Positions 1 through 64,000 of a stretch of 64,000 nt of DNA are shown in pieces. Each line of letters starts with the position of its first letter. Position 1 is the stretch's first letter. A program made the position numbers and the translations under genes. The notes under the pieces are model-generated. The model worked only from the letters and a program-made list of their open reading frames with translations, was not told where the DNA came from and searched no databases. The stretch comes from Candidatus Poseidoniaceae archaeon. Its GTDB lineage: Archaea; Thermoplasmatota; Poseidoniia; Poseidoniales; Poseidoniaceae. The stretch covers positions 10,859 through 74,858 of the forward strand of contig JBMTJI010000006.1 in NCBI GenBank assembly GCA_049438185.1, written 5' to 3'.

Positions 1-38
1 TCCGAATCAAGGATCGAATAGTAGCGCCTTTAGCCTCC

Positions 39-482
39 ATGACAACCATCCGTTGGGCGATTTGTGGTCAACTTCATCGTTCGACTCAACCGTTCTTGAA
101 CCATATTGTTCCGTCGTTTTTCGCGAATGCATACTATCGTTTGGCTGGATGCAAAATTGGAAAGAATGTGAACATCAATTCTTCCACAATCAACGATCCT
201 TCATTGGTTGAGTTGGGCGACAATGTCGTCGTCGGCGGAGGTGCAACCATCAATGGACACCTTGTCGAGAATGGTAATATTGTGCTTGAGAAGGTCATCG
301 TTGGAGCGAATTCTACCGTTGGTGGTGCAACCATGGTTGGTCCCGGTTCTCGAATTGGAGAGAATTGCATCTTAGGTAGTCGGGCTGTACTTCCGAAGCG
401 GAAGATCATTCCAGATGGCGAAGTTTGGGCGGGAATCCCCGCACGCTTCATCAAACATTCTCAATCGGACTCATCCAAGTGA
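39..482 (+). CDS. Hexapeptide-repeat (LbH) acetyltransferase, WcaF-like. The reading frame is open back to the window edge, so the gene may be 5'-truncated.
   Basis: Repeated [LIV]-G-x-x-x-x hexapeptide motifs (NVNINSSTINDPSLVELGDNVVVGGGATINGHLVENGNIVLEKVIVGANSTVGG). N-terminal YYRLAGCKIGKNV resembles the WcaF/colanic-acid acetyltransferase N-terminus. No in-frame stop between position 3 and 39. Confidence 0.55.
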   Translation: MTTIRWAICGQLHRSTQPFLNHIVPSFFANAYYRLAGCKIGKNVNINSSTINDPSLVELGDNVVVGGGATINGHLVENGNIVLEKVIVGANSTVGGATMVGPGSRIGENCILGSRAVLPKRKIIPDGEVWAGIPARFIKHSQSDSSK

Positions 483-919
483 TGCACGTACGTAGGAATG
501 CCTCGTTGATGTGCTTCATCTGCGACCACCTTTGTCCACTTGCTACCTTCGCTAAGGAATGCAAGGACGTGTGTTGCTGCTTCGAGGAGTTTTTTGGTCA
601 ATTCCAATGGTGCCTCATCTCGTCCAGAATCTTCGAGTCCTGGTCGTGGATTGTCCCAGAATTCATTGAACATGATGAACTCGATGTGATTGTTGGTTGC
701 CCAGCGTTCCGCAAGATAATCAACACCACTAGCCCCGCCAACAATTATTAGATCAGGATAGCCCTCAATTTCAATCCATTGATCCAGAATTTCTTCGATA
801 ACAGAGTAGTCGTAGAACCGACTTGAACCAGCAATAACGAGGTTGATGATTCGACCGTCGTTGTTCAAATCTTGTGCCCCAAGTCGCAAAAGTTTCGCCT
901 CGCCTGTTGCCCCGCTCAT
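461..919 (-). CDS. SLOG/DUF2493-like Rossmann-fold protein
   Basis: 152 aa. LIIVGGASGVDYLAERWA glycine-rich motif reminiscent of LOG/DprA/YspA-type SLOG proteins. Family assignment is by memory only. Confidence 0.35.
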   Translation of the reverse strand: MSGATGEAKLLRLGAQDLNNDGRIINLVIAGSSRFYDYSVIEEILDQWIEIEGYPDLIIVGGASGVDYLAERWATNNHIEFIMFNEFWDNPRPGLEDSGRDEAPLELTKKLLEAATHVLAFLSEGSKWTKVVADEAHQRGIPTYVHHLDESD

Positions 920-1036
920 GTGGTACTATCACAATCCGTACGAATAAACCCTACGTTTTGTGAGCGTATTCGAAATTCCCGAGGGCAACTGTATTCAAGT
1001 GCCCGCGTCACCAGCATTCTATTGGGAGTGGACACT

Positions 1037-3394
1037 ATGGACGAGAAATCTTCTTCGGATTCAACAGTTCAACGCTCAGCATACCGTCAGCCGGTCACTG
1101 CAAAGGGACTCAAAGCGATTGAGGACGGGACATTGACTTGGCTTGATGACGAGATGTACAACAACCTGAACACAGGTGTTTTGGAACAATATCTCGAAGA
1201 GAAAAACCTCGATGAATCCTTCGAAGTATCGCATTGGTCTCCATCCAAAGTCATGATCGGAATTGCCATTGGTGCTATCTTCTCCGGTGTTACTGCATAT
1301 ATTGGACTGAAACTCGGACTTGCTATCTCCGCAGCATGGTACATTGCGTACTTGTTGGGTATGGCACTCAAGTGGTCACCTTCCGAAGTGAACATTGCGA
1401 CTTCTGCGACAACAGGTGCGACCCACGCATCCACGGGGTTCATTTTCACCTTCCCTGCAATCTTCTTGTTAGCATCGAAAGCTCAGTATTCACTTGCCGA
1501 TGGTCCGTTAATCACACTGGAGGATGGTGAAGCGTTCAGGCTTGCTTTCATTGCCATTGTCGCATCCATGTTCGCAGGTTTCCTTGGAGTGATGTATTTT
1601 ATCATCTTTCGACGTGTTTGGCTGGTTGAGGATCCTCTCCCACTACCTGGATTTGAAGCAACTTTGAAGATGCTAGATATTGCTTCTGACGTCAATACAG
1701 GTGCTGTCGAACACGCTCGTGAGTCACTGAAAACCATCGGGTTATGGACTGGAATCACGATGATTGGAATGTTCCTCATCGAATATCCCTTGATTTGGCT
1801 TTCCGATAAGAAACTCTCCGTTATGGATTATCTTGCAGAAACGTTACATGTCGGTGATGTTGGACTCGCCTCGTTTTACAGTGCAGGAAAAATCCACCAA
1901 CCATCTGGAATCTATGAAGATGGTTCGTCGAAAAAGTACACACAATGGTCAGAAGACAGCGCATGGAATCCTTTTGCTTACACCTATGTTGGTGTTGCAT
2001 TGACACCTTCCATGTTCGCCATTGGTTGGTTCATGAAAACACGTGTAGCGTTTTTGGTTAACCTCGGTACACTTGTCGGTTGGTTCTTCCTTGTTCCGCT
2101 TGCAGTGTTTGCAAATTTCCCTGTCTATGATGCAACCATGCAAGCCAACGTACCTATCCAAGCCTATGCGAGTGAAGGAGGTCAAGCCCTGCAGATGATC
2201 GCCTTTTCAAAGACGGTTCGAACCATTGCTATCGGTTCCATCGTCGGTGGTGGTATGTTTGGTCTGGCGAAAATGTGGCGAACGTTTGCGAACATCTTCA
2301 AGGACATTGGTGCAGCCTTCAAAGGGGAAGGTTCGCAAGAATACATGGAAGGTAAAGGCTGGTACGAATGGCCGCTTATGCACATTCCAATCTTCATGGG
2401 ACTGACCTTCCTCTCCATGATTCTCATCTTCTGGGTTGGTGGTTTCCCGATCGCCGCTGCAGTCATCTTTGCAACAGTCCTGATCATGACAACGTTCCTC
2501 TTGGGAGCGATTGCTGTACGTGTTATGGGTGAGACGGGTATTGAACCGGTTTCAGGAACCTCGTTCATTGTCCTGCTCATGCTTCTAGGTATCTTCCTCA
2601 ACTTCGATTCGGCTCTTGGACTGAATAAGCAAGATGCCGTCCTCCTCGGACTTGTTGGAACAACCGTTTTCGGATCAGCAATTTCAATGTCTGGAACGGT
2701 TATTGGAGACTACAAGAACAGCCTCTACATCGGTAACCGTCCGTACCACATTTCGAAAGGGAACATCATGGGTGTTGTCCCCGGAGCAATCATTGGTGCT
2801 GCCGTTGCTATCTTCCTCTCAATTCAGCTTGCTGAGGGTCGAATTGATTTGATTGCTCCACAAGCAAACGCCTTCGCAACCTTTTCGGTTATTTTCGCTG
2901 AAGGCCAAGGTGACTTGTACCTTCTCGGACTTGGCTTCCTCTTGGGAATGTTTGTTGAATGGGTTACTGGTATGGGTACTTCTTTCGGTCTTGGTATGTA
3001 CCTCGACGTTCCACATACGCTCCCAATGCTCATCGGTGGATACAGTCGTGACAAGTGGGAAGAGAAGAAACTCAAGCCAAAGATTGAGGCGATCAAGGCT
3101 GAGGAAGGAGCAACAGCTGCTGAGAAGAAGCGTGCGTTGATTCTCCTCAGCACCTTCATGGTCGCTGCTGGTCTCTTGACCGGTGAGGCATTCTTCGGAA
3201 CGGAATCCAGTATTCTCTCATTCATTGACACACTTGTGCCAGATCCGAACAGTTCGGGATGGTACATTGGTCGAATGGCAGGATTCATTGGACTCAACGT
3301 TGGAATCGGATGGATCATCTATGCTCTCTTCAAGCGAGCAGGTGTTATCGGTGCTCCACCGGTTATGGATGCTGAATTGGTCAACGAGTCGTGA
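1037..3394 (+). CDS. OPT-family oligopeptide transporter (polytopic membrane protein)
   Basis: 785 aa from ATG at 1037 (MDEKSS...). Many predicted TM helices. The N-terminal block IGIAIGAIFSGVTAYIGLKLGLAISAAWYIAYLLGMAL matches the OPT signature (LGLKVGLT..SASIPAA). The upstream in-frame extension 872..1036 is judged non-coding. Confidence 0.6.
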   Translation: MDEKSSSDSTVQRSAYRQPVTAKGLKAIEDGTLTWLDDEMYNNLNTGVLEQYLEEKNLDESFEVSHWSPSKVMIGIAIGAIFSGVTAYIGLKLGLAISAAWYIAYLLGMALKWSPSEVNIATSATTGATHASTGFIFTFPAIFLLASKAQYSLADGPLITLEDGEAFRLAFIAIVASMFAGFLGVMYFIIFRRVWLVEDPLPLPGFEATLKMLDIASDVNTGAVEHARESLKTIGLWTGITMIGMFLIEYPLIWLSDKKLSVMDYLAETLHVGDVGLASFYSAGKIHQPSGIYEDGSSKKYTQWSEDSAWNPFAYTYVGVALTPSMFAIGWFMKTRVAFLVNLGTLVGWFFLVPLAVFANFPVYDATMQANVPIQAYASEGGQALQMIAFSKTVRTIAIGSIVGGGMFGLAKMWRTFANIFKDIGAAFKGEGSQEYMEGKGWYEWPLMHIPIFMGLTFLSMILIFWVGGFPIAAAVIFATVLIMTTFLLGAIAVRVMGETGIEPVSGTSFIVLLMLLGIFLNFDSALGLNKQDAVLLGLVGTTVFGSAISMSGTVIGDYKNSLYIGNRPYHISKGNIMGVVPGAIIGAAVAIFLSIQLAEGRIDLIAPQANAFATFSVIFAEGQGDLYLLGLGFLLGMFVEWVTGMGTSFGLGMYLDVPHTLPMLIGGYSRDKWEEKKLKPKIEAIKAEEGATAAEKKRALILLSTFMVAAGLLTGEAFFGTESSILSFIDTLVPDPNSSGWYIGRMAGFIGLNVGIGWIIYALFKRAGVIGAPPVMDAELVNES

Positions 3395-4371
3395 CCGTCA
3401 TGAGCAGCGGCACAGTCCCAGCACATGTCTGGCTGGTTCTCGGTGTTGCGATCTGCGGTGTTTCGAGTGCAGGTGCGATCTTTACACATGTTGACGAAAT
3501 ACCGCCCCTGTTGCGTGCTTCATGGCGTTTACAACTGACGGCTTTGATTCTTGCACCCCTAGCATTTTGGCAATTCAACCAAATTGATTCGGAGATTCAG
3601 TCGAAATTGTTTGATTTGTCCACGGCAAAAATCATTGTGGCAAGTGGAATCTTCTTGGCATTGCATTTTGGTTTCTGGGTAACTTCACTTGACTATACGT
3701 CCCTAACACACTCTCTATTGTTTGTAACGGCACATCCTCTCGTTATTTTGATAGGAATGTTCGTCTTTGTTCGGAAACCAAATCGATTGGAATTGGTTGG
3801 AGGAATTGCTGCATTCACAGGTGCAGCCATTTCAATGCTGGATGCTGGAGATGTCCAAGGTGACCGTTCTGTGACCTTCTTCGGCGATCAATTGGCCTTT
3901 TTCGGTGCAGTTTTTGTTGTAGGTTACATCGTCTGTGGCCGGATTCTCCGGGAATGGATGCCACTGTTTCTGTATGCCTTCCCCGTGACACTTATCGGAG
4001 GTCTTCTCCTTGTTCCCGCCTCATATCTTCTTGAATCGGATTACTCCAATTTTGGAGCGTTTGGATACCTGGGTCATGAAACGCTGGTTTGGTTTGTACT
4101 CCTTGCGTTCATCGCTGGAATTCTTGGCCACACTGGTTTGAACTATTGTCTGAAATATGTTTCTCCGCTGTTGATTTCGATCAGCGTAACGCTCGAACCA
4201 GTGCTTGGTTCACTCATCGGTTGGATGTTTTTCTCGACAGGAATCCCAGGTATGTGGACATGGATTGGTGGTCCCATCCTGATGCTTGGTATCATTTCCA
4301 TTGTGTATGGAGAACACCTAACGAATCAAACATTACTTGATAACAAAGGTCATGGAGAGGCGTTTGAATGA
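3391..4371 (+). CDS. EamA/DMT-family (drug/metabolite) transporter
   Basis: 326 aa, about 10 hydrophobic helices in two halves, typical DMT duplication. 4-nt overlap with the upstream OPT gene. Confidence 0.5.
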   Translation: MTVMSSGTVPAHVWLVLGVAICGVSSAGAIFTHVDEIPPLLRASWRLQLTALILAPLAFWQFNQIDSEIQSKLFDLSTAKIIVASGIFLALHFGFWVTSLDYTSLTHSLLFVTAHPLVILIGMFVFVRKPNRLELVGGIAAFTGAAISMLDAGDVQGDRSVTFFGDQLAFFGAVFVVGYIVCGRILREWMPLFLYAFPVTLIGGLLLVPASYLLESDYSNFGAFGYLGHETLVWFVLLAFIAGILGHTGLNYCLKYVSPLLISISVTLEPVLGSLIGWMFFSTGIPGMWTWIGGPILMLGIISIVYGEHLTNQTLLDNKGHGEAFE

Positions 4372-5345
4372 TGGAAGAAAAATGGGTTCTCTTGACCAAC
4401 GATGATGGAATTGAAGCCCCGGGCTTCGAACTTCTTGTCAAAGCTATGAACAAGGCAGGAATTCCAATCATTGCTTTTGCACCATCAGGGAACAAATCTG
4501 CCTGCAGTATGCAATTGAATCTCGGAACACCGATCGATCTTCACAATCGAAATGAATTGATTCACAAGTGGAGACTTGATGAATCGATTGGCGTTCATTT
4601 GTTTGCACTTGACGGTACACCATGTGACACGATGATTGTTGCTCTTGATGGAGGCCTCAATCATGTACTTCCAGAGATTCAACCCTCGCTCGTTCTTTCG
4701 GGGGTCAATCTCGGACCAAATCTTTCTCAGGATTCGTATCACAGTGGGACGATGGGTGCTGCCCGTGAAGCGGGTTTGTATGGCATTCCAGCGATTGCAA
4801 GTTCCTATACTTCATTTGACCCCGAAGGGATGCATGTTGGTATTGATGCGACTGTTGAACTTGTTCAACGTGTTCTACCTCTCGTTCCAAAAGTACCGCA
4901 GAACCTTTGTCGTCCTCACATTGATGCTCGTTCAAAACACGTCTCATCATGGCCAAATCCTGCAGTCGAACGTTCACAACGTGAAGCAGATCAACAACTC
5001 ATGAGCGCATTCCATCATGGAGAACTCATGCTGAATCTGAACGTTCCTCCAGAATGGAATGGTGCCTACCAAACAACCCGATTGGGAATGCGATGGTACC
5101 GAAATGCCGTTCAATTCGGAAAGGGTAAAGCAGGTTCAGTTGAATCGACCTTCACCATTGGAGCGGCTTATATCGATACGGAAACAGTCGACAATGGGGA
5201 TTGTGATTCGGTCGCATCTGGTTATGCAAGTATTTCCTCACTTCCAACGTGGCCACAGACGCATCCGCTTGCACTTGATGACGAATTACTCGCACATGCA
5301 CTTCGTGCTGACGAGACAGGACATCCGACTTGGTTCAGAGGTTGA
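4368..5345 (+). CDS. surE: 5'/3'-nucleotidase SurE
   Basis: N-terminal VLLTNDDGIEAPG, the diagnostic SurE motif. 325 aa. ATGA-type overlap with the upstream gene. Confidence 0.75.
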   Translation: MMEEKWVLLTNDDGIEAPGFELLVKAMNKAGIPIIAFAPSGNKSACSMQLNLGTPIDLHNRNELIHKWRLDESIGVHLFALDGTPCDTMIVALDGGLNHVLPEIQPSLVLSGVNLGPNLSQDSYHSGTMGAAREAGLYGIPAIASSYTSFDPEGMHVGIDATVELVQRVLPLVPKVPQNLCRPHIDARSKHVSSWPNPAVERSQREADQQLMSAFHHGELMLNLNVPPEWNGAYQTTRLGMRWYRNAVQFGKGKAGSVESTFTIGAAYIDTETVDNGDCDSVASGYASISSLPTWPQTHPLALDDELLAHALRADETGHPTWFRG

Positions 5346-5988
5346 GTTGAACGCCCTCATCAAGCAGGAAATGACAAATCGCTATTGCATGATGTCCTTG
5401 CAGCCAAGTTGTTCCGAGCGACCTGGCAATGCCTGCATCCACATCTAACGGCTGATCGTCCGAGAGTAAGAAGGCTATCGAATCTTCATTCGGTGTTGAT
5501 TGGATTGGAATTGCGCTTTCTTGTTTCCAGAGACGCTCAGCATCTGCATCGAGTCGTATCAATGTCGAATCCTTCCATTCAGCAATCGTATGGGACAGTT
5601 TACCGCCTCCATCGTAAAGACCCGGCGTACGCTCAACCCAGTGACCAATCGCTGGCAGAGGCTCTCGAATGGCTTTGGCAATCAGTCCAGCAACGCTTCG
5701 CTCCTCAGCATGAAAACCTCGAAGCTCGGAACCAACAAATTTCAATCGACGTTGCGCCCCTGGACCTCCTTGAAGATGGAGGACAACTTCCACATCCTCC
5801 CGTAGCCCATGCGAAGTCAACAAGGCGGACATAACGGCACGAATGAGCACATCCATTCGACCAGCACCTCCTGCAAGGTCGTTCAGGGGTAATTTCCCTT
5901 TGCTCATCGCTCGATGGCCAATGACAGCAAAACGTCGCACATCAATCGCCTCGCTCGATGATGATCCGTAGTGCATCATTGAGGTCAT
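5335..5988 (-). CDS. trmY: tRNA (pseudouridine54-N1)-methyltransferase TrmY (SPOUT family)
   Basis: RFAVIGHRAMSKGKLPLNDLAGGAGRMDVLIRAVMSAL matches the archaeal TrmY/Mja1640-family N-terminus. Start chosen at Met32-36 of the long ORF, which overlaps the CoaBC 3' end by about 40 nt. About 215 aa. Confidence 0.6.
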   Translation of the reverse strand: MTSMMHYGSSSSEAIDVRRFAVIGHRAMSKGKLPLNDLAGGAGRMDVLIRAVMSALLTSHGLREDVEVVLHLQGGPGAQRRLKFVGSELRGFHAEERSVAGLIAKAIREPLPAIGHWVERTPGLYDGGGKLSHTIAEWKDSTLIRLDADAERLWKQESAIPIQSTPNEDSIAFLLSDDQPLDVDAGIARSLGTTWLQGHHAIAICHFLLDEGVQLNL

Positions 5989-7138
5989 CCTGTGTCTCAA
6001 GGACAAAATGACTTCCTTGCTTATCGACAAGGTATCCTCGAGGTTTTGATTGGTCACCAAGATCTTCCAATCGGTTTGCAACTACAGCGGTCATTTCAGA
6101 ATGTTCGATTTGAGCAGTTGCCCGATGAATTAAATCGCGTTGCTTGATTCCAGTTTCTAATTTGAATCCAATTCGTGTTGAACCTCGAACCTTTTCCTTC
6201 AATTCTTGAATGTGTTTTGCACCTTCAACGAGATTGACTTGCAGCGGTCCTTGTTGACTAGCCAACTTTCCTTCAGCAGGTGCTTCAACAACGTAATCAA
6301 GCACAGCAGCGGCATGAACCCATGCTTGAATCTCATCGTTTGCAAGCGCTTTCAGTTCTGAAAGCATTTCATCAGGCTGTTCTGCTTTGATGCAAAGGGG
6401 TAACCATGGTGGCTGGGCAATACTTGTTCTTCCAACAACACATGTCACATCGTGTCCGTATCGGTACAACTCATCTGCAAGAGCGTAACCTGTTGCTCCT
6501 GAGCTAGTGTTCTGCACACCACGTACATCATCGATTGGCGAGTAAGTTCCTCCAAGTGTAATCACGACATTCTTTCGATACGACAATTTTGAATTGATTC
6601 CATGAGCAAACCTGGCAACGATGTGTTCGTGACTCGGTGTCTTTCGCTTTCCTTCTTCTAGGTCGCCCCACATCACATCAATGCCTTCCTCGCGCAAACG
6701 GTCAACGATGTCATCGGTGACTGGATCATCGGCGAGGTCTGCATGCATGCTTGGAACCATCAGTACGTGGGTGTTTCGTGAACGTGCCGCGCTGAGTGCC
6801 ATTAACAGTGGTCCTTGCTGCATGCCATGCAGGTGAGCAGCAATTGTGTTCCGAGTTGCAGGCGCTACAAGAATTGCATCAACATCCTCAAGTTGTTTCA
6901 TGTCACCATCCCAATCGGTGATGACCTGGCATTGGCTTGCCCATTCAATGGCGAGTGGCGTAATGACACGTCGTGCACTTTCCGTCATGATCACCAGCAT
7001 CTCCGCCCCATGCCTTCGCATTTCACGTAGAAGTCGTACCGAATCAACTGCTGCGATTCCACCTGTGACGCCAACAAGTATACGCTTGCCAGCAAGGCTG
7101 GAGCCACGTATTTCTACGTCGGTATCACGGACGCTCAT
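5942..7138 (-). CDS. coaBC: Bifunctional phosphopantothenoylcysteine decarboxylase / phosphopantothenate-cysteine ligase (CoaBC/Dfp)
   Basis: N-terminal flavoprotein domain GKRILVGVTGGIAAVDSVRLLREMRRHGAEMLVIMTESA ... ILVAPATRNTIAAHLHGM. C-terminal CoaB domain (VVITLGGTYSPIDDVRGVQNTSSGATGYALADEL). Start set at MSVRDTDV. Confidence 0.8.
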   Translation of the reverse strand: MSVRDTDVEIRGSSLAGKRILVGVTGGIAAVDSVRLLREMRRHGAEMLVIMTESARRVITPLAIEWASQCQVITDWDGDMKQLEDVDAILVAPATRNTIAAHLHGMQQGPLLMALSAARSRNTHVLMVPSMHADLADDPVTDDIVDRLREEGIDVMWGDLEEGKRKTPSHEHIVARFAHGINSKLSYRKNVVITLGGTYSPIDDVRGVQNTSSGATGYALADELYRYGHDVTCVVGRTSIAQPPWLPLCIKAEQPDEMLSELKALANDEIQAWVHAAAVLDYVVEAPAEGKLASQQGPLQVNLVEGAKHIQELKEKVRGSTRIGFKLETGIKQRDLIHRATAQIEHSEMTAVVANRLEDLGDQSKPRGYLVDKQGSHFVLETQDDLNDALRIIIERGD

Positions 7139-7153
7139 GCCCTTGCGAATGTA

Positions 7154-7858
7154 TTGACCATCAAGACATCTTCGCTGTTCACAAGCCTTCATGAGCGGGT
7201 GATGATTCGACGATGTATGGCAGGGAATCGAGGAGACGATATTGTCCTTGCTGGTTCGGGAGGACAGCGTGCCTCAGCAACGCTTTCAGCCATCTTCGAT
7301 CAAACCCATCGTAGCACATCCCTTATCTTAGCGATTGATAGCCTGATCATCGTTCTGTTAGCATTTGAATTTTCAACAATCGCACAGGTCTATTTCGGAC
7401 GTGGTGCAATACTCATCTGGGCTATACCTTTGTTCATAACGACATCAACATGGTTCTCGTATCGTTCTCGACGAAGTTGGGCATACTGGCCTGCAGCACT
7501 CATCATCGCCTTTGCATCGGTCATTTTCTTCCTGTTCTTCTTGGTCAATTTGTTCGCAGTCATTTCAGGTGCAGCGGGTGGTCTTCTGTTTATGCTCATC
7601 ATGGGTTATGCAGCATACAGTTCATTTCAACGTGTTCGATATCATTTCTCTCCTCTCTATAGACAAGGCTATACAACATTTATTCCAACGCCTGAAGCCG
7701 ATCTCGAGGATGGAGAAATGTTAGCTGCTTGTCCAAGTTGTATGGCAGTTCTCGCCATCCGACCCGATCTTCTCTCGCCTTCGGATTCATGTCCACACTG
7801 CAACAAACCACTTGTGAGTAAGGAACTTGCAAAACGTCATGGTTGGGAAGAGGAATAA
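7154..7858 (+). CDS. Integral membrane protein with C-terminal zinc ribbon (CPSC...CPHC)
   Basis: 4-5 hydrophobic helices followed by CPSCMAVLAIRPDLLSPSDSCPHCNKP. True start may be an internal Met (MIRRCMAG...). No family recognised. Confidence 0.4.
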   Translation: MTIKTSSLFTSLHERVMIRRCMAGNRGDDIVLAGSGGQRASATLSAIFDQTHRSTSLILAIDSLIIVLLAFEFSTIAQVYFGRGAILIWAIPLFITTSTWFSYRSRRSWAYWPAALIIAFASVIFFLFFLVNLFAVISGAAGGLLFMLIMGYAAYSSFQRVRYHFSPLYRQGYTTFIPTPEADLEDGEMLAACPSCMAVLAIRPDLLSPSDSCPHCNKPLVSKELAKRHGWEEE

Positions 7859-7861
7859 GCC

Positions 7862-9391
7862 TCAACTCGAACAAGAAAGCATCGAGCATCCAACACGATG
7901 TCGTGCCCATTCAGGTCGTTTCTGGAACCATTGTTCCTCATGTTCCATTTGTTCCTTGTATGGCTTCTTGAGTAATTCGTATAGTGATTCAGCAATCGAA
8001 TAATCCCCTTTCTCTGCTGCATCGATAGCAAGTTGTGCCATCCAGTTACGGAGGACAAACTTTGGATTTGAAGCGAGCATTGCTTCTCGATTTGGTTGAC
8101 CGTTTGTTCGATCCCACCATTTTTGCAACCACTGATTCCATTCATCACGTGGAATGGTTGTTGGATCATAAAATGCAAACGCGAGGTGTTCGATGACTGG
8201 TTCTTCAAGCGTTGAGAGTAATCTGAAGAAAATAGTCATGTCCGTTTCGACCAACTGAAGGTTTGCGGTGAGTTCCTTAACAAGAAGTTCATCACCTTCC
8301 AAGAATTCATCGAAACCAAGTTTCCTCGACCACATGCTATTGTTTGCGCCCTCATATGCGCTGTAATAAGCGTCAAGACATTCGTACAATCGCTCCGGCT
8401 CTTCCATAAGAGGGGAAATCGATTCCAACAAACGAGCGAAATTCCAGGCACCTATCTGTGCCTGTTGGCCAAATCTGTACCTTCCTGTTCGTGCGTCAGT
8501 TGTATTTGGAGTCCAATTTGGATTAAAATCTTCAATCCAACCGTACGGACCATAATCGATGGTCAACCCATGGATGGACATGTTGTCGGTGTTCATGACA
8601 CCATGGACAAATCCGACCCGCATCCATTCCGATATCATGTGGGCGGTTTCTTCACCAACGTGCTTCAACCAATTCACCAAACCTTCATCACTGGTGGTCG
8701 TGTGATTTGGGAAGTGTTGTTTGACTGAAAAATCTACCAAGGTTCGCAGCGTGCTGACATCACCATTCATTGAATGGATTTGGTAGGAACCAAAACGAAG
8801 AAAACTCGGAGCGATTCGACAGACGATGGCTCCTTGTTCCGGAGCAGGATTCCCATCGTACATGACATCTCGAACCACATCCTCTCCAGTTGTGACAAGC
8901 GAGAGTGCCCGCGTGGTTGGGATTCCAAGATGATGCATTGCTTCGCTGCACAAAAACTCACGAATCGAGGATCGCAGTACAGCTTTGCCATCTGCAAATC
9001 GCGAGTATGGTGTTATCCCCGGTCCTTTCAATTGCAACTCAAGACGTTGCTTTCCAGTGTCCACCTCTCCTAATGTAATTGCACGTCCATCTCCAAGTTG
9101 ATTGGCCCAATTACCGAATTGATGTCCACCATACCGTTGTGCATAAGGATCCATTCCTTCAACGATTCGATTCCCGCCAAGAATGTCCGATGCATCAGGA
9201 TTGACGTTCAATTCCGTCGCCATCTCTTTGGACCACAGACGAAGAACTGGATCTGGAACCTGAGTAGGTTGAACACGAGACCAACATGCATGAGGAACTT
9301 GCCTTGGCTTTCCACCAATTTCTTGATCGCCAGGTGTACCCTGCAAAAAGTGATTGAACCACTTCAGTTCCGTAAACGAATCGGTTCCCAC
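7862..9391 (-). CDS. selO: Protein adenylyltransferase SelO (YdiU/UPF0061 family)
   Basis: YGGHQFGNWANQLGDGRAITLGEV...LKGPGITPYSRFADGKAVLRSSIREFLCSEAMHHLGIPTTRALSLV is the hallmark SelO/YdiU core. 509 aa. Confidence 0.75.
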   Translation of the reverse strand: MGTDSFTELKWFNHFLQGTPGDQEIGGKPRQVPHACWSRVQPTQVPDPVLRLWSKEMATELNVNPDASDILGGNRIVEGMDPYAQRYGGHQFGNWANQLGDGRAITLGEVDTGKQRLELQLKGPGITPYSRFADGKAVLRSSIREFLCSEAMHHLGIPTTRALSLVTTGEDVVRDVMYDGNPAPEQGAIVCRIAPSFLRFGSYQIHSMNGDVSTLRTLVDFSVKQHFPNHTTTSDEGLVNWLKHVGEETAHMISEWMRVGFVHGVMNTDNMSIHGLTIDYGPYGWIEDFNPNWTPNTTDARTGRYRFGQQAQIGAWNFARLLESISPLMEEPERLYECLDAYYSAYEGANNSMWSRKLGFDEFLEGDELLVKELTANLQLVETDMTIFFRLLSTLEEPVIEHLAFAFYDPTTIPRDEWNQWLQKWWDRTNGQPNREAMLASNPKFVLRNWMAQLAIDAAEKGDYSIAESLYELLKKPYKEQMEHEEQWFQKRPEWARHRVGCSMLSCSS

Positions 9392-9426
9392 ATGTGTTTC
9401 AGAAGGCGATGCCTATTGAACTTGAT

Positions 9427-11589
9427 TCAAATCCTAGTTGTTTGATTCTTTCTGAATACAACCAGCATGGCTAGGGTCATGACAACGATTGTTGACAACA
9501 CCCCAACCCCTGGAGTCGATTCACTCTCTTGTTTTGTTTGATGCTCTTCAATAGGGACGGTTTTGACCGCTTCTGTATAGACCCCATCCAAACACGTACC
9601 GTCACCAACGATTAATTCCGATTGATTAGAGGATAACACAACGGCCGTACTCGGATCGGAATTCAAATCCTCTTTCTCGTATAATGTAGTCTCAATGGAA
9701 TAACATCCACGGTTCATAGACAGCATCAAATCGTATTGTTCACCACTCGATTGAATGTCTTCCCACCACCATATTCCATTCCATTCACCACTACTGATGT
9801 TCTTGGCAACGATAATGGCAGTGTAGACCGTACCTTGGGCAAGATCCTTCACTTCGGATTGGTACGCATACGTCCATGATGCATCCAAATCATCAGGTGT
9901 GTTTGTAGGGCGGAGATGGTTCAATTGAATCTCTTCATCAACGTCGATAACAGGCGGATTGTATTCTCTCCATAACCAAACCATGTTGCTTTCATGGCGA
10001 CGAGTGTCCTCTCCAACGAGGACACTACCATCATCAAGGACAACGAGATTATCTGGTCCAGCAAGGTTGTTCATGTCACATTGGTATTGATTTGAGGAGA
10101 TGTATGGTCCTCCGATGATGGCGGGGTGAATCCTGTTAACATTCCACAATTCGTTCATCGTCATCTGGTAGACGATCCCGCAAAGGTTGTCTGAAACATC
10201 GATATCACCTTGTCCGTCGGTCATTGCATTGTCGATACTGGACATGGCGAGGTAAAGATTGTCCGGAGCGTTTTGATTAAAACCGACCCCTTCCATTTTG
10301 TTCCACTCATCAGTAGCTCCTATTGCTGCAGCCGCTTTACGGGTTTCAAGGAAAGCTACACGGTCATCCAAGGCATAACCAATGGTCCCATCGTTGTTCA
10401 AATCTTGATTTAGATAATCCTCTGCCCAATTGTTGATTTCTTCATCGGTAATGTACGAGTTTTCTCCTTGAATATAATCAGCAGTTGTTATGCCGTCATA
10501 ATCATCAATCCAACCTTGGATTTCATCGTTTGATGAAGATCCAAGTTCCAGCCATTCGACGTCAAACCCAGTTGAAGCAGAATTGTATGTGGAATCTTGT
10601 GTAACTTTTGCAGAATAAAGCGTACCTTCACTCAAATCACCTGCTGTATCTGCCTCGAATTTGAAGAAGACCGTTTCATAGCCATCATCGGTCAGATAGA
10701 CCGTCTTGTTATCGGGCATGACCAAAGCATTCTCATGTGAAAAACGACCCATAGTAAGGTGTCGTATCAGTTCAGGCGTTGTCGATGTTGCCTGTTCCAT
10801 CTCGATGATGTAACCATAATCGTATGGATTTGGATAATGCCCAAGATACTGCTCAAGGCGTAGTTGGTCTGAGTGATATCGATATCCATCGTTGTTCCAA
10901 TCCTCTGTATCATCAAAGTACAATTCTTCAGAGAACAATGGGGTACTCCAAGGGCTGACACTTCCAAAACAAAGAACCCAAGCTCCATTGATGTCTGAAA
11001 GATTCAACATTTGCTTTGAGAGAACATCCCATTCGCTTGATGATGGATTCCATTCGAGTTCGACTTGGCTGATACCCGCTGGACGATCCTCCCACGCAGT
11101 GTAGAGATATCCGGTGGTTCCATCGGAATTCGTTGGAATAAATGCATTGTAATCGGGTTTTTGACTCAACAAAATCTGTTGGCCGTCGTGTGCTGAGTAA
11201 ATTCCTCCAGCGATTGTACCGTCATCCATTGAATCTCCTGCTTGCAGGAGAACCTGGTAGTCGCCATAACCGGTTCGAATACCATGCCAAATGTCTGAGG
11301 CACTGCTCGATGATGAAAGCGAGGGAACTTCTTCAGGAAGGTTATTCCAGTCCACACCATTGATCACGCCAATTGTGGCATCATAATTGTCCGGATCAGG
11401 ATGCATTGCGTTCACAAAGAAGCGCCCGTTTTCATCGACATACATACCGGTTGCTTCTGCTTCAGGAGGGAGCATAACGATACGAATCATCTGATCTTCC
11501 TCTTCACTTTCTGCGACAACAAGGGGTGAAGAGAACAAACAGACCATCATGCCGACACAAAACAAGGTGAGTAGAGGTCGCATTCGCAT
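9427..11589 (-). CDS. Secreted PhoX-like (COG3211/DUF839) putative phosphatase with C-terminal TM anchor
   Basis: N-terminal signal peptide (MRMRPLLTLFCVGMMVCLFSSPLVVAES). Beta-propeller-like repeats. AGPDNLVVLDDGSVLVGEDT resembles the PhoX C-terminal motif. The extreme C-terminus is ESESTPGVGVLSTIVVMTLAMLVVFRKNQTTRI (sorting-signal-like). Confidence 0.45.
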   Translation of the reverse strand: MRMRPLLTLFCVGMMVCLFSSPLVVAESEEEDQMIRIVMLPPEAEATGMYVDENGRFFVNAMHPDPDNYDATIGVINGVDWNNLPEEVPSLSSSSSASDIWHGIRTGYGDYQVLLQAGDSMDDGTIAGGIYSAHDGQQILLSQKPDYNAFIPTNSDGTTGYLYTAWEDRPAGISQVELEWNPSSSEWDVLSKQMLNLSDINGAWVLCFGSVSPWSTPLFSEELYFDDTEDWNNDGYRYHSDQLRLEQYLGHYPNPYDYGYIIEMEQATSTTPELIRHLTMGRFSHENALVMPDNKTVYLTDDGYETVFFKFEADTAGDLSEGTLYSAKVTQDSTYNSASTGFDVEWLELGSSSNDEIQGWIDDYDGITTADYIQGENSYITDEEINNWAEDYLNQDLNNDGTIGYALDDRVAFLETRKAAAAIGATDEWNKMEGVGFNQNAPDNLYLAMSSIDNAMTDGQGDIDVSDNLCGIVYQMTMNELWNVNRIHPAIIGGPYISSNQYQCDMNNLAGPDNLVVLDDGSVLVGEDTRRHESNMVWLWREYNPPVIDVDEEIQLNHLRPTNTPDDLDASWTYAYQSEVKDLAQGTVYTAIIVAKNISSGEWNGIWWWEDIQSSGEQYDLMLSMNRGCYSIETTLYEKEDLNSDPSTAVVLSSNQSELIVGDGTCLDGVYTEAVKTVPIEEHQTKQESESTPGVGVLSTIVVMTLAMLVVFRKNQTTRI

Positions 11590-11658
11590 GTTGACAACTC
11601 GAACAGGCCTTGCAAAAAGATTCCCTTTCGACCCTTAGATTGGCGAGAGATTTTCGCT

Positions 11659-12366
11659 CTAGTCATGAATCCATTTTTGAACAAGGAATGGGAGAACCTC
11701 TCCTGCCTTCCCCTGAATAAATTCATCAAAAAAGTACACGTTCTCGGGTGGATCGAGATTGACGCCAATGGTATGGGCTCCATGATTTCGTGCCATATGA
11801 AGAAAATTCGCTGCAGGATAGACATTCCCACTTGTTCCAATCGCCACGAACACATCACATTCCGAGAGCGCCTTTTCAATTTCTGGCATCTGCATAGGCA
11901 TCTCATTGAACCAAACGATGTGGGGGCGCAAACGTCCATCACACTGCCTACAATAGAGGAATGCGTCCAAGAGATGTTGGTCCTCCATCAGCGTCTCAAC
12001 AAGCTGACAATCTTCACAACGAAGTTTTGCAAGTTCTCCATGCATGTGAATGAGATTCTTTGAACCAGCACGTTCGTGTAGATCATCCACATTTTGCGTG
12101 ACTAAAAGGAAGTTTTCCAAGTGGTTTTCCAGTTCTTCGAGTGCCAAATGCCCTTGATTTGGTTCAACGTTCAATAGTTGCCGACGTCGTTGCTGATAAA
12201 AATTCCAAACGAGTTCTGGATTCGCTCTCCAACCTTCTGGTGTTGCAACCTCTTCGATTCGATGGTTCTCCCACAATCCGTCCGAATCTCGAAATGTTCG
12301 AATCCCTGACTCGGCACTGATTCCAGCACCAGTCAAGATCACAACTCTGGATTGTTTCGTAATCAT
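11659..12366 (-). CDS. cobB: NAD-dependent protein deacylase, Sir2/CobB family
   Basis: VVILTGAGISAESGIRTFRDSDGLWENH, Zn tetrad CEDC...CRQCDG, HxxGEL region present. Start set at the internal Met (MITKQSRVV). The longer ORF would overlap the upstream gene by 265 nt. Confidence 0.8.
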   Translation of the reverse strand: MITKQSRVVILTGAGISAESGIRTFRDSDGLWENHRIEEVATPEGWRANPELVWNFYQQRRRQLLNVEPNQGHLALEELENHLENFLLVTQNVDDLHERAGSKNLIHMHGELAKLRCEDCQLVETLMEDQHLLDAFLYCRQCDGRLRPHIVWFNEMPMQMPEIEKALSECDVFVAIGTSGNVYPAANFLHMARNHGAHTIGVNLDPPENVYFFDEFIQGKAGEVLPFLVQKWIHD

Positions 12367-12373
12367 GCTATCA

Positions 12374-13078
12374 TCAGTCTGATTTTTTGTGTTCAAATGA
12401 AAAACCATCAAAATCAGTTTGATACACAGGGACTGCGTCAGGATCTTCATCAAAAGCCGGAGGAATGTTCTGCGATTGTTGGGCTTGAGACTGTGCAACA
12501 TTATGTTGCTGATTTGGTTGTTCTGTGGAAGGCGGGATGTATTGCTGGATTGTCGTTTGGTTGGGTTGATAGATGGTTCCATCAGGTTGCTGGAACACCA
12601 CCATTTGTGGAGCCTTTCGCCCAATTGAGAATCCAACAATCAAAAGAATAATTCCCAAGAGGCAACAAAACCCTCCACCACAGAATGCAAATACTGGGCC
12701 GAAGAGGTCATCTGCATCAACGATGACTACATCTCCATCCGCCACGATGTTGTAACTACCAGACACATAGACCTCGATATCCCCGACGTAAGTGTAGCCA
12801 TTAACATCACTCGACTCATCGCAATACGGAATGAAGTATTCATACACGTCATCGGTTACTGAAACGGAATAACTGTAGCAATCGACCTCGCCTTTTGCAT
12901 AGACTTCAAGCCAGCTCGATGAACCATCGAAATTGAAGACCGTACCGTCGGTTTCCGTATCATGCAGAATGTTATCGCTGTTAGGCTCGTACGAATCCAT
13001 CACGACAAGTGAGTAGCCCAAACTGAACAGGGACACCAGCGTTAGTACTCCACCAAAAATGGCTAGCCCTTTGTTCAT
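12374..13078 (-). CDS. Bitopic/bi-helical membrane protein with Cys-containing ectodomain and Q/P-rich tail (hypothetical)
   Basis: N-terminal signal-anchor helix, acidic ~130-aa domain with 4 Cys, second TM (CGGGFCCLLGIILLIVGFSIG), Gln/Pro-rich C-terminal tail. 9-nt gap to the upstream actin-like gene. Confidence 0.45.
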   Translation of the reverse strand: MNKGLAIFGGVLTLVSLFSLGYSLVVMDSYEPNSDNILHDTETDGTVFNFDGSSSWLEVYAKGEVDCYSYSVSVTDDVYEYFIPYCDESSDVNGYTYVGDIEVYVSGSYNIVADGDVVIVDADDLFGPVFAFCGGGFCCLLGIILLIVGFSIGRKAPQMVVFQQPDGTIYQPNQTTIQQYIPPSTEQPNQQHNVAQSQAQQSQNIPPAFDEDPDAVPVYQTDFDGFSFEHKKSD

Positions 13079-13087
13079 TTGAACAAC

Positions 13088-14113
13088 TCAGCGAGATGCA
13101 AGGGTAAGGTTCTTCCACATGTCTTCTGGAACTTCCATAGCCAAGCGAAGACCACCCATTGCACCGAGTCGAACAGGGTCATCAACAACGTGAACGTTAA
13201 CATCGCCCATATCAGAGAGTCGACGCTCGATAAGTGCTCCAAGTCCACGGATACCGGATCCGCCACCAGCGAGAACCATGTTTCGTCGGAACTGGTCGTG
13301 GTACTCTGGGTTGGAGTCTGCAATAAGCTGCTTCACATTCTCAACGATTGGATCAACAATCGACTCACAAGCTCGCTGAATGCAATCCGTGATATCGAGA
13401 TTCATTGCCTTACCTTCAATCGAGAAGTCAACCATAACTGGGTCATCCGGAGTGGATGTGGAGACGAAGGAGTACTGTTCCTTCCATCGTCGAGCCATGT
13501 CTTTGGTGATTTGAGCACCGTTGTACTTGGATTGAACTTCTTTGATGATTTGAGCATCAACATAGTCACCAGCGTATCCAGTGTGCATTTGGTCACCTGG
13601 ACCAGGGATTGTACCGTAAACACGGCAAAGATCCGTAGTTCCTGCACCGATGTCGATGACCAGTGTGTGCTCGATCATGTCAAGAGCGTAAGCAACAGCA
13701 AACGGCTCAGAGATAATCATAGCAGCATTAACGCTTCCTGCAGCGGCATCGAAGATAGCGGTCTTGTCGACGTGGCTGGCTTCTGCAGGTGCGCCGATAA
13801 CGGCGACAACACGGTCGTGTTCTTCTGGGTCTGCTAGACCAATCAGGTGGGTAATGAAGTGAGCGATGAATTGGCGGTCTTCAACAGTATCCTTGATGAC
13901 ACCGAGTTCGAGAGGACGGAAAAGGTTCAGTGCTAGCCTGTTCTTCAACGCATCCTCGCCGAAGAGAACATCTCGCTTGAGGAAGTTACGAGCAATTGGA
14001 TCCTTTGGAGTACCAATCACAGTGAGCTCTTCTTCTTCGTGGTTCCCTGAGGAGACCATTACCGAACGAAACGTTCCCAAATCAATTCCAATATACAATA
14101 CATCTTCTGCCAT
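13088..14113 (-). CDS. Actin-fold ATPase, MreB/Ta0583-like archaeal actin homologue
   Basis: Phosphate-1 YIGIDLGT, phosphate-2 LVIDIGAGTTD, adenosine motif MVLAGGGSGIRGL. 341 aa. Not eukaryote-like (Asgard-type) actin. Confidence 0.7.
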   Translation of the reverse strand: MAEDVLYIGIDLGTFRSVMVSSGNHEEEELTVIGTPKDPIARNFLKRDVLFGEDALKNRLALNLFRPLELGVIKDTVEDRQFIAHFITHLIGLADPEEHDRVVAVIGAPAEASHVDKTAIFDAAAGSVNAAMIISEPFAVAYALDMIEHTLVIDIGAGTTDLCRVYGTIPGPGDQMHTGYAGDYVDAQIIKEVQSKYNGAQITKDMARRWKEQYSFVSTSTPDDPVMVDFSIEGKAMNLDITDCIQRACESIVDPIVENVKQLIADSNPEYHDQFRRNMVLAGGGSGIRGLGALIERRLSDMGDVNVHVVDDPVRLGAMGGLRLAMEVPEDMWKNLTLASR

Positions 14114-14221
14114 AGCGTTCGCCAGTTCTACGGAACACCGTCCACTTTATGAAGCATCCCTCGCTCACGTTCGCCATTTTTTGTTGAAAATATACAACAA
14201 ATAAATTCTATAGAACATCAA

Positions 14222-15238
14222 TTAAAGCCAACTTTCACAAGGTTGACAATACCAAGCCGAGTACTCAGGATAGAGTTCTGCCATCTGGTTGCAATTTGGA
14301 CATTCCTTGAGTGCATTACCCCCGAAGATTTCCTGAACGAGCGCAACATGCTGTTCTTCAGTGACCCCCAATTGTTGGCGCATAACCCACATCATCTGAT
14401 CTTCGCTTGGCGAAATGATACCATCTTCGAGAACCAGAGCGATGACGTTGCGGTAATCATCCAACACATTCACATCTCGGAAGTCGAGTATAACACCACC
14501 CTTCTCTGCGACAATATCTTGGCCGCCTGGATCGTCAACAAACAGAACAAGCGATTCGGGTTTCAACTTATCATCTCGTAATTCGAACGAAATTCGATTT
14601 CCTTCGAGATTGGCATAGACAAGTCGCGATGAGCGGTTGATGACACTGGTAATCGAGCGTGCCGTATCTTCGCTATTGCGACCGCGTTTCCATCCTGTCG
14701 GGCTTCGCTCATTGTAGGCATAGAACTCGGTACCAATACCTGGATATTCAAGACGAATTTCTTCACCACCATCGAAACCATTTGAGACAATGGTCAGTGC
14801 AGCAACTTCGGTTGAAACGAGGTTATCGTCGTCATCAAAACTAATCATGAGTGGCTTTCGATCTTCAGAAGCTGCGTTGAAATGTCCTTGCATCCCACTC
14901 ATCCACTTATCTTCCAATCGCTTGAGTGATTGTTCTTGTTCTTCGGAAAGGTTTGAATTAACTCCTAAGACGCCTTTGAGGTCGCCACGTTCCATTTCTG
15001 CCTTGAATTCTTGAATTAATTCAGAATCACGTCGATGGTTTGGAGGAGGGCCTCTGACCTTTCGAGAAACATGGGATGGATCCGCCCACTCGTAAGAACA
15101 ACGGCTGCAAGAAAGATAACCTTCCATTGTGGACGGCTGACTTTCTCCACCGCATCGAGCGCAATCTCCTTCTTCTTTGATCGAAAGATTGTCAGCCGCC
15201 TCTTTCCTTCCTTTCCGAATGCCACCAAACCCAGCCAT
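14222..15238 (-). CDS. Hypothetical protein with N- and C-terminal zinc ribbons
   Basis: CARCGG...CSRCSYEW near the N-terminus and CPNCNQMAELYPEYSAWYCQPCESWL at the C-terminus. Acidic central domain. Same strand as, and immediately upstream of, the actin homologue. Confidence 0.5.
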   Translation of the reverse strand: MAGFGGIRKGRKEAADNLSIKEEGDCARCGGESQPSTMEGYLSCSRCSYEWADPSHVSRKVRGPPPNHRRDSELIQEFKAEMERGDLKGVLGVNSNLSEEQEQSLKRLEDKWMSGMQGHFNAASEDRKPLMISFDDDDNLVSTEVAALTIVSNGFDGGEEIRLEYPGIGTEFYAYNERSPTGWKRGRNSEDTARSITSVINRSSRLVYANLEGNRISFELRDDKLKPESLVLFVDDPGGQDIVAEKGGVILDFRDVNVLDDYRNVIALVLEDGIISPSEDQMMWVMRQQLGVTEEQHVALVQEIFGGNALKECPNCNQMAELYPEYSAWYCQPCESWL

Positions 15239-15285
15239 GGATTTGCCACAATACAGACTTTCTATGAAGGCTTCTATCCGAAACT

Positions 15286-16092
15286 TTAGGATTTTGAGAG
15301 TACGGCTTTCAGACCATAATGCATCATGCCATCCTGACCGTAGAGCCTTCTGAACACAAAATCCACACGTTCATCGATCTCCAGTTTTCCTGATTCGTCA
15401 TCTGCCATCATAAAGACACCCTTAGGACCTTCATCAAATTCGACAAGCACGGTCGCAACACCATCCAAAATTGGTGCTCGGTTTGAAAATTCGGAAGGTG
15501 CACCAGCGGCACTGAGACGCGTCCACGTGAGAATTGTAGCCGTTTCAGTCAGTTGCATCCCTTCGGTATCGATACGCTGCCCCATAGCATTGAGTTGCCG
15601 TGGAGGCCAAAGCATTCGCTCACCATCAATTTGGGCTTTCAAACCCAGTCGTGATGGAACCGAGATCGTGTGCTGCGCTTGGGAAACGTAAGCTCCTTGA
15701 CTGACACCTTCAACCTCAATTCTCCATTGATCGTTGAGTTCCGATTGCATGGTTTTGTCGTATTCTTGTGTTTCAAATTTAGGCCAATGTGGCACATCTT
15801 TTGATGGACTAACTGCGACACAGAATGCTTCCTTGTCAGTATGTAAGTACATGCCTGCATTCTCGTCAACAATCCAAGAGGTACTTGCCTCGATGATCGC
15901 TTGCACACTCACGCTTGGCGGATATTCGAGATGCTCCTCGAAACCATTCAGATTGATGGATTCTGCTGGTATCTCCTTCAACAGGGCAATGAGAACAGTC
16001 AATCTGTCGCCGTCTGGTCCCGCCCAGTTTGGACCGTATTGGCTACAAGCCATGTGTTGACTGCCATTGGAAATGATTTGAATTGGCATCAT
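15286..16092 (-). CDS. DUF35-like OB-fold protein (thiolase/HMGCS-associated scaffold family) with N-terminal extension and no Zn ribbon
   Basis: C-terminal GMQLTETATILTWTRLS...PILDGVATVLVEFDEGPKGVFMMADDE...VDFVFRRL resembles the DUF35 OB-fold. The Met at 16092 gives an ATGA start/stop overlap with the thiolase gene. No CxxC pairs. Confidence 0.5.
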   Translation of the reverse strand: MMPIQIISNGSQHMACSQYGPNWAGPDGDRLTVLIALLKEIPAESINLNGFEEHLEYPPSVSVQAIIEASTSWIVDENAGMYLHTDKEAFCVAVSPSKDVPHWPKFETQEYDKTMQSELNDQWRIEVEGVSQGAYVSQAQHTISVPSRLGLKAQIDGERMLWPPRQLNAMGQRIDTEGMQLTETATILTWTRLSAAGAPSEFSNRAPILDGVATVLVEFDEGPKGVFMMADDESGKLEIDERVDFVFRRLYGQDGMMHYGLKAVLSKS

Positions 16093-17258
16093 CTCTCTCT
16101 CCCGAAAACGTGGACTGCGCATGTCGCACCCGAACCACCGACATTGTGTGTCAATCCGATTTCTGCGCCACGTACCTGCCTCTCAGGCTCGACTTGGTGT
16201 CGAAGTTGCTTGAACAATTCAACGGCTTGTCCTGTTCCTGTAGCTCCAAGAGGGTGCCCTTTTGATTTGAGTCCTCCACTGGCATTGATGGTGACGCTTC
16301 CTTCATTCCTTCGACCTTCACCTTCTCGAGCGAACGTTCCTCCAAGTCCACGACCTGCGAATCCGAGATCTTCTGTGGCCAACACTTCAGCGATTGTGAA
16401 ACAATCATGAACTTCGGCCAGGTCTACATCAGATGCAGAGATGCCCGCCGACTTGTAGGCCTTTGCTGCGGCGGATTGCGTCGCTCTCAGTTGCGTGATG
16501 CTTGGCCTGTCATGGAGAGCCAAATGGTCGGAACCCGCACCAGATCCTTTGACCCAAACAGGTGTATCGGTGAACTTGTGTGCTAAGTGATCCGCAACCA
16601 GAATTACAGCAGATGCTCCATCGGACGTTGGGCAGCAGTCATAGAGCGTGAGTGGGTCTGCAACCATAAATCCTGATTGGGCTTTCTCAAACGAGACTTG
16701 TTTCCGAAGATGGGCAACTTCGTTCTCAAAACCGTGCATGTGGTTCTTAACGGAAACATGCACCAAGTCATCGTGTGTTGAATCAAATTCGTGAAAGTAT
16801 CTACGAGCTGTAAGCGCATAGGTTCCAGGGAAGGTCAAGCCTGCAAGACGTTCCCATTCTGTATCACCCGACACTCCGAGCCAGTAGCGTTTCCTTGAGG
16901 CAGACAAGTCGTTCATTTTCTCAATTCCACCTGCAACCACGACGTCGGCTTGACCACTCTTGATGGCCATCCAAGCGTCTCGTAGAGCAAAACCAGACGA
17001 AGCGCAAGCATTCTCGACACGACGGACGCTTACGCCTTCCATACCGGAATGTTCGGTGAGGAGGGCAGCCGTATTCCCTAACTGCGATCCTCCAAAAGCA
17101 ATGCTTCCAATGAAGGCTTCCTCGACATCGGGTGAATCGAACCCGTTATCGACACTTTGAATGGCCTTCTGGATTGCTTCTGCCCACATTCCTTTCAATC
17201 CGAGAGGATGGTTGCCGAATTTCGTTTGGCCTGCACCGACCATTGCCACATCGACCAT
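16089..17258 (-). CDS. Acetyl-CoA C-acetyltransferase (thiolase)
   Basis: MVDVAMVGAGQTKFG start typical of archaeal thiolases. Active-site regions ENACASSG and GxGxG. C-terminal NVGGSGATCAVHVF. The 105-aa upstream extension of the ORF is rejected. Confidence 0.8.
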   Translation of the reverse strand: MVDVAMVGAGQTKFGNHPLGLKGMWAEAIQKAIQSVDNGFDSPDVEEAFIGSIAFGGSQLGNTAALLTEHSGMEGVSVRRVENACASSGFALRDAWMAIKSGQADVVVAGGIEKMNDLSASRKRYWLGVSGDTEWERLAGLTFPGTYALTARRYFHEFDSTHDDLVHVSVKNHMHGFENEVAHLRKQVSFEKAQSGFMVADPLTLYDCCPTSDGASAVILVADHLAHKFTDTPVWVKGSGAGSDHLALHDRPSITQLRATQSAAAKAYKSAGISASDVDLAEVHDCFTIAEVLATEDLGFAGRGLGGTFAREGEGRRNEGSVTINASGGLKSKGHPLGATGTGQAVELFKQLRHQVEPERQVRGAEIGLTHNVGGSGATCAVHVFGRER

Positions 17259-17342
17259 GTTCTCTCCAGATGAATCAAGCATTTGATAGAGTCGGTCAAA
17301 ACACCCGCAGGGTTCATGAATGGGTGTCGATAGGCCACGAAC

Positions 17343-18032
17343 ATGCTGCGCCAATGTAGAAAGCACGGTCACTTTAGTGGCACCAACTGTCCTGTCTGTA
17401 ACGAGGAAGGAAAATTCATCATGAGCGACCGAGAAGCAGGTAGCCTCGGTCGAATGCTTGCTCTTGTTTTGCGACACGCACCGGAGAAGTTCAATGTTGA
17501 AATGGACATCAACGGATGGGTAAGCACACGAGAACTTGCTGACTCCATTTCTGGTCAGCGACGCCACTATCATTGGCTACGTGGATGGCACTTTGAAGCG
17601 ATTGCCAATGCCGATGAAAAGGGTCGATATCAGGTCGAAGGTGAAATGATTCGAGCCACTTATGGTCATTCCATTGAAATCGAACTTGACTTGCCAACCG
17701 ATGAAATTCCAGAGGCATTGTATTGGCCATGTGAACCAAATGAGGCCGATGCTATCGTTCAACTTGGTATCACCTCAGGTACTCGAAACCACATCCACCT
17801 TTCCAAGACAATCGTTAACGCACTCGAAGCAGGTCACGTTCGAATCGATCGTCCTGCCATTATTGAAGTCGATACCGTACGTGCAGTTGCTGATGGACAC
17901 ACGATCTATCGTGCAGGGAAGACTGTCTTCTTGACGGACGAAGTTCCTCCGGAGTATCTCTATCGCGTCGGCGATGACGATCCGATGATTGTTGATACCG
18001 TTGCACGCTGGACTCGAGAAGAAGAAGAGTGA
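17343..18032 (+). CDS. kptA: RNA 2'-phosphotransferase Tpt1/KptA
   Basis: LGRMLALVLRHAPEKFNVEMDINGWVSTREL matches the Tpt1 N-terminal region. Alternative start at 17421 (MSDREAG) would remove a Cys/His-rich 26-aa leader. Confidence 0.7.
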   Translation: MLRQCRKHGHFSGTNCPVCNEEGKFIMSDREAGSLGRMLALVLRHAPEKFNVEMDINGWVSTRELADSISGQRRHYHWLRGWHFEAIANADEKGRYQVEGEMIRATYGHSIEIELDLPTDEIPEALYWPCEPNEADAIVQLGITSGTRNHIHLSKTIVNALEAGHVRIDRPAIIEVDTVRAVADGHTIYRAGKTVFLTDEVPPEYLYRVGDDDPMIVDTVARWTREEEE

Positions 18033-18389
18033 TCACTTCGTTGCTCCGCAAGCCGGACAGAAGTCGAGATCGTTCTCGAGAAGTTTACCACATGTTGAGC
18101 AGGTAGATGATCCGAGTAGAATCGCTTGTCCTTTCGTAGCAGGTGGAGCAGGACGTTCCTGCTGAACCTTTGGGTCGACCAAGAGAAGTGGGTCAACGCC
18201 TTGATTTTGCAACTCTTTGTATCGGTTTGCGAAGATAATTGCTTCTTGAATGGATGATTCTAGTTGCAACAGGCGAATGTTTCGCTCAGCTTTGTCAGCA
18301 ATCTCATTGGCTGTCTCAACCTCTGTTTGGAGGTGTCGAAGGAAGGAATCCAGGCTTGGGCCTTCATCGCTCATGGCATCCTCAAACAA
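18033..18389 (-). CDS. Coiled-coil protein with C-terminal zinc ribbon (hypothetical)
   Basis: 118 aa. Helical N-terminus. CSTCGKLLENDLDFCPACG at the C-terminus. Confidence 0.35.
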   Translation of the reverse strand: MFEDAMSDEGPSLDSFLRHLQTEVETANEIADKAERNIRLLQLESSIQEAIIFANRYKELQNQGVDPLLLVDPKVQQERPAPPATKGQAILLGSSTCSTCGKLLENDLDFCPACGATK

Positions 18390-18452
18390 CGCAGACTATT
18401 GAATCCTGTGTTTTGTAGGCATACTCATGAAGGTCAGATTCTTGGCCATAGC

Positions 18453-19268
18453 ATGGTGAGGCGCATTATCATCAAATTTGGAGGTGCGCTCATCACCAAA
18501 AAAAATGAAGAATGCGTCGCAAACATCGAAATCATTCGGAATCTATGCTCCACCGTCCACTCCATAACCGAGCAAGGCGTTCACGTCATTATTGTGCATG
18601 GTGCGGGTTCGTTTGGCCACTTGAAGGCAAAACGATGGCGTCTTCATGAAGGTCATTTGCCTGGATTTGTAGTAGAAAATGACGCATGTTCATCCCAAAC
18701 CGAAGCCGTTGAACATGTCCGAAAAGATATGTTGGAACTCAACTCAATCATCGTTTCGGAATTAGACCGTGTTGGGTTGCATACACAATCGCATCCACCT
18801 CATGAATGGGCAACAAATCTTGGTCCAACGTTCAACGGTTCACTTGAGAGGTTTTCATTATCAAAACCAAACCATGTGCACCTATCATTTGGTGATGTAG
18901 TGGATGTCGATGGAGAGGATCAATTTGGAATTCTTTCTGGCGATGATCTCGTAGCTAGGCTTTCACTCGAACTTCCAGGGATTGAATCGCTTATCTTCGC
19001 AATGGGTGGCGTCGATGGGCTACTCAAGGTACCACCTCACCTCGCAGATGAACATGATTTGATCGATCACTGGTCACCAGATATTGCGTATGAAGGGCTG
19101 CATCAATCAGACATCGATGTAACAGGAGGTATTGGCTTGAAAATCAATCGAGGTCATTTGGTGGCTCAATCAGGGGTCGGAGTCTATCTCATTAATGGAG
19201 AACATCCAACGAGAATTGCAGCTCTCGTTCGAGGCGATCCTTGGAGAGGTACGACGATTTTACCTTGA
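18453..19268 (+). CDS. ipk: Isopentenyl phosphate kinase (amino-acid kinase fold)
   Basis: MVRRIIIKFGGALITKK...IIVHGAGSFGH. Glycine-rich kinase motifs. About 271 aa. Confidence 0.7.
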   Translation: MVRRIIIKFGGALITKKNEECVANIEIIRNLCSTVHSITEQGVHVIIVHGAGSFGHLKAKRWRLHEGHLPGFVVENDACSSQTEAVEHVRKDMLELNSIIVSELDRVGLHTQSHPPHEWATNLGPTFNGSLERFSLSKPNHVHLSFGDVVDVDGEDQFGILSGDDLVARLSLELPGIESLIFAMGGVDGLLKVPPHLADEHDLIDHWSPDIAYEGLHQSDIDVTGGIGLKINRGHLVAQSGVGVYLINGEHPTRIAALVRGDPWRGTTILP

Positions 19269-19278
19269 GGTGTGAATC

Positions 19279-19521
19279 GTGGAATTTGGATTGTATTCAC
19301 TCGGTATCGTTGTTGGTTTTGCAATTGTTCGGTGGGCTACTGAGAACACAACATTCCATCTACGAACAAATTCGATTTGGCTCCATCATTGGATCATTGC
19401 TCTCCTTGTGATGGTTCCAATGTTCTATTTTCAGATTGAATCTTCATTGCTTTGGGGTGGTATGACAGGAATGGCTCTTGAAGGTCTAGGCCGCAAGAAC
19501 TGGTCGATTCGACGTAAGTAG
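19279..19521 (+). CDS. Small two-helix membrane protein (hypothetical)
   Basis: 80 aa, two hydrophobic helices. Fills the gap between IPK and IDI-GGPPS with 10- and 17-nt spacers. Confidence 0.3.
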   Translation: MEFGLYSLGIVVGFAIVRWATENTTFHLRTNSIWLHHWIIALLVMVPMFYFQIESSLLWGGMTGMALEGLGRKNWSIRRK

Positions 19522-19538
19522 GGTCAATTCCCTGTCGT

Positions 19539-21344
19539 TTGAGGCGAACTCTCTATGTAGCGCCTGCCGAGAGAAAGTTTGGGGCTCATATGACGAACTA
19601 TGCGAGCGGGGACGTTCCTGAGGCAGATATCGATTCCGATGCCACGGAATTTTTGGCTGCACAATCCTCTGATTCGACCCAAGCCAGCATGATGGCAGAA
19701 GCGGTTTTGCAAGTTGATGAGAACGATGTTGTTGTCGGACCAATGAGCAAAGCGGACAGCCACTTCCAATCTGGCTCGCTTCATCGTGCATTTAGTGTTC
19801 TGTTGTTCAATTCAGAAGGACGTTTGCTTCTGCAACAACGAGCACATGACAAGATTACATTCCCAAGCGTTTGGGCAAACTCGTGTTGCTCACATCCTCT
19901 TGCAAGTAAGGACGAAATGGATGAATTAAACGCTCGTGGGGTCAAGATTGCAGCCATTCGTAAACTCGAACAGGAACTTGGTATTTCACCCGATTCGGTT
20001 GACATCAACGATTTTCACTTCATTACGAAAATGCGTTATTCTGCCCGAATGAATGCGGATTGGATTGAACGTGAAATCGATCATATTTTGATGATACAAG
20101 CTGATGTCGACCTCAATCCAAATCCGAATGAGGTGGCCGCAATCAAGTGGGTGAATGCTGAAGAATTGGATGCGATGTTGGTCGATCTGGAAAGTGATGA
20201 AATCATCGCCCCTTGGTTCCGTTGCATTGCTGCACGCTTGATGAACGAGGAGTGGTGGGAAGCAATCGGCAATCAAACTGCTTGTGAGGCACTCCAAGAT
20301 GGATTGATTCATGATATGGGCGATGTAACACATATGTTACCCAATGCAGAAGGTGCTGACTTGCTTACGAGCATCAACGAAGTCAAACCGTTCATTGAAC
20401 AGCGTATCATTGAGAGTTTGACAGCATCACGACACGAACGTTTGGCTAATGCGATGATGCATTTGATTCATGGCGGAGGAAAGCGAATGCGGGCAACACT
20501 TCCATGGCTGGTTGGCCGTGCAGTAGGTGACACGCATTCTGGTCTACTCGATATTGGTGCGGCCATTGAAACAATCCACAACTTTACGCTGGTACATGAT
20601 GATATCATGGACGATGATGAGATTCGTCGTGGTAGAAACGCTGTGCATATCGAATACGATATGCCGACGGCCATCAACGCAGGAGATGCAATGCTTGCTA
20701 TTGCTTTTGAACGCTTGGTCATGTCAGCAAACATTGAACTTCAGGACATTCCATCGCTTGTCAATCGAATAGCATGGATGGTGCGACGCGTTTCTGAAGG
20801 ACAACAGTTGGACATTGAATTTGAAACAAGGGATCGTGTTTCAGAAGAAGAATACTTAGAGATGATTGAAGGAAAAACAGCAGTCATGTTCCAGATTTGT
20901 GCAGAACTTGGTGCACGGGTTGCAGGTGCTGATGAAGAAGTCGTCCAATGTCTCGCCGAATGGGGTCTCTCCGTCGGTCTTTGTTTCCAGTTGATGGACG
21001 ATCTCATTGATGTGCTCTCAGACTCAGCCACACTTGGTAAACCCACGGGTTCGGATGTTGCTCAAGGGAAGCAAACGCTGATGGTCATTCATGCACTTTC
21101 GCAACCAGATTCGGATACAAAATCACGTCTGCTTTCCGTACTCGGAACGTGTGAGGATGCAACAGAATCGATGATTCAAGATGGAATTGCTGCCCTCGAT
21201 GAACTCGGTTCAATCGCTTATGCTCGTGCAAAGGCCAACGAATATCATCAACGTGCACATGCTTGCTTAGACCGTTTACCGGATGGACCAGCAATGATGG
21301 CATTGCGGGAATTAACTGACCTTCAACTTAAGCGTCTGAGTTGA
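19539..21344 (+). CDS. Fusion protein: type-1 isopentenyl-diphosphate isomerase (Nudix fold) + (E)-polyprenyl (GGPP/FPP) synthase
   Basis: N-terminal half has the IDI1 signature WANSCCSHPL and the Glu-rich Nudix-like segment. C-terminal half has FARM LVHDDIMDDDEIRRG and SARM FQLMDDLID. 601 aa. Alternative start at 19590. Confidence 0.8.
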   Translation: MRRTLYVAPAERKFGAHMTNYASGDVPEADIDSDATEFLAAQSSDSTQASMMAEAVLQVDENDVVVGPMSKADSHFQSGSLHRAFSVLLFNSEGRLLLQQRAHDKITFPSVWANSCCSHPLASKDEMDELNARGVKIAAIRKLEQELGISPDSVDINDFHFITKMRYSARMNADWIEREIDHILMIQADVDLNPNPNEVAAIKWVNAEELDAMLVDLESDEIIAPWFRCIAARLMNEEWWEAIGNQTACEALQDGLIHDMGDVTHMLPNAEGADLLTSINEVKPFIEQRIIESLTASRHERLANAMMHLIHGGGKRMRATLPWLVGRAVGDTHSGLLDIGAAIETIHNFTLVHDDIMDDDEIRRGRNAVHIEYDMPTAINAGDAMLAIAFERLVMSANIELQDIPSLVNRIAWMVRRVSEGQQLDIEFETRDRVSEEEYLEMIEGKTAVMFQICAELGARVAGADEEVVQCLAEWGLSVGLCFQLMDDLIDVLSDSATLGKPTGSDVAQGKQTLMVIHALSQPDSDTKSRLLSVLGTCEDATESMIQDGIAALDELGSIAYARAKANEYHQRAHACLDRLPDGPAMMALRELTDLQLKRLS

Positions 21345-21804
21345 TCCTTACTTGTTCTCCCTCTTGGATGATGCCTTCCACGAGAACTCGCGCATACCAA
21401 CGCGTCTGTCCAGGATACTTCTTATCAGAGAGTTGATTGAAATCACCACCTGTAAAAGAATCTTGAATGGTCTTGCATGGTGAAGCAGCCATCGTAATCT
21501 CGAGTTGTACGTTTTCAAATGAAATCTGAACACCTGGATAAAGTGCTTCCTGTGGGACGTTCAAAAGGAGATTTTCACCTGTTGAACCCCCAGTTATTGG
21601 ATGGCCAAGTGATTGCAAATATTCGATCGTTTCAGAACTGATCAAACATACTGCTTTTTCAGTGCCACCATGGTGTTTCGTATCACGAATAACCTCGTTT
21701 CGAATGCCAAGTGTTGTAACATCAAGAAACTCAACAGGTGGTTTGGGTACACCACCCTTCGTTGTAGCAAACAGGCCTGCAATGGATCCTGAAACCATGC
21801 TCAA
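21328..21804 (-). CDS. MOSC-domain protein (YiiM-like)
   Basis: HHGGTEKAVCL motif and beta-barrel-like sequence, 158 aa. Overlaps the aEF-2 3' end by 4 nt. Confidence 0.6.
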   Translation of the reverse strand: MSMVSGSIAGLFATTKGGVPKPPVEFLDVTTLGIRNEVIRDTKHHGGTEKAVCLISSETIEYLQSLGHPITGGSTGENLLLNVPQEALYPGVQISFENVQLEITMAASPCKTIQDSFTGGDFNQLSDKKYPGQTRWYARVLVEGIIQEGEQVRINSDA

Positions 21805-24017
21805 TCAGCATAATAGGATTCTGGGTTTGGCTCAGGCTTCAATCCCTTACGGGTTCGAATTTCACCGACAACCTTGTCAAAGAGTTGTGGTGGGAGCATT
21901 TCGAATCCAAGGTTCTCTGTGTTCCAAACAGCTCGTCCTTGCGATGCAGCACGGATGTCATTTGAGAAGCCAAAGGTCTCAGCAATTGGTAGGACACCAA
22001 CAACGGTTGTCACATCGCCTTCACTTGGCATGTCTTCGATAATTCCACGTCGGTTTGTGACCTCACGTGTGACTTGACCAAGCCAGTCGTTTGGAACGGA
22101 GACGAATGCCTTCTGCATTGGTTCAAGAAGAACCGTCTTCGCACGCATCATAGCACCCTTGATTCCGTTACGAACTGCAGGGATGGTTTGTGCAGGACCA
22201 CGGTGAATGGCGTCTTCGTGGAGTTTTGCGTCCGTCAATCGGACGAACATACCCTGAACAGGTTCATCAGCGATTGGACCCTTCTTACAGACTTCATTGA
22301 ACGCTTCAATAATCAATTCACGCGTTTCGTGGAGTCCTTGAATACCTTTTGTATCGTTGACGAGAACGTTGGTTCCATTGATGGCGTAGATCTTTCGCAT
22401 CAAATCCTTATCCATGCCAAGTTCCCCGAATTTGTTTCCAGTTTCCTTTGCATCACTGCTTCGAACAGGTCCATCGCCAAGATCACCGTTCCGTAGAGCG
22501 CTGACGACTTCAGCAGGAAGTGCTTCAATTTCAAAGAAGAAACGGTTGTGGCGGTTTGGAGACTTTCCTTCAAACGCATTTCCACGGTTGCTTCCTTGAA
22601 CACCTTCACGGTAGACAACGATTGGTGGGCTAACACTGACCTTGATGTTTTGTTCTTCTTCAATTCGGTACACTGTAATCTCAAGGTGAAGTTCTCCCAT
22701 ACCAGCGAGCAACGCTTCACCAGTTTCCTGGTTGGTTGTCACTTGAAGAGAAGCATCAGACTTTGCAAGAGAGCGTAGTGCGTCAATGAACTTTGGAAGA
22801 TCCTTCATGCTCTTTGGCTCGACAGCAACGGTAACGACCGGGTCAGAGTAGTGTCGAATGGCTTCGAATGGCGTGAAGTCTTTGTCACGAGAGAGCGTTA
22901 CACCAGCAGCAGCGCTTCGGATACCCGTGATTGCCGCAATGTTTCCAGCGACGACCTTTGGTACAGTGATTCGATCTCCACCAACCATCATGCTGACTTG
23001 TTGAACACGTTCTGGCTTTGCAGCACCGATGGCGAAGACGGATTCACCTTGAGAAATTGCACCGGAGTAAATACGTCCAACAGCAACTTCACCGGCGTGT
23101 GGATCCATCCAAATCTTGGTAATCATCATGGCGAGTTCTGCATCAGGGTCGCAGGCCATCATTGCCTTACCAATCGAGGAATCAAGGTCACCTGTCCAAA
23201 TGTTCGGAATACGATATGGTTGAGCTTCAACTGGGCTTGGCAGCTTCGTGACAGCCATGTCGAGGAGAACTTCGTGAACTGGTGCTTTTTGTGCCAGTTC
23301 CTTTTGTTTTTCATCGTTACAATACTGGAAGATGTCGGTCATGGTAACGCCAGATTTCTTCATGTATGGAATGGTGATTCCCCAGTTGTGGTATGCGCTA
23401 CCGAATGCAACTGTACCGTCCATAACACTGACTTGCCATTCTTTCTTGAATTCATCAGGAGCGAATTGCTTAATCAGTCTGTTGACCTTGGTAATGGTCT
23501 CTTGGAATCGGTTCATCATGTCTTCAGGGGTTACCTGAAGCTCGTTGATCAGTCGGTCGACTTTGTTGATGAAGAGAACAGGTTTCACCTTCTCCTTGAG
23601 TGCTTGTCGGACAACGGTCTCAGTTTGAGGCATTGGGCCTTCAACAGCACAGGCGAGAATGAAACAACCGTCAACAGCACGCATAGCACGAGTAACGTCA
23701 CCACCAAAGTCAACGTGACCAGGTGTGTCGATGAGATTGATGAGGTAATCTGTTCCTTCAACGGCGTGAACCATGGAAGCGGATGCGGCGTTGATGGTAA
23801 TTCCACGAGCAGATTCTTGCTCGTCAAAGTCGAGAACACGTGCTGCTCCAGCCAAATCACTGGACATCATACCGGCTCCAGCAATCAGGTTGTCAGAAAG
23901 AGTGGTTTTTCCGTGATCAATGTGCGCAGCAATGCACAGATTTCGAATCTGTGGAAGAACGTGCATAACTTCTGTAGCCTTTTTGATGTTGTCTTCTTTT
24001 CGTCCCATGGTGTCCAC
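21801..24017 (-). CDS. fusA: Translation elongation factor aEF-2
   Basis: AHIDHGKTTLSD G1 motif, DTPGHVDF. C-terminal diphthamide-loop region ...AIHRGPAQ.... 738 aa. Confidence 0.95.
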   Translation of the reverse strand: MDTMGRKEDNIKKATEVMHVLPQIRNLCIAAHIDHGKTTLSDNLIAGAGMMSSDLAGAARVLDFDEQESARGITINAASASMVHAVEGTDYLINLIDTPGHVDFGGDVTRAMRAVDGCFILACAVEGPMPQTETVVRQALKEKVKPVLFINKVDRLINELQVTPEDMMNRFQETITKVNRLIKQFAPDEFKKEWQVSVMDGTVAFGSAYHNWGITIPYMKKSGVTMTDIFQYCNDEKQKELAQKAPVHEVLLDMAVTKLPSPVEAQPYRIPNIWTGDLDSSIGKAMMACDPDAELAMMITKIWMDPHAGEVAVGRIYSGAISQGESVFAIGAAKPERVQQVSMMVGGDRITVPKVVAGNIAAITGIRSAAAGVTLSRDKDFTPFEAIRHYSDPVVTVAVEPKSMKDLPKFIDALRSLAKSDASLQVTTNQETGEALLAGMGELHLEITVYRIEEEQNIKVSVSPPIVVYREGVQGSNRGNAFEGKSPNRHNRFFFEIEALPAEVVSALRNGDLGDGPVRSSDAKETGNKFGELGMDKDLMRKIYAINGTNVLVNDTKGIQGLHETRELIIEAFNEVCKKGPIADEPVQGMFVRLTDAKLHEDAIHRGPAQTIPAVRNGIKGAMMRAKTVLLEPMQKAFVSVPNDWLGQVTREVTNRRGIIEDMPSEGDVTTVVGVLPIAETFGFSNDIRAASQGRAVWNTENLGFEMLPPQLFDKVVGEIRTRKGLKPEPNPESYYAD

Positions 24018-24099
24018 CTGTCTGGTTCAATTCGCCCACTTGAATGGGGTTCTTAAGTGAGTCGCAAAAGTTCGACGAAATTCGTCGCCGTATGCGGTT

Positions 24100-24705
24100 T
24101 CATCGAGCGGATGCTGCGATTCGCTCAACTTCTTCTTTCTTGGCGACAGCAAACGAAGTTGCATCGCCTTCAGATGCCTTGTTGAGCTCATTGACGATGC
24201 ATTGTTGAAGGGTTCGTTTCGACTTGTGCGTCCCTTGCTGAGCACCCTTTGCGAGATTCTTCAGTGCAACATCGAGTCGTCGAGATGGTGAGGAATCAAC
24301 GGCCTTTGGCTGAGAAACAGCACCGAACTTAATTCGTGTGATTTCTTCCATTGGAGCTGCATTGCAGATCGCATCAACGAAGATTTGGAGTGGATTCATC
24401 TTGCGTCGCTCAGCGAGAACATCGAGAGCATTTTCGAAGGCTTTCATGGCGGATTGTTTCTTGCCAGTGTAAGCTCCCGTTCGCATGAGTTTGTTGATGT
24501 AACGCTCGACGACACTGAGTTTGGACTTTCCAAACCACATGTTGGCGTGACGGCCACCAGTGTGTGGTACACCGACGGTTGTGAGGTTAACGTATGGTGC
24601 AAGACCAGGGTCATTGCAAACAACTTCAGCTGCATCCCACTTGCCAAAGACAAGTGTTCCGATTCCAGCGATAGGGCGTTCGTCGACTACTGCTTCTTCT
24701 GACAT
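24100..24705 (-). CDS. rps7: 30S ribosomal protein S7 (uS7)
   Basis: Start at internal Met (MSEEAVV), 201 aa. KLMRTGAYTGKKQSAMKAFENALD is a classic uS7 block. The upstream 62 aa of the ORF would overlap S12. Confidence 0.9.
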   Translation of the reverse strand: MSEEAVVDERPIAGIGTLVFGKWDAAEVVCNDPGLAPYVNLTTVGVPHTGGRHANMWFGKSKLSVVERYINKLMRTGAYTGKKQSAMKAFENALDVLAERRKMNPLQIFVDAICNAAPMEEITRIKFGAVSQPKAVDSSPSRRLDVALKNLAKGAQQGTHKSKRTLQQCIVNELNKASEGDATSFAVAKKEEVERIAASAR

Positions 24706-24715
24706 TACAAACACC

Positions 24716-25150
24716 TCAGCGGACTGGCTTCTCCTTGCGTCCTCGAACCATTTCGTCGAGGGACACGCCATTGACTTGAATGACCTTGTAACGGACTCCT
24801 GGAATATCTCCGTAGGAACGACCCATGCGTCCACCGATACCTTCGACCATGACTTCATCGTGTTCATCGATGAAGTTGATAGCACCGTCACCAGGTGCGA
24901 AAGCGGTCAATTTGTTACCGTTCTTGATGAGTGAAATTTTGACAGCCTTACGAATTCCTGAGTTCGGTTGCTTGGCTTCGATACCGACCTTCTCGACAAC
25001 GATACCCTTTGCTTGGGTGGAACCTGCGAGAGGATCGTGCTTGGCGCGAGACTTGAGCATGCGCTTCTTGTATCGTCGGTCAGACCAACGAAACTTTTGA
25101 CGGTCCTTGGCCATTTTTGCACCTGCAAAGAGTCCTCTACCCATGTTCAA
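24716..25150 (-). CDS. rps12: 30S ribosomal protein S12 (uS12)
   Basis: [29 protein letters not shown] is the canonical uS12 core. 144 aa. Confidence 0.9.
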
Positions 25151-25159
25151 ACCTCATTC

Positions 25160-25205
25160 GAGCGTTTTGGCGACTTTGCTTTCATATATCAAGTCGCCGT
25201 TTAAT
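25160..25205 (-). promoter_or_regulatory. Putative promoter of the S12-S7-aEF2 operon: TATA-like ATATATGA embedded in an 8-bp inverted repeat
   Basis: On the minus strand, ...ggcgacttgATATATGAAAGCaaagtcgcc... lies about 45 nt upstream of the S12 ATG. Perfect inverted repeat GGCGACTT/AAGTCGCC at 25169-25176 and 25191-25198. Confidence 0.3.
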
Positions 25206-25271
25206 CGAAGTAAGGATTCCACCGTCCGTAGGGAAGAATAACATCATAAACAAGTTGTTGTTAGTAAAAAC

Positions 25272-25502
25272 ATGATTCCACAAAATATCCGACCAATCGT
25301 GGCACTGCTGACCATGCTCCTTGGATTGTTGGTCATCGTCAATCATTGGATTGGGCTCGTTGAATCTGATGTGGACATTCTTACGGCGCACGCAGTTGGT
25401 CTGATCGGAGTGTTCTCCGGCATGAACATGATGGCTTCCAGTGCAGAGCCGATGGGCGAAGACCGTCCACGTTACCTCGAAGATACTCAGACAAAGTTCT
25501 GA
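25272..25502 (+). CDS. Small membrane protein (hypothetical)
   Basis: 76 aa with two hydrophobic helices. Lies in the only sizeable gap here. Confidence 0.25.
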   Translation: MIPQNIRPIVALLTMLLGLLVIVNHWIGLVESDVDILTAHAVGLIGVFSGMNMMASSAEPMGEDRPRYLEDTQTKF

Positions 25503-25514
25503 GGACGTGATATC

Positions 25515-26786
25515 TTGGCGTTTCGTGACCACCTCTCGCACGCTGAACGTATCGAAGATGAGACGAGTCTCATCCATGGAATTTGGGAGTTCAGCACGTC
25601 CCGCTCACACTCAAATTTATTGTTTGAGAACATCAAAGAAGTGCCTGGGCAACGAATTTCGGTAAACATGCTAACGCGCGATCGTCTTTGTGAAGCCATC
25701 GGAATTAAACCGGAAGTCTACATTGATACTTTGGCCTGGGCGATGAAGAATCCATCGACACCAGAACTCGTTTCACCTGCTGAATCGCCTGTTTTCGACC
25801 ATATGCAAGAAGAGGTCGATCTGCATTCCGTCGCAATTCCTTACCATTGGCCTCAAGACCGGGGTCGTTACATGTCTGCTAGCGTGATTATTGCAGAAGT
25901 CAATGGTCAACGAAACATGAGTTTCCACAGGCAATTCCTTCGTGACAAGAACCACCTTGTTGTGCGACTGGTACCTCGTCATTTGCGAACCATGGTCGAC
26001 CAGGCACGTGAACGTGGTGAGGAAGTCAATATTGCAATCGTTAACGCCCCCGATCCTGTTGTTTTGCTTGCTGGTGCAATGTCGTTTGATGAACCAATCG
26101 ATGAACTTACTATTGCTGCAGCATTGCATGAAAAACTCTACGACAAACCACTGCAATTGGTTGAGTTACCGAATGGTATCCAAGTTCCTGCTGATGCAGA
26201 ATATGCAATGTGGGGGCGCATTACGTTGGAGGACGACGATGAAGGTCCTTATGTGGACATCACGGGTACAGTCGATGATGTACGTCAAGAACCAGTGATT
26301 GAAGTCGATGGTGTCCTTCATCGTGAGCATCCTATCTTCCATGCGCTTATTCCAGGAGAAGCAGAACACAAGACGCTGATGGGATTGCCACGTTCGCCAA
26401 CCATCAAGGAAGCAGTTTCGCAGGTTGTTGACTGCATTGATGTTCACATGACTGAGGGTGGATGTGGCTGGCTTGCAGCAGTTGTGAAGATTCGAAAGTC
26501 ATCGGAAGAAGATGGACGGAAGGCCATCGAAGCCGCTCTTGCCGGGCACCGTTCGATGAAGATGGTCACGGTTGTTGATGAGGACATTGATATCAGCAAT
26601 CCTGTGCGGGTTGAATGGGCGATGGTCACTCGCTGGCAACCTGACCGAGATACGCATATTTTCCCACATCAGAAAGGATCCAGCCTTGATCCTTCACGGT
26701 ACGAAGACGGTCTCACTTCGAAGGTTGGATTTGATGCAACCATCCATCATTCAGATAACCCAGAAGGGTACATGAGCGTCCAGTAG
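25515..26786 (+). CDS. UbiD-family (prFMN-dependent) decarboxylase, candidate anhydromevalonate-phosphate decarboxylase of the archaeal mevalonate pathway
   Basis: 423 aa. UbiD-like blocks (NMSFHRQFL..., HREHPIFHALIPGEAEHKTLMGL, CGWLAAVVKIRK, WAMVTRWQPDRD). Function is inferred from family plus isoprenoid gene context. Confidence 0.65.
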   Translation: MAFRDHLSHAERIEDETSLIHGIWEFSTSRSHSNLLFENIKEVPGQRISVNMLTRDRLCEAIGIKPEVYIDTLAWAMKNPSTPELVSPAESPVFDHMQEEVDLHSVAIPYHWPQDRGRYMSASVIIAEVNGQRNMSFHRQFLRDKNHLVVRLVPRHLRTMVDQARERGEEVNIAIVNAPDPVVLLAGAMSFDEPIDELTIAAALHEKLYDKPLQLVELPNGIQVPADAEYAMWGRITLEDDDEGPYVDITGTVDDVRQEPVIEVDGVLHREHPIFHALIPGEAEHKTLMGLPRSPTIKEAVSQVVDCIDVHMTEGGCGWLAAVVKIRKSSEEDGRKAIEAALAGHRSMKMVTVVDEDIDISNPVRVEWAMVTRWQPDRDTHIFPHQKGSSLDPSRYEDGLTSKVGFDATIHHSDNPEGYMSVQ

Positions 26787-26788
26787 GG

Positions 26789-27823
26789 ATGGTCATGCGT
26801 CAATCTGCTCATGATGATTTGCAGCATCCAAGGAGAAATCTTGGCAATCGTTACCGCACGCAAGCACAAAAGTTTGTTCGACTTGCAAAAGCCGATCCTG
26901 AGCGAAAAGAATCCAACATGCAATGGGCTGAACAAAACGCTCGACAAGCTCTTTTGCACGATTTTACAGACGAACGAAATTGGCGTTGCTTAGCCGATAT
27001 CAAAGTGGGCTTGAAGGACAATGATGGCTTAGGCATCGTTTTAGAGGACGTTTTTACAGTTCTCGGGCGCGATACGGAACAATTTGAAAAATTGAAACAG
27101 TTGAATTACCTTGAATTTGGTTTGGAACTTCTTGAGGCAGCCTTTGCCCGTGATCCGCTTACAGCCGAAGCATGGTGGGATGCCCTTGTTGCCCGAGGCG
27201 GAGGGGATGAACAGAGCGATGCAGTCCTTTTGGAAATCGCTGATTTTGCAGACCGCTGCCGTGATTTGGATTTTCGAGACCAGCGTGCAAACATTGTCTA
27301 TGGTCGCCGAATTGAGCATTTGCGCTTGCAGGGATTTGAAGATCTGTTCATCGAATTGAGTCGGCATCTTCTTGCGCATCGACCCGTGAATCATGAACTA
27401 TGGATGCAACTGGGTCGTCTACATGAACGACGACGAGAGATTGATTCTGCTTGGTTATGCTACGACCATGTCCAAACACTGATGCCTCATTTATTGGTAC
27501 GTGACGAATTTTTGAATCGCTTAACAGAACGCATGGATGGTGGGGAGAAGACTCCTTGGAGCGGACCTAAACTCGAACATAGGACGGCTTTCCTTGAACA
27601 GATGGAACACCTCAACAAACGTGTGCGCCAAGAACTCCCTGAAAGCATTCCAGAACAACACCAAGATGAGGAAGTCCCAGAACTCAATCTCGACGAGAAG
27701 AAACTCATCGCACTGATTGAATCAGCAAATATTTCTGAAGCATTCTTCTTAGCACGACGCCTAGTAGCCTCCGGAGAATCTTGGGCTGAATCCTATCTCG
27801 AACAATGTCGTTCGCTCATGTAG
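26789..27823 (+). CDS. Hypothetical alpha-helical protein
   Basis: 344 aa, helical and charged, no recognisable motif. 3-nt gap after the UbiD-like gene. Confidence 0.4.
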   Translation: MVMRQSAHDDLQHPRRNLGNRYRTQAQKFVRLAKADPERKESNMQWAEQNARQALLHDFTDERNWRCLADIKVGLKDNDGLGIVLEDVFTVLGRDTEQFEKLKQLNYLEFGLELLEAAFARDPLTAEAWWDALVARGGGDEQSDAVLLEIADFADRCRDLDFRDQRANIVYGRRIEHLRLQGFEDLFIELSRHLLAHRPVNHELWMQLGRLHERRREIDSAWLCYDHVQTLMPHLLVRDEFLNRLTERMDGGEKTPWSGPKLEHRTAFLEQMEHLNKRVRQELPESIPEQHQDEEVPELNLDEKKLIALIESANISEAFFLARRLVASGESWAESYLEQCRSLM

Positions 27824-28248
27824 GTGTTCGTGTGGTTCCAACATTTGTGTTAGCGTATGTTGTTCCAAAGAGCAATCCGAAGTCGGTATTGCATTCAGGT
27901 TCAATCCTCATGGTCTACCATCCTGAACGGGGGTGGGAATTCCCAGGCGGTCATGTTGAACAAGGCGAACTTCCCGAACAAGCCCTGCATCGAGAATTGA
28001 TGGAAGAAGTCGGCGGTACTGGAACACTTCTTGCCTGGAACAAGACCTACTATCCGAAAGGTTGGGTCGGATTGGTTCAAATCAATGATGAGGATATGCC
28101 ATTCTCAGAACCAATGTGGCACGTCAACGATCAACATGTTTCCACCGTACAATGGTTCACAGATTTACCAGAATTCACGCATTGGGATGTGCAAGAAGTC
28201 ATTGACTTGAGCAACTGGATCAATTCTATAGAATCAGGGCATGAGTGA
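27805..28248 (+). CDS. NUDIX hydrolase
   Basis: Nudix box GGHVEQGELPEQALHRELMEEVG. Confidence 0.75.
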   Translation: MSFAHVGVRVVPTFVLAYVVPKSNPKSVLHSGSILMVYHPERGWEFPGGHVEQGELPEQALHRELMEEVGGTGTLLAWNKTYYPKGWVGLVQINDEDMPFSEPMWHVNDQHVSTVQWFTDLPEFTHWDVQEVIDLSNWINSIESGHE

Positions 28249-29283
28249 TTGCATTCGCTCAGTCCATGCCGAATGTTGAACATCATCCAGTGAGCAACCA
28301 AGAACGACAGCAACCAACATCGAATCGTCAATTTGACCTGGTTCATTCAACAACCAATCGAATTCATCCAATCGGTCGAGTCGATGCCCCATCATGACCA
28401 TTGCTCGAAGATCTGGACGATCGTGTCCTGAGAGTTCTCGATTCAAGTGTTGCATACACCAATCGAAGACACCTGAGACATCAGCGGGATGAACCCGTAG
28501 TTCAGGTGCCTGTTCACCCGCATCACGTGGTTTTGATTCATCGACCTGTTTTTGGAATCGGACAGCCTCTTCGTCTTGTCCATCGATGGACAAATCGAGG
28601 AACAGGCTTCCTGCCTCAATGGCCATGGTCACTTGACTTGCAAGTATGGCATGGGCATGCCCATTCCAAGCGTTACGGGCAGCATCGAACATCTTACCGT
28701 ATCGAGCATGGATACGTGAAGCGCCAATGCGGGAAATTGCAATTGTTTCATGTGCATGATTTTCCTTTCTGGAGATATCACCATAGACTTGTAGAGCCAT
28801 CAAATCTTCACCTGATGCCATGTGATACGCTGCTTTGTTGAGCAAGGAGAGGTCATGGTCGCGACTTGCTTTTGCAACAGATTTCAATCGAGTTTCAGCC
28901 CAAGTGAGATCCTCTTCAGCTCCTGCTGAATCACCTTTTTCGAAACGTTGCAAGCCACGTTCCATGCGCAAACGCCCTTCAAGAGCCAGATCACGAGTTT
29001 CAGGTTGTCGACAAATCTCCAAGGCTTGATCAATGGCATCTTCAAGTCGCTGATCACCGAGCATTCTTCGTCGAACCAAATCAAAGGTTGCACGTTGTGC
29101 AGGTGTTAACTCTGGCAAGAGGAGTTCGACCAATTCTGCAGCATCGAGGTAGAGAGCCGCTTCAATGATGGCCATCCAATCCTTCCAACCACTTTCCTCA
29201 CGCCAAGTTTCAGCAACATCGAGCGATACAGGTCCTTGTTCTCTCCATTTGGAAATGTACATTCCTGGGGCTGTTGGTCTCAT
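28234..29283 (-). CDS. Hypothetical helical protein (first gene downstream of the DHH phosphoesterase)
   Basis: 349 aa, no recognised domain. 4-nt overlap with the upstream DHH gene. Confidence 0.4.
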   Translation of the reverse strand: MRPTAPGMYISKWREQGPVSLDVAETWREESGWKDWMAIIEAALYLDAAELVELLLPELTPAQRATFDLVRRRMLGDQRLEDAIDQALEICRQPETRDLALEGRLRMERGLQRFEKGDSAGAEEDLTWAETRLKSVAKASRDHDLSLLNKAAYHMASGEDLMALQVYGDISRKENHAHETIAISRIGASRIHARYGKMFDAARNAWNGHAHAILASQVTMAIEAGSLFLDLSIDGQDEEAVRFQKQVDESKPRDAGEQAPELRVHPADVSGVFDWCMQHLNRELSGHDRPDLRAMVMMGHRLDRLDEFDWLLNEPGQIDDSMLVAVVLGCSLDDVQHSAWTERMQSLMP

Positions 29284-30272
29284 TGTTTCACCTCTCTTTG
29301 GAGTGTAAGTTGAGCAATGAAAGCAGATTCGGCACGGATGCGATCCACCTGACCCGTCCAGCCTGCTGCCCCATCATGCCCTCCTCCATCGCCTCCATGT
29401 TGTTCAGCAATGGTTTGCATGATGGCGCCAAGATGAACTCCACGCAACGTCGCTTTGCGTGTCGCCCTTGCAGTGAGGCGTGTCTCACCTTCGCGATGCC
29501 GTGAAACAAGGGATACATCGAAACCTGTGCCGAGTAACATCGATGCGAGTCGCCCTTCAAGCGTACCTGCATAGGTCGTTACGAGACTCCAGGCTCCAAC
29601 ATCGTGAGATTTCGCTCTTCCGAGTCCACGCAATAAACTTCCTCGTTCGGATGGTGAGGTCTCCTCCCGTTCAATGTACTCACAAAATTTGGCATAGTCA
29701 ATCTTGGTTCCATGAAGGAGTTTTGTCGTCACTTCAAACGATGTTGTGTTGGCATGTTTGAAACGAGCCGTGTCCGTAATCATCCCAGCGAGTAACATTT
29801 TGCGAACTGGGGGACTAAGCGCCTCTATGGCGTGTTCGAACATGTAGGTTGCAACCATTTCGGTTGTTGCACGAACATCCCATTGCAACATATGATCGCC
29901 GTCACGTAGCGTCCAGCCGTTTGTAGCATGATGATCGAGAATCAAACGAGGTACATCAGGTAAGTCAATACCAACTTGGTCTGGGGCAGCAGCATCGACA
30001 ATGATGATACCTCCAAGTTTTTCTGGAAAAGCCGTCCCTTGTGGAGTCACTTTGCGAAATGGTGCTTGCAGGTCTTCGACAAGACGCTTTGCAATTCGTC
30101 CTAGGTGCAAGCCACAAGCGAGGAGCGAAGGATGAATCGAGGCAAGGGCGATTGCAGATCCAATTGTATCCATATCGCCATTTTGACCGGCTACTACAGG
30201 GACTGCACCCCGTTCAATGGCTGAATCGATCCATTGCTTCATTGCAGCAATGTCTTCTTGATGAGAATTCAA
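29280..30272 (-). CDS. DHH-family phosphoesterase (NrnA/aRecJ-like, DHH+DHHA1)
   Basis: ILDHHATNGW motif, upstream Asp-rich motifs (GDMDTIGS), C-terminal GGGH (DHHA1 GGGH motif). Confidence 0.7.
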   Translation of the reverse strand: MNSHQEDIAAMKQWIDSAIERGAVPVVAGQNGDMDTIGSAIALASIHPSLLACGLHLGRIAKRLVEDLQAPFRKVTPQGTAFPEKLGGIIIVDAAAPDQVGIDLPDVPRLILDHHATNGWTLRDGDHMLQWDVRATTEMVATYMFEHAIEALSPPVRKMLLAGMITDTARFKHANTTSFEVTTKLLHGTKIDYAKFCEYIEREETSPSERGSLLRGLGRAKSHDVGAWSLVTTYAGTLEGRLASMLLGTGFDVSLVSRHREGETRLTARATRKATLRGVHLGAIMQTIAEQHGGDGGGHDGAAGWTGQVDRIRAESAFIAQLTLQREVKQ

Positions 30273-30583
30273 GCTTCTCCCTCAAGTGATTTCTTGAGTT
30301 CTTCATAGGCTGCGACAAGTTTTGCTTCATGCTCAGAGAGTCGCACAGCATGTTCTGACAGCGTTGAATGTGTGGTTTTCAGATCTTCAATCAACTCATC
30401 TTTGTTGTCAACCTCAACCAAGACGCCACCAAGTTGTCGATGAAGCGCCATTCCTTCAGGATGTTTTTCAACAGCAGTAATGGTTGTTTCCAGTTCTTGC
30501 AATTGTGCACGAACGGTTGCAACCTGATGACGTGCATTCTGGACTTCGGAGACGACGACTTGGAGTTGTTCGACGGTGCTCAT
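30269..30583 (-). CDS. pfdB: Prefoldin beta subunit
   Basis: 104-aa coiled coil - beta-hairpin (LGGVLVEVDNKDE) - coiled coil. Conserved position in the exosome superoperon. Confidence 0.6.
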   Translation of the reverse strand: MSTVEQLQVVVSEVQNARHQVATVRAQLQELETTITAVEKHPEGMALHRQLGGVLVEVDNKDELIEDLKTTHSTLSEHAVRLSEHEAKLVAAYEELKKSLEGEA

Positions 30584-30855
30584 GCTTCCATCGAATCGTC
30601 TTTGGTTGAAGAACCTGCGGATTGAATCGCCTGTAGAATTTCGTCAGCAGCAATCAATCCGCGAATGCGTGTATTCCACATAGCACGCAAATCTTTGGCA
30701 TTTGCTTCATCCAAACGGAACGAAAAGGTATGGTCATCGGTTGCTTGACTCTCTGTTTCAGAAACAAGGGAATCACGCATGGCACGAATGTCTGAAGCAT
30801 CTGCTCGTGTAATCGTACAAAGAAGTGAAAACGGCGTTTCCGCCATTACACTCAC
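30580..30855 (-). CDS. pcc1: KEOPS subunit Pcc1-like
   Basis: 91 aa. ASDIRAMRDSLVSE...AKDLRAMWNTRIRGLIAADEIL resembles the Pcc1 pattern (A..I..AL.PE ... ALRAS.NS.LRWI). Position next to L37ae and prefoldin is typical. Confidence 0.45.
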   Translation of the reverse strand: MSVMAETPFSLLCTITRADASDIRAMRDSLVSETESQATDDHTFSFRLDEANAKDLRAMWNTRIRGLIAADEILQAIQSAGSSTKDDSMEA

Positions 30856-31208
30856 TCCTCTTCAGAGGTGTCTTCAGCAGCCTTGCGCTCAAAGTCGAGA
30901 GCGGCTTGCTGTGCAATGAATGCCATATCAGCGGTTGTTGCACCCTCAACGGATCGACGAAGAATACGAGAGTTTGCATCGCTTGCACGAGTGAATGGCT
31001 CCCAAGCACCACCAGCGAATGTGTGGCCACACTTGCCGCAAGACCAGATGCCGACGGATTGTCGGGCAACCTTACGGTAGTGGCAGACTGGACACGTGTA
31101 CTTCGCATTCTTCTTTGCCAATGCGCTGCCAGCGTTACGTCGAACGCTTACACCATATCGTGCACCAAATCGTGCTGTTGCCTTTGCTTTCTGGGTTCGC
31201 TTTGCCAA
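30852..31208 (-). CDS. rpl37ae: 50S ribosomal protein L37Ae (eL43)
   Basis: RFGARYG..., zinc ribbon CPVCHYRKVARQSVGIWSCGKCGHTFAGGAW. Confidence 0.9.
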   Translation of the reverse strand: MAKRTQKAKATARFGARYGVSVRRNAGSALAKKNAKYTCPVCHYRKVARQSVGIWSCGKCGHTFAGGAWEPFTRASDANSRILRRSVEGATTADMAFIAQQAALDFERKAAEDTSEEE

Positions 31209-31994
31209 TCAGTTCCCCTCCTTTTCTGCTACCATTTCTCTAAGTTCACTGCACTTTTGTTCGGCGACCGCAAGAATCTCGGCAAATTCGTCCGGAGTGA
31301 AGACTCCTTTTAGCCCCTTCTGTAACGAGTGAAGGTGACCTTCATCACCAAGTGTGATGTGAATACGCTCGTCTCCACCGAGTTCTTCTTCTTCACTTGG
31401 GTCGTAAACGAAGCGTCCACCGGCTCGCTTGAAGGATGCCATGATTGGTGTTCCATTGACCTTCAACGTGTGATCTTCGCCAACATCGAAACGCTCTGCT
31501 GGAACAACGGCTGTTCGTAGTGCTGCAATGGCTGCGAGTCCTGCAGCATCGAAGATGTTGCCTCCATCGGAAAGAACGTGGATATCTATCATGACGCCCC
31601 AGACTTTCTCGCCAGGAACAATGCACAATTCGTCCATATCGATGCAACCAGATTCACGGATTCCTCGGTCAACAACACGGCCGAGTTCGATGGATTCCGG
31701 AGATGGTGGGCCAGGCTCATACTTTCGATGAGCGACAGGTCGAAGTTCTGCACCACACATGAGTGAACCTTGTGTTGGTCGGTCAGGCCATGGGGTTCGA
31801 ATTTCGAACTTAACGCCTGCATAGATGATGGTGTCACCCCAAACGACCTTCGCAGATCCTTCGGCGTTGTAGAGGCAGTCGACCTCAAGATGGACTTCTC
31901 GTCCATCAAATTGCCCACGACCGTCGAGTCTCTGGCCGTCAGCAGCAAGGCGTTCAAGTTCTTGTCGCAAGAGGGAAGGAACCAACTCAACCAT
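31209..31994 (-). CDS. rrp42: Exosome complex component Rrp42 (RNase PH-like, non-catalytic)
   Basis: RNase PH-fold sequence. Follows Rrp41 with a 1-nt overlap. LDGRGQFDGREVHLEVD. Confidence 0.8.
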   Translation of the reverse strand: MVELVPSLLRQELERLAADGQRLDGRGQFDGREVHLEVDCLYNAEGSAKVVWGDTIIYAGVKFEIRTPWPDRPTQGSLMCGAELRPVAHRKYEPGPPSPESIELGRVVDRGIRESGCIDMDELCIVPGEKVWGVMIDIHVLSDGGNIFDAAGLAAIAALRTAVVPAERFDVGEDHTLKVNGTPIMASFKRAGGRFVYDPSEEEELGGDERIHITLGDEGHLHSLQKGLKGVFTPDEFAEILAVAEQKCSELREMVAEKEGN

Positions 31995-32722
31995 CAGGCT
32001 TCACCTCCTTCATATCGACGCTTGAGGGCGTCGACCATAATTTCGTGAATTTCTTTGGCAGCCTTGTGATTGTACTCCATTGCAAGATTGTATTCTTCGA
32101 TCGAAAGGTCACCATCCATCTGAAGGAAGGCGATTTCGCCCGTGTTCGGGAGAATACCGACAGGAAGGTCTGCTTGACCGTAATTGTCCTCTGCCTTATC
32201 GAGGTCAAGGACGACAGTGTCCTCAATCTTACCAGAAGCAACACCAACGATCATGTCGCGCATTGGAATTCCAGCGTCTGCGAGTGCAACAGATGCAGCA
32301 GTGATACCCGCACATCGTGTTCCAGCTTCAGCAGCAAGAATCTCGATTTCAACTCGAATCTTTGAGCGGGGATAACGCTCGACGAGAACAACCGATTCAA
32401 GCGATTCGGCCGTAACTTTGGAAATCTCTCGACTACGTCGATTGAATCCTGGTCGAATTCGGTCACCCGTTGAGAACGGTGCCATGTTGTAACGCACATC
32501 GATGACAGCACGATCTTGTCGCTGAATCTTTCGAGGATGTGCTTCCATTGGTCCATACACAGCTGCAACTGCAACGTTGAGTCCGTGTGTGACCATCGCA
32601 GATCCATCAGCAGCAGGAAGTACTCCTGCCTCAATTGTTACCGGTCGCATCTCGTCGATTGCTCGACCATCAAGTCTTTTTCCATCTTCGCGTAGTAGTT
32701 TTACGTCTCCATACCCACCCAT
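31994..32722 (-). CDS. rrp41: Exosome complex exonuclease Rrp41 (RNase PH-like)
   Basis: REDGKRLDGRAIDEMRPVTIEAGVL...GTRCAGITAASVALADAGIPMRD. Confidence 0.85.
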   Translation of the reverse strand: MGGYGDVKLLREDGKRLDGRAIDEMRPVTIEAGVLPAADGSAMVTHGLNVAVAAVYGPMEAHPRKIQRQDRAVIDVRYNMAPFSTGDRIRPGFNRRSREISKVTAESLESVVLVERYPRSKIRVEIEILAAEAGTRCAGITAASVALADAGIPMRDMIVGVASGKIEDTVVLDLDKAEDNYGQADLPVGILPNTGEIAFLQMDGDLSIEEYNLAMEYNHKAAKEIHEIMVDALKRRYEGGEA

Positions 32723-33438
32723 CAGTGTTCACCTCGTTCGTTTTCAAGTGCTTCCACAGCACCTTCGAATGTTTTCTTATGCCCTTCTTCGTTGAGGGTC
32801 TGTATCAGATTGCGTGCAACACGCATGTTGTCAGCATCGCCATGAATCCATACACGACCATTGTCAGCGACAATGATTCTGCAATCAGTTGCATCACGAA
32901 TTCGACTCAATGTTCCATTGTTGTGCCCGCGGAGGGTGTCGATCAAATTCACTGGAATGGATACAACTGCTCCTTCGTTCAATCGTCGAAGTCCAACTCC
33001 TTTCATCGTCAAGACCATGTTATGGGTTTCATCGACTTCTTGAATGCGTGCAAGAGCAGCGTCTCCAATGCCAAGATGTTGGCGCGTTGAACCGAATTCC
33101 ACCTTCCAAGGTGCCAATGACATTGGAAGAAGTGCTTGGAAAGGACCGTTCACATCGAAAAACCAGAGGTTGTTTCGAACCTCGGCAACAAAGCCGATGA
33201 TGAGGTCGCCTGAACGTGGCATGTAAGCGCTGTTGATCGGTAGAACAGAAACGACATCGTTCTGTTCGTTGAGCCATCCCAATCGGGTGGCAATGAATTC
33301 ATTGTTTTCGGCAATCGTACCAGACCCTGCTCGCTTCCCGGATGATGGTCCGATGACCATTCCCGGGGTCACGAGGCGCTGCTCGGCGCCAACTTGACCT
33401 TCGGACATACTTTTCTCTCCGAACCGCCCACTCGACAT
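32722..33438 (-). CDS. rrp4: Exosome RNA-binding subunit Rrp4 (S1 + KH)
   Basis: S1 region (SGDLIIGFVAEVRNNLWFFDVNG) and KH region (GAVVSIPVNLIDTLRGHNNGTLSRIRDATDCRIIVADNGRVWIHG). Confidence 0.8.
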   Translation of the reverse strand: MSSGRFGEKSMSEGQVGAEQRLVTPGMVIGPSSGKRAGSGTIAENNEFIATRLGWLNEQNDVVSVLPINSAYMPRSGDLIIGFVAEVRNNLWFFDVNGPFQALLPMSLAPWKVEFGSTRQHLGIGDAALARIQEVDETHNMVLTMKGVGLRRLNEGAVVSIPVNLIDTLRGHNNGTLSRIRDATDCRIIVADNGRVWIHGDADNMRVARNLIQTLNEEGHKKTFEGAVEALENERGEH

Positions 33439-33462
33439 CCCATGATAAAGGACACCCTTTTG

Positions 33463-34155
33463 TCATGAGGATAATTCTTTGACTTCAGCGTCGTTTGCAC
33501 GCTTCAAAACTTGACCGATTACATCACCCTTCATACCTGCTGGAATCTCAATCACGCAAGCCCAGTCTCCGTTTTCAAGCCAGCCTTCTTTTTGCTGATG
33601 CGTGCGCAGCAATTGACTCACGCTTCCATAGGCGCTTCCTGGAATACGGAAAGCGAGCCGCACGGACTCAAAACTGAGTGGAATGAGTGGTTTGAGTTTA
33701 GCAATAGCATCTTTGACCTGATCTTCAAGCCGCTTGAACGGATCCACGGAATACTTTGACTCTTCCAAAGCCAGTTCAATACGCGTCCGTGGATGTGGAG
33801 ACTTGCTTTTGGGATCGATGGCTTGACTGTGGATGTGATGGATGATTTGTTGACGCATGTGTTCAACACGTGCTTTCCGTTGAGCTGTTGTTAACTGGAT
33901 TGAACCTTTTTCGAGAATGATGTTGAGAATAGTCTCAACCTCGAGGGTTTGAAACGTATTCATTAAAGCTTCTTCAGTTGGGCGTTCGCCAGCACGTGCA
34001 TCGTGAAAAATTTCGTCCATGGCCATAAAATCGTCCAAGTCGATGACCGATGAATCGCTCTTCCATTGATCGACAAGGTCAGGGTCAACGAGAACTTCGT
34101 AACGCTTTCCACCCTTTTCGAGTCGTGCGAGAACAGCATCATCGAGACTGACCAT
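33463..34155 (-). CDS. sdo1: SBDS/Sdo1 ribosome maturation protein
   Basis: VSLDDAVLARLEKGGKRYEVLVDPDLV N-terminal FYSH domain. 230 aa. Canonical superoperon position. Confidence 0.8.
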   Translation of the reverse strand: MVSLDDAVLARLEKGGKRYEVLVDPDLVDQWKSDSSVIDLDDFMAMDEIFHDARAGERPTEEALMNTFQTLEVETILNIILEKGSIQLTTAQRKARVEHMRQQIIHHIHSQAIDPKSKSPHPRTRIELALEESKYSVDPFKRLEDQVKDAIAKLKPLIPLSFESVRLAFRIPGSAYGSVSQLLRTHQQKEGWLENGDWACVIEIPAGMKGDVIGQVLKRANDAEVKELSS

Positions 34156-34192
34156 ATGGTCACCTCACGCCTGTGAACGGTTTTCTTGCTGC

Positions 34193-34915
34193 TCAGTCCT
34201 CAAGAGGCTTGAGTCGGTCAAGTTGTTTGTTCACTTCTCCTCGGTCGAGAATACGATATCCGTCGCCGTCAACGACGACAACTTCGACCGCATCACGGTT
34301 CAATTCAGTATCATTGGCTGAGCGAAGGGCTTCAAGTCCCATCTTCATTGCGGCATTGAGTGTCATTCCACTCTTCCAATTCTTTTCGAAGTACTCGATG
34401 ACGGTGTTTCTGTTGCTTCCAATTGCGCCAGCATGGTAGGATTGGTAGGCGCCTGAAGGGTCGGTCTCGTAGAGATGAATTCCTTCGTCATCGACTCCAC
34501 CGATGAGTAGGGCTGTACCGAATGGACGTGATCCACCGTATTGCGTAAAGGATTGCTTGAAGTCACAGATTTTCTTTACCAACACGTCTACTGGTACTGT
34601 ATCAGCATAGGTGATTCTGTTGATTTGAGACTCGACTCGGGCACGAGCAACAAGTTGTCGTGCATCGGCCACGAGACCAGATGTAGCAACGCCAACATGC
34701 TCATCGATTTTGAACATCTTTTCGATGGATTCAGGAATAATCAATCGTGAAGCAATACGCTTGTCACAGACGAGAACAACTCCTTCTTTGAACTTCAATC
34801 CTGCTGTTGTAGTACCTCGCTTAACAGATTCACGAGCGTATTCTACCTGAAACAGGCGTCCATCTGGGCTAAATGTTGTAATTCCATGATCGTATCCTCT
34901 TCCACTCGGTTGCAT
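34193..34915 (-). CDS. psmA: Proteasome subunit alpha
   Basis: YDHGITTFSPDGRLFQVEYARESVKRGTTTAGL alpha-type N-terminus. Confidence 0.9.
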   Translation of the reverse strand: MQPSGRGYDHGITTFSPDGRLFQVEYARESVKRGTTTAGLKFKEGVVLVCDKRIASRLIIPESIEKMFKIDEHVGVATSGLVADARQLVARARVESQINRITYADTVPVDVLVKKICDFKQSFTQYGGSRPFGTALLIGGVDDEGIHLYETDPSGAYQSYHAGAIGSNRNTVIEYFEKNWKSGMTLNAAMKMGLEALRSANDTELNRDAVEVVVVDGDGYRILDRGEVNKQLDRLKPLED

Positions 34916-35054
34916 TTTCTCACCAATTCCTTCTCGTCCTCGACGCTTTATGAGGGTGATGCTTCACCACCCTATGCTATCCACTTGAACGACCCATTTG
35001 AACACTTGGCTTGTTTTCCCTTAATCTCATGAAGTTGAAGTTCATGGGTGGATT

Positions 35055-35711
35055 ATGCGAATCGCCGTTCTCAGCTCGGGAGGCAAGGACTCCTCAGCAG
35101 CATGGTGGTGGGCGATGTGTCGTGGGTGGGACATTACTGCTATCGTCACTGTGGACATACAAGACGGTGATTCACACATGTTCCAAGTACCATCGACGAA
35201 TTGGGTTGAGAGTCAAGCACTTCTAGCAAATGTGCCGTGGGTCAACGTTCCAGCCTCAGGAACGGTCGAAGATGAAATTGAGGCACTTGAACAGGCTTTA
35301 TCGAAACTCGAAATCGATGGAATTGTAAGTGGTGCCCTGCGATCGGACTTTCAAAAGCAGCGTCTTGAATGCATGTCCCAACGATTGAACATCCACTCGT
35401 TCTCACCTCTATGGCATCAAACACCCATCGAGCACCTGAAAGGCATGGTTGAAGCGGGATTTCAGATCATGCTCACTTCCGTATCCTGTGAAGGATTAGA
35501 CCACACTTGGCTGGGGCATGTCTTGACAGAATCATCCCTGACGAAACTCCATGCATTGTCGAAACAACATCGGTTCAATGTTGACGGAGAGGGTGGAGAA
35601 TACGAAACCTTTGTCCTCGGCGGTCCTATCTGGTCAAGAGCCTTGCGAGTGGAGGGTGCGGAGCAGCATACAGCGAGTCGTGGTATCTTTGCGATTCATT
35701 CCGTTGAATGA
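35055..35711 (+). CDS. Diphthine-ammonia ligase-like PP-loop ATPase (Dph6 / MJ0570 family)
   Basis: MRIAVLSSGGKDSSAA PP-loop, ...GEGGEYETFVLGGP... at the C-terminus. 218 aa. Confidence 0.65.
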   Translation: MRIAVLSSGGKDSSAAWWWAMCRGWDITAIVTVDIQDGDSHMFQVPSTNWVESQALLANVPWVNVPASGTVEDEIEALEQALSKLEIDGIVSGALRSDFQKQRLECMSQRLNIHSFSPLWHQTPIEHLKGMVEAGFQIMLTSVSCEGLDHTWLGHVLTESSLTKLHALSKQHRFNVDGEGGEYETFVLGGPIWSRALRVEGAEQHTASRGIFAIHSVE

Positions 35712-37054
35712 ATGGCTGCACGAGCGAGGGCAACCGCTTCATCAACGATTTCTCCTGATACACCAATGTGATTGCTTGGTTCAAACATCGCCTCCAATTC
35801 TTCCGCACTAAACGCTGCGGAAATTGCAGGTGTTCGGCTACAGACATCGATAAGTTCCTCTTTGTTTGCAACAGCAGTGAAGGATGCCTCACGAAGAATT
35901 TCGTGCGCTTCATCGCGGGGAATTCCACGTTCAACAAGATCGATCATGACCTTTTCAGCCATGACCAAACCACGTTGTGCTCGAATGTTTTCCATACATC
36001 GTTCAGCATCAACCCACATATTTGTCAACACTTGTCGTGTTTTGGCGATGACATCTTCACAAAGTGCACTTCCGTGGGACAATGTAAACCGTTCACTGCT
36101 CGAGTTCGCAAGATCTCGTTCATGCCAAAGGAGTGCATTTTCGTAGGTTGGAATGATGAATGAACGAACGATTCTGGCCAATCCAGAAGCGTTCTCTGAT
36201 TTGATTGGATTCTTCTTGTGCGCCATTGTTGAGGAACCAACTTGCTTTTTGACGTCAAACCCTTCGCCTGCTTCTGAAAGTTCAGAACGTTGCAGATTTC
36301 GAATTTCCTGGAGAACCTTCTCACACGTTGTTGCTACATTAGCAAGCCAAGACACGTACTCGACATAGCGGTCACGTCCAACAACTTGGGTCGTTGCGAG
36401 TGGGACGCCAAGCCCCAAGTGCGTAAGGATGAGTCGTTGAAGTTCACGAGCATGTTCACCTTGAGCAGCACCTGTACCAACAGCGCCGAGGAATTTGCCT
36501 ACTGCAATACGAGGTGTAGCCTCATCGAGGCGGATGAGTTGCCTTCTCATTTCATCAAGCCATACGGCTGCTTTGAGTCCAAAGGTAATCGGAACAGCTG
36601 CCTGTCCATGGGTTCGTCCAAGCATGACAGTGTCACGCTCTCGTTCTGCAACATCGGCACAAACGCCGATCAAAAGACAGAGTTGTTCACGCAGAAGAAC
36701 GATGCTGTCACGCAATTGAAGGGCGACAGCAGTATCGACGATGTCGTTGGATGTGGCACCAAGGTGGATGCACCATCCGGCTTCTCCAGCGGCCTCAGCC
36801 ATGGCTTTGGTTAGTGCCATAATGTCGTGACGAGTCTCTGCTTCGATTTCTGAAACACGCTCTTTTCGTACAGATTCAGGGTTTGCAATAGCGGCTACTG
36901 CATTGTAGTCCTCTTCGGAGACGCGTCCAAGCTGCCAATGCGCCCAAATGAGAGCACGTTCAACTTCGAGTTGTCGTTCATGCCGGCCAGATTCAGACCA
37001 GATGTGTTTGAAATCTTGGCAACCATATCGGTAATCGAGTGGACAAAAGGCCAT
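35696..37054 (-). CDS. purB: Adenylosuccinate lyase
   Basis: Fumarase/ASL family signature GATSNDIVDTA, HLGATSND.., MAHKKNP. Start set at MAFCPLDYRYG. Confidence 0.85.
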   Translation of the reverse strand: MAFCPLDYRYGCQDFKHIWSESGRHERQLEVERALIWAHWQLGRVSEEDYNAVAAIANPESVRKERVSEIEAETRHDIMALTKAMAEAAGEAGWCIHLGATSNDIVDTAVALQLRDSIVLLREQLCLLIGVCADVAERERDTVMLGRTHGQAAVPITFGLKAAVWLDEMRRQLIRLDEATPRIAVGKFLGAVGTGAAQGEHARELQRLILTHLGLGVPLATTQVVGRDRYVEYVSWLANVATTCEKVLQEIRNLQRSELSEAGEGFDVKKQVGSSTMAHKKNPIKSENASGLARIVRSFIIPTYENALLWHERDLANSSSERFTLSHGSALCEDVIAKTRQVLTNMWVDAERCMENIRAQRGLVMAEKVMIDLVERGIPRDEAHEILREASFTAVANKEELIDVCSRTPAISAAFSAEELEAMFEPSNHIGVSGEIVDEAVALARAAIHSTE

Positions 37055-37076
37055 ATTTCGTGGTCGAGAAGAGGCT

Positions 37077-37541
37077 TCATGAACCTTGCTCAGTGGCATT
37101 TGGGTTCATTTCTTCGCGTGTTGCTTCATCGGTTGTCATGGCATAACGAACCAAAATCATTGCAAAGGCAGTCGATGTAAGGAAGGCAACGCCGACGAAA
37201 ATCGAAAGGTTGTACCACAACATGGCTACCCCAACCAAGGAAACATAGGCGAACATTTGGCAAATGTTCGAAGCAATCGTTAGTTTCTTTACCATGTGAT
37301 GGCTTAATCTCCCGTTGTTTTCCAACATGAAGGTGTAGATCAGAAAATAAATCGCTTGGAATGGAAGCGTTGCAGCAATGATGGTCAAGGCTACTTCGCG
37401 GATTTGTGTCGGGTTTGCCTCTTGCTCCATCCCCTGGAAAAGCATCACTGCGGTATTTGTTCCGAGCAATGCGGCCATAATTGTCCAGCGTTTGTCTTGT
37501 GATGAGGTTCTGCTCTCAACATTGACAGATCCATCACTCAT
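37077..37541 (-). CDS. Membrane protein (hypothetical, ~4 TM)
   Basis: Hydrophobic helices. Start chosen at MSDGSVN. A further small upstream membrane ORF (37627..37893, minus strand) is possible. Confidence 0.3.
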   Translation of the reverse strand: MSDGSVNVESRTSSQDKRWTIMAALLGTNTAVMLFQGMEQEANPTQIREVALTIIAATLPFQAIYFLIYTFMLENNGRLSHHMVKKLTIASNICQMFAYVSLVGVAMLWYNLSIFVGVAFLTSTAFAMILVRYAMTTDEATREEMNPNATEQGS

Positions 37542-37917
37542 GAGCAAGACCTTGCAAAAACGGGTTTGAATATATCGCTTCTTGCACGGATTTGAAGGTA
37601 GTTTTGATGGTTTCCTCAAAACTCCATCAAAGGGATTCAAGCAGTTTGATGGCTGCACCTGTAATGGTTGCAACGATGAAGAGCAGTATCATCATACCAA
37701 TTGGTCCATACTGATTTGCATCATTGATCGAGGTGTTGAAGAAACCGTCCCGTGTTATGGCTTGACCAAAACTTTCAGCTTCTTCGTAAGGAGGGGGGTC
37801 TCTCCGAGGAATCCGTTCTCCCTTCCGTACTTCTCCCGCCATGTTGATACCATCCGGAGAGAGGTCAAGAGCATTTTGTATGAACGCAATCAAATCCTAA
37901 GACTCCCACGATGGAAT

Positions 37918-38505
37918 ATGGCGGAGCGATGGTCGATGGACATGAGTGGAAAACGTATTCATCTCTCGGTCGAAGGTGGATGTGGAGGAACTACGTTTGG
38001 TCTTCATTGTGCAGTCAATGAGATTCAATCAGGACGACGCGTCTTGTGGGCTTCACCCGAGATGCCAAATGCTACACGTTTCTCTCAACTCTTTTCATCA
38101 TTAAATATCGTAGAATCGAGTCGATTTCACGCCCTCAATCTCATCGGAGCTATGGATCGCTGCGTGGATGCTATCGTTGAAGCTGAACGTAGTTTGCCAA
38201 GGGTTGGTTTGGTTGTCCTCGATGACTGGTGTGCTCCAACCGGTCGAATTGAGAAAGAGAATATCGATGCCGTTCTCGATCTTGCAAAGCGAATGAAGCA
38301 AGAGACAACACTCCTGCTCATTTCGAAGTCAGGTACAGATGTTACAGGGGCTGAAGAAGCATACAGACCACGTTCAAAATCTGATTTCAAAGAAAACGGA
38401 TTTGAAATCTGGGGATTGTATTCCAATCCGAAGAAGACAATTCAGCTTGACATTTCAGGACTTATCATCGAAGGAAAAATCGAGGAATCAGGCTTCGTCT
38501 TCTGA
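37918..38505 (+). CDS. RecA/KaiC-like fold protein with degenerate Walker A (no lysine)
   Basis: SVEGGCGGTTFGL in the P-loop position, LVVLDD Walker-B-like, ~195 aa. Start placed at MAERW. The upstream part of the six-frame ORF overlaps an opposite-strand gene. Confidence 0.3.
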   Translation: MAERWSMDMSGKRIHLSVEGGCGGTTFGLHCAVNEIQSGRRVLWASPEMPNATRFSQLFSSLNIVESSRFHALNLIGAMDRCVDAIVEAERSLPRVGLVVLDDWCAPTGRIEKENIDAVLDLAKRMKQETTLLLISKSGTDVTGAEEAYRPRSKSDFKENGFEIWGLYSNPKKTIQLDISGLIIEGKIEESGFVF

Positions 38506-38754
38506 ATCTTCGCCCAGAAGTTTGGCCATTTCTTCAAGGGCTTCCTCATCAGGCTCATCAAAGCGTTGGGGATGTCGAGCACCACCTTCCAACGTATCTT
38601 CACCAGCAACTTTTGGTGCATGATTCTTCAACATCTCTTCTCGATTCTTTCGTGCTCGCATGGCAACAAAAATCATCATTCCAAGGAAGGCTAGAATGAG
38701 AATTACGGTAGTGATGGTCTTGGTGCTGTCTTCTGCCATGGATGCCTCTTGCAT
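38488..38754 (-). CDS. Small single-pass membrane protein with acidic tail (hypothetical)
   Basis: 88 aa. ITTVILILAFLGMMIFVAM helix then a charged tail. Confidence 0.3.
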   Translation of the reverse strand: MQEASMAEDSTKTITTVILILAFLGMMIFVAMRARKNREEMLKNHAPKVAGEDTLEGGARHPQRFDEPDEEALEEMAKLLGEDSEDEA

Positions 38755-38760
38755 TCGCCT

Positions 38761-39963
38761 CTAAAGATTGTTTTGCACTGTTGGCGATTCATCGAGGGGT
38801 TTCGCCAAATGCCGACGTGATGAGGCAGGAGGTTGAATCCATTGATTCCTAGGCAAATCACGATGTGTTTCAGTCCAAGCATCTTCAGTCTTAAATCCAC
38901 ACTTTTTACATCGAAGCCCTTGATTGACTCCCATGGATGAGAGGGCTTTTTCACATGTGGGACAGGATGGTCGATTCTGATTGGCGACGAGGTGTCGAAT
39001 CCGTAAAACTTCGATGTGAATTGAACGATTTGGTGACATGAGTCCATTGCATTCAAGGATGTCATGTGGTTGCAATTGTTGACAAATTCTTGCAATTTCG
39101 CCTGATTCCTTGAAGGCTACAAAACGATGCTCACCAGAATGAATCAGCGTGTGACCTCCCTTGAGAATCTCAACCTTCTCAACACGAATCTCGATTGGTT
39201 CATCCAGATGATCGTTGGTTGCATGATTTGTTTCAAACACCATCGAACCTGAAGTGGCTTCGGTTTCTGACGCATTGAGAAGAAGTTGCAACGCTTCATT
39301 CGCAGCATCTTGAGTCCAGGTGCGAATCCCAAACAGGACGGGAGACGCACCCCTTGGTGCCAACAAACTCGTACCAAGTCGTTCATCGCGACACAGGAAA
39401 GATTCTGCCATTTCTTCAATGTATTTCATCGCATTTTGATCCAGTTGTCGAGGATTCTTATTGGTGGATTCTCTCCATGCAATGGCCTCGAAGGTTGTCC
39501 TCTTTGCAGGCCATAGGACTGCCAGTGTGGCTCCAATTCTGCCATGACCTCCCCAAGATTGTTTTGGAATTGGCAATTGTTCAAGAGATAATTCTTCCCT
39601 TAGACCTCTTCTATAGAATTCTTCATCATTGATTTTATCTGTGAACCATACCATTCCTGGATCTGAAGGATACTGTTCTCGTTCACTGTGTTCACTCTCT
39701 ATTACTGTACCCTTTAGAGGCAGAAGATGGTTGAACCAATACTCATCGAGGAATGCTAGCAATGCGGATTCATCTGTTGTTGACAATTCAACAGCAACTG
39801 CAGCATTTCCACGGGTTCGACGCCGAGCGAATGGCCAGAGACGAACGAGCCGTGCTTGGCCAACTGCAACATGTTGCGGAAGGGATTGGATGAGGCGGTA
39901 GAGAACTTCCGTAGTACAGCCTCCCTTGAGAGAATCAGTATCATCGAGTCCTAACCATCCCAA
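38761..39963 (-). CDS. tiaS: tRNA(Ile2) 2-agmatinylcytidine synthetase TiaS
   Basis: N-terminal GLDDTDS kinase-like motif. C-terminal zinc ribbon CPTCEKALSSMGVNQGLRCKKCGFK. 400 aa. Confidence 0.65.
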   Translation of the reverse strand: MGWLGLDDTDSLKGGCTTEVLYRLIQSLPQHVAVGQARLVRLWPFARRRTRGNAAVAVELSTTDESALLAFLDEYWFNHLLPLKGTVIESEHSEREQYPSDPGMVWFTDKINDEEFYRRGLREELSLEQLPIPKQSWGGHGRIGATLAVLWPAKRTTFEAIAWRESTNKNPRQLDQNAMKYIEEMAESFLCRDERLGTSLLAPRGASPVLFGIRTWTQDAANEALQLLLNASETEATSGSMVFETNHATNDHLDEPIEIRVEKVEILKGGHTLIHSGEHRFVAFKESGEIARICQQLQPHDILECNGLMSPNRSIHIEVLRIRHLVANQNRPSCPTCEKALSSMGVNQGLRCKKCGFKTEDAWTETHRDLPRNQWIQPPASSRRHLAKPLDESPTVQNNL

Positions 39964-39964
39964 A

Positions 39965-40579
39965 CTACCACCTCATGGGATCGTAATCATCACCCTGATC
40001 GCTGTCATCCAGAACTCGCTCAATCACTTGTGGCAAGCCCAATTGATCGGATACCTCGAATGTTCTCGCACCCACTGCCCAGCCAGCCCCCATATCGGAT
40101 TTACGATCACCAATCATGGCATCGAGTTGGTGCCACGGTTTTGGTTTTGCACCCGCCCAATGAATCCTTCCGTTGGTTCTTCGCTCATTCCGAAGGAGAT
40201 TGTTCCCCTTGACCAACATTCCTGGCCATGGCTTACGACAACCGCAACGATCTCTGTTTCTATGTGGGCAGGTTATGATGACATCAATTACCGCATCCGG
40301 GTGTTCATCGAGAAGTTGTTCACGCAATGCTGCGTGAATGGCATGCAGTCGCTCAACAGACCACAGTTTCCGCATAATGGGTGACTGATTTGTGACAACA
40401 CAAATGGAATATCCTTTCGAACGTAATTGCGCAATCGCTTTTCCACTACCTGGGATAATCTGCAGCTCATGTGGATGATTGACGTAGCCATTTCGCCCAT
40501 AATTGAGAACACCATCACGATCGATGAAAGCGATTGGCCCTTTGGCCAAACCAGAACCATCGACAATGGGTCCATCCAT
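39965..40579 (-). CDS. HAD-IIIA phosphatase, GmhB/histidinol-phosphatase-like
   Basis: FIDRDGVLN motif I, VVTNQS motif II, Zn-site-like CPHRNRDRCGCRKPWPGM, GDRKSDM motif III/IV. Confidence 0.7.
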   Translation of the reverse strand: MDGPIVDGSGLAKGPIAFIDRDGVLNYGRNGYVNHPHELQIIPGSGKAIAQLRSKGYSICVVTNQSPIMRKLWSVERLHAIHAALREQLLDEHPDAVIDVIITCPHRNRDRCGCRKPWPGMLVKGNNLLRNERRTNGRIHWAGAKPKPWHQLDAMIGDRKSDMGAGWAVGARTFEVSDQLGLPQVIERVLDDSDQGDDYDPMRW

Positions 40580-40652
40580 AGCCGTTCGATATCAAGCCAG
40601 TTGTTGGACTTAATGGGCAAACGTTTCTATTTGGAGGAGTTCTAGGCATGGT

Positions 40653-41579
40653 ATGTTCCTTTCCAAAGAGGTTGCCACCATCGCAGGCGCTCTTGGAATG
40701 GTTTTTCTCGCCATATCATGGCACAGACGGCACAATGAAGGTGTTTCACGCCTCGCTCAATGTGGTTGGATTTTGGTCGGCCTGTATTTCTTCAACGACT
40801 CCTTATATTATTTCGAACTTGAGGATCTTGTACTTACCATCATGACGGCGCTAGCACTGCCGATTTCGGTAGCATTGGTGATTGCAGAAGCTCGATCGTT
40901 GACGGAACGTGATCGAGCAGCCCTCAATTGGGCACGTGGATGCGTTGCCTATGCAGGAGGCCCCTACCTTCTTGTCGCTCACATTCCATGGCTCTCTGTT
41001 TTGGCGATTTGGTTCGTTGCTTCTCAAGTCGCTATGTTCCTGTCCTTCACCGGGACAGTGGATATCAAACTCGGTGAAACGTATGTCAATACATCTGAAG
41101 GTCGCTTTTTGTGGGACGATTGGGATGGCAACAAGTGGTTCATGACCGACGGTTTTGCAGAACACCCGTTCCAAACAGAATTGATCATGGCCGATGGTGG
41201 ATTCATTGGCATTAATTTCGTATTAGCTTGTACTGCGCTTCAATCGATGATCGTATTTATTGGAGCGATTTCAGTCCTTGATGTCGATCGAAAGCGCCGC
41301 ATTCGAGCCCTGCTCTTCACGGTACCAATCATTCACATTCTCAATCTGTTCCGAAATGCAGGGCTTGTATGGATGCATCTCTCTTACGAAGGATGGGAAT
41401 ACCTTGGTTTGAGCATGTTCGAATTTGGACATTCTTATGCTGCACGAGTCGTCTCGCTCTTTGCCATGTTTGTGATGGCGATTGCGATGTTCGAGTTACT
41501 TCCTGAGTTGCATCGACACATCCTTCGATTGATGGATGCATCTGGACTTCGTAAGAAAAAGACGAAGATTAGTCCTTAA
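40653..41579 (+). CDS. Archaeosortase/exosortase-family membrane protein (candidate archaeosortase)
   Basis: 308 aa polytopic. Cys193 in VLACTALQS (cf. exosortase CSGxRS). Arg234 in NLFRN is 41 residues downstream, the same spacing as H. volcanii ArtA Cys173/Arg214. A third Arg is at 265. Confidence 0.55.
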   Translation: MFLSKEVATIAGALGMVFLAISWHRRHNEGVSRLAQCGWILVGLYFFNDSLYYFELEDLVLTIMTALALPISVALVIAEARSLTERDRAALNWARGCVAYAGGPYLLVAHIPWLSVLAIWFVASQVAMFLSFTGTVDIKLGETYVNTSEGRFLWDDWDGNKWFMTDGFAEHPFQTELIMADGGFIGINFVLACTALQSMIVFIGAISVLDVDRKRRIRALLFTVPIIHILNLFRNAGLVWMHLSYEGWEYLGLSMFEFGHSYAARVVSLFAMFVMAIAMFELLPELHRHILRLMDASGLRKKKTKISP

Positions 41580-44500
41580 TCCAAGGTGAATCAGGATCGT
41601 CACGATGCCATAGTCGTCCACTGTTCGGTGGATATTCAATGTGCTCTCGACCCTTTGAATCCATCATTCCCATCAAACTCGCTGCTGGCTGGTCATGTTC
41701 GGGTTGAGACTCAAAATTATCCCCGCCAAAGTCGTAGATGGGTATATTGGTTGTTTGGCCAGATGGGGCAACTTCGTTCACGATGATTGATTGCAGTGCC
41801 TGACGTCCGGTGGATGATGCTTCTGCAAGGTTGTCACCCATATTCAACATCTGTTCTGAGAAAGCATCTGTTTTGTTCCATTCTTGATCCAAGTTTTGGC
41901 GAGAACCGCCTCCGCCACGGGCAAAGAGAACCAAGAGCCCGATGAGGACGATGAGCATAGCCCCTCCAGCACCATAGAGCATGTCATTGGCAACGCTTGG
42001 TGCAAAGTCAGCATTGTCGCCGATTCCGTCACCATCTGCGTCTTTTGACTCATTGGGATCGTTGGGGAATTGATCATCAACATTTGGCACACCATCACCA
42101 TCTGTATCGAATGGATTGAAGGTGGTCTTACAGTTTTCAATCGCTTCCTCAAGTTCATCTTGTGTGATGTAGTCGTCGCCGTTTTCGTCCAAGAACTTCA
42201 AATCGTAGGTATTTCTCAAATCCAACGATTCAAAGAATTCCGTCGAAGTCTTATACGGAAGTTGCTCCATCATCGAATTGAGTTCGTTCTCGCACGTGCA
42301 CGAGAATGCAACAACTTCAGTGAATTCAATCATACCATCGCCATTCACATCAACATCGGCAAATTCGATATCATTTGGTGGATCTGACCGCCTAAACTCA
42401 TCCGCATTCATCAATCCATTGCCGTTGATATCAACCTCTTCGAAAAACTCTTCGAGATTATAATCGCATGCATAGATATCTTCGGGTTCAGGTTCAGGAT
42501 CTGGGTCTGGCCCTGGACGGTCGTTTGTTTTCCAATAGGCAACAATGGAGACATCTGAGAAATCATCTTGTGCAACGACTGTAATGTCAAAACGACCCGC
42601 TGCAGGTGAATAGATGTACAATTCTTGGTAGGTACCTTCTCCATATGATGTGAACTCTTCTTCGAAGATGTCCTCATCCATAAAGTCATCAAAACCTTCG
42701 AACTCATCAAAGCCGAAGAAATCGCCATAGTCCACCTCGCCATCAGCAGTGATGTACAGTGAACCGTCTCCACCAAATGTTGTGATGATCAGTTCTTCTG
42801 CGCGAGACTCGAGATCGACATAGAAATAGAGTTCTTCTCCGGCAGGAGCACTGAGTCCGTCGACGTCTTCATCATTGAACAACTCAATCGGTGTACCATC
42901 GTATTCCCAAATGTAGAGGTCTTCGAAGGATGCTGTGATCGACACTCCACTGAACACACTTTCAGAGTCGAGGAGAATGTGCCACTTGCCTGGAGTTGGG
43001 TTGTTGAATCCAATCTTGTCTCCTGCACCTGGAGCTCCTGAATGATGATCTGCTTCGCTTGCCGTAGGTGTGTTTTCATAGCGCATGTGGAGCGTTGCCT
43101 CACCGAATCCTCCGTCGAGGTCAACTTCAAGTCGCTCTGTTCCAGTTGGAACGTCGATGAAGAAATATTGGTCAAGACCATCGTAACCGCTCATTGGCCC
43201 ATATGCAACACCTGGTTGTAATTCGATAGCAGTTGATGGATCTGCATTGTCTGGTGCATACGTGAAATCAGCGACGATTGTGAAATCAGAAGCCTTTCGA
43301 TAGGTGAAGGCTGTGATGTAGTATATTCCAGGTTCGACATCAAACAAATTAACCTCTTCACCATTACCATCGTTGGTTGACCAAGCAATGTTGCTTTGCT
43401 GATATTCTGCTACGGAATATTCATCAAAATATGGTTCCCCGTAATAGTAGTAGTAATTCGGGTCAATCGGCCCTCCTGAGGAGAGAATAAGGTCGATGTT
43501 TCCTTTTCCTCCATACGTTTCAATCTTCAATTCTGTGAGTGAATCGGTAACATTAACGTAATAGTATTCCAAGGCCGCATCCCAGCTATCACGACCGGAT
43601 TCGACGGTTTGGGATGTGATGGGGACACCATTGAACAACTGGGTCATTTCATCAAGACTTGGTGGCTCTTCGGCAACTTCCCAAGAGGCGATGATTTCCA
43701 ATTCCTCGATGTCTTGCTTGGCAACGATGGAGTACCACATAATATTGTGTTCTGGCCATGTCCATGAGTTGAAGACTGAACCCCAATAACTGGTCAACTC
43801 CATGTCGTAATCCCAAGGCGCTGGTATGCGATCGTAACCAACATATGCGTCGAAGAGCATGTTCTCTTCGTAATCATAATCCCAATCGTCGTAAAATATT
43901 TCAGACCAAGAATAAATAGCAATGTCGGTCATGAATGTGTAGTCGTCGAGTTCTGCATAGAAGAGGAGGGTGTCGCCTTCCTGGATGTTTTCCAATACAA
44001 GGAATTCATCGTTGGGTAGTTCTACCGCTTGCGCGACGATCGAACCATCAGGCATGACCCAATCGGCACCGTGAATGGTACCAATACGATCCATTGTAGC
44101 ATCGTTCAATGCATCCCCTGTGTCCCCACCTTCACCTTCCCAGAACGTCCATCGACTGACAGGCTCCCACATGTTCTGTTCAACAAATGAGATGGTAAGG
44201 TCATCGATGATGCCTTCGAAATGATAGCAGTCGCAACCAGCACCCATTCGAGCGATGTACAATTCATCGCATGCGTCGCCTGAGGTGAAACAGTCATTGG
44301 AGCCAAAATCCCCTTCAGGAATGTTGGCATCCTCGGCAGAAATGTTCCCTGCAGGAACACCATCAATGGTGAAAAATCCTCCAACTCCTTCGATGAGTTG
44401 AACACCGATGGTATGCCAGGTGCCTTCAGTAATGCTCATGTTGGATGTCGGATGCTTGGAAAGACTGTATTCGGATGCGTATCCAATGGCGCCATTAGAG

Positions 44501-45195
44501 AGATACATGCCCCATCCATAATCCCCTTTCATGGTAATAAATCGAATACCATCAAGACTGCTTGCTTTGATGGTCGCTTCGATGTTCAGCGTTCCATTTG
44601 CGATCAAACCCTCGTCATGGTCGATGACGATGTGGTCTTCAATACCATCAAATCTGAGAGAGAAATCTGCACCGGGTCCAACTTCAACAACACCGTAGAC
44701 GGGGAAGTATTCTGGATTGTTTTCCAAATCGTTCCATGTTTGAGGATCAATGTTGCCCATGTTGGTTGAAGCGATGTGTACATAGTCAGAATCATCTCCT
44801 CCTGTTGGTTGGTCGACACCCCAATTGCGGTACAAGAATGGCGTGCCATCGTGCCATCGGTAAATGCCTTCGTCTTGAACATCGTTCAATCCAATCCACA
44901 AATGCCGACTTTGATTGTCAAAACTGGCAAAGGTGTCGAATACCCAAGTGTTCTCTTCAGAATCGTCGATGGTCGTTAGATAACCATCGAGAGAACGCGC
45001 CTTGAACGCAGCATCTTCCCAAGACGATGCGGAGAGAAGGTGGTACGTCTTGTTGTTATCGGGATTGACTGCTGTATGCAAGATATCGATTTCATCGAGT
45101 TCACTTGAATTTGCTTGAACCATTGCGACCATGCATGTTGAGGCGAGCATCATCAGAATCAGTGTTGTAGCAACGAACGGAGAGCCTTGGGCCAT
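41569..45195 (-). CDS. Giant multidomain cell-surface protein: signal peptide, Cys-less C-type-lectin-like domain, LamG/ConA-like, 3x PPC (pre-peptidase C-terminal)-like domains, TSP3/EF-hand/dockerin-like Ca-binding repeats, TM helix and ~115-aa cytoplasmic tail
   Basis: 1208 aa. CTLD pattern WIGLNDVQDEGIYRWHDGTPFLYRNWGVDQP...WNDL. PPC-like YYVNVTD...GKGNIDLIL and QYFFIDVP...LHMRY. DVNGDGMIEF (EF-hand/dockerin). DTDGDGVPNVDDQFPNDPNESKDADGDGIGDNAD (TSP3-like). TM LIVLIGLLVLF. Confidence 0.8.
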   Translation of the reverse strand: MAQGSPFVATTLILMMLASTCMVAMVQANSSELDEIDILHTAVNPDNNKTYHLLSASSWEDAAFKARSLDGYLTTIDDSEENTWVFDTFASFDNQSRHLWIGLNDVQDEGIYRWHDGTPFLYRNWGVDQPTGGDDSDYVHIASTNMGNIDPQTWNDLENNPEYFPVYGVVEVGPGADFSLRFDGIEDHIVIDHDEGLIANGTLNIEATIKASSLDGIRFITMKGDYGWGMYLSNGAIGYASEYSLSKHPTSNMSITEGTWHTIGVQLIEGVGGFFTIDGVPAGNISAEDANIPEGDFGSNDCFTSGDACDELYIARMGAGCDCYHFEGIIDDLTISFVEQNMWEPVSRWTFWEGEGGDTGDALNDATMDRIGTIHGADWVMPDGSIVAQAVELPNDEFLVLENIQEGDTLLFYAELDDYTFMTDIAIYSWSEIFYDDWDYDYEENMLFDAYVGYDRIPAPWDYDMELTSYWGSVFNSWTWPEHNIMWYSIVAKQDIEELEIIASWEVAEEPPSLDEMTQLFNGVPITSQTVESGRDSWDAALEYYYVNVTDSLTELKIETYGGKGNIDLILSSGGPIDPNYYYYYGEPYFDEYSVAEYQQSNIAWSTNDGNGEEVNLFDVEPGIYYITAFTYRKASDFTIVADFTYAPDNADPSTAIELQPGVAYGPMSGYDGLDQYFFIDVPTGTERLEVDLDGGFGEATLHMRYENTPTASEADHHSGAPGAGDKIGFNNPTPGKWHILLDSESVFSGVSITASFEDLYIWEYDGTPIELFNDEDVDGLSAPAGEELYFYVDLESRAEELIITTFGGDGSLYITADGEVDYGDFFGFDEFEGFDDFMDEDIFEEEFTSYGEGTYQELYIYSPAAGRFDITVVAQDDFSDVSIVAYWKTNDRPGPDPDPEPEPEDIYACDYNLEEFFEEVDINGNGLMNADEFRRSDPPNDIEFADVDVNGDGMIEFTEVVAFSCTCENELNSMMEQLPYKTSTEFFESLDLRNTYDLKFLDENGDDYITQDELEEAIENCKTTFNPFDTDGDGVPNVDDQFPNDPNESKDADGDGIGDNADFAPSVANDMLYGAGGAMLIVLIGLLVLFARGGGGSRQNLDQEWNKTDAFSEQMLNMGDNLAEASSTGRQALQSIIVNEVAPSGQTTNIPIYDFGGDNFESQPEHDQPAASLMGMMDSKGREHIEYPPNSGRLWHRDDPDSPWIKD

Positions 45196-45278
45196 GTTCC
45201 TGTCATCAAATGGACGTTCATAACTCCATTGCCTGCCTCAAGGGATTTCACCATACAGTATATAGGCGGAATACAAAC

Positions 45279-48200
45279 CTATTCGATTTTCTTTCCACCA
45301 ATTCGTAATTCCGTATGGAGTGGCATTTGGTGTTCCCAGGCAAATTCTTTCACAATACGCCAGCCCTTTTCGCTACCTTCGTAATCCGTCACATCGATTG
45401 TTTTGTTCCGAGTATTTGCTTTGAAAGCGGCAACTGGTTCAGCATTTCGGAACACAAGATAGGCGCTTCCGAAACCAAATTTTTCTTTTAGAACATCTCC
45501 AAAGTACGGTGCAATAGGGTCTGTTGGTGGTAAGACAAAGTCCCGGATTGGGTTGATCGTTTTGGCTGTTTCAAGCAGTTCTTTTCGCCCCCAACAAACT
45601 TCATGCAAATTCTCGATGAGGAATCCTTTGACGAGTGTTCCATCTTCCTCAAATTCATTGAGAACGGCTTTGAGTTCTTCTGGTTTAAATGGTGTGCCAG
45701 ATAATCGTAGTAATTGTTTGATAGTGATGACCGGATAATCCTTGACGAGATTTCGTAAATATTCCCGTCGAAGGTGAACGGGATCTTCGTCGGTTCTCGG
45801 GTGAACAGCACGGAATCCCCCACGAAAATCTTCTACGATATGTCCTGTTCGAATAAGCGGCTGAACGAGTTTCCTAAATTCAGATTGAGTGAGTGCATGA
45901 CGTTCCTTGAAGATGTTAGGATCGGTTTGTGAACTGAAGAAATCGATAATGTCAACCAAATCTTCCTCGGGAGGGATACCGCGAATGCTAAGCAAGGTTT
46001 CGAAGTATTCGTACGGTGCCCATACCTGGTGACCTCGCATATTGACACCTTTGTGCAAACGGTTTGCGCTGGCCATTGACTTGAGATTCGTTCGGAACAC
46101 TTCGCAGCGGCCACGTAAGGCAAAATCATCACGAATTTCCTTGATTTTGCGAAGGGCTAACGTCTCATTCTCGTGACGGGTTTCTTGATGCAGATGATGT
46201 TGATGGAAGAGGGCACGCTCGGCAATTTCACGAGGCTGTGGGTCGACAACACCACCTCGAATCATTCGTTCCCCAACTTGTTTGAATCCTATTCGTTCTA
46301 AACCATCACGCATTGGTTTGCTGAGTTCTGAAATTGGTTCACTGTTTACATTTGTGAGCACTGCAACATCAACCAATTGATCGGCATGATTTTCGAGCAA
46401 AATCAGGAAGGCATCACAAAATTCTTCAAAATAGGCCGTTGGAACATGCATGTCTTTGATTTCGAGATAATCGTTGACTCGGAACATCAAGACTTTGCCA
46501 ACAGGATCGACCCCTTTGAAGACAGGAAGATACCATCCTCGATCCAATGCTGAACGGACTTCCCAAATAAATCGAGAAACGTATGGGTCGGATTGTGTTA
46601 AAATCCGGATCGTACGATCTTCGCGTCGTGGAACTTGCAACATTTCAACTTCAGTTGGTGTACAGTAGAAGTCCTCAGTATCGGGAACCAAGGCAGTGAC
46701 CTTTGAAATACGGCCACTCGTTTCTAAATTATGCAAAGCTACGAGAAGATCTTCATAATTCCTCGACACATAAAATCGCAACGTGCTTGCCTTCACAGGA
46801 CCCATGCGACGAACAACTTCTTCCAGAGCATCTTCGAAATCCATTGGCTTGTAGACGCCATAGACCTTGTGGAACAACGACAATCGACGACGACGTCCAA
46901 TGACCTCTTCGAATTGCTTTACAAACAGCATTTGTCGGTCAAGATTTGAAATCGCATTTTTGACATCCCGTTCCATTTGTCGATGTTCCTCACCTTTCGG
47001 GAAATCTTGAACCAATTCTTGTCGCGTGATGTTTTCTTCTGGGTCAAGTTTGGAGAGAACAACCTCTTCCATCGCTCCTATCCATGGTTCTGGTTTGAGT
47101 CCAAGAAGCATTGGGATGTTGTTCTTTGTCGTGTACCCCATGCGATTGTGAAGCAATCGACCGCTGACGACATCGGAATCGAGCTGCAAATCTTTCCAAT
47201 CTTTGAATCTGAAGTCTTCAATTCTGTAGAGTAATTCTTGTTGTTTCTGTACCAGGACATGTTCGTTAAATGCCTCGAATACATCATCGTATTTTTTGAA
47301 CGATTTATCGAGAACAAGATTTTGAATCCACCGATATTCAACAATATCTTCCTCTCCACCAGTGATGCGATGTTCGTCAACCTTTAGGATCAGTTCTGCT
47401 TCATCTGTTTGCGTAAAGAAGCCAACGGAAAGGACGTTTCGGGTTTCGAGTTCATGAACGATACGATCGACAGATTTCTCAGAGAATGGAAGTCGTTGAT
47501 GCAAAACTTCGGTTGTTTTCGGCCCTTCAGAACCGAGAATTTCGAGCACTTTGACTCGGAGTGCTTCATGAGGATCACCTACCGATACGGTCTTCCACTT
47601 GGTAGGCGTTGTCTTGTCAAATTCGTTCGCGATTTTGAAGGACATTCCTTTTGTATCGTAATCTCGTAAATCAACGATTGATTTCGAATCATTTGAAGCA
47701 AGGCAAGCGAGTGTACCGTGAATTTCAGCCATGAATGGGTTGAACCATTTCCCATCAATTTCTGGTTCACCCGTACCATCAATTTTGGTAATTTTTCCTC
47801 CCTTGCAAAGTTCTTCAACCCACGTTCGAATGAGGTCTAAATCGATGCCTTCCAACTTTTCTCGATACAATGGATTGTTGAACTCTCGGTCAAGTCCACC
47901 TCCGTGTTGCATAAGCTCGTAAAGCGTTTGTGGAGAATGAGGTACTGGGGCTTTGTCGGTGTAGTACTTGTCCAGTTGTTCCTTGGTCATTTCAGTCGCA
48001 AGGCTTCGTGTCCCCATCAATCGTCGAAGGACTTCTGGATCGATGTCTTTGACAAGGAAAGCACGGGTTTTCATGGACATAAGATCCTCAAATGCGGACA
48101 TGTAGAGGCTCATACCGAGTCGTGAAGGAATGGTTACCTTGGTGTGTACAATCCGAGCATCACCTTCGATGCATGATTCGAGGAATTGGTTGAGACCAAA

Positions 48201-50570
48201 GACGTCAATGTCTCCGAACAATACTTCATTCTTGGCTTCTCTCATAAGCAGCGAGTTTTCCATTGTTCGATGTCTTGTAAGCAAAGCCTCTGCCTTTTGT
48301 TGGAATTGTTGCGGACTAATTTCTTCTGCACCAACACGTTTTGGAATGATCATCGAACGTCCAGCAACTTCTCGAAATCGCTTTGCAAAAATTTGTGTGT
48401 TGATGATGTATCGTTCAATTACTTCGATATGGTTGTTTGAACGGAATGCTTCGTACAATTGTCCTGGGTCGACTTCTTGAGCCGTTCGAATCAGTAACCC
48501 ATTCTCATCAAAAGACAGTTCGATGACACTCACGCCAGAAGTTTCTGCAATTCCGGCCATAAAATAACCAAGTGCAGTATTGAATGCACGTCCCCTACAT
48601 GTCGTAATCAAGTACGCTGGATGTCCTGTGCCGATGATTTGTTCGATAAGGATACGATTTGCCTCAGGAACCTGGAAACTATCGATGGTGTGTTCTTCCA
48701 GATGACGGGCGATTGCATTCGAAACAGGTGTAGAGAGGCCATATGCGTCACGAAGGACAACGCGCGGGTCTTCCTCCCTGCGTAATGAAATCATGCAGTG
48801 TTGAATCAAGGAGAGAAGTGATGATGACAATTCACGGCTCCTTGACCTTGCTTCACCTGACCACGATGGGACTGTTGGTCTGTATCCGGTGACACTTGAC
48901 ACATTGACACGGGTACCCTGAATGTTGGTAACCCGATAGGTGGAACCACCAAGGAGGATGACGTCACCTCCCCGCAAATTCGAAACGAAGGAACCTGAAA
49001 GTTGTCCAAGAATCGACCCCTCTGCATTGAAAACCAGATAGGAATTGTCAGGAGCAATCGTACCGATGTTGGTATAATAGATCATTCGAGAATAGCCTCG
49101 TTTTCCGTACGTGTTGTCTTCCCAGTCAATCCATACACGACGTTCTTCCTCAAGCATATCCAAAACTTCAATGAAATCATCGTATTCAAAATTTCTATAA
49201 TTCCATGCACTGGAGACGATTTCAAAGGCTTCATCGATGTCGATTTCATTGATAATCACCAAACCAATGAGGAATTGTGCGACAACATCGAGACAATTTT
49301 CTGGGAAATCAAGACGATCCATATCTCCGGATTGAATGGCTGCTTGCAAGGCAGCAAGCTCAATCAAATCATCGACACTGGAAGGTAAGAATCGTGCACG
49401 AGGTATACCACCTACATGGTGTCCAGCACGTCCAATTCGTTGCAATGCTGTAGCAATGTCGCCAGGCGATCCAAGTTGAATCACCATGTCAACCGTACCG
49501 ATGTCGATACCCATTTCCAATGATGAGGATGTAACTACAGCCCTGAGGTGGCCATTTTTCAGTTGCTGCTCAACGTTGAGTCGAATCTTTTTATCCATTG
49601 AACCATGATGGCCAGCAACCAATTCACCCAAGCCAAACTCAGGACGTCGGAGTCGCTGAACAAGGGTTTCTGTCATCTTTCGGGTGTTTGCAAAGACCAG
49701 TGTGGTTGTGTGTGCTGCGATAAGATCGGCAATGACGCTGATGTTTTCATCCAAAACTTTCAGGACGGGTAAATCACTAAATTTTGGATGAGGTAGCAAA
49801 ATATCCAGATCAAGTTCTCTTGAACCAGAGACTTTTGCAATGTGGACTTGTTGTCCCTCGCCTCGTGATTCCCGATCATCACTTGCCACCAAATACTCTG
49901 CAACGGTTTCGAGCGGTTCCATGGTGGCTGAAATACCGATACGTTGTACTGGTCGTTCGAGGAGTGTGTCAAGATAAGCAAGCGTGAGTGCAAGGTGGAC
50001 ACCACGTTTGGTTGGCACCAGCGAATGCAATTCATCAATAATCATGTATTCAACATCACTTATGATTGGTTGAAACTTTGGTGAAGTAATAGCAATTGCA
50101 AGGCTTTCCGGTGTTGTGATAAGAATGTGTGGAGGATTTCGAAGCATCTTTTGCCGTTCTGATTGCGGTGTATCTCCAGTGCGCAATCCAACTCGAATTT
50201 CTTGCGCCCTGTCAGGCAAAAAGCGCTCAGAGATTTCATTCAGTGGGCCGATGAGATTCTTTTGAATATCATTTGCAAGCGCTTTGATTGGAGAAATATA
50301 CACGCAATGAATTCGCTTTTCCAATTTCCCATCAAGTGCTTTTCGTACCAGTTGATCGATAATCGTAAGGAATGCGGTCAATGTTTTTCCAGACCCTGTT
50401 GGAGAACACAACAAGAGGTGGCCACCGTCCATAATGGTTGGAATGGCTAGTTTTTGTGGCCGAGTGAAATCAGGAAATTTATCCTTGAACCAATTTCGGA
50501 CTGGTGGACACAATTTGTCCATCAGAGCATCCGTTTCGGTTGGATGTTGGAGATATGTAATCTCAGGCAT
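45279..50570 (-). CDS. lhr: Lhr-like large SF2 helicase (DEAH) with long winged-helix-rich C-terminal region
   Basis: 1763 aa. Walker A CSPTGSGKTLTAF, motif II DELH, SAT, QRIGRAGH motif VI. Long C-terminal extension as in full-length Lhr. Confidence 0.75.
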   Translation of the reverse strand: MPEITYLQHPTETDALMDKLCPPVRNWFKDKFPDFTRPQKLAIPTIMDGGHLLLCSPTGSGKTLTAFLTIIDQLVRKALDGKLEKRIHCVYISPIKALANDIQKNLIGPLNEISERFLPDRAQEIRVGLRTGDTPQSERQKMLRNPPHILITTPESLAIAITSPKFQPIISDVEYMIIDELHSLVPTKRGVHLALTLAYLDTLLERPVQRIGISATMEPLETVAEYLVASDDRESRGEGQQVHIAKVSGSRELDLDILLPHPKFSDLPVLKVLDENISVIADLIAAHTTTLVFANTRKMTETLVQRLRRPEFGLGELVAGHHGSMDKKIRLNVEQQLKNGHLRAVVTSSSLEMGIDIGTVDMVIQLGSPGDIATALQRIGRAGHHVGGIPRARFLPSSVDDLIELAALQAAIQSGDMDRLDFPENCLDVVAQFLIGLVIINEIDIDEAFEIVSSAWNYRNFEYDDFIEVLDMLEEERRVWIDWEDNTYGKRGYSRMIYYTNIGTIAPDNSYLVFNAEGSILGQLSGSFVSNLRGGDVILLGGSTYRVTNIQGTRVNVSSVTGYRPTVPSWSGEARSRSRELSSSLLSLIQHCMISLRREEDPRVVLRDAYGLSTPVSNAIARHLEEHTIDSFQVPEANRILIEQIIGTGHPAYLITTCRGRAFNTALGYFMAGIAETSGVSVIELSFDENGLLIRTAQEVDPGQLYEAFRSNNHIEVIERYIINTQIFAKRFREVAGRSMIIPKRVGAEEISPQQFQQKAEALLTRHRTMENSLLMREAKNEVLFGDIDVFGLNQFLESCIEGDARIVHTKVTIPSRLGMSLYMSAFEDLMSMKTRAFLVKDIDPEVLRRLMGTRSLATEMTKEQLDKYYTDKAPVPHSPQTLYELMQHGGGLDREFNNPLYREKLEGIDLDLIRTWVEELCKGGKITKIDGTGEPEIDGKWFNPFMAEIHGTLACLASNDSKSIVDLRDYDTKGMSFKIANEFDKTTPTKWKTVSVGDPHEALRVKVLEILGSEGPKTTEVLHQRLPFSEKSVDRIVHELETRNVLSVGFFTQTDEAELILKVDEHRITGGEEDIVEYRWIQNLVLDKSFKKYDDVFEAFNEHVLVQKQQELLYRIEDFRFKDWKDLQLDSDVVSGRLLHNRMGYTTKNNIPMLLGLKPEPWIGAMEEVVLSKLDPEENITRQELVQDFPKGEEHRQMERDVKNAISNLDRQMLFVKQFEEVIGRRRRLSLFHKVYGVYKPMDFEDALEEVVRRMGPVKASTLRFYVSRNYEDLLVALHNLETSGRISKVTALVPDTEDFYCTPTEVEMLQVPRREDRTIRILTQSDPYVSRFIWEVRSALDRGWYLPVFKGVDPVGKVLMFRVNDYLEIKDMHVPTAYFEEFCDAFLILLENHADQLVDVAVLTNVNSEPISELSKPMRDGLERIGFKQVGERMIRGGVVDPQPREIAERALFHQHHLHQETRHENETLALRKIKEIRDDFALRGRCEVFRTNLKSMASANRLHKGVNMRGHQVWAPYEYFETLLSIRGIPPEEDLVDIIDFFSSQTDPNIFKERHALTQSEFRKLVQPLIRTGHIVEDFRGGFRAVHPRTDEDPVHLRREYLRNLVKDYPVITIKQLLRLSGTPFKPEELKAVLNEFEEDGTLVKGFLIENLHEVCWGRKELLETAKTINPIRDFVLPPTDPIAPYFGDVLKEKFGFGSAYLVFRNAEPVAAFKANTRNKTIDVTDYEGSEKGWRIVKEFAWEHQMPLHTELRIGGKKIE

Positions 50571-50636
50571 ATTTTTTTCACCAATCTCAGTGGTTTGGAG
50601 GCTAGGTACGATACATATCTATGTTTCGCTTTTCCC

Positions 50637-51005
50637 TTAAGCCCAACCGAGACCCTTTTTGCCCCAGCGTTGCACGGTTTCCGTTTCAGGATTATCCGTT
50701 TCAAGCAACAATGGTGATTGTGTGGAAAGTGGTGGCATAAGAATCTCATGGAGTGCCTTTGTAGGACAAGATCCAATGCAAGAAAGACAGCCTACGCACT
50801 GAGAAGCAACAACAACAACGGGTCGCTTCTTGTGCTTCCGATCGGTTGGATTCTCTGTCAATGGGAGAAGTGCTTCAAATGGGCAATGTGGTATGCACAA
50901 ATCACATCCTGTACAATCCGCTTCGGTAATCGCTACCATGGACTGTCCCATGGAATGCCCTATGTGTTCAGGTTTTTGAATCCAAGCCTTTGTTCCAGAG
51001 GTCAA
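50637..51005 (-). CDS. 2x[4Fe-4S] ferredoxin
   Basis: CTGCDLCIPHCP and CVGCLSCIGSCP cluster motifs. 122 aa. Confidence 0.8.
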   Translation of the reverse strand: MTSGTKAWIQKPEHIGHSMGQSMVAITEADCTGCDLCIPHCPFEALLPLTENPTDRKHKKRPVVVVASQCVGCLSCIGSCPTKALHEILMPPLSTQSPLLLETDNPETETVQRWGKKGLGWA

Positions 51006-51046
51006 GTTGAAATGCCATCTCCATCAGGAAGAGATGAGGGGATTTC

Positions 51047-52723
51047 TTGTCCAAAGATGATGCACGTCTTGAACGGTTGCAAGGAATGTTGCGTCAGCGT
51101 GGTATCCTTCTGCCTGCATTCGATATGTACGGTGGTGCAAAAGGATTGTACGATTTTGGCCCAGTTGGAGGCCGACTTCGCTCTCGATTGAACCAGGTCT
51201 GGCTCGACCATTGGCTCTCAATGGGTGACATCGTGGAAATTTCTTGTCCAACCGTGACGCCATATGAAGTTCTTGAAGCGAGTGGACATGTAGGTGAATT
51301 TTCAGATTTCATGACGGTTTGCAATCAATGTGACGAGGCGAGTCGTGCTGATACCCTCTTGGAAGAACATCACCCAAATCCAGATGCATTATCAAAATCA
51401 GAATTGCAGGAGATGTTAACGATGAACAACCCGTCGTGCCCATCCTGTTCTTCATCTGATTGGAGTGAAATCGTTGCTCAAAATTTGATGTTTTCAACGA
51501 CCATCGGCGCTGGAACCTCTGGCCGTCAAGGATTTATGCGGCCAGAGACGGCTCAAGGTATGTTTACCTCGTTCCCATCGTTGTACCGACACTTCAGAGA
51601 GCGACTTCCGTTCGGTGCTGTGCAGGTTGGAAAGGGTTACAGGAATGAGATTTCTCCACGCCAAGGAATGATTCGCCTCCGTGAATTCAATATGGCTGAA
51701 TTGGAATATTTCATCGATCCCAACCAACCCATCGATCACGATTTCTCTGCATGGATGTCAACTGAGTTCAACCTCATCGATGGTGATGGAAACATGCACC
51801 AAATGACACTTGCAACAGCCGTTGAGAAGAGCTTAGTCCGACATGCTACGGTTGGTTTTTTCATGGGTAAGACCTATGATTTTCTTACTGGTGTTGGTAT
51901 CGACCCTGCTCGTTTACGATTCCGTCAACATGCTTCGGATGAGATGGCACATTACGCAACGGACTGCTGGGACGCAGAAATTGAAGGTTCGTATGGATGG
52001 ATTGAATGCGTTGGCATTGCCCATCGAGGATGTTATGATTTAGAAGCACACGAAAAGGCGACTGGAAAAACGCTTCGAGCACGACGGGAATTCTTGGAGC
52101 CTAAAATTGTCGAAATCGACGGTTGGACGATTGACGGCGGCGTTGCAGGTCCTGCCTTCCGCGCTGATGCAGGACAGGTCAAGAGCATCGTTGAAACACT
52201 CGATTCGGACGTGGATTTCCCCATTGACGTCACCCTCTCGGATGGCCGCACATTGACAGTAGGGGTAGAGCACGTTAAGCGAGTACAGAAGACCGTTAAG
52301 GAAACGGGCGAATGGTTCATTCCTCATGTTGTCGAACCTGCATTTGGAATTGACAGAATTTTATGGCATGTTCTTGATCATGCCTTTGTTGAAACAGAAA
52401 AGAGTGGCGAACCTTATCGTATGCTCAAATTATCAACCTTGATTGCGCCTATCGATGTTGCCATACTCCCACTCTTTGAGAAGGACGGTATGGGTGATTT
52501 GGCGAATCAAATCCATCGACGTTGTTGTCAAACCTCAGGGATTGTCTCCCTTTATGATGGTAGTGGATCCATCGGAAAACGATATGCTCGTGCTGATGAA
52601 ATTGGTGTTCCGATTTGCATTACGGTCGATCACCAATCCATCGAAGATGGGACGGTTACAATTCGACATCGCAACGATGGTTCACAAACGCGAATAACAA
52701 TCGATGAACTCCCATTCTTTTGA
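51047..52723 (+). CDS. glyS: Glycyl-tRNA synthetase (archaeal/eukaryal alpha2 type)
   Basis: Class II motifs. LKLSTLIAPIDVAILPL, SLYDGSGSIGKRYARADEIGVPICITVD anticodon-binding domain. 558 aa. Confidence 0.9.
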   Translation: MSKDDARLERLQGMLRQRGILLPAFDMYGGAKGLYDFGPVGGRLRSRLNQVWLDHWLSMGDIVEISCPTVTPYEVLEASGHVGEFSDFMTVCNQCDEASRADTLLEEHHPNPDALSKSELQEMLTMNNPSCPSCSSSDWSEIVAQNLMFSTTIGAGTSGRQGFMRPETAQGMFTSFPSLYRHFRERLPFGAVQVGKGYRNEISPRQGMIRLREFNMAELEYFIDPNQPIDHDFSAWMSTEFNLIDGDGNMHQMTLATAVEKSLVRHATVGFFMGKTYDFLTGVGIDPARLRFRQHASDEMAHYATDCWDAEIEGSYGWIECVGIAHRGCYDLEAHEKATGKTLRARREFLEPKIVEIDGWTIDGGVAGPAFRADAGQVKSIVETLDSDVDFPIDVTLSDGRTLTVGVEHVKRVQKTVKETGEWFIPHVVEPAFGIDRILWHVLDHAFVETEKSGEPYRMLKLSTLIAPIDVAILPLFEKDGMGDLANQIHRRCCQTSGIVSLYDGSGSIGKRYARADEIGVPICITVDHQSIEDGTVTIRHRNDGSQTRITIDELPFF

Positions 52724-52765
52724 GAGTAGAAACATCTTCAAGAACCGTCGTTAGGTTGGAAAACT

Positions 52766-54292
52766 ATGACCGGTGCTTCAGATTGGACTGAACGGCACCG
52801 CCCCACTTCGGAACACCAACTCGAAGGCAATGAAGGTCAACGACGTAAAATCCGTGAATGGCTCGATGACTGGGTCAAAGGTCAACCGAAAAAGAAAGGA
52901 ATTCTCCTCGTCGGACCTCCTGGTGTTGGAAAGACAACGGTTGCTCGTGCGATAGCTCAGGATATGGGTTGGACGGTCATTGAACTCAATGCGAGCGATG
53001 CTCGGAATGCAATTGCTATACGTAAGGCTGCAACACAATCATCAACACATCGTTCTCTGTTTCACGATCCAAACAAACCTCAGCAACGTACGCTGATTCT
53101 CTTGGACGAGGTTGATCATATTGGGGGCGGTCTACGTGCCGTGAGTGAGGATCGTATCCGGAAAGGCATTGAGGACGATGAAACCGTATCGCTCGCTGGT
53201 GATTCAGGTGGTAAAGCAGAATTGTTGCGACTTCTTGAATCAACAAAGCAACCCGTGATTTTAGCATGCAACGATGTGATGGGGCTCTGGGGACGCTCAT
53301 CATCGACATGGAGGAACACGAAAGATCGATTTAATCGTCACCTCATCACGGTCACATTCGATCGAGTTTCCGATGAAGCACTTCGCAGAATTGCTCGCCG
53401 GGTTCTCCGTGAAGAAGGCATAGGCTATACAAACGATGCAATCGATACGCTTGTTCATGGAAATCATGGGGACTTGCGCGCCTTGGTTCGCGATTTGCAA
53501 GTGCTTTCATCCGGAGACATTGAAGCACTCAACTCCGAGATGGTGAGAGAACATCTTGCAGCCGGTGTACGTGATATGACGACGGAGGTCTTTCCTGGGA
53601 TGGAATCATTGTATCGTTCGGAATCTGCAACAGATGCGGTTACCATTGGGCGCAGTATCGATAAACAACCCTCTGATTTGATGAATTGGGTGCACTGGAA
53701 CAACGCATCTCTATTCGATGAAGTTGCTATGAGGCGAGGTTCGAAGGCATTGATTCTCGCTGATCGTTCTGTTGAGAGCCGTTATCGCGACCTTGCACAT
53801 CACTCCTCATACTGGACCTTGCACTTGTCCTCCCTGTCTGCTAGCGTTGCGAACAACACGCCTTTGCCAAGCAGAATTTATCCAAGTTATCCGAATTACT
53901 TGAGGCGGTCTGGATCTTGGGCTCGTCCGGCCATCATCAATCACCTTGCAGACTTATCAAAAACCAGTAAATCAACAGTGAGAAGGGAATTCATGCCGCT
54001 CTTAAGTGCTCTACATCAAGAAAACCCAGTGTTTGGCGATCCGAATCGGTTTGAGGTATCACTTGCATTGGGACTTAGTGCCGATGAGCATGCTGCATTG
54101 TGCAATCTACCAGTCTCTCGTAAATCAACAAAGGCATTGATTCAGGCTTACGAAAAGGCAGAGGAGCAATGGAAAGATCCCGTTATAAATTCTGTACTTG
54201 AGGAGTTCCATGAAGATGTATCTGAACCGGCATCTGAGATTGAAGAAGAACCTGAATCAAAAAGAGACTCAGCTCAAAGGACCTTGTTCTGA
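52766..54292 (+). CDS. rfcL: Replication factor C large subunit
   Basis: WTERHRP...GILLVGPPGVGKTT, DEVD Walker B, SRC-like region. Acidic C-terminal tail. 508 aa. Confidence 0.8.
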   Translation: MTGASDWTERHRPTSEHQLEGNEGQRRKIREWLDDWVKGQPKKKGILLVGPPGVGKTTVARAIAQDMGWTVIELNASDARNAIAIRKAATQSSTHRSLFHDPNKPQQRTLILLDEVDHIGGGLRAVSEDRIRKGIEDDETVSLAGDSGGKAELLRLLESTKQPVILACNDVMGLWGRSSSTWRNTKDRFNRHLITVTFDRVSDEALRRIARRVLREEGIGYTNDAIDTLVHGNHGDLRALVRDLQVLSSGDIEALNSEMVREHLAAGVRDMTTEVFPGMESLYRSESATDAVTIGRSIDKQPSDLMNWVHWNNASLFDEVAMRRGSKALILADRSVESRYRDLAHHSSYWTLHLSSLSASVANNTPLPSRIYPSYPNYLRRSGSWARPAIINHLADLSKTSKSTVRREFMPLLSALHQENPVFGDPNRFEVSLALGLSADEHAALCNLPVSRKSTKALIQAYEKAEEQWKDPVINSVLEEFHEDVSEPASEIEEEPESKRDSAQRTLF

Positions 54293-55909
54293 TTCTTGAT
54301 GTGGTTCCCTTGATATCATGCGCTTGAGACGAGCCAATGCCCCTCGGGGAGCTTGATCTTTGGACTCAGACCGCCATGTATGTGGATGCAAGAGAATAAC
54401 GGCGGTTAACAATTCCAAACGACCAAACCACATCAGAATCGATGTCAACAACAGTGCTCCAGAATTGAGCCCTGCCCACGTTTCTGTAGGGCCATAATTC
54501 CCAATCGTAGGTCCAGTGTTTCCAAGACTTGATGCGACCAGTGCCAAAATAGATTCAAAATCTTCACCAGGTACAATAAAGGCGAGCAAAATCGATGATA
54601 TCGCAAACAATCCAATCCAGACGAACAACATCCCAACGATGAGTCCTAGTTGTTGATTGCCAACGACCTTTCCATTCATTCGAATGGTCTGAACCTTTCG
54701 TGGCTGCGCAATTCGAACCAATTCACGCATGGCGACTTTGAACGCCAAATTGATTCGCAGAAGTTTCAATCCACCGCTTGTACTTCCTGCAGAAGCACCA
54801 ACGATCATCAACACGAACAAGAACAAATGTGTAACAACTGGCCATTGCATGTAATCGGTCGATGTATATCCTGTCGACGTTCCAAGAGAAACAACATGGA
54901 ACAATGAATCGATGAACGAGTCGACGGTTGTGTAATCGCGTGTTGCAAGTAGCGCAATGGTGATGAACAGGAAGGTCGTGAGAATGTAAACAACATAATT
55001 TTTGAATTCCTCATCTTGAGTTGCCTTACGAAATTGCCCTTCTCGAATGAACCATAAAAGTGTGAAATTGATTCCTCCGATAAACATGAACAAGATGATG
55101 ATTAACTCAACAGTGTAGGATTCAAAATGACCGATGCTCGCATCATACGTCGAGAATCCACCTGTTGGCATCGTGGTTAATGCGTGATTGATCGAATCGA
55201 ACCAATCCATGCCACCAATCGACCACAACAGACCAAATTCAAGTAACGTAAGTGCGAGATACAGACCCCATAGCGCCAAGGCAGTTTCTTGGAGTTTCGG
55301 CTTCAACCTTGACAAGGATGGTCCCGTTAATTCCGCACGTGCGAGCGCCATCCCACCACCGATAACGCGCGACAAAATCATCATCCCAAGCATAATGATC
55401 CCCATACCTCCGAACCATTGTGTTAAGGAACGCCAAAACAACAGTCCACGGGGTTGTGAGTTGATACAATCCATTCCAGGTAGACAGTTTGGACTCATCG
55501 AGGTTGAAATAACGGTCGCTCCTGTTGTGGAGAATCCAGACATTGATTCGAACCATGCATTCACGGCTCCACGTGCAACATCTGCAAACGATGACCCATC
55601 TGTAAATGGCCCATGGAACATCCCTCCAAGCCAATACGGTAATGCTCCAATAAAGACTGCGAGAGGCCATACAAGGGCAACTGCAGCGAATGCTTCACGA
55701 TCCCGCAAACGCATGTGTGTGTTTCGTTTTGTTCCAAATCGTAACATCAAAGATCCAATGAGCAGTGATAGACCTGCTGGAATCGAGAATGCTCTTAACG
55801 CGAGTTCCCAATTGTCGAGGTAACCCGTTACGATAACACACAACAACAGAGGGACAGTTAACGCTACAAGCGTCCATCCCAGAATTAGGTTGAGTACGTC
55901 AAACCGCAT
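54269..55909 (-). CDS. trkH: TrkH/KtrB-family K+ transporter membrane subunit
   Basis: 546 aa. Repeated pore-loop segments (GFSTTGATV, TMPTGGFST, GTSTGYTSTD, GNTGPTIGNYG). 24-nt overlap with the RFC gene end. Confidence 0.85.
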   Translation of the reverse strand: MRFDVLNLILGWTLVALTVPLLLCVIVTGYLDNWELALRAFSIPAGLSLLIGSLMLRFGTKRNTHMRLRDREAFAAVALVWPLAVFIGALPYWLGGMFHGPFTDGSSFADVARGAVNAWFESMSGFSTTGATVISTSMSPNCLPGMDCINSQPRGLLFWRSLTQWFGGMGIIMLGMMILSRVIGGGMALARAELTGPSLSRLKPKLQETALALWGLYLALTLLEFGLLWSIGGMDWFDSINHALTTMPTGGFSTYDASIGHFESYTVELIIILFMFIGGINFTLLWFIREGQFRKATQDEEFKNYVVYILTTFLFITIALLATRDYTTVDSFIDSLFHVVSLGTSTGYTSTDYMQWPVVTHLFLFVLMIVGASAGSTSGGLKLLRINLAFKVAMRELVRIAQPRKVQTIRMNGKVVGNQQLGLIVGMLFVWIGLFAISSILLAFIVPGEDFESILALVASSLGNTGPTIGNYGPTETWAGLNSGALLLTSILMWFGRLELLTAVILLHPHTWRSESKDQAPRGALARLKRMISREPHQESEQGPLS

Positions 55910-55911
55910 GT

Positions 55912-57333
55912 TTACACCTTGAATCGCTTCTCAAGATCTGCGACTCGATCCGGCCGACAAAACAAGATGAGTCGGTCGCCTTCGACAATGGTCTTTTCAC
56001 GAGCAGGACGGAGCGTTTCCCAAAATCCTGCTGTGTTCCTCCGTTGAATGAAAGCGATTCGAGACCATTCTGGCAATCCGGAATTTCCAATCTTTTTTCC
56101 GGCAAATTTCGATTCCTTAGAAACGGTTTGACTGATTCCTACGACATCGGGTACGTTGGAAAGAATCGCATAAGCACCGGATGCCTTGGTGTGGATGTGA
56201 GCGAGAATATTGTCGACTGCAACACGCTTGATGTCAACTGCGAAGGTAATTCCCATTCGCTGTGTGACGGTGACAAGGTCGGAATCCTTGAGAATCAATC
56301 CAGTTCTTGTAACGCCCATGTCGTTTGCAAGAAGTGCGGCTGCAATGGATATGTGGTCATCTTCAAGAGCAGCAATTGCAATATGGTGCTCTTTGATTCC
56401 GATTTCGGTCAATATATTTCGGTCGAGGAAATCACCATGAATGACATCAAGATTAGCATGAGCCCCTATATCAGATCCAGAGAGATTGTTTGCAGTGTTC
56501 AGATTTCGCTCGATCACAGTTACATAAGCACCATTTCTGAGCCAATTCTCAGCAATTCGACGACCAACATTCGTAGCTCCGATAATAGCAACACGAGGTT
56601 GTGCTGGAAAATCAATGGATTCGTGACCAAATGCGGTCAAGATACGACTAAACGATCCGAGACCACTTGTTGCTACAGCGATACGATCCTTCGGCATCAA
56701 TGTGAAATCCTTGTTTGGGACGGTGCTTGGCTCGCCATCACGCTTTACACCGACAATAAGAGGCAATCCGCCTTCAATACCTAGACTTGCTTCTGCTAAG
56801 GTTTGGTAAATCACTTGTTCAGCATCTTTCGTTACGTTCAATTCGATGATGAATGCCTCATGACCAAACGGTATAACCTCTTCAATTGCAGAGGAGCGAA
56901 GACCGGTTGCAAGGCGTTGGATGGCTCCATCGACAGGATCGATGGCATAATCGACAGCAGCCCATCGTGAAAGATGGCCTTGTTCATGCTCTTTGACATA
57001 GGTTCTGTTTCGGAAGCGTCCGATTGACAAGAGGTTTTGCTTGATGGATACGCCATTCTGTCGTTTGTACTCATCTTCTGCAAGAGCACATGCAATGAGA
57101 TTACGGTCGTCGGAATCCGTTACTGCAACGAAGACTGTAGCATCACCGATTCCAGCCTCTTGGAGCGATTCCCGAGAAGTGATGTCACCATGAATCACTA
57201 AAGCATCCAACGACTGTGCGTTTTTGACTGCTCTCGAATCATTGTCAATCAAGACAACGTCCATGGTTTCTGCACGCATGGCTCGCGCTAATTCTGAACC
57301 AACTCGGCCAGCACCTCCAATGATTACTCGCAT
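55912..57333 (-). CDS. trkA: TrkA K+ uptake regulatory subunit (tandem RCK: 2x NAD-binding + 2x C-terminal domains)
   Basis: MRVIIGGAGRVGSELA and VAIIGATNVGRRIA Rossmann motifs. 473 aa. Confidence 0.85.
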   Translation of the reverse strand: MRVIIGGAGRVGSELARAMRAETMDVVLIDNDSRAVKNAQSLDALVIHGDITSRESLQEAGIGDATVFVAVTDSDDRNLIACALAEDEYKRQNGVSIKQNLLSIGRFRNRTYVKEHEQGHLSRWAAVDYAIDPVDGAIQRLATGLRSSAIEEVIPFGHEAFIIELNVTKDAEQVIYQTLAEASLGIEGGLPLIVGVKRDGEPSTVPNKDFTLMPKDRIAVATSGLGSFSRILTAFGHESIDFPAQPRVAIIGATNVGRRIAENWLRNGAYVTVIERNLNTANNLSGSDIGAHANLDVIHGDFLDRNILTEIGIKEHHIAIAALEDDHISIAAALLANDMGVTRTGLILKDSDLVTVTQRMGITFAVDIKRVAVDNILAHIHTKASGAYAILSNVPDVVGISQTVSKESKFAGKKIGNSGLPEWSRIAFIQRRNTAGFWETLRPAREKTIVEGDRLILFCRPDRVADLEKRFKV

Positions 57334-57344
57334 TGTTCATCACC

Positions 57345-58928
57345 TCAACTGTAAACTGGGAACTTGCCACCACCATAACTGACGGGTCCCTCTAATGCAA
57401 AGACTCGATCTCGCTGAACGCGTTCGAAATCGTTGTCTTTGTCGGAATAGGCGAGTGGTCGGTAGTAGGCGTTAATGTAGGTGCCATCCCTATTTGGATC
57501 CGGTTGTTCAATCCAATCGATGAGTGCGGATGCAGTATGCAGTAGCCACTTGTTGTTCGTTACATCAACAGATGCCTCGATGTAGCAACTATCCAATTCG
57601 ATGTTGTTCTCATTGCACCATTCCGTTGACATTGGTAGTTGGATATAGCCCCATGCGTGAGCTTCCCATTTTGTGTACGATTGACTTGAAAGAATGCCAA
57701 AGACATACCATCCAGGAATGCCCTTGGCTCGAAGCAAACTCAAGAATGCGTTCGTCTGTTCGTCACAGTCCCCTTGGCCTGCAGCAAGACAAGCAGGTCC
57801 GCTTAATGCGGGTGAGCCTGAGCCAGGGTCGGTGTAATACTCGATGTTTTCTCGAATGTAATCAAAAGCTGCCTTGGCAAACTTGAATGCGTTCTGATTG
57901 TTTTCTGGAAGATTTGAATCAATAGCTGATACAGCAGCAATAACGGTTGCACCAGTCGCATCAATAGCGTAATCAGGTCGATTTTTGTCGTACCATCGTA
58001 TGGCTGTGAAATCGTCAACTCGTTCACCAGATCCACGGTTTTCAAAATCATCAAACGTACCACTGTTCTGCTCAAGTATGCCGGATGCGAAACCAGGAAT
58101 TCGAGGATCAACGCCCTCATCTGCATCAGACCACCACGTATACGACTTCGAACTAATGGTCACAAGATACTCAAACGATGTAGCTTGGTTTGGACCAAGA
58201 TTGATGGTCACCTTGACACAAGGGCCGCCAATACAGTACTGGCTTCCAGTCCCCGATGTCCCAGGCCACCATACTTTGTGCCCACTCGCAGTTGTAATGG
58301 CTTCAGCATAGGTTCGTATTGCAGAGTTTTCAAGTGGAATATTGATCGACTGGCCATCGATTCGCAACTCAATCGATGTAACGTCCTGAATTTTCTGATT
58401 CGGGACATCTTGTGTGCCATCGGTATAGGTATACATCGAATTGCTATCCTCAAGGGCGTAAATGTCCGGTGAAATTGGCAATGTCTCGTTAAAGTACTCG
58501 CTCATGTCACTGTCCATATTCTCAAATGAAACGATTCGATTAAGGGTGTAATCTGCTTCGATGTCATACACCAAATAACCTGACGTTGGATTCATGATGA
58601 ATTCTTTAACTTCTGAAATTTTACCCATGGTCATTTCTCTCGCTTGTGGTGAAAGCATGATGAATGCGACGAGTCCGAGCATGATGAGGCTGCGAAAACG
58701 ATTCTTTCGACCCTTGAGGATATTCTTTGTTCTTCCACGATCGGTTTGGACAAGTCCTCTTCGCTGTGGTGTCGTGGTCATCTTGTACGCAGAAACGTGG
58801 TTGTGACGGTCTTTTTGCAGGTGGATTCGATGTTCCATAATCGAACTGTTGGCTAAAACCCTCCCACAGGAGTAGCAGATGGTATCACCATCCAGCGTCG
58901 TCGCAGCACAGTACGGGCAAGAACCCAT
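57345..58928 (-). CDS. Transglutaminase-like cysteine-protease-fold protein with N-terminal zinc ribbon and signal-anchor
   Basis: N-terminal CPYCAATTLDGDTICYSCG. TM (LIMLGLVAFIMLS). TGase core GDCDEQTNAFLSLLRAKGIPGWYVFG and WEAHAWGYIQL (Cys-His). Confidence 0.55.
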   Translation of the reverse strand: MGSCPYCAATTLDGDTICYSCGRVLANSSIMEHRIHLQKDRHNHVSAYKMTTTPQRRGLVQTDRGRTKNILKGRKNRFRSLIMLGLVAFIMLSPQAREMTMGKISEVKEFIMNPTSGYLVYDIEADYTLNRIVSFENMDSDMSEYFNETLPISPDIYALEDSNSMYTYTDGTQDVPNQKIQDVTSIELRIDGQSINIPLENSAIRTYAEAITTASGHKVWWPGTSGTGSQYCIGGPCVKVTINLGPNQATSFEYLVTISSKSYTWWSDADEGVDPRIPGFASGILEQNSGTFDDFENRGSGERVDDFTAIRWYDKNRPDYAIDATGATVIAAVSAIDSNLPENNQNAFKFAKAAFDYIRENIEYYTDPGSGSPALSGPACLAAGQGDCDEQTNAFLSLLRAKGIPGWYVFGILSSQSYTKWEAHAWGYIQLPMSTEWCNENNIELDSCYIEASVDVTNNKWLLHTASALIDWIEQPDPNRDGTYINAYYRPLAYSDKDNDFERVQRDRVFALEGPVSYGGGKFPVYS

Positions 58929-59014
58929 GCCTTCTTGGTTGAGCAGTCATGGTTTAATGGTTGTGTGAGATGACCGACCAAACGATTGATACGTGAGGTC
59001 TTGGGGGCGCGAAA

Positions 59015-59815
59015 TCACTCCTCTTCTGCTTGAATTGAGTTTGGCTGTTGAAGAAGTCTCGCAGCGACCTGTTTTTCCCGCTTTTTATCCGCTTGCATTC
59101 TTCGCCATCGTCGACGACCTTCTTTGGGTACTGAATCCCAAACCCATTTCTCTGCTGAATCCTGAACCAGCAGGATTGGTGGAATGATGAAAACCCAAGC
59201 CAGTGGGCTAAACCAAGCGAAATAGAACATTGTGAGCGAAGATGCTCTCCAGAATGTAGCTCTGAAAATAGCACCCCATCGCTTTCCTCTCAACATGAGC
59301 GTTCCATGAAATGCCGTGATGATGGCTTCAACTCGTGGTGCGAAAAACCCGATGAGCAATACTGTTAGGACATCCTGCAATCCATCGATCCCAGTCTGAA
59401 CTTTTCTCGTGATCAAAACGATGGCGAGCATCCCTCCAACTGCAAGACCGAGCGCCCATCCACTGGTTGCTTGTGAGCCGCCTTTTCGAACACGTTTTCG
59501 ACGAAGCAAAAAATGCATACCAATCGTTGCAATTAGAGGGATGAGAATCAGGCGAACGAGATTTAATTCCGCTGTTCGAGTCCCTGTCACTTGAGCCTCG
59601 TAATAGGGCAGAAACAGTGAGCTATCTGCATACGAAGCAAACGCCCCTCCGAGAAGGATTCCCCAAAACACCTGATTCCATGCAGTTGGCAAGTCATAGA
59701 ATCCAGAATATTTTGTCATCACTCCGCGCCAGCCCAACGTCATACCGATGAGGCCACATATTGCGGCAATCTGGAACGTGACAAAATCATTGACCACAAC
59801 ATATCCTGATAACAC
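59015..59815 (-). CDS. Polytopic membrane protein (hypothetical) with basic/acidic C-terminal tail
   Basis: 266 aa, ~7 hydrophobic segments, RRRWRRMQADKKREK tail. Confidence 0.4.
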   Translation of the reverse strand: MLSGYVVVNDFVTFQIAAICGLIGMTLGWRGVMTKYSGFYDLPTAWNQVFWGILLGGAFASYADSSLFLPYYEAQVTGTRTAELNLVRLILIPLIATIGMHFLLRRKRVRKGGSQATSGWALGLAVGGMLAIVLITRKVQTGIDGLQDVLTVLLIGFFAPRVEAIITAFHGTLMLRGKRWGAIFRATFWRASSLTMFYFAWFSPLAWVFIIPPILLVQDSAEKWVWDSVPKEGRRRWRRMQADKKREKQVAARLLQQPNSIQAEEE

Positions 59816-59877
59816 GCATACATAAGTTGGTTAGGAGTAAATGTGAGCAATGAGTTCAAACACCACCACAAAGTGTC

Positions 59878-61134
59878 ATGGTCATGGCGAGATTGTTGTT
59901 GTTCGGAGGAAAGGGTGGTGTTGGGAAAACAACAACCTCAGCATCAACCGCAGTATGGCTCGCAGACTCTGGTCTGAAAGTCCTTCTCGTATCGAGCGAT
60001 CCTGCTCACTCCACTTCGGACTCGCTTGGCGTTGACTTGTCATCGGAACCAACACCCGTTGATGGTGTACCTGGTCTGTTTGGCTTGGAATTGAACCCCG
60101 AAGCGAAGTTATCGACCTTTATGCCTAAACTTGGTGAAAGTCTCTCGGGCATGTCAACTTCTCCACTTGCAGCTTTTGGCGGTCTTGGTGGAATGTTCGA
60201 CCAATCAGCAAAAGAAGAAATGGAATCCATCAAAGAAGAGGTAGATTCGAGTGAATTAGTCCTTCCTGGACTCGATGAGGCGATAGCCTTTGATGAATTA
60301 CTCAAACATGTTGAAAATCCAGCATGGGATGTGATTGTATTCGATACGGCTCCGACAGGACATACACTTCGCTTCCTTTCCTTGCCAGAACTCATCGAGG
60401 CTTGGTCTGGACGTTTGCTTCGAATGATGCGAGTCTCTGGCGGTCTTCGTTCGATGCTTTTTGGACGGAAGCAAAGCGATGCCATGAAAGAAGAACTTGA
60501 GCGATTCCGCCGACGTGTTCTTCATGTACGCCGAGTATTGAGCGACCCATCAACAACCTCGTTCACCCTCGTGACCATTCCCGAACGGATGGGTGTGAAC
60601 GAAACCGTACGTGCAAATGCTTCACTGAACGAATACGAATTGCCCGTGACGGGATGTTTGGTCAATCGCGTAACACCCGAACTTGATCATCCATTCCTCC
60701 AGAGACGCCGTACCGAAGAACAAGGACACATTGCTGAGTTGGAAGACACGCTTAATATTCCAGTTACGACAATGGATTTGTTTGACTCTGAAGTACAAGG
60801 ATTGGAGCGATTACGAACGTATGGATCTCTTTTGTACGGAGAACCAAAGACACTTGGTGAGGAACTTGGACCGTACTCTGTAGGTGACCGATTGCATCAT
60901 TCCATCCATCGAGGTACATTTACGGAGATGGGAGATGGTGTTGAAATTATTCACCTTCATTTCCCTGGTTTGGAACGAGATGACCTTTCCTTACGTAGCG
61001 AAGAAGGTGTACTCTATGTCGGTGTCAACGGCCGAGAACATGCAATTCCAACAACTTCTCCAGCAAAATCGACACAGGTCAAGGCAAAACTTGAGGACGA
61101 TGTCCTTCGGCTTGAAGTTCCTCTCGATGAATGA
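59878..61134 (+). CDS. ArsA/Get3-family ATPase with C-terminal HSP20/alpha-crystallin-like domain
   Basis: Deviant Walker A GGKGGVGKTTTSAS, switch DTAPTGHTLR. C-terminal ~90 aa (GVEIIHLHFPGLERDDLSLRSEEGVLYVGV...LRLEVPL) looks like an ACD/CS beta-sandwich. Confidence 0.8.
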   Translation: MVMARLLLFGGKGGVGKTTTSASTAVWLADSGLKVLLVSSDPAHSTSDSLGVDLSSEPTPVDGVPGLFGLELNPEAKLSTFMPKLGESLSGMSTSPLAAFGGLGGMFDQSAKEEMESIKEEVDSSELVLPGLDEAIAFDELLKHVENPAWDVIVFDTAPTGHTLRFLSLPELIEAWSGRLLRMMRVSGGLRSMLFGRKQSDAMKEELERFRRRVLHVRRVLSDPSTTSFTLVTIPERMGVNETVRANASLNEYELPVTGCLVNRVTPELDHPFLQRRRTEEQGHIAELEDTLNIPVTTMDLFDSEVQGLERLRTYGSLLYGEPKTLGEELGPYSVGDRLHHSIHRGTFTEMGDGVEIIHLHFPGLERDDLSLRSEEGVLYVGVNGREHAIPTTSPAKSTQVKAKLEDDVLRLEVPLDE

Positions 61135-61175
61135 ACATCCGTTGGATTGAAAGGAGAAGGCTTGGTGGGTAATTT

Positions 61176-62546
61176 ATGGCGCTTGAAGGCCTATCACGTG
61201 GAATTTTCCGTTCACTCGGACTTCTTCGTAGCAAGCGTCGATTAAATGAAGAAGAACTCAAAGAAATGACCAAGAGTCTTCGTCGCGCTTTGCAAGAGGC
61301 AGATTTTAACGTTCGTCAAACAAAGGAAATCGTTGATCGCCTTGAAGAAAGAATGCGAGAAGAGGAACCACGTCCTGGTATCGATCTTCAGACGCATGCG
61401 ATGAATATCCTCTATCTCGAACTGGTTCGTATCCTTGGCAGTAGCCATGAATTCCAGCCGCGTGGTGCGACGCTTCTTCTCGTTGGGTTGTACGGACAAG
61501 GTAAGACGACCACGACCGCAAAACTAGCAGAATGGTATCGAAAAAAGCACGGTTTACGCGTTGCAGTGATTGAAGCCGACGTTCATCGTCCCGGAGCCTA
61601 TGCTCAACTTTCACAATTGCTTGAAGATTCAAGCGTTATGGTCTATGGAGAACCAGACGAGAAGGATGCGGCCACTATCGTGCGAAACGGTCTTGCAGCA
61701 TGTTCTGCTGCAGATTTGGTTATCGTCGATACAGCAGGACGCCACCAACTTGATGAAGAACTCGTTGAAGAATTAGAGCGCATTGCAGCAATAACAAGAG
61801 CAACGGAGCGATGGTTGGTTATTGATGCGCAGGTTGGGCAAGCTGCAGGTCCCGTAGCGGCCTCCTTCCATGACCTTGCTGGTGTAACAGGTATTGTTGT
61901 TACAAAACTGGACGGTACTGCACGTGGTGGTGGGGCACTGTCGGCTGTTGCTGCAACTGGTGCTCCATTGGTTCACATCGGTGTTGGTGAGAAGGTTTCG
62001 GATCTTGAAAAATTTGAAGCAGACCGTTTCATTTCACGACTTCTCGGGATGGGAGACATTCGTGGTCTGATTGACCTTGCACCCGAGGATTTGGATGAAG
62101 AGGAAGCAATGCGTTTGACGCAGCGTCTCATGTCCGGACGATTCACATTGAACGACATGTACAAACAGATGGAAATGATGGCAAAAGTCGGAACGATTGA
62201 CAAACTCATGTCGTTCCTTCCTGGTAGCATGTTTGGTGGGCTAGGTGGGATGTCAAAATCACAAAAAGAAGCCATGCAAGGCAATCTTGACCGTTATCGA
62301 ACCATTATGGATTCCATGACTGCTTGGGAGAAAAATGAGCCTGCAAAAATTAAGGCTGAACGCATTCAACGTATCGCTCGTGGTTCAGGTGTTAAGGAAA
62401 AGGATGTTCGCGAACTCATTGCACAATGGAAGCGTTCTCGCAAGATGATGAAGGGAATGGGTGGAAACCGTAAGTTGAACAAGCAAATGAGGAAGATGAT
62501 GAAGGATGGGGAGATGGATATGGATCCTTCATCGTTTGGAATGTAA
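61176..62546 (+). CDS. srp54: Signal recognition particle protein SRP54
   Basis: N domain, G domain LLVGLYGQGKTTTTAKLA, DTAGR, TKLDG. Met-rich M domain (KMMKGMGG...RKMMKDGEMDMD). Confidence 0.95.
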   Translation: MALEGLSRGIFRSLGLLRSKRRLNEEELKEMTKSLRRALQEADFNVRQTKEIVDRLEERMREEEPRPGIDLQTHAMNILYLELVRILGSSHEFQPRGATLLLVGLYGQGKTTTTAKLAEWYRKKHGLRVAVIEADVHRPGAYAQLSQLLEDSSVMVYGEPDEKDAATIVRNGLAACSAADLVIVDTAGRHQLDEELVEELERIAAITRATERWLVIDAQVGQAAGPVAASFHDLAGVTGIVVTKLDGTARGGGALSAVAATGAPLVHIGVGEKVSDLEKFEADRFISRLLGMGDIRGLIDLAPEDLDEEEAMRLTQRLMSGRFTLNDMYKQMEMMAKVGTIDKLMSFLPGSMFGGLGGMSKSQKEAMQGNLDRYRTIMDSMTAWEKNEPAKIKAERIQRIARGSGVKEKDVRELIAQWKRSRKMMKGMGGNRKLNKQMRKMMKDGEMDMDPSSFGM

Positions 62547-62549
62547 GCA

Positions 62550-62888
62550 TTGTGTGATCGCATGCGTCTCTATCACAATCCACGTTGCTCAAAATCAAGG
62601 CAAGCCGTTACGCTTCTGATAGAGGCAGGTGTAGAATTTGAGGATTATCGATACCTCTCCGAAGGCATCCATTCGGATGATCTTGAAATTCTTTCAGCCT
62701 TACCCGATATACTTCGACGAAACGATGTGGTTGGTTCATTCGATTTGGGAAATCTCAAATCCGATGCAATCAAAGAATTGCTTGTTGAACAACCAAAGTG
62801 CCTTGAGCGACCCGTACTTGTTTTCAATGGTAAGGCAGTGATTGGAAGGCCACCAGAGAAGATACTCGAATTTCTCCAACATCAATAG
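62550..62888 (+). CDS. ArsC/Spx-family thioredoxin-fold protein (arsenate reductase-like)
   Basis: MRLYHNPRCSKSRQ matches the ArsC/YffB N-terminal catalytic Cys motif. 112 aa. Confidence 0.7.
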   Translation: MCDRMRLYHNPRCSKSRQAVTLLIEAGVEFEDYRYLSEGIHSDDLEILSALPDILRRNDVVGSFDLGNLKSDAIKELLVEQPKCLERPVLVFNGKAVIGRPPEKILEFLQHQ

Positions 62889-64000
62889 GTCTTCGCTAGA
62901 AGTACACGACGTTTGGTTGGTTTTCCACTCATGTGGCATGGCAATTCATCTGTGAAAGAATCCGTCGAATCTCCAAGGAATGTGAGTCCTGTTGCTCGCT
63001 CAATCGCCTCTGCATGAGCATCTGTACCGTCGAAAGGTAATTCGTAAATGTGGCCATCCTTGACTTCTCCATCCATCTTCCATTCACCGTTTTCTTCGAC
63101 AAATGGTGGGAGTGGTTGAATCACATGTTCCATGTGCTGAGTTGAACGTTCCCTCAAGACATCGGAAATTTCGTTCAACACCTCGTTCACAGATTGAACG
63201 ATGGATTCCATTGGTAAGGGTTGTTTTCCACCTGTTCGTTTTGCTGCAAAAGCAGTTCCCTGTTCGACATCACGTGGCCCAATATCCAATCGAAGAGGGA
63301 CGCCTTTTATCTCCCAATCGTAATATTTCTGGCCAGGATGCAGGTCACGGTCGTCAACATGTACTCTCAAACCTGCGTCTCGCAGCGTATCTGCAACTTG
63401 ATGTGAAATTGCTACTGTATCAACTTCTGAATTCTTTCGAATCATTGGACAGATGACGACTTGCCATGGTGCAATCGCCGGCGGCATAATCAATCCAGAG
63501 TCATCGCCATGCATGCCGACAACAGCCCCCAGTAGTCGTTCAGACATCCCATATGTTGTCTGATGGACGTGTTGTTGCTTTGCATCCAGATTCTCGTATG
63601 TAATATCAAATGCCTTTGCCCATTGATCGAGATAGTGGTGACAACTTGCAACCTGTAGTGTTCGTCCATTCGGCATGACGGCATCGATTCCTATCGTGTA
63701 GTGTGCGCCAGGGAAGGTGTCCCATACAGGACGCTTTGCCTTGATGATTGGTAGGCACAATTTCTCCATCAACCGGTCAACAATTTCCAAATCTTGCTCA
63801 ATCTGCCGCGTAGCATCGGCTTCATCGGCATGTGCTGTGTGTGCTTCAAAGAAGTGAATCTCACGGACTCGGATAAACGAACGTGTTTGTTTCGTTTCAT
63901 ATCTGAACGTATTGACCATTTGGTATACTTTCAGTGGTAGGTCTTTGTGGCTACGAATCCACAATGGAAACATTGTGTACATTGCAGTTTCACTGGTTGG
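62882..64000 (-). CDS. proS: Prolyl-tRNA synthetase, archaeal/eukaryal type (partial: N-terminus lies beyond the window end)
   Basis: Class II motif 2/3 region (FRYETKQTRSFIRVREIHFFEAH). Archaeal-type C-terminal Zn domain (...CHMSGKPTKRRVLLAKTY). The frame stays open through 64000. Confidence 0.85.
   Translation of the reverse strand, partial: PTSETAMYTMFPLWIRSHKDLPLKVYQMVNTFRYETKQTRSFIRVREIHFFEAHTAHADEADATRQIEQDLEIVDRLMEKLCLPIIKAKRPVWDTFPGAHYTIGIDAVMPNGRTLQVASCHHYLDQWAKAFDITYENLDAKQQHVHQTTYGMSERLLGAVVGMHGDDSGLIMPPAIAPWQVVICPMIRKNSEVDTVAISHQVADTLRDAGLRVHVDDRDLHPGQKYYDWEIKGVPLRLDIGPRDVEQGTAFAAKRTGGKQPLPMESIVQSVNEVLNEISDVLRERSTQHMEHVIQPLPPFVEENGEWKMDGEVKDGHIYELPFDGTDAHAEAIERATGLTFLGDSTDSFTDELPCHMSGKPTKRRVLLAKTY

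Follow-up and report, generated by a model that had tools for sequence, protein, structure and literature searches.

A zinc-ribbon protein gene kept beside a MamK-like actin gene in Poseidoniales, a candidate partner for an archaeal actin

Which neighbouring genes, if any, belong functionally with the actin-fold ATPase encoded in this DNA of Candidatus Poseidoniaceae archaeon? The whole stretch analysed, here called the window, has 64,000 nucleotides. An earlier note made from the sequence had proposed that four genes in it form one cytoskeletal module composed of a filament, a Zn-ribbon nucleator, a membrane anchor and a deacylase regulator. We compared the locus with related loci and known actin systems, and the following features of the window are used throughout.

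15261-15269, minus strand: promoter-like element CTTCATAGA, about 30 nt before the ATG of ZnR
14222-15238, minus strand: ZnR, the zinc-ribbon protein, ORF of 338 aa
14114-14221, minus strand: ZnR-actin spacer, 108 nt
13088-14113, minus strand: MamK-like actin-fold ATPase, ORF of 341 aa (Pfam, PDB and NCBIfam)
12374-13078, minus strand: two-TM membrane protein (TM protein), ORF of 234 aa, clade-specific
11659-12366, minus strand: Sir2, CobB-type (class III) NAD-dependent deacylase, 235 aa from the ATG
9427-11589, minus strand: PhoX-like phosphatase (Pfam), which with SelO makes up the rest of the clade-specific insertion block (7862-11589)
7862-9391, minus strand: SelO (Pfam), in the same block
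7154-7858, plus strand: TM4ZnR, a multi-TM protein with a C-terminal Zn ribbon, the ancestral convergent neighbour of the actin
5942-7192, minus strand: CoaBC, beyond TM4ZnR; TM4ZnR marks the far edge of the insertion

Gene layout and identity of the actin

ORF calls confirmed that ZnR, actin, TM protein and Sir2 are four real, co-directional ORFs on the minus strand. The gaps of 9 nt (actin-TM) and 7 nt (TM-Sir2) were read from the sequence as previously reported, while the ZnR-actin gap, given before as 109 nt, is 108 nt. By ORF calls and Pfam, the co-directional run comprises eight genes between 17573 and 7862, in the order thiolase, DUF35-like OB-fold protein, ZnR, actin, TM protein, Sir2, PhoX and SelO, so the shared direction of four of them carries little weight. 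An Rfam scan of the whole window yielded 0 matches.

The actin contains the motifs IGIDLGT, DIGAGTTD and LAGGGSGIRGL, and its phosphate-1, phosphate-2 and adenosine motifs and catalytic Glu (SEPF) are all intact. The best PDB match was MamK 5ljw (E 1e-75), and a full-length alignment with MamK showed 39% identity over 337 residues, with residues 2-336 collinear with MamK 8-341 and DLGT, SEPF, DIGAGTTD and AGGGS kept. The top NCBIfam model was also MamK (NF040964), at 359.5 bits and below the cut-off of 400. Judged by sequence, the actin is MamK-like, and MamK is its closest characterised relative. The earlier label "MreB/Ta0583-like" was not supported. The archaeal MreB-like C-terminal domain PF21522, which would mark a Ta0583-type actin, scored 21.9 bits against a cut-off of 27.8, and among the 15 PDB chains listed at E<=0.001 (MamK, BeeR, MreB and actins) there was no Ta0583 structure and no Thermoplasma protein was named. 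The broad Pfam model PF06723 was passed with 95.7 bits; an assignment to MreB itself was rejected, as the NCBIfam MreB models missed their cut-offs (95 vs 293 and 85 vs 366 bits). PDB MreB matches reached merely E 2e-15, and mreC, mreD, rodZ and the cell-wall elongation machinery were absent from all loci examined. A crenactin-arcadin system was likewise rejected: none of the 15 PDB matches listed at E<=0.001 bore the name crenactin, and ZnR and the TM protein matched no family in the Pfam and NCBIfam scans, with a sub-threshold L37ae ribbon match as the sole exception. The host order of this actin is Poseidoniales, across which it is 76-100% identical, and 510 species-representative genome stretches contained it.

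Conservation of the neighbourhood

ZnR and the actin were adjacent in 163/163 Poseidoniales loci with room to judge and separated in 0, a count that leaves out 10 loci that could not be judged. The result was the same with either gene as bait: the actin recovered ZnR in 80/80 genome loci with upstream DNA, and ZnR recovered the actin in 72/72 metagenome loci with room. The pair was also present in seven more distant loci, MGIIb included, and 137 distinct ZnR-actin protein pairs were obtained. The spacer ranges from 58 to 157 nt across 148 loci. The gene before ZnR was of four different kinds and the one after the actin of at least six, and the pair was intact throughout. In six inverted loci, the TM4ZnR-CoaBC block lies on the other side and ZnR and the actin are still together. 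TM4ZnR, the next gene after the actin in 63 loci, was considered as an actin partner and ruled out because in the inverted loci it travels with CoaBC and not with the actin. The conserved core is two genes, ZnR and then the actin, and the placing of a Zn-ribbon protein with the actin is thus the part of the earlier proposal that stood most firmly. The data suggest that the real unit is a Poseidoniales-wide (Marine Group II) pair of a lineage-specific ZnR followed by a MamK-family actin, in which ZnR is a dedicated partner of the actin, and we put the probability of this reading at about 0.55.

Part of the adjacency could be inherited gene order, since the wider region is also syntenic across the order (Tpt1, thiolase, CoaBC and isopentenyl-phosphate kinase). 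If inheritance were the whole explanation, ZnR and the actin would be unrelated housekeeping genes in a slowly rearranging core region rich in genes of isoprenoid and CoA metabolism. The broad conservation of Tpt1/thiolase/ZnR/actin/TM4ZnR/CoaBC/ProRS in both MGIIa and MGIIb fits such a history, as do the eight-gene co-directional run and the separate promoter-like elements of the two genes described below. All genomes sampled also come from one order, and the number of independent evolutionary events is limited for that reason. However, all the other junctions of the region have been broken in one lineage or another, whereas the ZnR-actin junction is broken in 0/163, the inversion breakpoints flank the pair, and ZnR was present only where the MamK-like actin was present. 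We therefore regard gene-order inheritance alone as unlikely, with a real share of the evidence on its side.

The downstream genes behaved differently. The TM gene, wherever it exists, is directly downstream of the actin, and it was present in 32/134 loci that could be judged; the 91 homologues of its protein all fall in a single Poseidoniaceae sub-clade. Outside the window's clade no Sir2 gene follows the actin, Sir2 and the TM gene were lost independently in two loci (L008 and L016), and the presence of PhoX and SelO varies among loci. TM, Sir2, PhoX and SelO together make up an insertion specific to one clade, which separates the actin from its ancestral convergent neighbour. Loci of the window's clade keep the order ZnR, actin, TM, Sir2, with gaps of 9 and 7 nt, so that a module of all four genes has some appeal there, as it has from the conserved cytoplasmic end motif of the TM protein; actin, TM and Sir2 are probably a single transcript in this clade. 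Against such a module, TM and Sir2 are absent beside the actin in most Poseidoniales, both came with an insertion that also carried PhoX and SelO, both can be lost independently, and Sir2 is an ordinary CobB-type deacylase (PF02146, 1e-51, 175.8 bits vs a cut-off of 24; NCBIfam NF001753, 254.2 bits vs 243). A conserved four-gene module is accordingly very improbable in our view. The sirtuin is tied to the actin by position alone, and its earlier casting as a general actin partner had to be dropped, given its place in a clade-specific insertion and its independent loss or rearrangement. PADLOC defence models gave no match for Sir2, TM or ZnR.

The suggestion that the membrane protein is a partner survives in a narrower form. 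The TM protein has hydrophobic segments at about residues 3-28 and 123-152, a beta-rich (beta-sandwich) ectodomain with conserved Cys67 and Cys86, for which no structural relative was found, and a disordered cytoplasmic tail (38% Q/P/N) with a conserved C-terminal DGFSFEH motif. Its invariable position after the actin and the conserved end motif behind a disordered linker speak for a partnership, and its confinement to one sub-clade speaks against a general one. It may serve as a plausible tether of the filament to the membrane in the window's sub-clade only. Studies that treat either the TM protein or the sirtuin as a general partner would be aimed at the wrong target.

The zinc-ribbon protein and the spacer

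ZnR has a CxxC...CxxC zinc ribbon at each end (residues 26-47 and 313-334), with C26/C29/C44/C47 and C313/C316/C331/C334 invariant among homologues. Between them lie helices (69-117), an alpha/beta domain (146-251) and a TerB/ENT-like helical hairpin (256-308). The AF2 model has a pLDDT of 71.7. Residues 118-143 combine a mean conservation of 0.84 in the homologue profile with a pLDDT <50, and R8, G10, R11, N17 and L18 are invariant in the N-terminal part. A homologue search gave 277 relatives, an exhaustive HMM search returned a single full-length 50%-identity cluster, and ZnR appears to be a Poseidoniales-restricted family. No informative Pfam or PDB relative was found, the folds being generic, nor was homology to any known actin partner. 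Partners from clear unrelated families had been named earlier as something that would weaken the module, and the Pfam, NCBIfam, HMM and structure searches assigned the Zn-ribbon protein to no such family.

An element of the CTTCATAGA type is found at -29/-30 of ZnR in most MGIIa loci, and a similar element precedes other window genes. The spacer contains T-rich tracts and a palindrome, TTCTATAGAA (14206-14215), just past the ZnR stop, followed by a second promoter-like element, CTTCATAAA (14146-14154), at -40 of the actin and a GGCGA/GGTGA Shine-Dalgarno-like element near -10. ZnR and the actin each appear to own a promoter-like element of generic type, and the pair is therefore better described as co-located than as a strict operon. 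A strong independent promoter in the gap upstream of the actin, with no co-regulation, had been named earlier as a finding that would refute the module; a conserved promoter-like element is indeed there and counts in part against it, and elements of the same type stand before other window genes. CTTCATARA was considered as a shared specific regulator site and rejected: it was taken as a generic promoter element because similar motifs precede other window genes at -35 to -42. Scans with bacterial models, which are not applicable to archaea, gave 6 promoters vs 4.7 in shuffled sequence, about the expectation, and 7 terminators vs 3.6, a modest excess.

A palindrome between a zinc-ribbon gene and an actin gene raises the question of DNA segregation of the ParMRC type, in which the actin would move DNA, ZnR would use its Zn ribbons to bind DNA as the adaptor, and a site close by would be the centromere. 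Nucleic-acid binding is common among Zn ribbons, and the palindrome is conserved in MGIIa spacers. In addition, Salactin, a related actin of archaea, has an effect on DNA partitioning (PMC10746226). However, repeat searches found no iterated centromere-like repeats in 11400-15600, and the palindrome is single, absent from MGIIb spacers and repeated at two unrelated sites elsewhere in the window, one of which lies between the ends of convergent genes. ZnR is also acidic (pI 4.66) and unrelated to ParR, and its gene lies upstream of the actin, whereas the adaptor gene of a par locus lies downstream. Taken together, a segregation system seems to us a long shot.

Proposed role and comparison with known systems

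Returning to ZnR as a dedicated partner, the actin would be an ATP-dependent filament former like MamK, as its homology and its intact motifs and catalytic Glu suggest. ZnR would act as a dedicated adaptor, nucleator or regulator joining the filament to a cargo or site, a role suggested by its invariant adjacency and by analogy with the gene pairs ParM-ParR, AlfA-AlfB, MamK-MamJ and crenactin-arcadin. Contact with the actin would most likely be made by residues 118-143 and the N-terminal peptide 1-22, the most conserved segments left unfolded by AlphaFold, and the two terminal Zn ribbons could be binding or dimerisation modules. In the window's sub-clade, an insertion would have put the TM protein and a CobB-type sirtuin, and then PhoX and SelO, right behind the actin, where the conserved motif on the disordered cytoplasmic tail of the TM protein might tie the filament to the membrane. 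More tentatively, and with less than even confidence, we propose an undescribed two-component cytoskeleton of Poseidoniales, in which the order-specific ZnR controls assembly or cargo attachment of a MamK-family filament and the actin transcript of one Poseidoniaceae clade has acquired the bitopic protein as a dedicated membrane tether, perhaps together with a regulatory sirtuin.

Few archaea of the surface ocean are as abundant as Poseidoniales. To our knowledge, the cell biology of Marine Group II archaea is almost unstudied, because none is in pure culture, and the literature searched yielded no account of either a Poseidoniales actin or the ZnR-actin pair. A near-universal, highly identical MamK-type actin with an invariant order-specific neighbour is a concrete system to express and study, and both proteins are soluble and about 37 kDa each, suited to reconstitution. 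If the partnership is real, the MamK branch, so far represented by magnetosomes and BeeR tubes, would reach into the archaea, with a partner of a new kind. Few accessory proteins of archaeal actins have been described, as far as we know only the arcadins so far, and ZnR would then be one more.

The magnetosome actin MamK of Magnetospirillum (5LJW/5LJV/5JYG) shares the phosphate-1/2 and adenosine motifs and the catalytic Glu with the window actin. The window actin differs in its score below the curated 400-bit cut-off, in its archaeal host and in its neighbours, among which no magnetosome (mam) genes were found where examined (5942-24008 of the window). Its neighbour is a Zn-ribbon protein, which the MamK partners MamJ, MamY and McaA/B are not known to be. 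BeeR, the three-stranded tubular actin of Verrucomicrobiota (8R2N), belongs to the same MamK-related branch (E 6e-43) and is likewise a MamK relative in non-magnetotactic organisms; the window actin scores 216 bits against the BeeR cut-off of 530. It also begins straight at the actin fold (MAEDVLYIGIDLG), without the disordered N-terminal domain that is the hallmark of BeeR (PMC11929497).

The haloarchaeal Salactin and Volactin are, like the window actin, archaeal actin-fold proteins in the MreB/MamK neighbourhood. The Pfam Salactin model matched the window actin above its cut-off (58.5 bits), whereas the NCBIfam salactin equivalog reached 66 bits vs 400, and the Pfam Volactin cut-off was not reached. 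Synteny is poorly conserved around Salactin (PMC10746226), in contrast to the invariant neighbour of the window actin. Sir2 is a normal member of the CobB/class III sirtuins, with Zn-binding CxxC pairs and a YxxR motif visible, and only its position behind the actin, in a single clade, is unusual. In ParM-ParR, AlfA-AlfB, crenactin-arcadins and MamK-MamJ, an actin-family ATPase lies beside a small or medium lineage-specific partner, as it does here, and it is this shared gene-pair logic from which the proposed function of ZnR is drawn. ZnR differs from those partners in having no sequence or fold relation to them, and in lying upstream of its actin with its own promoter-like element and no centromere-like repeats.

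Layout of the locus

Four consecutive minus-strand ORFs and the actin motifs quoted for them in the earlier note were confirmed in the window, and that observation was correct. The genes discussed here are:

14222-15238, minus strand: ZnR, 338-aa ORF with a zinc ribbon at each end
13088-14113, minus strand: actin-fold protein, 341-aa ORF
12374-13078, minus strand: TM, 234-aa ORF, two-TM membrane protein
11659-12366, minus strand: Sir2, 235 aa counted from the ATG
7154-7858, plus strand: TM4ZnR, multi-TM Zn-ribbon protein, just past SelO
5942-7192, minus strand: CoaBC, just past SelO

The gaps ZnR-actin, actin-TM and TM-Sir2 measured 108, 9 and 7 nt in the window sequence. The cluster of four is qualified by a longer run of eight same-strand genes, namely thiolase, a DUF35-like OB-fold protein, ZnR, actin, TM, Sir2, PhoX and SelO. 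A 345-aa actin, with its start four codons further upstream, is predicted by some gene callers (protein P0001, loci L168-L172); no ATG is present at that start in the window (14113-14125). The ZnR-actin pair sits amid isoprenoid-lipid and CoA genes (window 5942-21344), including the thiolase and DUF35-like protein, an amino-acid-kinase-family gene that we read as isopentenyl-phosphate kinase, a NUDIX-polyprenyl synthase fusion and CoaBC, together with Tpt1 and a small DUF7575 Zn-ribbon protein.

The element CTTCATA[AG]A was found upstream of both start codons, at about -30 for ZnR and about -40 for actin, conserved across loci of the Marine Group II subgroup MGIIa, and GTTGA[AT]AT occupied both positions in MGIIb loci. 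Because similar elements, along with a GGTGA-like Shine-Dalgarno sequence, precede other window genes, we read it as the putative ordinary promoter element of the lineage, and ZnR and actin each have their own putative promoter. The 9-nt and 7-nt gaps are too short for promoters, so actin, TM and Sir2 probably form one transcript in the window's clade. Three window sites (14206-14215, 28224-28233 and 39609-39618; about 0.13 expected) carry the palindrome TTCTATAGA(A). One is 8 nt past the ZnR stop and conserved in MGIIa spacers, and one lies between the ends of two convergent genes; the element could be associated with terminators or bind a protein. A ParMRC-like reading of the ZnR-actin locus is very unlikely, since no centromere repeats were found at the locus and its single palindrome, TTCTATAGAA, also lies at unrelated sites.

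Adjacency of the ZnR and actin genes

MAGs of Candidatus Poseidoniales (Marine Group II) and marine metagenomes supplied the homologues of all the locus proteins. With actin as bait, 510 stretches encoding a relative were found in species-representative genomes; in the best 80 of these, which were fetched, tblastn with the window's proteins placed ZnR directly upstream of actin in every locus with upstream DNA. Three protein look-ups reached distant Poseidoniales, one a Thalassarchaeaceae MAG, and gave the order thiolase, a 336-342-aa ZnR homologue (54-57% identity), actin, a convergent 145-193-aa protein and then CoaBC. A metagenome scan that started from the most divergent ZnR sequences yielded 80 loci (ZnR 51-99% identical to the window's), and actin followed ZnR directly in 72/72 with room, the other 8 ending too early. 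In the pooled loci the genes were adjacent in 163 and separated in 0, with 10 not judgeable. Both were full-length in 148 loci, where 58-157 nt separated them and the proteins formed 137 distinct pairs. These results support a gene pair that is conserved and specific to the order.

The flanks changed. Upstream of ZnR lay the DUF35-like OB-fold gene (76 loci), a 375-aa thiolase (48), or Tpt1 on the opposite (11) or same (6) strand. The genes immediately after actin, clustered across loci, were the window-type TM protein (24 loci), convergent TM4ZnR with its C-terminal Zn ribbon (23), a convergent transaldolase (11), a peroxiredoxin-like gene (8), a 244-aa protein (7) and singletons. The six same-strand Tpt1 loci reflect an inversion that moved thiolase, the OB-fold gene, TM4ZnR and CoaBC across and left ZnR-actin intact; it follows that TM4ZnR moves together with CoaBC rather than with actin. 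The inverted Tpt1-to-CoaBC block belongs to one lineage (L115, L123, L139, L143, L146, L158), and its breakpoints flank the pair. TM4ZnR (63 loci) lies tail-to-tail with actin across MGIIa and MGIIb, has a C-terminal CxxC...CxxC ribbon, remains CoaBC-linked upon inversion and matched no Pfam family.

The main competing explanation is that the gene order was simply inherited, the region being conserved and rich in genes of isoprenoid and CoA metabolism. It is possible but rather improbable, as ZnR-actin was the only never-broken junction of the region in the loci examined, amid many broken ones. A physical partnership, by analogy with actin-plus-adaptor gene pairs, is the reading we favor (probability roughly 0.55).

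The earlier note had proposed a cytoskeletal module of all four genes. Its ZnR-actin part was conserved; TM and Sir2 were confined to L001-L027, the window's closest relatives (tblastn; best 80 of 510 actin stretches), with TM missing in L008 and Sir2 in L016. The full module is accordingly very unlikely and would hold within one clade at most. PhoX and SelO were rarer still in the actin-bait loci. Every look-up from TM homologues gave actin, TM, Sir2 and a PhoX-sized gene in that order (Pfam PhoX in 2/3 look-ups), and only 91 TM homologues were found. Because TM4ZnR and CoaBC follow just past SelO in the window, TM, Sir2, PhoX and SelO (7862-13078) are a clade-specific insertion between actin and its ancestral convergent neighbour. 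Besides its two hydrophobic segments, TM has conserved cysteines in the ectodomain and a tail rich in Q/P/N; in its AlphaFold model, 3-28 and 123-152 form two long helices, 37-121 is a confidently modelled beta-sandwich and the tail (157-234) is disordered. The cytoplasmic N-terminus of TM is conserved, as is a DGFSFEH motif at the C-terminus, which makes the protein a reasonable tether candidate in this clade. Sir2 is a CobB-type deacylase by family models, linked to actin by position only.

The zinc-ribbon protein

ZnR carries CxxC-x14-CxxC at both ends, with all eight cysteines invariant among homologues, and is acidic (pI 4.66) and soluble. It matched no Pfam family, and its one NCBIfam match, to an L37ae ribbon, fell below threshold. 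When 1.84 billion cluster representatives were searched exhaustively by HMM, a single full-length cluster plus fragments came back; weak matches spanned residues ~250-338 only. In the distant proteins this region forms helical repeats of TerB/ENT-like type, which are often joined to kinases or AsnC-type HTH domains. The DGIISPSEDQ hairpin (~255-305) is such a unit and recurs in the unrelated proteins P0381-P0403 with an AsnC-type HTH or protein kinase. In the AlphaFold model (pLDDT 71.7, pTM 0.37), the ribbons at the two termini enclose two long helices, followed by an alpha/beta domain (146-251) and then a helical hairpin (256-308); PDB fold searches gave generic domain resemblances, none significant over the whole protein. 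Residues 118-143 were the best conserved block (mean conservation 0.84, 137 sequences), and R8, G10, R11, N17 and L18 of the N-terminal peptide were invariant in a 24-sequence alignment. Both segments had low confidence in the model; they are conserved yet apparently disordered, as partner-binding segments typically are.

Identity of the actin and comparison with known systems

The actin homologues were 76-100% identical across Poseidoniales. The actin had been called MreB/Ta0583-like, a label that gave way to MamK as the nearest relative: the nearest PDB matches were MamK (5LJW/5LJV/5JYG, E 1e-75; 39% identity over 337 residues), BeeR (8R2N, E 6e-43; entry confirmed in PMC11929497) and MreB (1JCE and others, E 2e-15), with no chain among the matches listed named Ta0583 or crenactin. 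MamK was also the top NCBIfam model (359.5 bits, just below the 400-bit cut-off), followed by BeeR (216), MreB (95) and salactin (66), and the archaeal MreB-like C-terminal model scored under its cut-off. By sequence similarity, this actin belongs to the MamK branch, and its archaeal host is non-magnetotactic. It retains the nucleotide-binding motifs and the catalytic Glu in SEPF, so an active ATPase is expected.

MamK-like actins were also found on three viral contigs (L173, L174, L175; 37-43% identity to the window actin). On the IMG/VR contig L173, the gene (5001-6044) directly precedes the terminase large subunit (Terminase_6N), with no ZnR homologue upstream. Poseidoniales actin-locus contigs (90-99% identity) deposited as Rhodobiaceae, Salipiger bermudensis and Verrucomicrobiales MAGs (L003, L028, L062) probably represent mis-binning.

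The literature searched described neither a Poseidoniales actin nor the ZnR-actin pair. The pair, with the interaction we infer, offers a worthwhile way into the cell biology of an abundant uncultured group. For Salactin, too, MamK is reported to be the nearest family, and synteny around it is reported to be poor (PMC10746226). The present case is a MamK-branch actin with what would be a new type of candidate partner.

What the first reader, a model, noticed from the sequence alone, without database searches (positions are those of the whole stretch)
19539..21344. Type-1 IPP isomerase fused to a GGPP/FPP-type prenyl synthase, in an operon with IPK and a small membrane protein
Most archaea use FMN-dependent type-2 IDI. 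Here an unmistakable IDI1 active-site motif (WANSCCSHPL) is fused in frame to a polyprenyl synthase with intact FARM (DDIMDD) and SARM (DDLID). Isopentenyl phosphate kinase lies directly upstream, with an 80-aa two-helix membrane ORF in between. A single polypeptide supplying both DMAPP and chain elongation for ether-lipid synthesis would be a notable metabolic streamlining. The IDI1 may have a bacterial/eukaryal-like origin.
Basis: partly seen in the sequence, partly recalled or inferred. Interest (0 to 1): 0.58.

Follow-up and report, generated by a model that had tools for sequence, protein, structure and literature searches.

The report
Fused IPP isomerase–GGPP synthase of Poseidoniales
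Marine Group II archaea (Poseidoniales) make one protein that joins a eukaryote-type IPP isomerase to a geranylgeranyl-diphosphate synthase; the fusion is real, order-wide and apparently undescribed, but it combines two well-known enzymes whose function is predictable.

Summary
It is not an assembly artefact. The same uninterrupted gene occurs in 63 of 64 species-level Poseidoniales genomes (MGIIa and MGIIb) and on hundreds of metagenome contigs. All 12 IDI1 catalytic, metal and diphosphate residues, both Asp-rich motifs and the chain-length Phe are invariant in 60 orthologs.

- IPK–[IDI1::GGPPS] occupies the position that is IPK–type-2 IDI–(RNase J)–GGPPS in other archaea. IDI1 therefore sits in IDI2's slot.
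- A related lineage with the same synteny has separate idi1 and GGPPS genes overlapping by ATGA. The fused junction (…IHDMGDVTH-M249-LP…) is what removing that stop would produce.
- The IDI1 half is of the long, eukaryote type (human E 2e-51, E. coli 5e-13).

The 80-aa ORF is a real gene but is confined to one subclade. Still open are enzyme activity, product length, whether IDI2 is absent genome-wide, and whether the split form is ancestral.

The parts
19590..21344 (+). Fused gene idi1::GGPPS (584 aa plus stop). ATG 19590 is the start used by homologs.
   Evidence: P0001 is 100% identical, 584 aa, and NCBI names it as from a Candidatus Poseidoniaceae archaeon.
19590..20333 (+). Type-1 IPP isomerase part (aa 1-248; conserved core about aa 34-228; structured C-terminal tail to about aa 247).
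   Evidence: TIGR02150 161.4 > 105.8. Human IDI1 E 2.4e-51. AF2 pLDDT about 90 over aa 10-250, with a strand at 240-245.
19887..19889 (+). Codon of catalytic Cys100 (E. coli Idi Cys67).
   Evidence: Invariant in 60 fused orthologs; coordinates.
20073..20075 (+). Codon of catalytic and metal-binding Glu162 (E. coli Idi Glu116).
   Evidence: Invariant in 60 fused orthologs; coordinates.
20334..20336 (+). Met249: the former start codon of the GGPPS gene, now internal. This is the fusion junction.
   Evidence: Split relatives end IDI1 with a stop that overlaps the GGPPS start (ATGA/TTGA) and begin GGPPS with MS(L/I)P. The fused form reads ...GDVTH-M-LP.
20334..21341 (+). Short-chain trans-prenyl diphosphate synthase part (predicted GGPP synthase, archaeal type I).
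   Evidence: PF00348 E 3e-66. Closest solved structures are the archaeal GGPPSs 5jfq (E 3e-60) and 1wy0.
20598..20612 (+). First Asp-rich motif DDIMD (aa 337-341). Phe332 lies five residues upstream.
   Evidence: D337, D338, D341 and F332 are 100% conserved; coordinates.
20997..21011 (+). Second Asp-rich motif DDLID (aa 470-474).
   Evidence: D470 and D471 100%, D474 98% conserved; coordinates.
18453..19268 (+). Isopentenyl phosphate kinase (271 aa from the likely start).
   Evidence: NF040647 143.2 > 120. Directly upstream on the same strand in every Poseidoniales locus that has upstream sequence.
19279..19521 (+). 80-aa hydrophobic protein; a subclade-specific insert between IPK and the fused gene.
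   Evidence: Orthologs only in L004-L007, dN/dS 0.11-0.17, no family match.
19544..19562 (+). Conserved motif GCGAACTCTCTATGTAGCG upstream of the fused gene; candidate BRE/TATA promoter.
   Evidence: Conserved in all 15 MGIIa upstream regions aligned. The promoter function is inferred.
21328..21804 (-). MOSC-domain gene, convergent, overlapping the 3' end of the fused gene by 17 nt. Context only.
   Evidence: PF03473. Conserved downstream in MGIIa loci only.
16089..17258 (-). Thiolase (likely acetoacetyl-CoA thiolase, the first step of the mevalonate pathway). Context only.
   Evidence: NF004720 442.7 > 420. Same position in the split-gene lineage.

Best explanation
The gene encodes one polypeptide with two catalytic domains. 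This is shown at sequence level.

The N-terminal domain is a type-1 (Nudix-fold, metal-dependent) isopentenyl-diphosphate isomerase. Its inferred reaction is conversion of IPP, made by the upstream isopentenyl phosphate kinase, into DMAPP by protonation and deprotonation with Cys100 and Glu162.

The C-terminal domain is an archaeal type-I short-chain trans-prenyl diphosphate synthase. Its inferred reaction is condensation of that DMAPP with three IPP, through its two Asp-rich Mg-binding motifs, to give geranylgeranyl diphosphate. Phe332 would limit chain length.

The two domains are tethered by only about 10 residues, so isomerase and synthase are made 1:1 and held together. This would supply the allylic primer where it is consumed. 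Substrate channelling is speculation.

Evolutionary reading (inferred): in the Poseidoniales lineage a eukaryote-type idi1 took the position between IPK and GGPPS that type-2 IDI holds in other archaea. The idi1 and GGPPS genes overlapped by ATGA, and a frameshift at the overlap removed the stop codon and fused them, most likely once.
For: - Domain identity: TIGR02150 scores above its curated cutoff and PF00348 gives E 3e-66. The closest solved proteins are human IDI1 (E 2.4e-51) and archaeal GGPPS 5jfq (E 3.3e-60).
- Both halves are under constraint. K54, H58, H65, R84, K88, C100, H102, E129, Y150, E160, E162 and W209 (= E. coli K21, H25, H32, R51, K55, C67, H69, E87, Y104, E114, E116, W161) are invariant in 60 fused orthologs that diverge to about 46% identity. 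So are GGKRxR, FARM, SARM, the KT motif and F332.
- Reality and spread: the 120 best clusters all have both domains. There are 64 species-level genomes from Poseidoniaceae and Thalassarchaeaceae, with one ORF in all but one genuine split and one scaffold gap.
- Slot replacement: seven outgroup archaeal loci were checked. Two Thermoplasmata and one Bathyarchaeia locus have IPK-IDI2-GGPPS. Four methanogen loci have IPK-IDI2-RNase J-GGPPS. IDI2 scores 344-420 against a cutoff of 281. No IDI1 lies near the outgroup GGPPS genes. No IDI2 is found in the window or in 1.05 Mb of Poseidoniales-type loci.
- Fusion mechanism: syntenic split loci L081-L084 and L064, and a second lineage L086/L087, have idi1 and GGPPS overlapping by 4 nt. 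The tail and start sequences are collinear with the fused junction.
- Polarity: fused-clade monophyly excluding the split lineage is 81, 98 and 98 of 100 in rooted NJ trees of GGPPS, IPK and both concatenated.
- Short tether: the AF2 IDI half is confident through about residue 247 and the first synthase helix starts at 258.
Against: - No enzymology: isomerase activity, product chain length and any kinetic benefit of fusion are inferred.
- The C half scores below the NCBIfam equivalog cutoffs for IdsA (287.7 < 468) and GGPP_syn (252.9 < 500), so C20 specificity rests on F332 and on similarity to solved GGPPSs.
- Absence of IDI2 from whole Poseidoniales genomes was not testable.
- Polarity is weakly resolved. 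An EF-2 tree rooted with three solved archaeal EF-2 sequences puts the split lineage beside MGIIa (67/100) and never recovers the fused clade (0/100). It also fails to recover MGIIb (2/100). Slow-site counts are nearly uninformative, 6 vs 3 vs 1.
- The AF2 model of the synthase half is poor (pLDDT < 50, pTM 0.47) because only a shallow alignment was permitted. Inter-domain geometry is therefore unknown.
- A conserved promoter-like motif upstream of the fused gene questions strict co-transcription with IPK.
Confidence: 0.85

Rival explanations
1. The fusion is an assembly, frameshift or gene-calling artefact that joins two adjacent genes.
For: Related lineages do have adjacent, overlapping idi1 and GGPPS genes. 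A few 288-290-aa 'IDI-only' calls lie inside the MGIIa clade (P0132, P0338, P0341).
Against: The same uninterrupted frame occurs in 62 of 64 species-level genomes from different studies and assemblers, and in more than 120 clusters on hundreds of contigs. Sequence through the junction is conserved in MGIIa. The L058 exception is a scaffold gap. P0132 has a nonsense tail typical of an indel error.
Confidence: 0.01
2. The N-terminal domain is no longer an isomerase. It would be a Nudix-type hydrolase, a regulatory or IPP-binding module, or an inactive relic, and DMAPP would come from a type-2 IDI elsewhere in the genome.
For: Whole-genome absence of IDI2 could not be tested. Pfam on its own only reports NUDIX.
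Against: The IDI1 equivalog model scores above its cutoff. All 12 residues that define IDI1 catalysis, metal binding and diphosphate binding are invariant across 60 orthologs. IDI2 is missing from exactly the slot it occupies in other archaea.
Confidence: 0.04
3. The synthase half makes a product other than GGPP as its main product. It could be FPP (C15, or bifunctional FPP/GGPP as in some archaeal IdsA enzymes) or geranylfarnesyl-PP (C25).
For: It scores below every NCBIfam equivalog cutoff, and the IdsA, GGPP_syn and geranylfarnesyl models score similarly (288, 253, 241 bits). Chain length cannot be read reliably from sequence.
Against: The motif HNFTLVHDDIMD is identical to that of the solved GGPPS 5jfq. 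An aromatic residue five positions before FARM (F332, 100% conserved) marks archaeal C20 enzymes (my knowledge: Sulfolobus acidocaldarius GGPPS Phe77, Ohnuma et al. 1996).
Confidence: 0.2
4. On evolution: the fusion is ancestral to all Poseidoniales and the split-gene lineage arose by secondary fission, or MGIIa and MGIIb fused independently.
For: The rooted EF-2 tree places the split lineage beside MGIIa (67/100) and gives fused-clade monophyly 0/100. EF-2 of the split lineage is 82% identical to the window, against 77% for MGIIb. Slow-site counts are nearly flat.
Against: Rooted IPK, GGPPS and concatenated trees put the split lineage outside all fused forms (98, 81, 98 of 100). A second lineage outside the clade (L086) also has the split, overlapping arrangement. 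The EF-2 root breaks MGIIb monophyly (2/100), so it is suspect. Fusions are generally commoner than fissions (my knowledge: Kummerfeld and Teichmann 2005).
Confidence: 0.3

Closest known systems
Type-1 IPP isomerase of eukaryotes (human IDI1, PDB 2icj/2dho)
   Same: About 44% identity over the whole domain with E 2.4e-51. The catalytic Cys and Glu, the metal ligands, and the long-form insertions and C-terminal tail are shared.
   Different: Here it is the N-terminal domain of a two-enzyme protein in an archaeon. It is much further from the short bacterial type (E. coli Idi: E 5e-13, about 32% identity).
Archaeal type-I GGPP synthases (Geoglobus acetivorans 5jfq, Pyrococcus horikoshii 1wy0) and IdsA
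   Same: E 3e-60 and 1e-55. The FARM region HNFTLVHDDIMD is identical, SARM is shared, and there is an aromatic residue at -5. In other archaea the gene lies downstream of IPK and IDI.
   Different: Those enzymes are stand-alone and partner with a separate FMN-dependent type-2 IDI. The window protein scores below the NCBIfam equivalog cutoffs.
Natural IDI-SQS fusion of diatoms and other stramenopiles
   Same: A long-type IDI1 forms the N-terminal domain, fused to a downstream isoprenoid enzyme. Examples are P0178, P0188 and P0464; described in PMC12175399.
   Different: The partner is squalene synthase (PF00494), which does not consume DMAPP directly. It is eukaryotic and an independent event.
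Engineered idi-(GGGGS)2-ggpps fusion used in metabolic engineering (Pichia pastoris, PMC6786277)
   Same: The same two activities in the same N-to-C order, built to push IPP towards GGPP.
   Different: It is artificial, has a flexible synthetic linker, and combines a yeast IDI with Sulfolobus GGPPS. The natural protein has a short native tether derived from the IDI1 tail and the GGPPS N-terminus.
Split idi1 | GGPPS gene pair of related marine Euryarchaeota (L081-L084, L064; L086/L087)
   Same: Orthologous domains (46-51% identity). In L081-L084 the synteny is the same: thiolase, Tpt1, IPK, idi1, GGPPS, EF-2, S7, S12, UbiD.
   Different: There are two genes with a 4-nt ATGA/TTGA overlap instead of one ORF.

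Membership tests
Type-1 isopentenyl-diphosphate isomerase (IDI1; NCBIfam TIGR02150, Nudix fold) | Scores above the curated equivalog cutoff | tested here: met
   161.4 bits against a cutoff of 105.8, aa 58-230 of the 601-aa reading. NF002995 also passes, 139.7 > 127.
Type-1 isopentenyl-diphosphate isomerase (IDI1; NCBIfam TIGR02150, Nudix fold) | Catalytic Cys (E. coli C67) and Glu (E116) acid/base pair | tested here: met
   C100 and E162 are present and invariant in 60 orthologs. The residue roles are from my knowledge of the E. coli Idi structures.
Type-1 isopentenyl-diphosphate isomerase (IDI1; NCBIfam TIGR02150, Nudix fold) | Metal ligands (H25, H32, H69, E114, E116) and diphosphate-binding K21, R51, K55, E87 | tested here: met
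   H58, H65, H102, E160, E162, K54, R84, K88 and E129 are all invariant.
Type-1 isopentenyl-diphosphate isomerase (IDI1; NCBIfam TIGR02150, Nudix fold) | Catalyses IPP to DMAPP interconversion | not testable with these tools
   Needs an enzyme assay or complementation.
Short-chain trans-prenyl diphosphate synthase, archaeal type-I GGPP synthase | Polyprenyl_synt fold with two Asp-rich motifs (FARM DDxxD without insertion; SARM DDxxD) | tested here: met
   PF00348 E 3e-66. DDIMD 337-341 and DDLID 470-474 are conserved.
Short-chain trans-prenyl diphosphate synthase, archaeal type-I GGPP synthase | Bulky aromatic residue at the fifth position before FARM, limiting the product to C20 | tested here: met
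   F332 is 100% conserved. The rule is from my knowledge (Ohnuma et al. 1996).
Short-chain trans-prenyl diphosphate synthase, archaeal type-I GGPP synthase | Scores above an NCBIfam equivalog cutoff (IdsA_Meth NF040698 or GGPP_syn NF041003) | tested here: not met
   287.7 < 468 and 252.9 < 500. I therefore do not file it as an equivalog of those named enzymes, only as a member of the family and type.
Short-chain trans-prenyl diphosphate synthase, archaeal type-I GGPP synthase | The product is GGPP (C20) | not testable with these tools
   Needs product analysis.
Type-2 (FMN-dependent) IDI, the usual archaeal isomerase (TIGR02151) | Homology to the TIM-barrel FMN enzyme | tested here: not met
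   No match in the fused protein. No IDI2-like sequence in the window or in 1.05 Mb of related loci. It is present in 13 of 16 outgroup loci.
Conserved IPK-IDI-GGPPS gene cluster of archaea | IPK upstream of an IDI gene and a GGPPS gene on the same strand | tested here: met
   The window and all Poseidoniales loci with upstream sequence have it. The outgroups have the same order with IDI2. Co-transcription was not tested, and a promoter-like motif lies before the fused gene.

The most novel reading that the evidence does not exclude
A eukaryote-type IDI1 was acquired by interdomain transfer in the ancestor of the marine Poseidoniia. It displaced the ancestral FMN-dependent IDI2 in situ, so that it is now the only isomerase. 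It then fused to GGPPS to form an obligate two-step 'IPP to GGPP' enzyme whose tight tether gives a kinetic advantage, either by DMAPP channelling or by control of the IPP:DMAPP ratio. That would make it a lineage-defining remodelling of the entry to all isoprenoid and lipid synthesis in one of the ocean's most abundant archaeal groups.
Probability: 0.3. Interest if true: 0.62.

Novelty: new variant of a known kind. Interest (0 to 1): 0.48.

Why it matters
- Poseidoniales (Marine Group II) are among the most abundant planktonic archaea, are uncultured, and have disputed membrane lipids. Papers report that they appear to lack G1P dehydrogenase and carry bacterial-type lipid genes (PMC7852524). 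A strictly conserved IPK–IDI1::GGPPS locus shows that the entry to isoprenoid synthesis is intact and under strong selection. It also gives a single clonable gene with which to test what these organisms can make.
- Most archaea use the FMN-dependent type-2 IDI. This archaeal order instead uses a eukaryote-type isomerase at the same chromosomal position. This extends earlier surveys, which listed archaeal IDI1 only in Haloarchaea and Thaumarchaeota (PMC3533463).
- The locus preserves both the 'before' state (overlapping genes) and the 'after' state (fused gene) of a gene fusion, with the former start codon still visible.
- It is a natural counterpart of IDI–GGPPS fusions that engineers build by hand.
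- The component enzymes and their chemistry are well known, so the finding refines existing knowledge and does not overturn it.

Tried and rejected
- Literature: nine full-text searches and several papers gave no description of a natural archaeal IDI1–GGPPS fusion. The MGII genomics paper of Rinke et al. does not mention isopentenyl, mevalonate or geranylgeranyl. The Hoshino and Villanueva review is not held, so prior mention elsewhere cannot be excluded.
- 'Stand-alone IDI' P0132 (290 aa) was rejected as evidence of an unfused MGIIa gene because its tail is nonsense sequence, probably from an indel. The L058 'split' is a run of 10 N.
- P0133, a eukaryote-type IDI+GGPPS-III protein, is a singleton. 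Its halves match an IDI–SQS protein (80%) and stand-alone stramenopile GGPPSs (about 66%), so it is possibly a merged gene call. It is not evidence of a conserved eukaryotic fusion.
- Rooting EF-2 with solved archaeal EF-2 sequences gave a conflicting, poorly rooted tree. Slow-site pattern counting was nearly uninformative.
- The IDI tree could not resolve donor or direction of transfer.
- Naming the split-gene lineages failed. NCBI labels are generic, and the supplements of Rinke et al. contain none of the accessions.
- Alignment A3, meant to deepen the AF2 input, misaligned the eukaryotic GGPPSs onto the IDI half and was discarded. The AF2 run on A4 gave a good IDI half but an unusable synthase half (pLDDT < 50, pTM 0.47), so no inter-domain geometry was obtained.
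- Genome-wide absence of IDI2 in Poseidoniales could not be tested.
Full report
**What is there.** The window holds an ORF at 19539..21344 on the + strand. Pfam finds a NUDIX domain followed by a polyprenyl synthetase domain (E 3e-66). NCBIfam's equivalog model for type-1 IPP isomerase (TIGR02150) scores 161.4 against a cutoff of 105.8. The C half scores best against archaeal IdsA/GGPP synthase models, but below their equivalog cutoffs. A 100% identical protein (P0001) is 584 aa and is labelled Candidatus Poseidoniaceae archaeon by NCBI. All close homologs are 584 aa, so the start is ATG 19590 rather than TTG 19539. Upstream on the same strand lie isopentenyl phosphate kinase (NF040647 143.2 > 120; likely start 18453) and the 80-aa ORF 19279..19521. 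The rest of the window is ordinary archaeal housekeeping: EF-2, S7, S12, exosome, proteasome, SBDS, SRP54, Lhr helicase.

**Not an artefact, and order-wide.**
- The 120 best clusters in the 5.8-billion-protein collection all carry both Pfam domains and come from hundreds of contigs, some longer than 1 Mb.
- A scan of one genome per GTDB species returned 64 loci matching both halves (46-90% identity). Their titles include Poseidoniaceae, Poseidonia, Thalassarchaeaceae, Thalassarchaeum and 'Marine Group II'. The next 16 loci (Thermoplasmata, methanogens, haloarchaea, Bathyarchaeia) match only the synthase half.
- In 62 of the 64 loci the two halves are in one frame, and where not cut by a contig end they lie in a single stop-free ORF. 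L058 is interrupted by a 10-N scaffold gap. L064 is a genuine split form.
- Among 1.84 billion 50%-identity representatives, the only other proteins covering both halves are three singletons (P0133, P0207, P0201) with unrelated domain subtypes. P0133 looks like a stramenopile IDI joined to a stramenopile GGPPS and has no fused relatives.

**Both halves look active.** I aligned 60 fused orthologs with E. coli Idi, using its sequence and residue roles from my own knowledge. All twelve functional residues are invariant: K21, H25, H32, R51, K55, C67, H69, E87, Y104, E114, E116 and W161, which correspond to window K54, H58, H65, R84, K88, C100, H102, E129, Y150, E160, E162 and W209. In the synthase half, GGKRxR, the first Asp-rich motif (DDIMD 337-341), KT 429-430, the second Asp-rich motif (DDLID 470-474) and Phe332 are essentially invariant. 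Phe332 lies five residues before the first motif. The FARM region HNFTLVHDDIMD is identical to that of the solved Geoglobus GGPPS 5jfq. An aromatic residue at -5 is the known determinant of C20 product length in archaeal type-I GGPPS (my knowledge). The product is therefore predicted, not shown, to be GGPP.

**How it probably works.** IPK makes IPP. The IDI1 domain isomerises part of it to DMAPP. The synthase domain condenses DMAPP with three IPP. These steps follow from the established chemistry of the two families and were not tested here. The AF2 model is confident for residues about 10-250 (pLDDT about 90), including a strand at 240-245, and the first synthase helix is predicted from residue 258. 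The conserved ...IHDMGD... tail therefore belongs to the isomerase fold, and the real tether is only about 10 residues. The synthase half of the model is unreliable because only a shallow alignment was permitted (pTM 0.47), so I cannot say whether the active sites face each other. Equal stoichiometry and proximity are the safe inferences. Channelling is speculation.

**IDI1 sits where IDI2 sits elsewhere.** In every Poseidoniales locus with upstream sequence, IPK immediately precedes the fused gene. In the outgroup loci IPK lies 1-3.5 kb upstream of the stand-alone GGPPS. The gene in between is a type-2 IDI, with TIGR02151 scores of 344-420 against a cutoff of 281. It is directly adjacent to GGPPS in two Thermoplasmata loci and one Bathyarchaeia locus, and is followed by RNase J in methanogens. 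No IDI1 lies within 10 kb of the outgroup GGPPS genes. No IDI2-like sequence occurs in the 64-kb window or in 1.05 Mb of Poseidoniales-type loci, whereas 13 of 16 outgroup loci have one. This is the pattern of non-orthologous displacement in situ. Whether an IDI2 survives elsewhere in these genomes could not be tested.

**How the fusion arose.** Stand-alone long-type IDI1 proteins of 223-235 aa are common in marine euryarchaeal MAGs. Loci L081-L084 (Tara contigs; GCA_002720095.2, GCA_002720275.1) have the same gene order as the window: MreB-like, thiolase, Tpt1, small ORF, IPK, idi1, GGPPS, EF-2, S7, S12, UbiD. There, however, idi1 (224 aa) and GGPPS (332 aa) are separate genes overlapping by 4 nt. 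L064 (UBA596) is the same. A second lineage (L086/L087) has the same overlapping pair in a different neighbourhood. The split forms read ...KIHQMGEIK* or ...NKGVLE*, with the stop overlapping ATG/TTG, followed by MS(L/I)P.... The fused MGIIa proteins read ...LIHDMGDVTH-M249-LPN.... The junction is therefore the old gene boundary, the old GGPPS start codon survives at nt 20334-20336, and a small frameshift at the overlap is enough to fuse the genes.

**Polarity is only moderately supported.**
- NJ trees rooted with the outgroup archaea put the split lineage outside all fused forms. Fused-clade monophyly is 81/100 for GGPPS, 98/100 for IPK and 98/100 concatenated. Fused plus split are monophyletic in 100/100.
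- L086's GGPPS falls among the Thermoplasmata outgroups, so the split state is seen outside the clade as well.
- EF-2, rooted with three solved archaeal EF-2 sequences, places the split lineage beside MGIIa (67/100) and never recovers the fused clade. The same tree breaks MGIIb monophyly (2/100), so its root is doubtful.
- Counts of slowly evolving sites give almost no signal: 6 for fused monophyly, 3 for split+MGIIa, 1 for split+MGIIb.
- I read this as a rapid three-way radiation. A single fusion is the more likely history (about 0.65-0.7). Fission or two fusions are not excluded.

**Origin of the isomerase.** The IDI half is far closer to human IDI1 (E 2.4e-51, about 44% identity) than to E. 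coli Idi (E 5e-13, about 32%). In an NJ tree it groups with the long-type IDI1 of eukaryotes (human, Albugo, stramenopile IDI–SQS proteins) and of a few gammaproteobacteria (Endozoicomonas, Kentrum). It lies apart from the short bacterial type. Deep branching is unresolved, so donor and direction are open. Earlier surveys listed archaeal IDI1 only for Haloarchaea and Thaumarchaeota and attributed it to transfer from bacteria (PMC3533463).

**The small ORF and the 'operon'.** The 80-aa hydrophobic protein has orthologs only in L004-L007 (61-75% identity, dN/dS 0.11-0.17). It is missing in L001-L003, whose fused gene is 90% identical to the window's, and in all other loci. It is a real gene but a subclade-specific insert. 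A motif GCGAACT(C/G)T(C/T)(T/C)ATGTAGCG lies 30-45 nt upstream of the fused gene's ATG in all 15 MGIIa loci aligned, followed by a GGGGC/GGTGA element. It resembles an archaeal BRE/TATA pair, so the fused gene may have its own promoter.

**Comparison and novelty.** The components are standard families. The fused protein passes the defining tests for IDI1 and for a type-I short-chain prenyl synthase, but not the NCBIfam equivalog cutoffs for named GGPP synthases. Natural fusions of IDI1 to squalene synthase are known in diatoms (PMC12175399), and engineers have built idi–linker–ggpps fusions (PMC6786277). I found no description of this natural archaeal fusion in the searchable literature, although public annotation already lists the protein as an isomerase or as a GGPP synthase. 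I rate it a new variant of a known kind, of moderate interest. It is solidly real, order-wide in a globally abundant group, and its evolutionary path can be followed step by step. Its function is unsurprising and remains untested.

Noticed in passing
window 19544..19562 (ATG of the fused gene at 19590): A motif GCGAACT(C/G)T(C/T)(T/C)ATGTAGCG is conserved 30-45 nt upstream of the fused gene in all 15 MGIIa loci aligned, with or without the 80-aa ORF. A GGGGC/GGTGA element follows near the ATG. It looks like an archaeal BRE/TATA promoter plus a ribosome-binding site.
   Followed up: partly
window 25515..26786 (+): A UbiD-family decarboxylase (TIGR00148 308 > 245) sits beyond EF-2/S7/S12 and holds the same position in the split-gene lineage. 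UbiD-type enzymes decarboxylate anhydromevalonate phosphate in the archaeal mevalonate pathway (my knowledge), so this may be another pathway gene. No specific model matched.
   Followed up: partly
window 15286..17258 (-): A thiolase (NF004720 442.7 > 420) overlaps a 278-aa protein that has only a weak OB-fold (ChsH2_C/DUF35-like) match. This possibly represents the archaeal acetoacetyl-CoA thiolase with its partner, next to the IPK locus. The listed thiolase ORF is about 105 codons too long at its 5' end.
   Followed up: partly
window 19279..19521 (+); L004-L007: The 80-aa protein has an almost invariant C-terminus, ALEGLGRKNWSIRR(K/L), and two hydrophobic segments. It has no family match. 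It was inserted between IPK and the fused gene in one Poseidoniaceae subclade only.
   Followed up: partly
window 21328..21804 (-): A MOSC-domain gene is convergent with the fused gene and overlaps its 3' end by 17 nt. This neighbour is conserved in MGIIa loci but absent from MGIIb and from the split-gene lineage.
   Followed up: partly
L066, L072, L075, L076 (methanogen loci): In methanogens an RNase J gene sits between type-2 IDI and GGPPS within the IPK-IDI2-GGPPS cluster. In Thermoplasmata and Bathyarchaeia the three genes are directly adjacent.
   Followed up: no
L086:6001-7661, L087:2917-4577: A second marine archaeal lineage has idi1 (226 aa) and GGPPS (327 aa) overlapping by ATGA, but without IPK upstream (an aldehyde dehydrogenase is on the opposite strand). 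Its GGPPS groups with the outgroup Thermoplasmata. The lineage is not identified and is possibly Marine Group III.
   Followed up: partly
proteins P0207, P0201, P0220, P0253, P0263 (representative library): Other unusual IDI architectures turned up. Two are singleton fusions of a short bacterial-type IDI to a polyprenyl synthase. One is a DUF6962-IDI fusion. Two are proteins of 739 and 1059 aa with a C-terminal long-type IDI domain and no other Pfam match.
   Followed up: no
proteins P0331 (Endozoicomonas montiporae), P0411 (Candidatus Kentrum): Symbiotic gammaproteobacteria carry the long, eukaryote-type IDI1, about 47-50% identical to the archaeal ones. This type of isomerase has therefore moved between domains more than once.
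   Followed up: no
EF-2 gene, window 21801..24017 (-), compared with IPK and GGPPS: Unexplained conflict: EF-2 of the split-gene lineage is closer to the window (82%) than MGIIb EF-2 is (77%), and the rooted EF-2 tree nests that lineage beside MGIIa. IPK and GGPPS trees place it outside all fused forms.
   Followed up: partly
window 41569..45195 (-) and 45279..50570 (-): A 1208-aa protein combines C-type lectin, PPC and EF-hand domains. A 1763-aa Lhr-type helicase has an AlkZ-like C-terminal region.
   Followed up: no

Follow-up and report, generated by a model that had tools for sequence, protein, structure and literature searches.

A standard archaeosortase A (ArtA) is encoded at artA in the 64-kb stretch of Candidatus Poseidoniaceae DNA that we analysed as a whole (hereafter, the window), an enzyme that is already annotated in the public databases and that belongs to no special subfamily. 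The explanation that best accounts for the observations overall, and to which we would assign a probability of roughly 0.88, is that this gene is the Marine Group II orthologue of ArtA, that its product acts in the processing of proteins with PGF-CTERM signals and that a PhoX-like phosphatase encoded in the same window is a likely substrate. The archaeosortase family was described in 2012 and has been studied experimentally in Haloferax, and the Marine Group II archaea rank with the most abundant archaea of the plankton; our search of the open-access literature found no discussion of archaeosortases in this group. The features of the window that bear on this reading, together with the scores of four orthologous sorting tails from other genomes, are collected in Table 1.

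Table 1. Features of the window discussed in the text (coordinates counted from its first nucleotide) and sorting tails of PhoX orthologues that pass the TIGR04126 cut-off
Feature	Coordinates	Strand	Remarks
PhoX-family phosphatase, secreted	9427..11589	-	720 aa; Pfam PhoX (PF05787) 95 bits
Sorting tail of the phosphatase, probable F-to-V variant of PGF-CTERM	9427..9513	-	PGV(G), 17-residue hydrophobic helix, RKNQTTRI, stop codon
HAD-IIIA phosphatase (GmhB/histidinol-phosphatase-like)	39965..40579	-	Divergent, 73 bp upstream of artA; TIGR01656 99.7 bits
artA, archaeosortase A	40653..41579	+	308 aa, ATG start; predicted seven-helix membrane cysteine peptidase/transpeptidase
Predicted extracytoplasmic beta-sheet loop before catalytic Cys	41052..41228	+	Residues ~134-192
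Cys193 codon, proposed catalytic nucleophile	41229..41231	+	Motif LACTALQS (NFVLACTALQS)
Arg234 codon	41352..41354	+	Motif LNLFRN (ILNLFRNAGLV); 41 residues past Cys193
His260 codon	41430..41432	+	Motif FGHSY; third near-invariant family residue
Arg265 codon	41445..41447	+	HSYAARVVSLF; 31 residues past Arg234, five past His260
Surface protein, 1208 aa, convergent with artA	41569..45195	-	Overlaps artA 3' end by 11 bp
Orthologue tail P0126 (sister clade, PGF)			TIGR04126 28.1 bits; cut-off 24.5 passed
Orthologue tail P0137			TIGR04126 24.6 bits; cut-off 24.5 passed
Orthologue tail P0207			TIGR04126 30.2 bits; cut-off 24.5 passed
Orthologue tail P0209			TIGR04126 30.9 bits; cut-off 24.5 passed; JGI name "PGF-CTERM protein"

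Family assignment and distribution of the enzyme

An earlier note on this DNA had described the product of the ORF as a polytopic, archaeosortase-like protein of 308 aa and had suggested a search with exosortase and archaeosortase profiles, and that search bears the description out. Among the NCBIfam profiles, TIGR04125 (archaeosortase A) matches the protein at 98.4 bits (E 4.7e-28) against a curated cut-off of 75, in an alignment that runs from residue 10 to 294 of the protein and from position 4 to 260 of the 271 in the model, and TIGR04178, the signature of exosortases and archaeosortases at large, matches it at 51.6 bits, its cut-off being 23. The models for heimdallarchaeosortase (which acts with Heimdall-CTERM), XrtH, XrtX, pacearchaeosortase, ArtB (which acts with VPXXXP-CTERM), XrtM, XrtF and ArtH give 8.5-28.5 bits where their cut-offs are 80-200; the archaeosortases among them are of one superfamily with the window enzyme, and an identity of the latter as another archaeosortase subfamily or as an exosortase is rejected on subfamily scores so far under the cut-offs. 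No Pfam family, Exosortase_EpsH (PF09721) included, was matched by the window ArtA at E<=1.

The same protein, letter for letter, is found in GenBank as MGA0331279.1 under the title 'MAG: archaeosortase A [Candidatus Poseidoniaceae archaeon]' and falls into a cluster, formed at 90% identity, that has 578 members. A large protein database holds 416 relatives of it at E<=0.001, many of which are titled "archaeosortase A (PGF-CTERM-specific)" (JGI) or "archaeosortase A" (NCBI) and originate from MAGs of Poseidoniales, Poseidoniaceae and Thermoplasmatota. When one genome per species was scanned, an ArtA relative was encoded in 359 genomes, and the best 80 of these 359 loci are all of the Marine Group II / Poseidoniales type, two of them (L005 and L012) having been deposited as bacterial MAGs. 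The degree of relatedness varies widely, from a copy that is 99% identical to that of the window (locus L004, JBMZIJ010000001.1, isolate ME_XS_2301_4_bin25), through the 60% identical copy in the original MG-II genome (CM001443.1), to the 21-36% identity of most ArtA clusters from outside the Poseidoniales.

Conserved residues

For an assessment of residue conservation, two samples of the family were compared with the window protein, namely 87 representatives of 50%-identity clusters (240-600 aa in length) and 54 curated, full-length and diverse relatives. Cys193 is present in 86 of the 87 cluster representatives and Arg234 in every one of them, as are Asn231 (100%), Pro284 (99%) and His260 (95%) in all or nearly all, and each of these five residues is found in 54 of the 54 curated relatives. 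The column of residue 265 behaves differently: of the 87 representatives, 83% have Lys there and 13% Arg (96% basic), it varies among the 54 relatives, and it is Arg in the Poseidoniales sequences. The distance from Cys to Arg is 41 residues in most relatives, and that from His to the basic residue is always five. Such levels of conservation for Cys193 and Arg234, with a spacing that is mostly kept, show that the Cys/Arg pattern is not a matter of chance.

The pattern had been pointed out in the earlier note as a Cys in VLACTALQS, an Arg exactly 41 residues downstream and a third Arg about 31 residues further on, all three of which are where the note had placed them, and conservation of the Cys and Arg among orthologues had been named there as a test. 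In H. volcanii ArtA, Cys173, Arg214 and Arg253 are critical (PMC9263693), Cys173 being taken as the active-site residue (PMC7157517), and for exosortases and archaeosortases in general the suspected catalytic triad consists of Cys, Arg and His (Haft 2023 preprint, bioRxiv 10.1101/2023.06.07.544157). The Cys and the first Arg were rightly chosen, since they fit these published statements, and, to judge by its conserved motif and the distance of 41 residues to the Arg, Cys193 probably occupies the position of H. volcanii Cys173. The proposed catalytic pattern needs amendment in its third member. As judged from its invariance in the 54 diverse relatives, the third catalytic candidate of the family would be His260, to which the earlier note made no reference, and Arg265, which it had put in that place, lies in a column where Lys and Arg interchange.

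Predicted fold and topology

An AlphaFold2 model of the enzyme, computed with the alignment of 54 sequences, is a confident one, with a pLDDT of 91.1 and a pTM of 0.85. It contains helices at residues 5-24, 33-55, 59-81, 85-110, 112-133, 195-207, 213-244, 255-282 and 284-296 and, immediately ahead of Cys193, a four-stranded sheet at 138-190 (strands 138-147, 150-153, 173-179 and 184-190). Hydropathy likewise indicates several membrane segments, and stretches rich in basic residues lie at 25-33, 81-95, 213-218 and the C-terminus. From the modelled helices, hydropathy and the positive-inside rule we infer that seven helices cross the membrane and that the sheet lies outside the cell, with Cys193, Arg234, His260 and Arg265 located in the last three of these helices, within their outer halves, and facing the cell exterior. 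Among solved structures, a sequence search with the window ArtA returned chance matches only (E>0.3), and a Foldseek search of the PDB with the model returned nothing at E<=0.001.

The loop that precedes the Cys is 60 residues long in the window protein, as compared to a median of 39.5 and a range of 24-66 among the 54 relatives, and in Poseidoniales sequences it carries a W..W.GN[KR]W motif. The extra length, about 20 residues over the family median, is a feature of the lineage.

By homology with the ArtA of Haloferax volcanii, the enzyme would be a polytopic membrane cysteine peptidase of the Marine Group II (Candidatus Poseidoniaceae) cell that recognises Sec-exported surface proteins ending in a PGF-CTERM signal, i.e., a PGF motif abutting a hydrophobic helix that is followed by basic residues. 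It would remove the helix of its substrate through a thioester on the catalytic Cys, and the new C-terminus would pass to an archaeal lipid, probably archaetidylethanolamine, leaving the protein tethered to the cell surface; a thioester/archaetidylethanolamine model of this kind has been put forward for H. volcanii ArtA (PMC7157517). The topology, catalysis and lipid transfer given here for the window ArtA are all predicted ones, and in the window the likely substrate would be the PhoX-family phosphatase, the tail of which reads as a PGF-CTERM with its Phe recently turned to Val.

The PhoX-family phosphatase and its sorting tail

The phosphatase, encoded ~30 kb from artA, is the one candidate substrate for ArtA that the 64-kb window offers. 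Its N-terminus, MRMRPLLTLFCVGMMVCLFSSPLVVAESEE, is by inspection a signal peptide, and its C-terminus, ...ESESTPGVGVLSTIVVMTLAMLVVFRKNQTTRI, has at its extreme end the tripartite layout of motif, hydrophobic helix and basic cluster, in keeping with the earlier description of this protein as PhoX-like and as ending in a PGF-CTERM-like signal with a PGV(G) motif. The best NCBIfam match of the tail is TIGR04126 (PGF_CTERM), at 15.9-16.3 bits and under the cut-off of 24.5. The signature Phe of the motif is absent, the tail reading Pro-Gly-Val with a GTT codon for the Val that is one base apart from the Phe codon TTT, and a replacement of this Val by Phe in silico brings the TIGR04126 score to 22.2 bits, a gain of 6.3. 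Four of the seven PhoX orthologue tails that were scored pass the cut-off (Table 1); some tails that do have PGF fall under it as well (15.0 and 21.6 bits), so this score alone is not decisive. The Heimdall-CTERM and PGF-CTERM tail models also cross-match on PhoX orthologue tails.

The 120 best listed orthologues of the phosphatase are 63-97% identical to the window copy and come from across the Poseidoniales; the names that JGI and NCBI give to orthologues are 'PGF-CTERM protein' and 'alkaline phosphatase PhoX'. A regular expression recovers PGF followed by a helix and basic residues in 104 of these 120, and about four further PGF orthologues, the tails of which are truncated, extended or mis-parsed, lie outside that count, for an overall figure of about 104-108. 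PGV occurs in 11 of the 120 best listed and SGF in one. Each of the 11 PGV sequences shares 92% identity or more with the window copy (92-97%), and they interleave in rank with PGF copies of 92-93% identity (e.g., ...ESESTPGFGVLSTIVAMTVAMMIALRKNRTTGI), and the more distant Poseidoniales copies among the 120 have PGF. Because some 104-108 of these orthologues carry PGFG, PGV is confined to 11 of them and the two codons are one base apart, the window tail appears to be a PGF-CTERM that has undergone a recent F-to-V substitution within one species-level clade, and not a new signal.

A regular-expression search for tripartite tails over ~1.3 Mb, made up of the window and 83 related loci, found the PhoX tail only, the artA flanks of the 83 loci (+/-10 kb, ~1.25 Mb) containing none; since all of these loci represent the same syntenic block around artA, the result is silent on the rest of the genome.

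The convergent surface protein and gene order

The earlier note was correct in stating that the large protein encoded next to artA does not end in a classical PGF-CTERM. Besides a signal peptide, this protein has Pfam matches to a C-type lectin domain, to EF-hands and, twice, to PPC; Asp-rich repeats that resemble those of thrombospondin type 3 (with a weak Pfam TSP_3 match, E 0.024) come next, and then a single membrane helix and ~130 residues more. It contains no PGF or similar motif. In a comparison of 50 distinct orthologues, the repeat segment up to APSVAND..Y (GDNAD.APSVAND..Y), which abuts the membrane helix, hardly varies, the helix itself and the linker behind it do vary, and the extreme C-terminus, MGM..G.E.IEYP..SG..W, is strongly conserved. 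As the conservation of this end motif suggests that the ~130-residue tail is kept and used in the cytoplasm, the overall pattern would be that of a membrane protein of type I whose cytoplasmic tail is functional, and not that of a cleaved sorting signal.

The gene is convergent to artA in all 58 loci with room for it, over ArtA identities of 59-99%. On the other side of artA, the HAD phosphatase, which also matches TIGR01662 (74.9 bits), is found upstream in 67 of 67 loci, and tiaS and lhr lie beside the artA block in virtually all of the loci that are long enough to include them. Given that the housekeeping genes around it (tiaS, the HAD phosphatase and lhr) are in the same order, the adjacency of artA to the surface protein gene reflects a general conservation of gene order; it does not reflect an operon, as convergent genes are not co-transcribed.

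Alternative explanations

The earlier note had gone further and proposed a lineage-specific pair, in which the archaeosortase of the source organism co-evolved with a new signal, PGVG, that replaced PGF. The proposal can draw on the facts that the sole tripartite tail in the window is a PGVG tail scoring under the PGF-CTERM cut-off, that Poseidoniales ArtA exceeds the usual length of the pre-Cys loop by about 20 residues and that the window ArtA is no more than 22-35% identical to most other ArtA clusters. The enzyme nevertheless passes the ordinary TIGR04125 model, and lineages that bear PGF carry the same ArtA orthologue in the same gene order, with PGF retained at 92-93% PhoX identity and in all the more distant Poseidoniales copies. 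With PGV restricted to 11 close copies among the 120 best listed, and PGF being convertible to PGV by a single base change, the orthologues point to an ordinary ArtA/PGF-CTERM system; the proposal of a lineage-specific pair is not supported, and we hold it to be extremely improbable. It is also conceivable that the ArtA is genuine and that the PGV-tailed phosphatase goes unprocessed, held in the membrane by its C-terminal helix. We consider this unlikely but deserving of some weight. The PGV copy might be a poor substrate or no substrate at all, because it is without the signature Phe, and a permuted PGF (in work of Abdul Halim from 2015) reportedly blocks processing in H. volcanii, where the integrity of the motif is said to matter; the low score of the tail (15.9 bits) and its rise upon restoration of the Phe would agree with such a defect. 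Set against this are the intact remainder of the tail (Pro-Gly, the Gly past the motif, the 17-residue helix and RK), the conservative nature of the exchange of one hydrophobic residue, Phe, for another, Val, and the occurrence of low scores among the PGF tails too. Moreover, PGV has been kept across 11 sequences that are distinct from one another and span 92-97% identity, which argues that the tail has not been degraded.

Another possible client of the enzyme that has to be weighed is its neighbour, the 1208-aa protein, which could be a dedicated substrate or partner of ArtA by way of a non-canonical internal signal. A precedent exists in the H. volcanii Tat substrate HVO_0405, the tripartite signal of which is not C-terminal, and ArtA is able to process such internal signals (PMC9263693). 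The two genes are, as noted, adjacent and convergent wherever there is room, the segment abutting the helix is nearly invariant in the 50 orthologues and a basic residue stands just past the helix. That invariant segment, however, is the last of the thrombospondin-type-3-like, calcium-binding repeats, the gene order is one that tiaS, the HAD phosphatase and lhr share, and the residues past the helix run on to a strongly conserved end. The neighbour was therefore rejected as an ArtA substrate by its conserved and putatively cytoplasmic tail together with its lack of a PGF motif, and a dedicated role of this kind is very unlikely. Equally little credence is given to a speculation in which ArtA docks or acts on the 1208-aa protein through APSVAND..Y or, in a milder form, in which the ArtA of Poseidoniaceae naturally accepts PGV. 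If the latter were so, the third position of the signature would not be strictly Phe. The preferred reading remains that of an ordinary Marine Group II ArtA acting on PGF-CTERM proteins.

Comparison with known systems

The window enzyme falls into the same NCBIfam family as Haloferax volcanii ArtA (HVO_0915, TIGR04125, MEROPS C106), above the curated cut-off, and resembles it in being polytopic, in its size (308 aa here vs 303 aa, from a 912-bp gene, PMC7157517), in the spacing of 41 residues from Cys to Arg (C173 to R214 in H. volcanii) and in having a candidate substrate whose end combines a PGF-type motif with a helix and basic residues. The two differ in the loop ahead of the Cys, which is here ~20 residues over the family median, and in the spacing between the Arg and the conserved basic residue that follows, which is 31 here (Arg265) and 39 in H. 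volcanii (R253, at most a putative counterpart of Arg265). The pssA/pssD-like lipid genes are a further point of difference, no homologue being present among the ~20 window proteins that were scanned.

With the bacterial exosortases (XrtA/EpsH, which act on PEP-CTERM proteins), the enzyme shares the TIGR04178 signature and a core region in which three helices bear Cys, Arg and His at their outer ends, whereas the Xrt models score far under their cut-offs, PF09721 is not matched at E<=1 and the cognate signal is of the PGF type and not PEP-CTERM. The resemblance to Sortase A of Gram-positive bacteria, which acts on LPXTG proteins, is one of analogy: both would do the work of a cysteine transpeptidase by which a protein loses its C-terminal helix and basic tail and becomes anchored to the envelope, and both use the same set of Cys, Arg and His residues (Haft 2023, bioRxiv 10.1101/2023.06.07.544157), but fold, membrane arrangement and signal are unrelated, and the acceptor is lipid II in the one case and would be an archaeal lipid in the other.

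Implications for Marine Group II archaea

The gene is correctly named in the public databases, and in that respect there is little new in its identity. What the comparisons add is a context for it, in that the Marine Group II archaea appear to possess a standard ArtA/PGF-CTERM system of which a PhoX-type alkaline phosphatase is one likely client. The change from PGF to PGV in one clade is a natural variant that lends itself directly to testing how far ArtA depends on the signal Phe. If the phosphatase is indeed a client, the scavenging of phosphate in these organisms would be carried out by an enzyme that is lipid-tethered to the cell surface.

Conserved features of ArtA and the convergent surface protein

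In archaeosortases A (ArtA) of the Poseidoniales type, the extracytoplasmic loop that precedes the catalytic cysteine (C193 in the 308-aa window protein) exceeds the median length in the family by some 20 residues and carries a conserved, tryptophan-rich motif, W..W.GN[KR]W. The predicted cytoplasmic tail of the 1208-aa surface protein, whose gene is convergent with artA, carries a conserved motif: among 50 orthologues the tail ends in a strongly conserved MGM..G.E.IEYP..SG..W.R....W, preceded by a variable linker, and no family match accounting for the motif was obtained. The features discussed here are collected in the table.

Features of the window
Feature	Position	Strand	Match
SelO-family protein adenylyltransferase	7862..9391	-	Pfam, 369 bits
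Actin-fold protein and adjoining 338-aa protein	13088..14113 and 14222..15238	- (both)	
Three overlapping mechanical ORFs: 198, 307 and 88 aa (TTG start in the 307-aa ORF)	37077..38754	-, + and -	
Extracytoplasmic beta-sheet loop, ArtA residues ~134-192	41052..41228	+	
Predicted cytoplasmic tail, ~130 C-terminal aa of the 1208-aa protein	41569..41960	-	
527-aa protein, N-terminal zinc ribbon and transglutaminase-like core domain	57345..58928	-	core domain, 51 bits
266-aa protein, hydrophobic N-terminus	59015..59815	-	

Annotation of sorting signals and of public genomes

The short models of C-terminal sorting signals match each other's tails, as was seen with the PGF-type tail of P0136, a Poseidoniales orthologue of the PhoX-like protein, which scored 26.6 bits with Heimdall-CTERM (cut-off 24) versus 15.0 with PGF_CTERM; automatic annotation from the tail alone could therefore assign the wrong sorting system. 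In the window, the SelO-family gene lies directly downstream of the gene for the PhoX-like protein with its PGF-type tail, on the same (-) strand.

The Poseidoniales block of tiaS, the HAD-IIIA phosphatase gene, artA and the surface protein gene was also found, with ArtA identities of 93-97%, on contigs of two public MAGs bearing bacterial labels, "uncultured Rhodobiaceae bacterium" (L005, CALDQY010000164.1) and "Salipiger bermudensis" (L012, CAXQWT010000099.1). Its presence there probably reflects binning contamination of the deposited MAGs.

Other genes of the window

Where the window has three overlapping mechanical ORFs, four small genes (147, 105, 197 and 81 aa), all without Pfam matches, are called in relatives, and because of these calls the 307-aa ORF, whose only matches are weak and RadB/KaiC-like, is probably over-extended at its 5' end. 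The gene of the 266-aa protein, which is without a family match, is reported as the next downstream of that for the 527-aa transglutaminase-like protein. The actin-fold protein matches MreB_Mbl (95.7 bits) as well as the archaeal Salactin and Volactin families, and the adjoining 338-aa protein, for which no family match was found, is cysteine-rich and zinc-ribbon-like at both ends; as a pair, the two may belong to a cytoskeleton of Marine Group II archaea.
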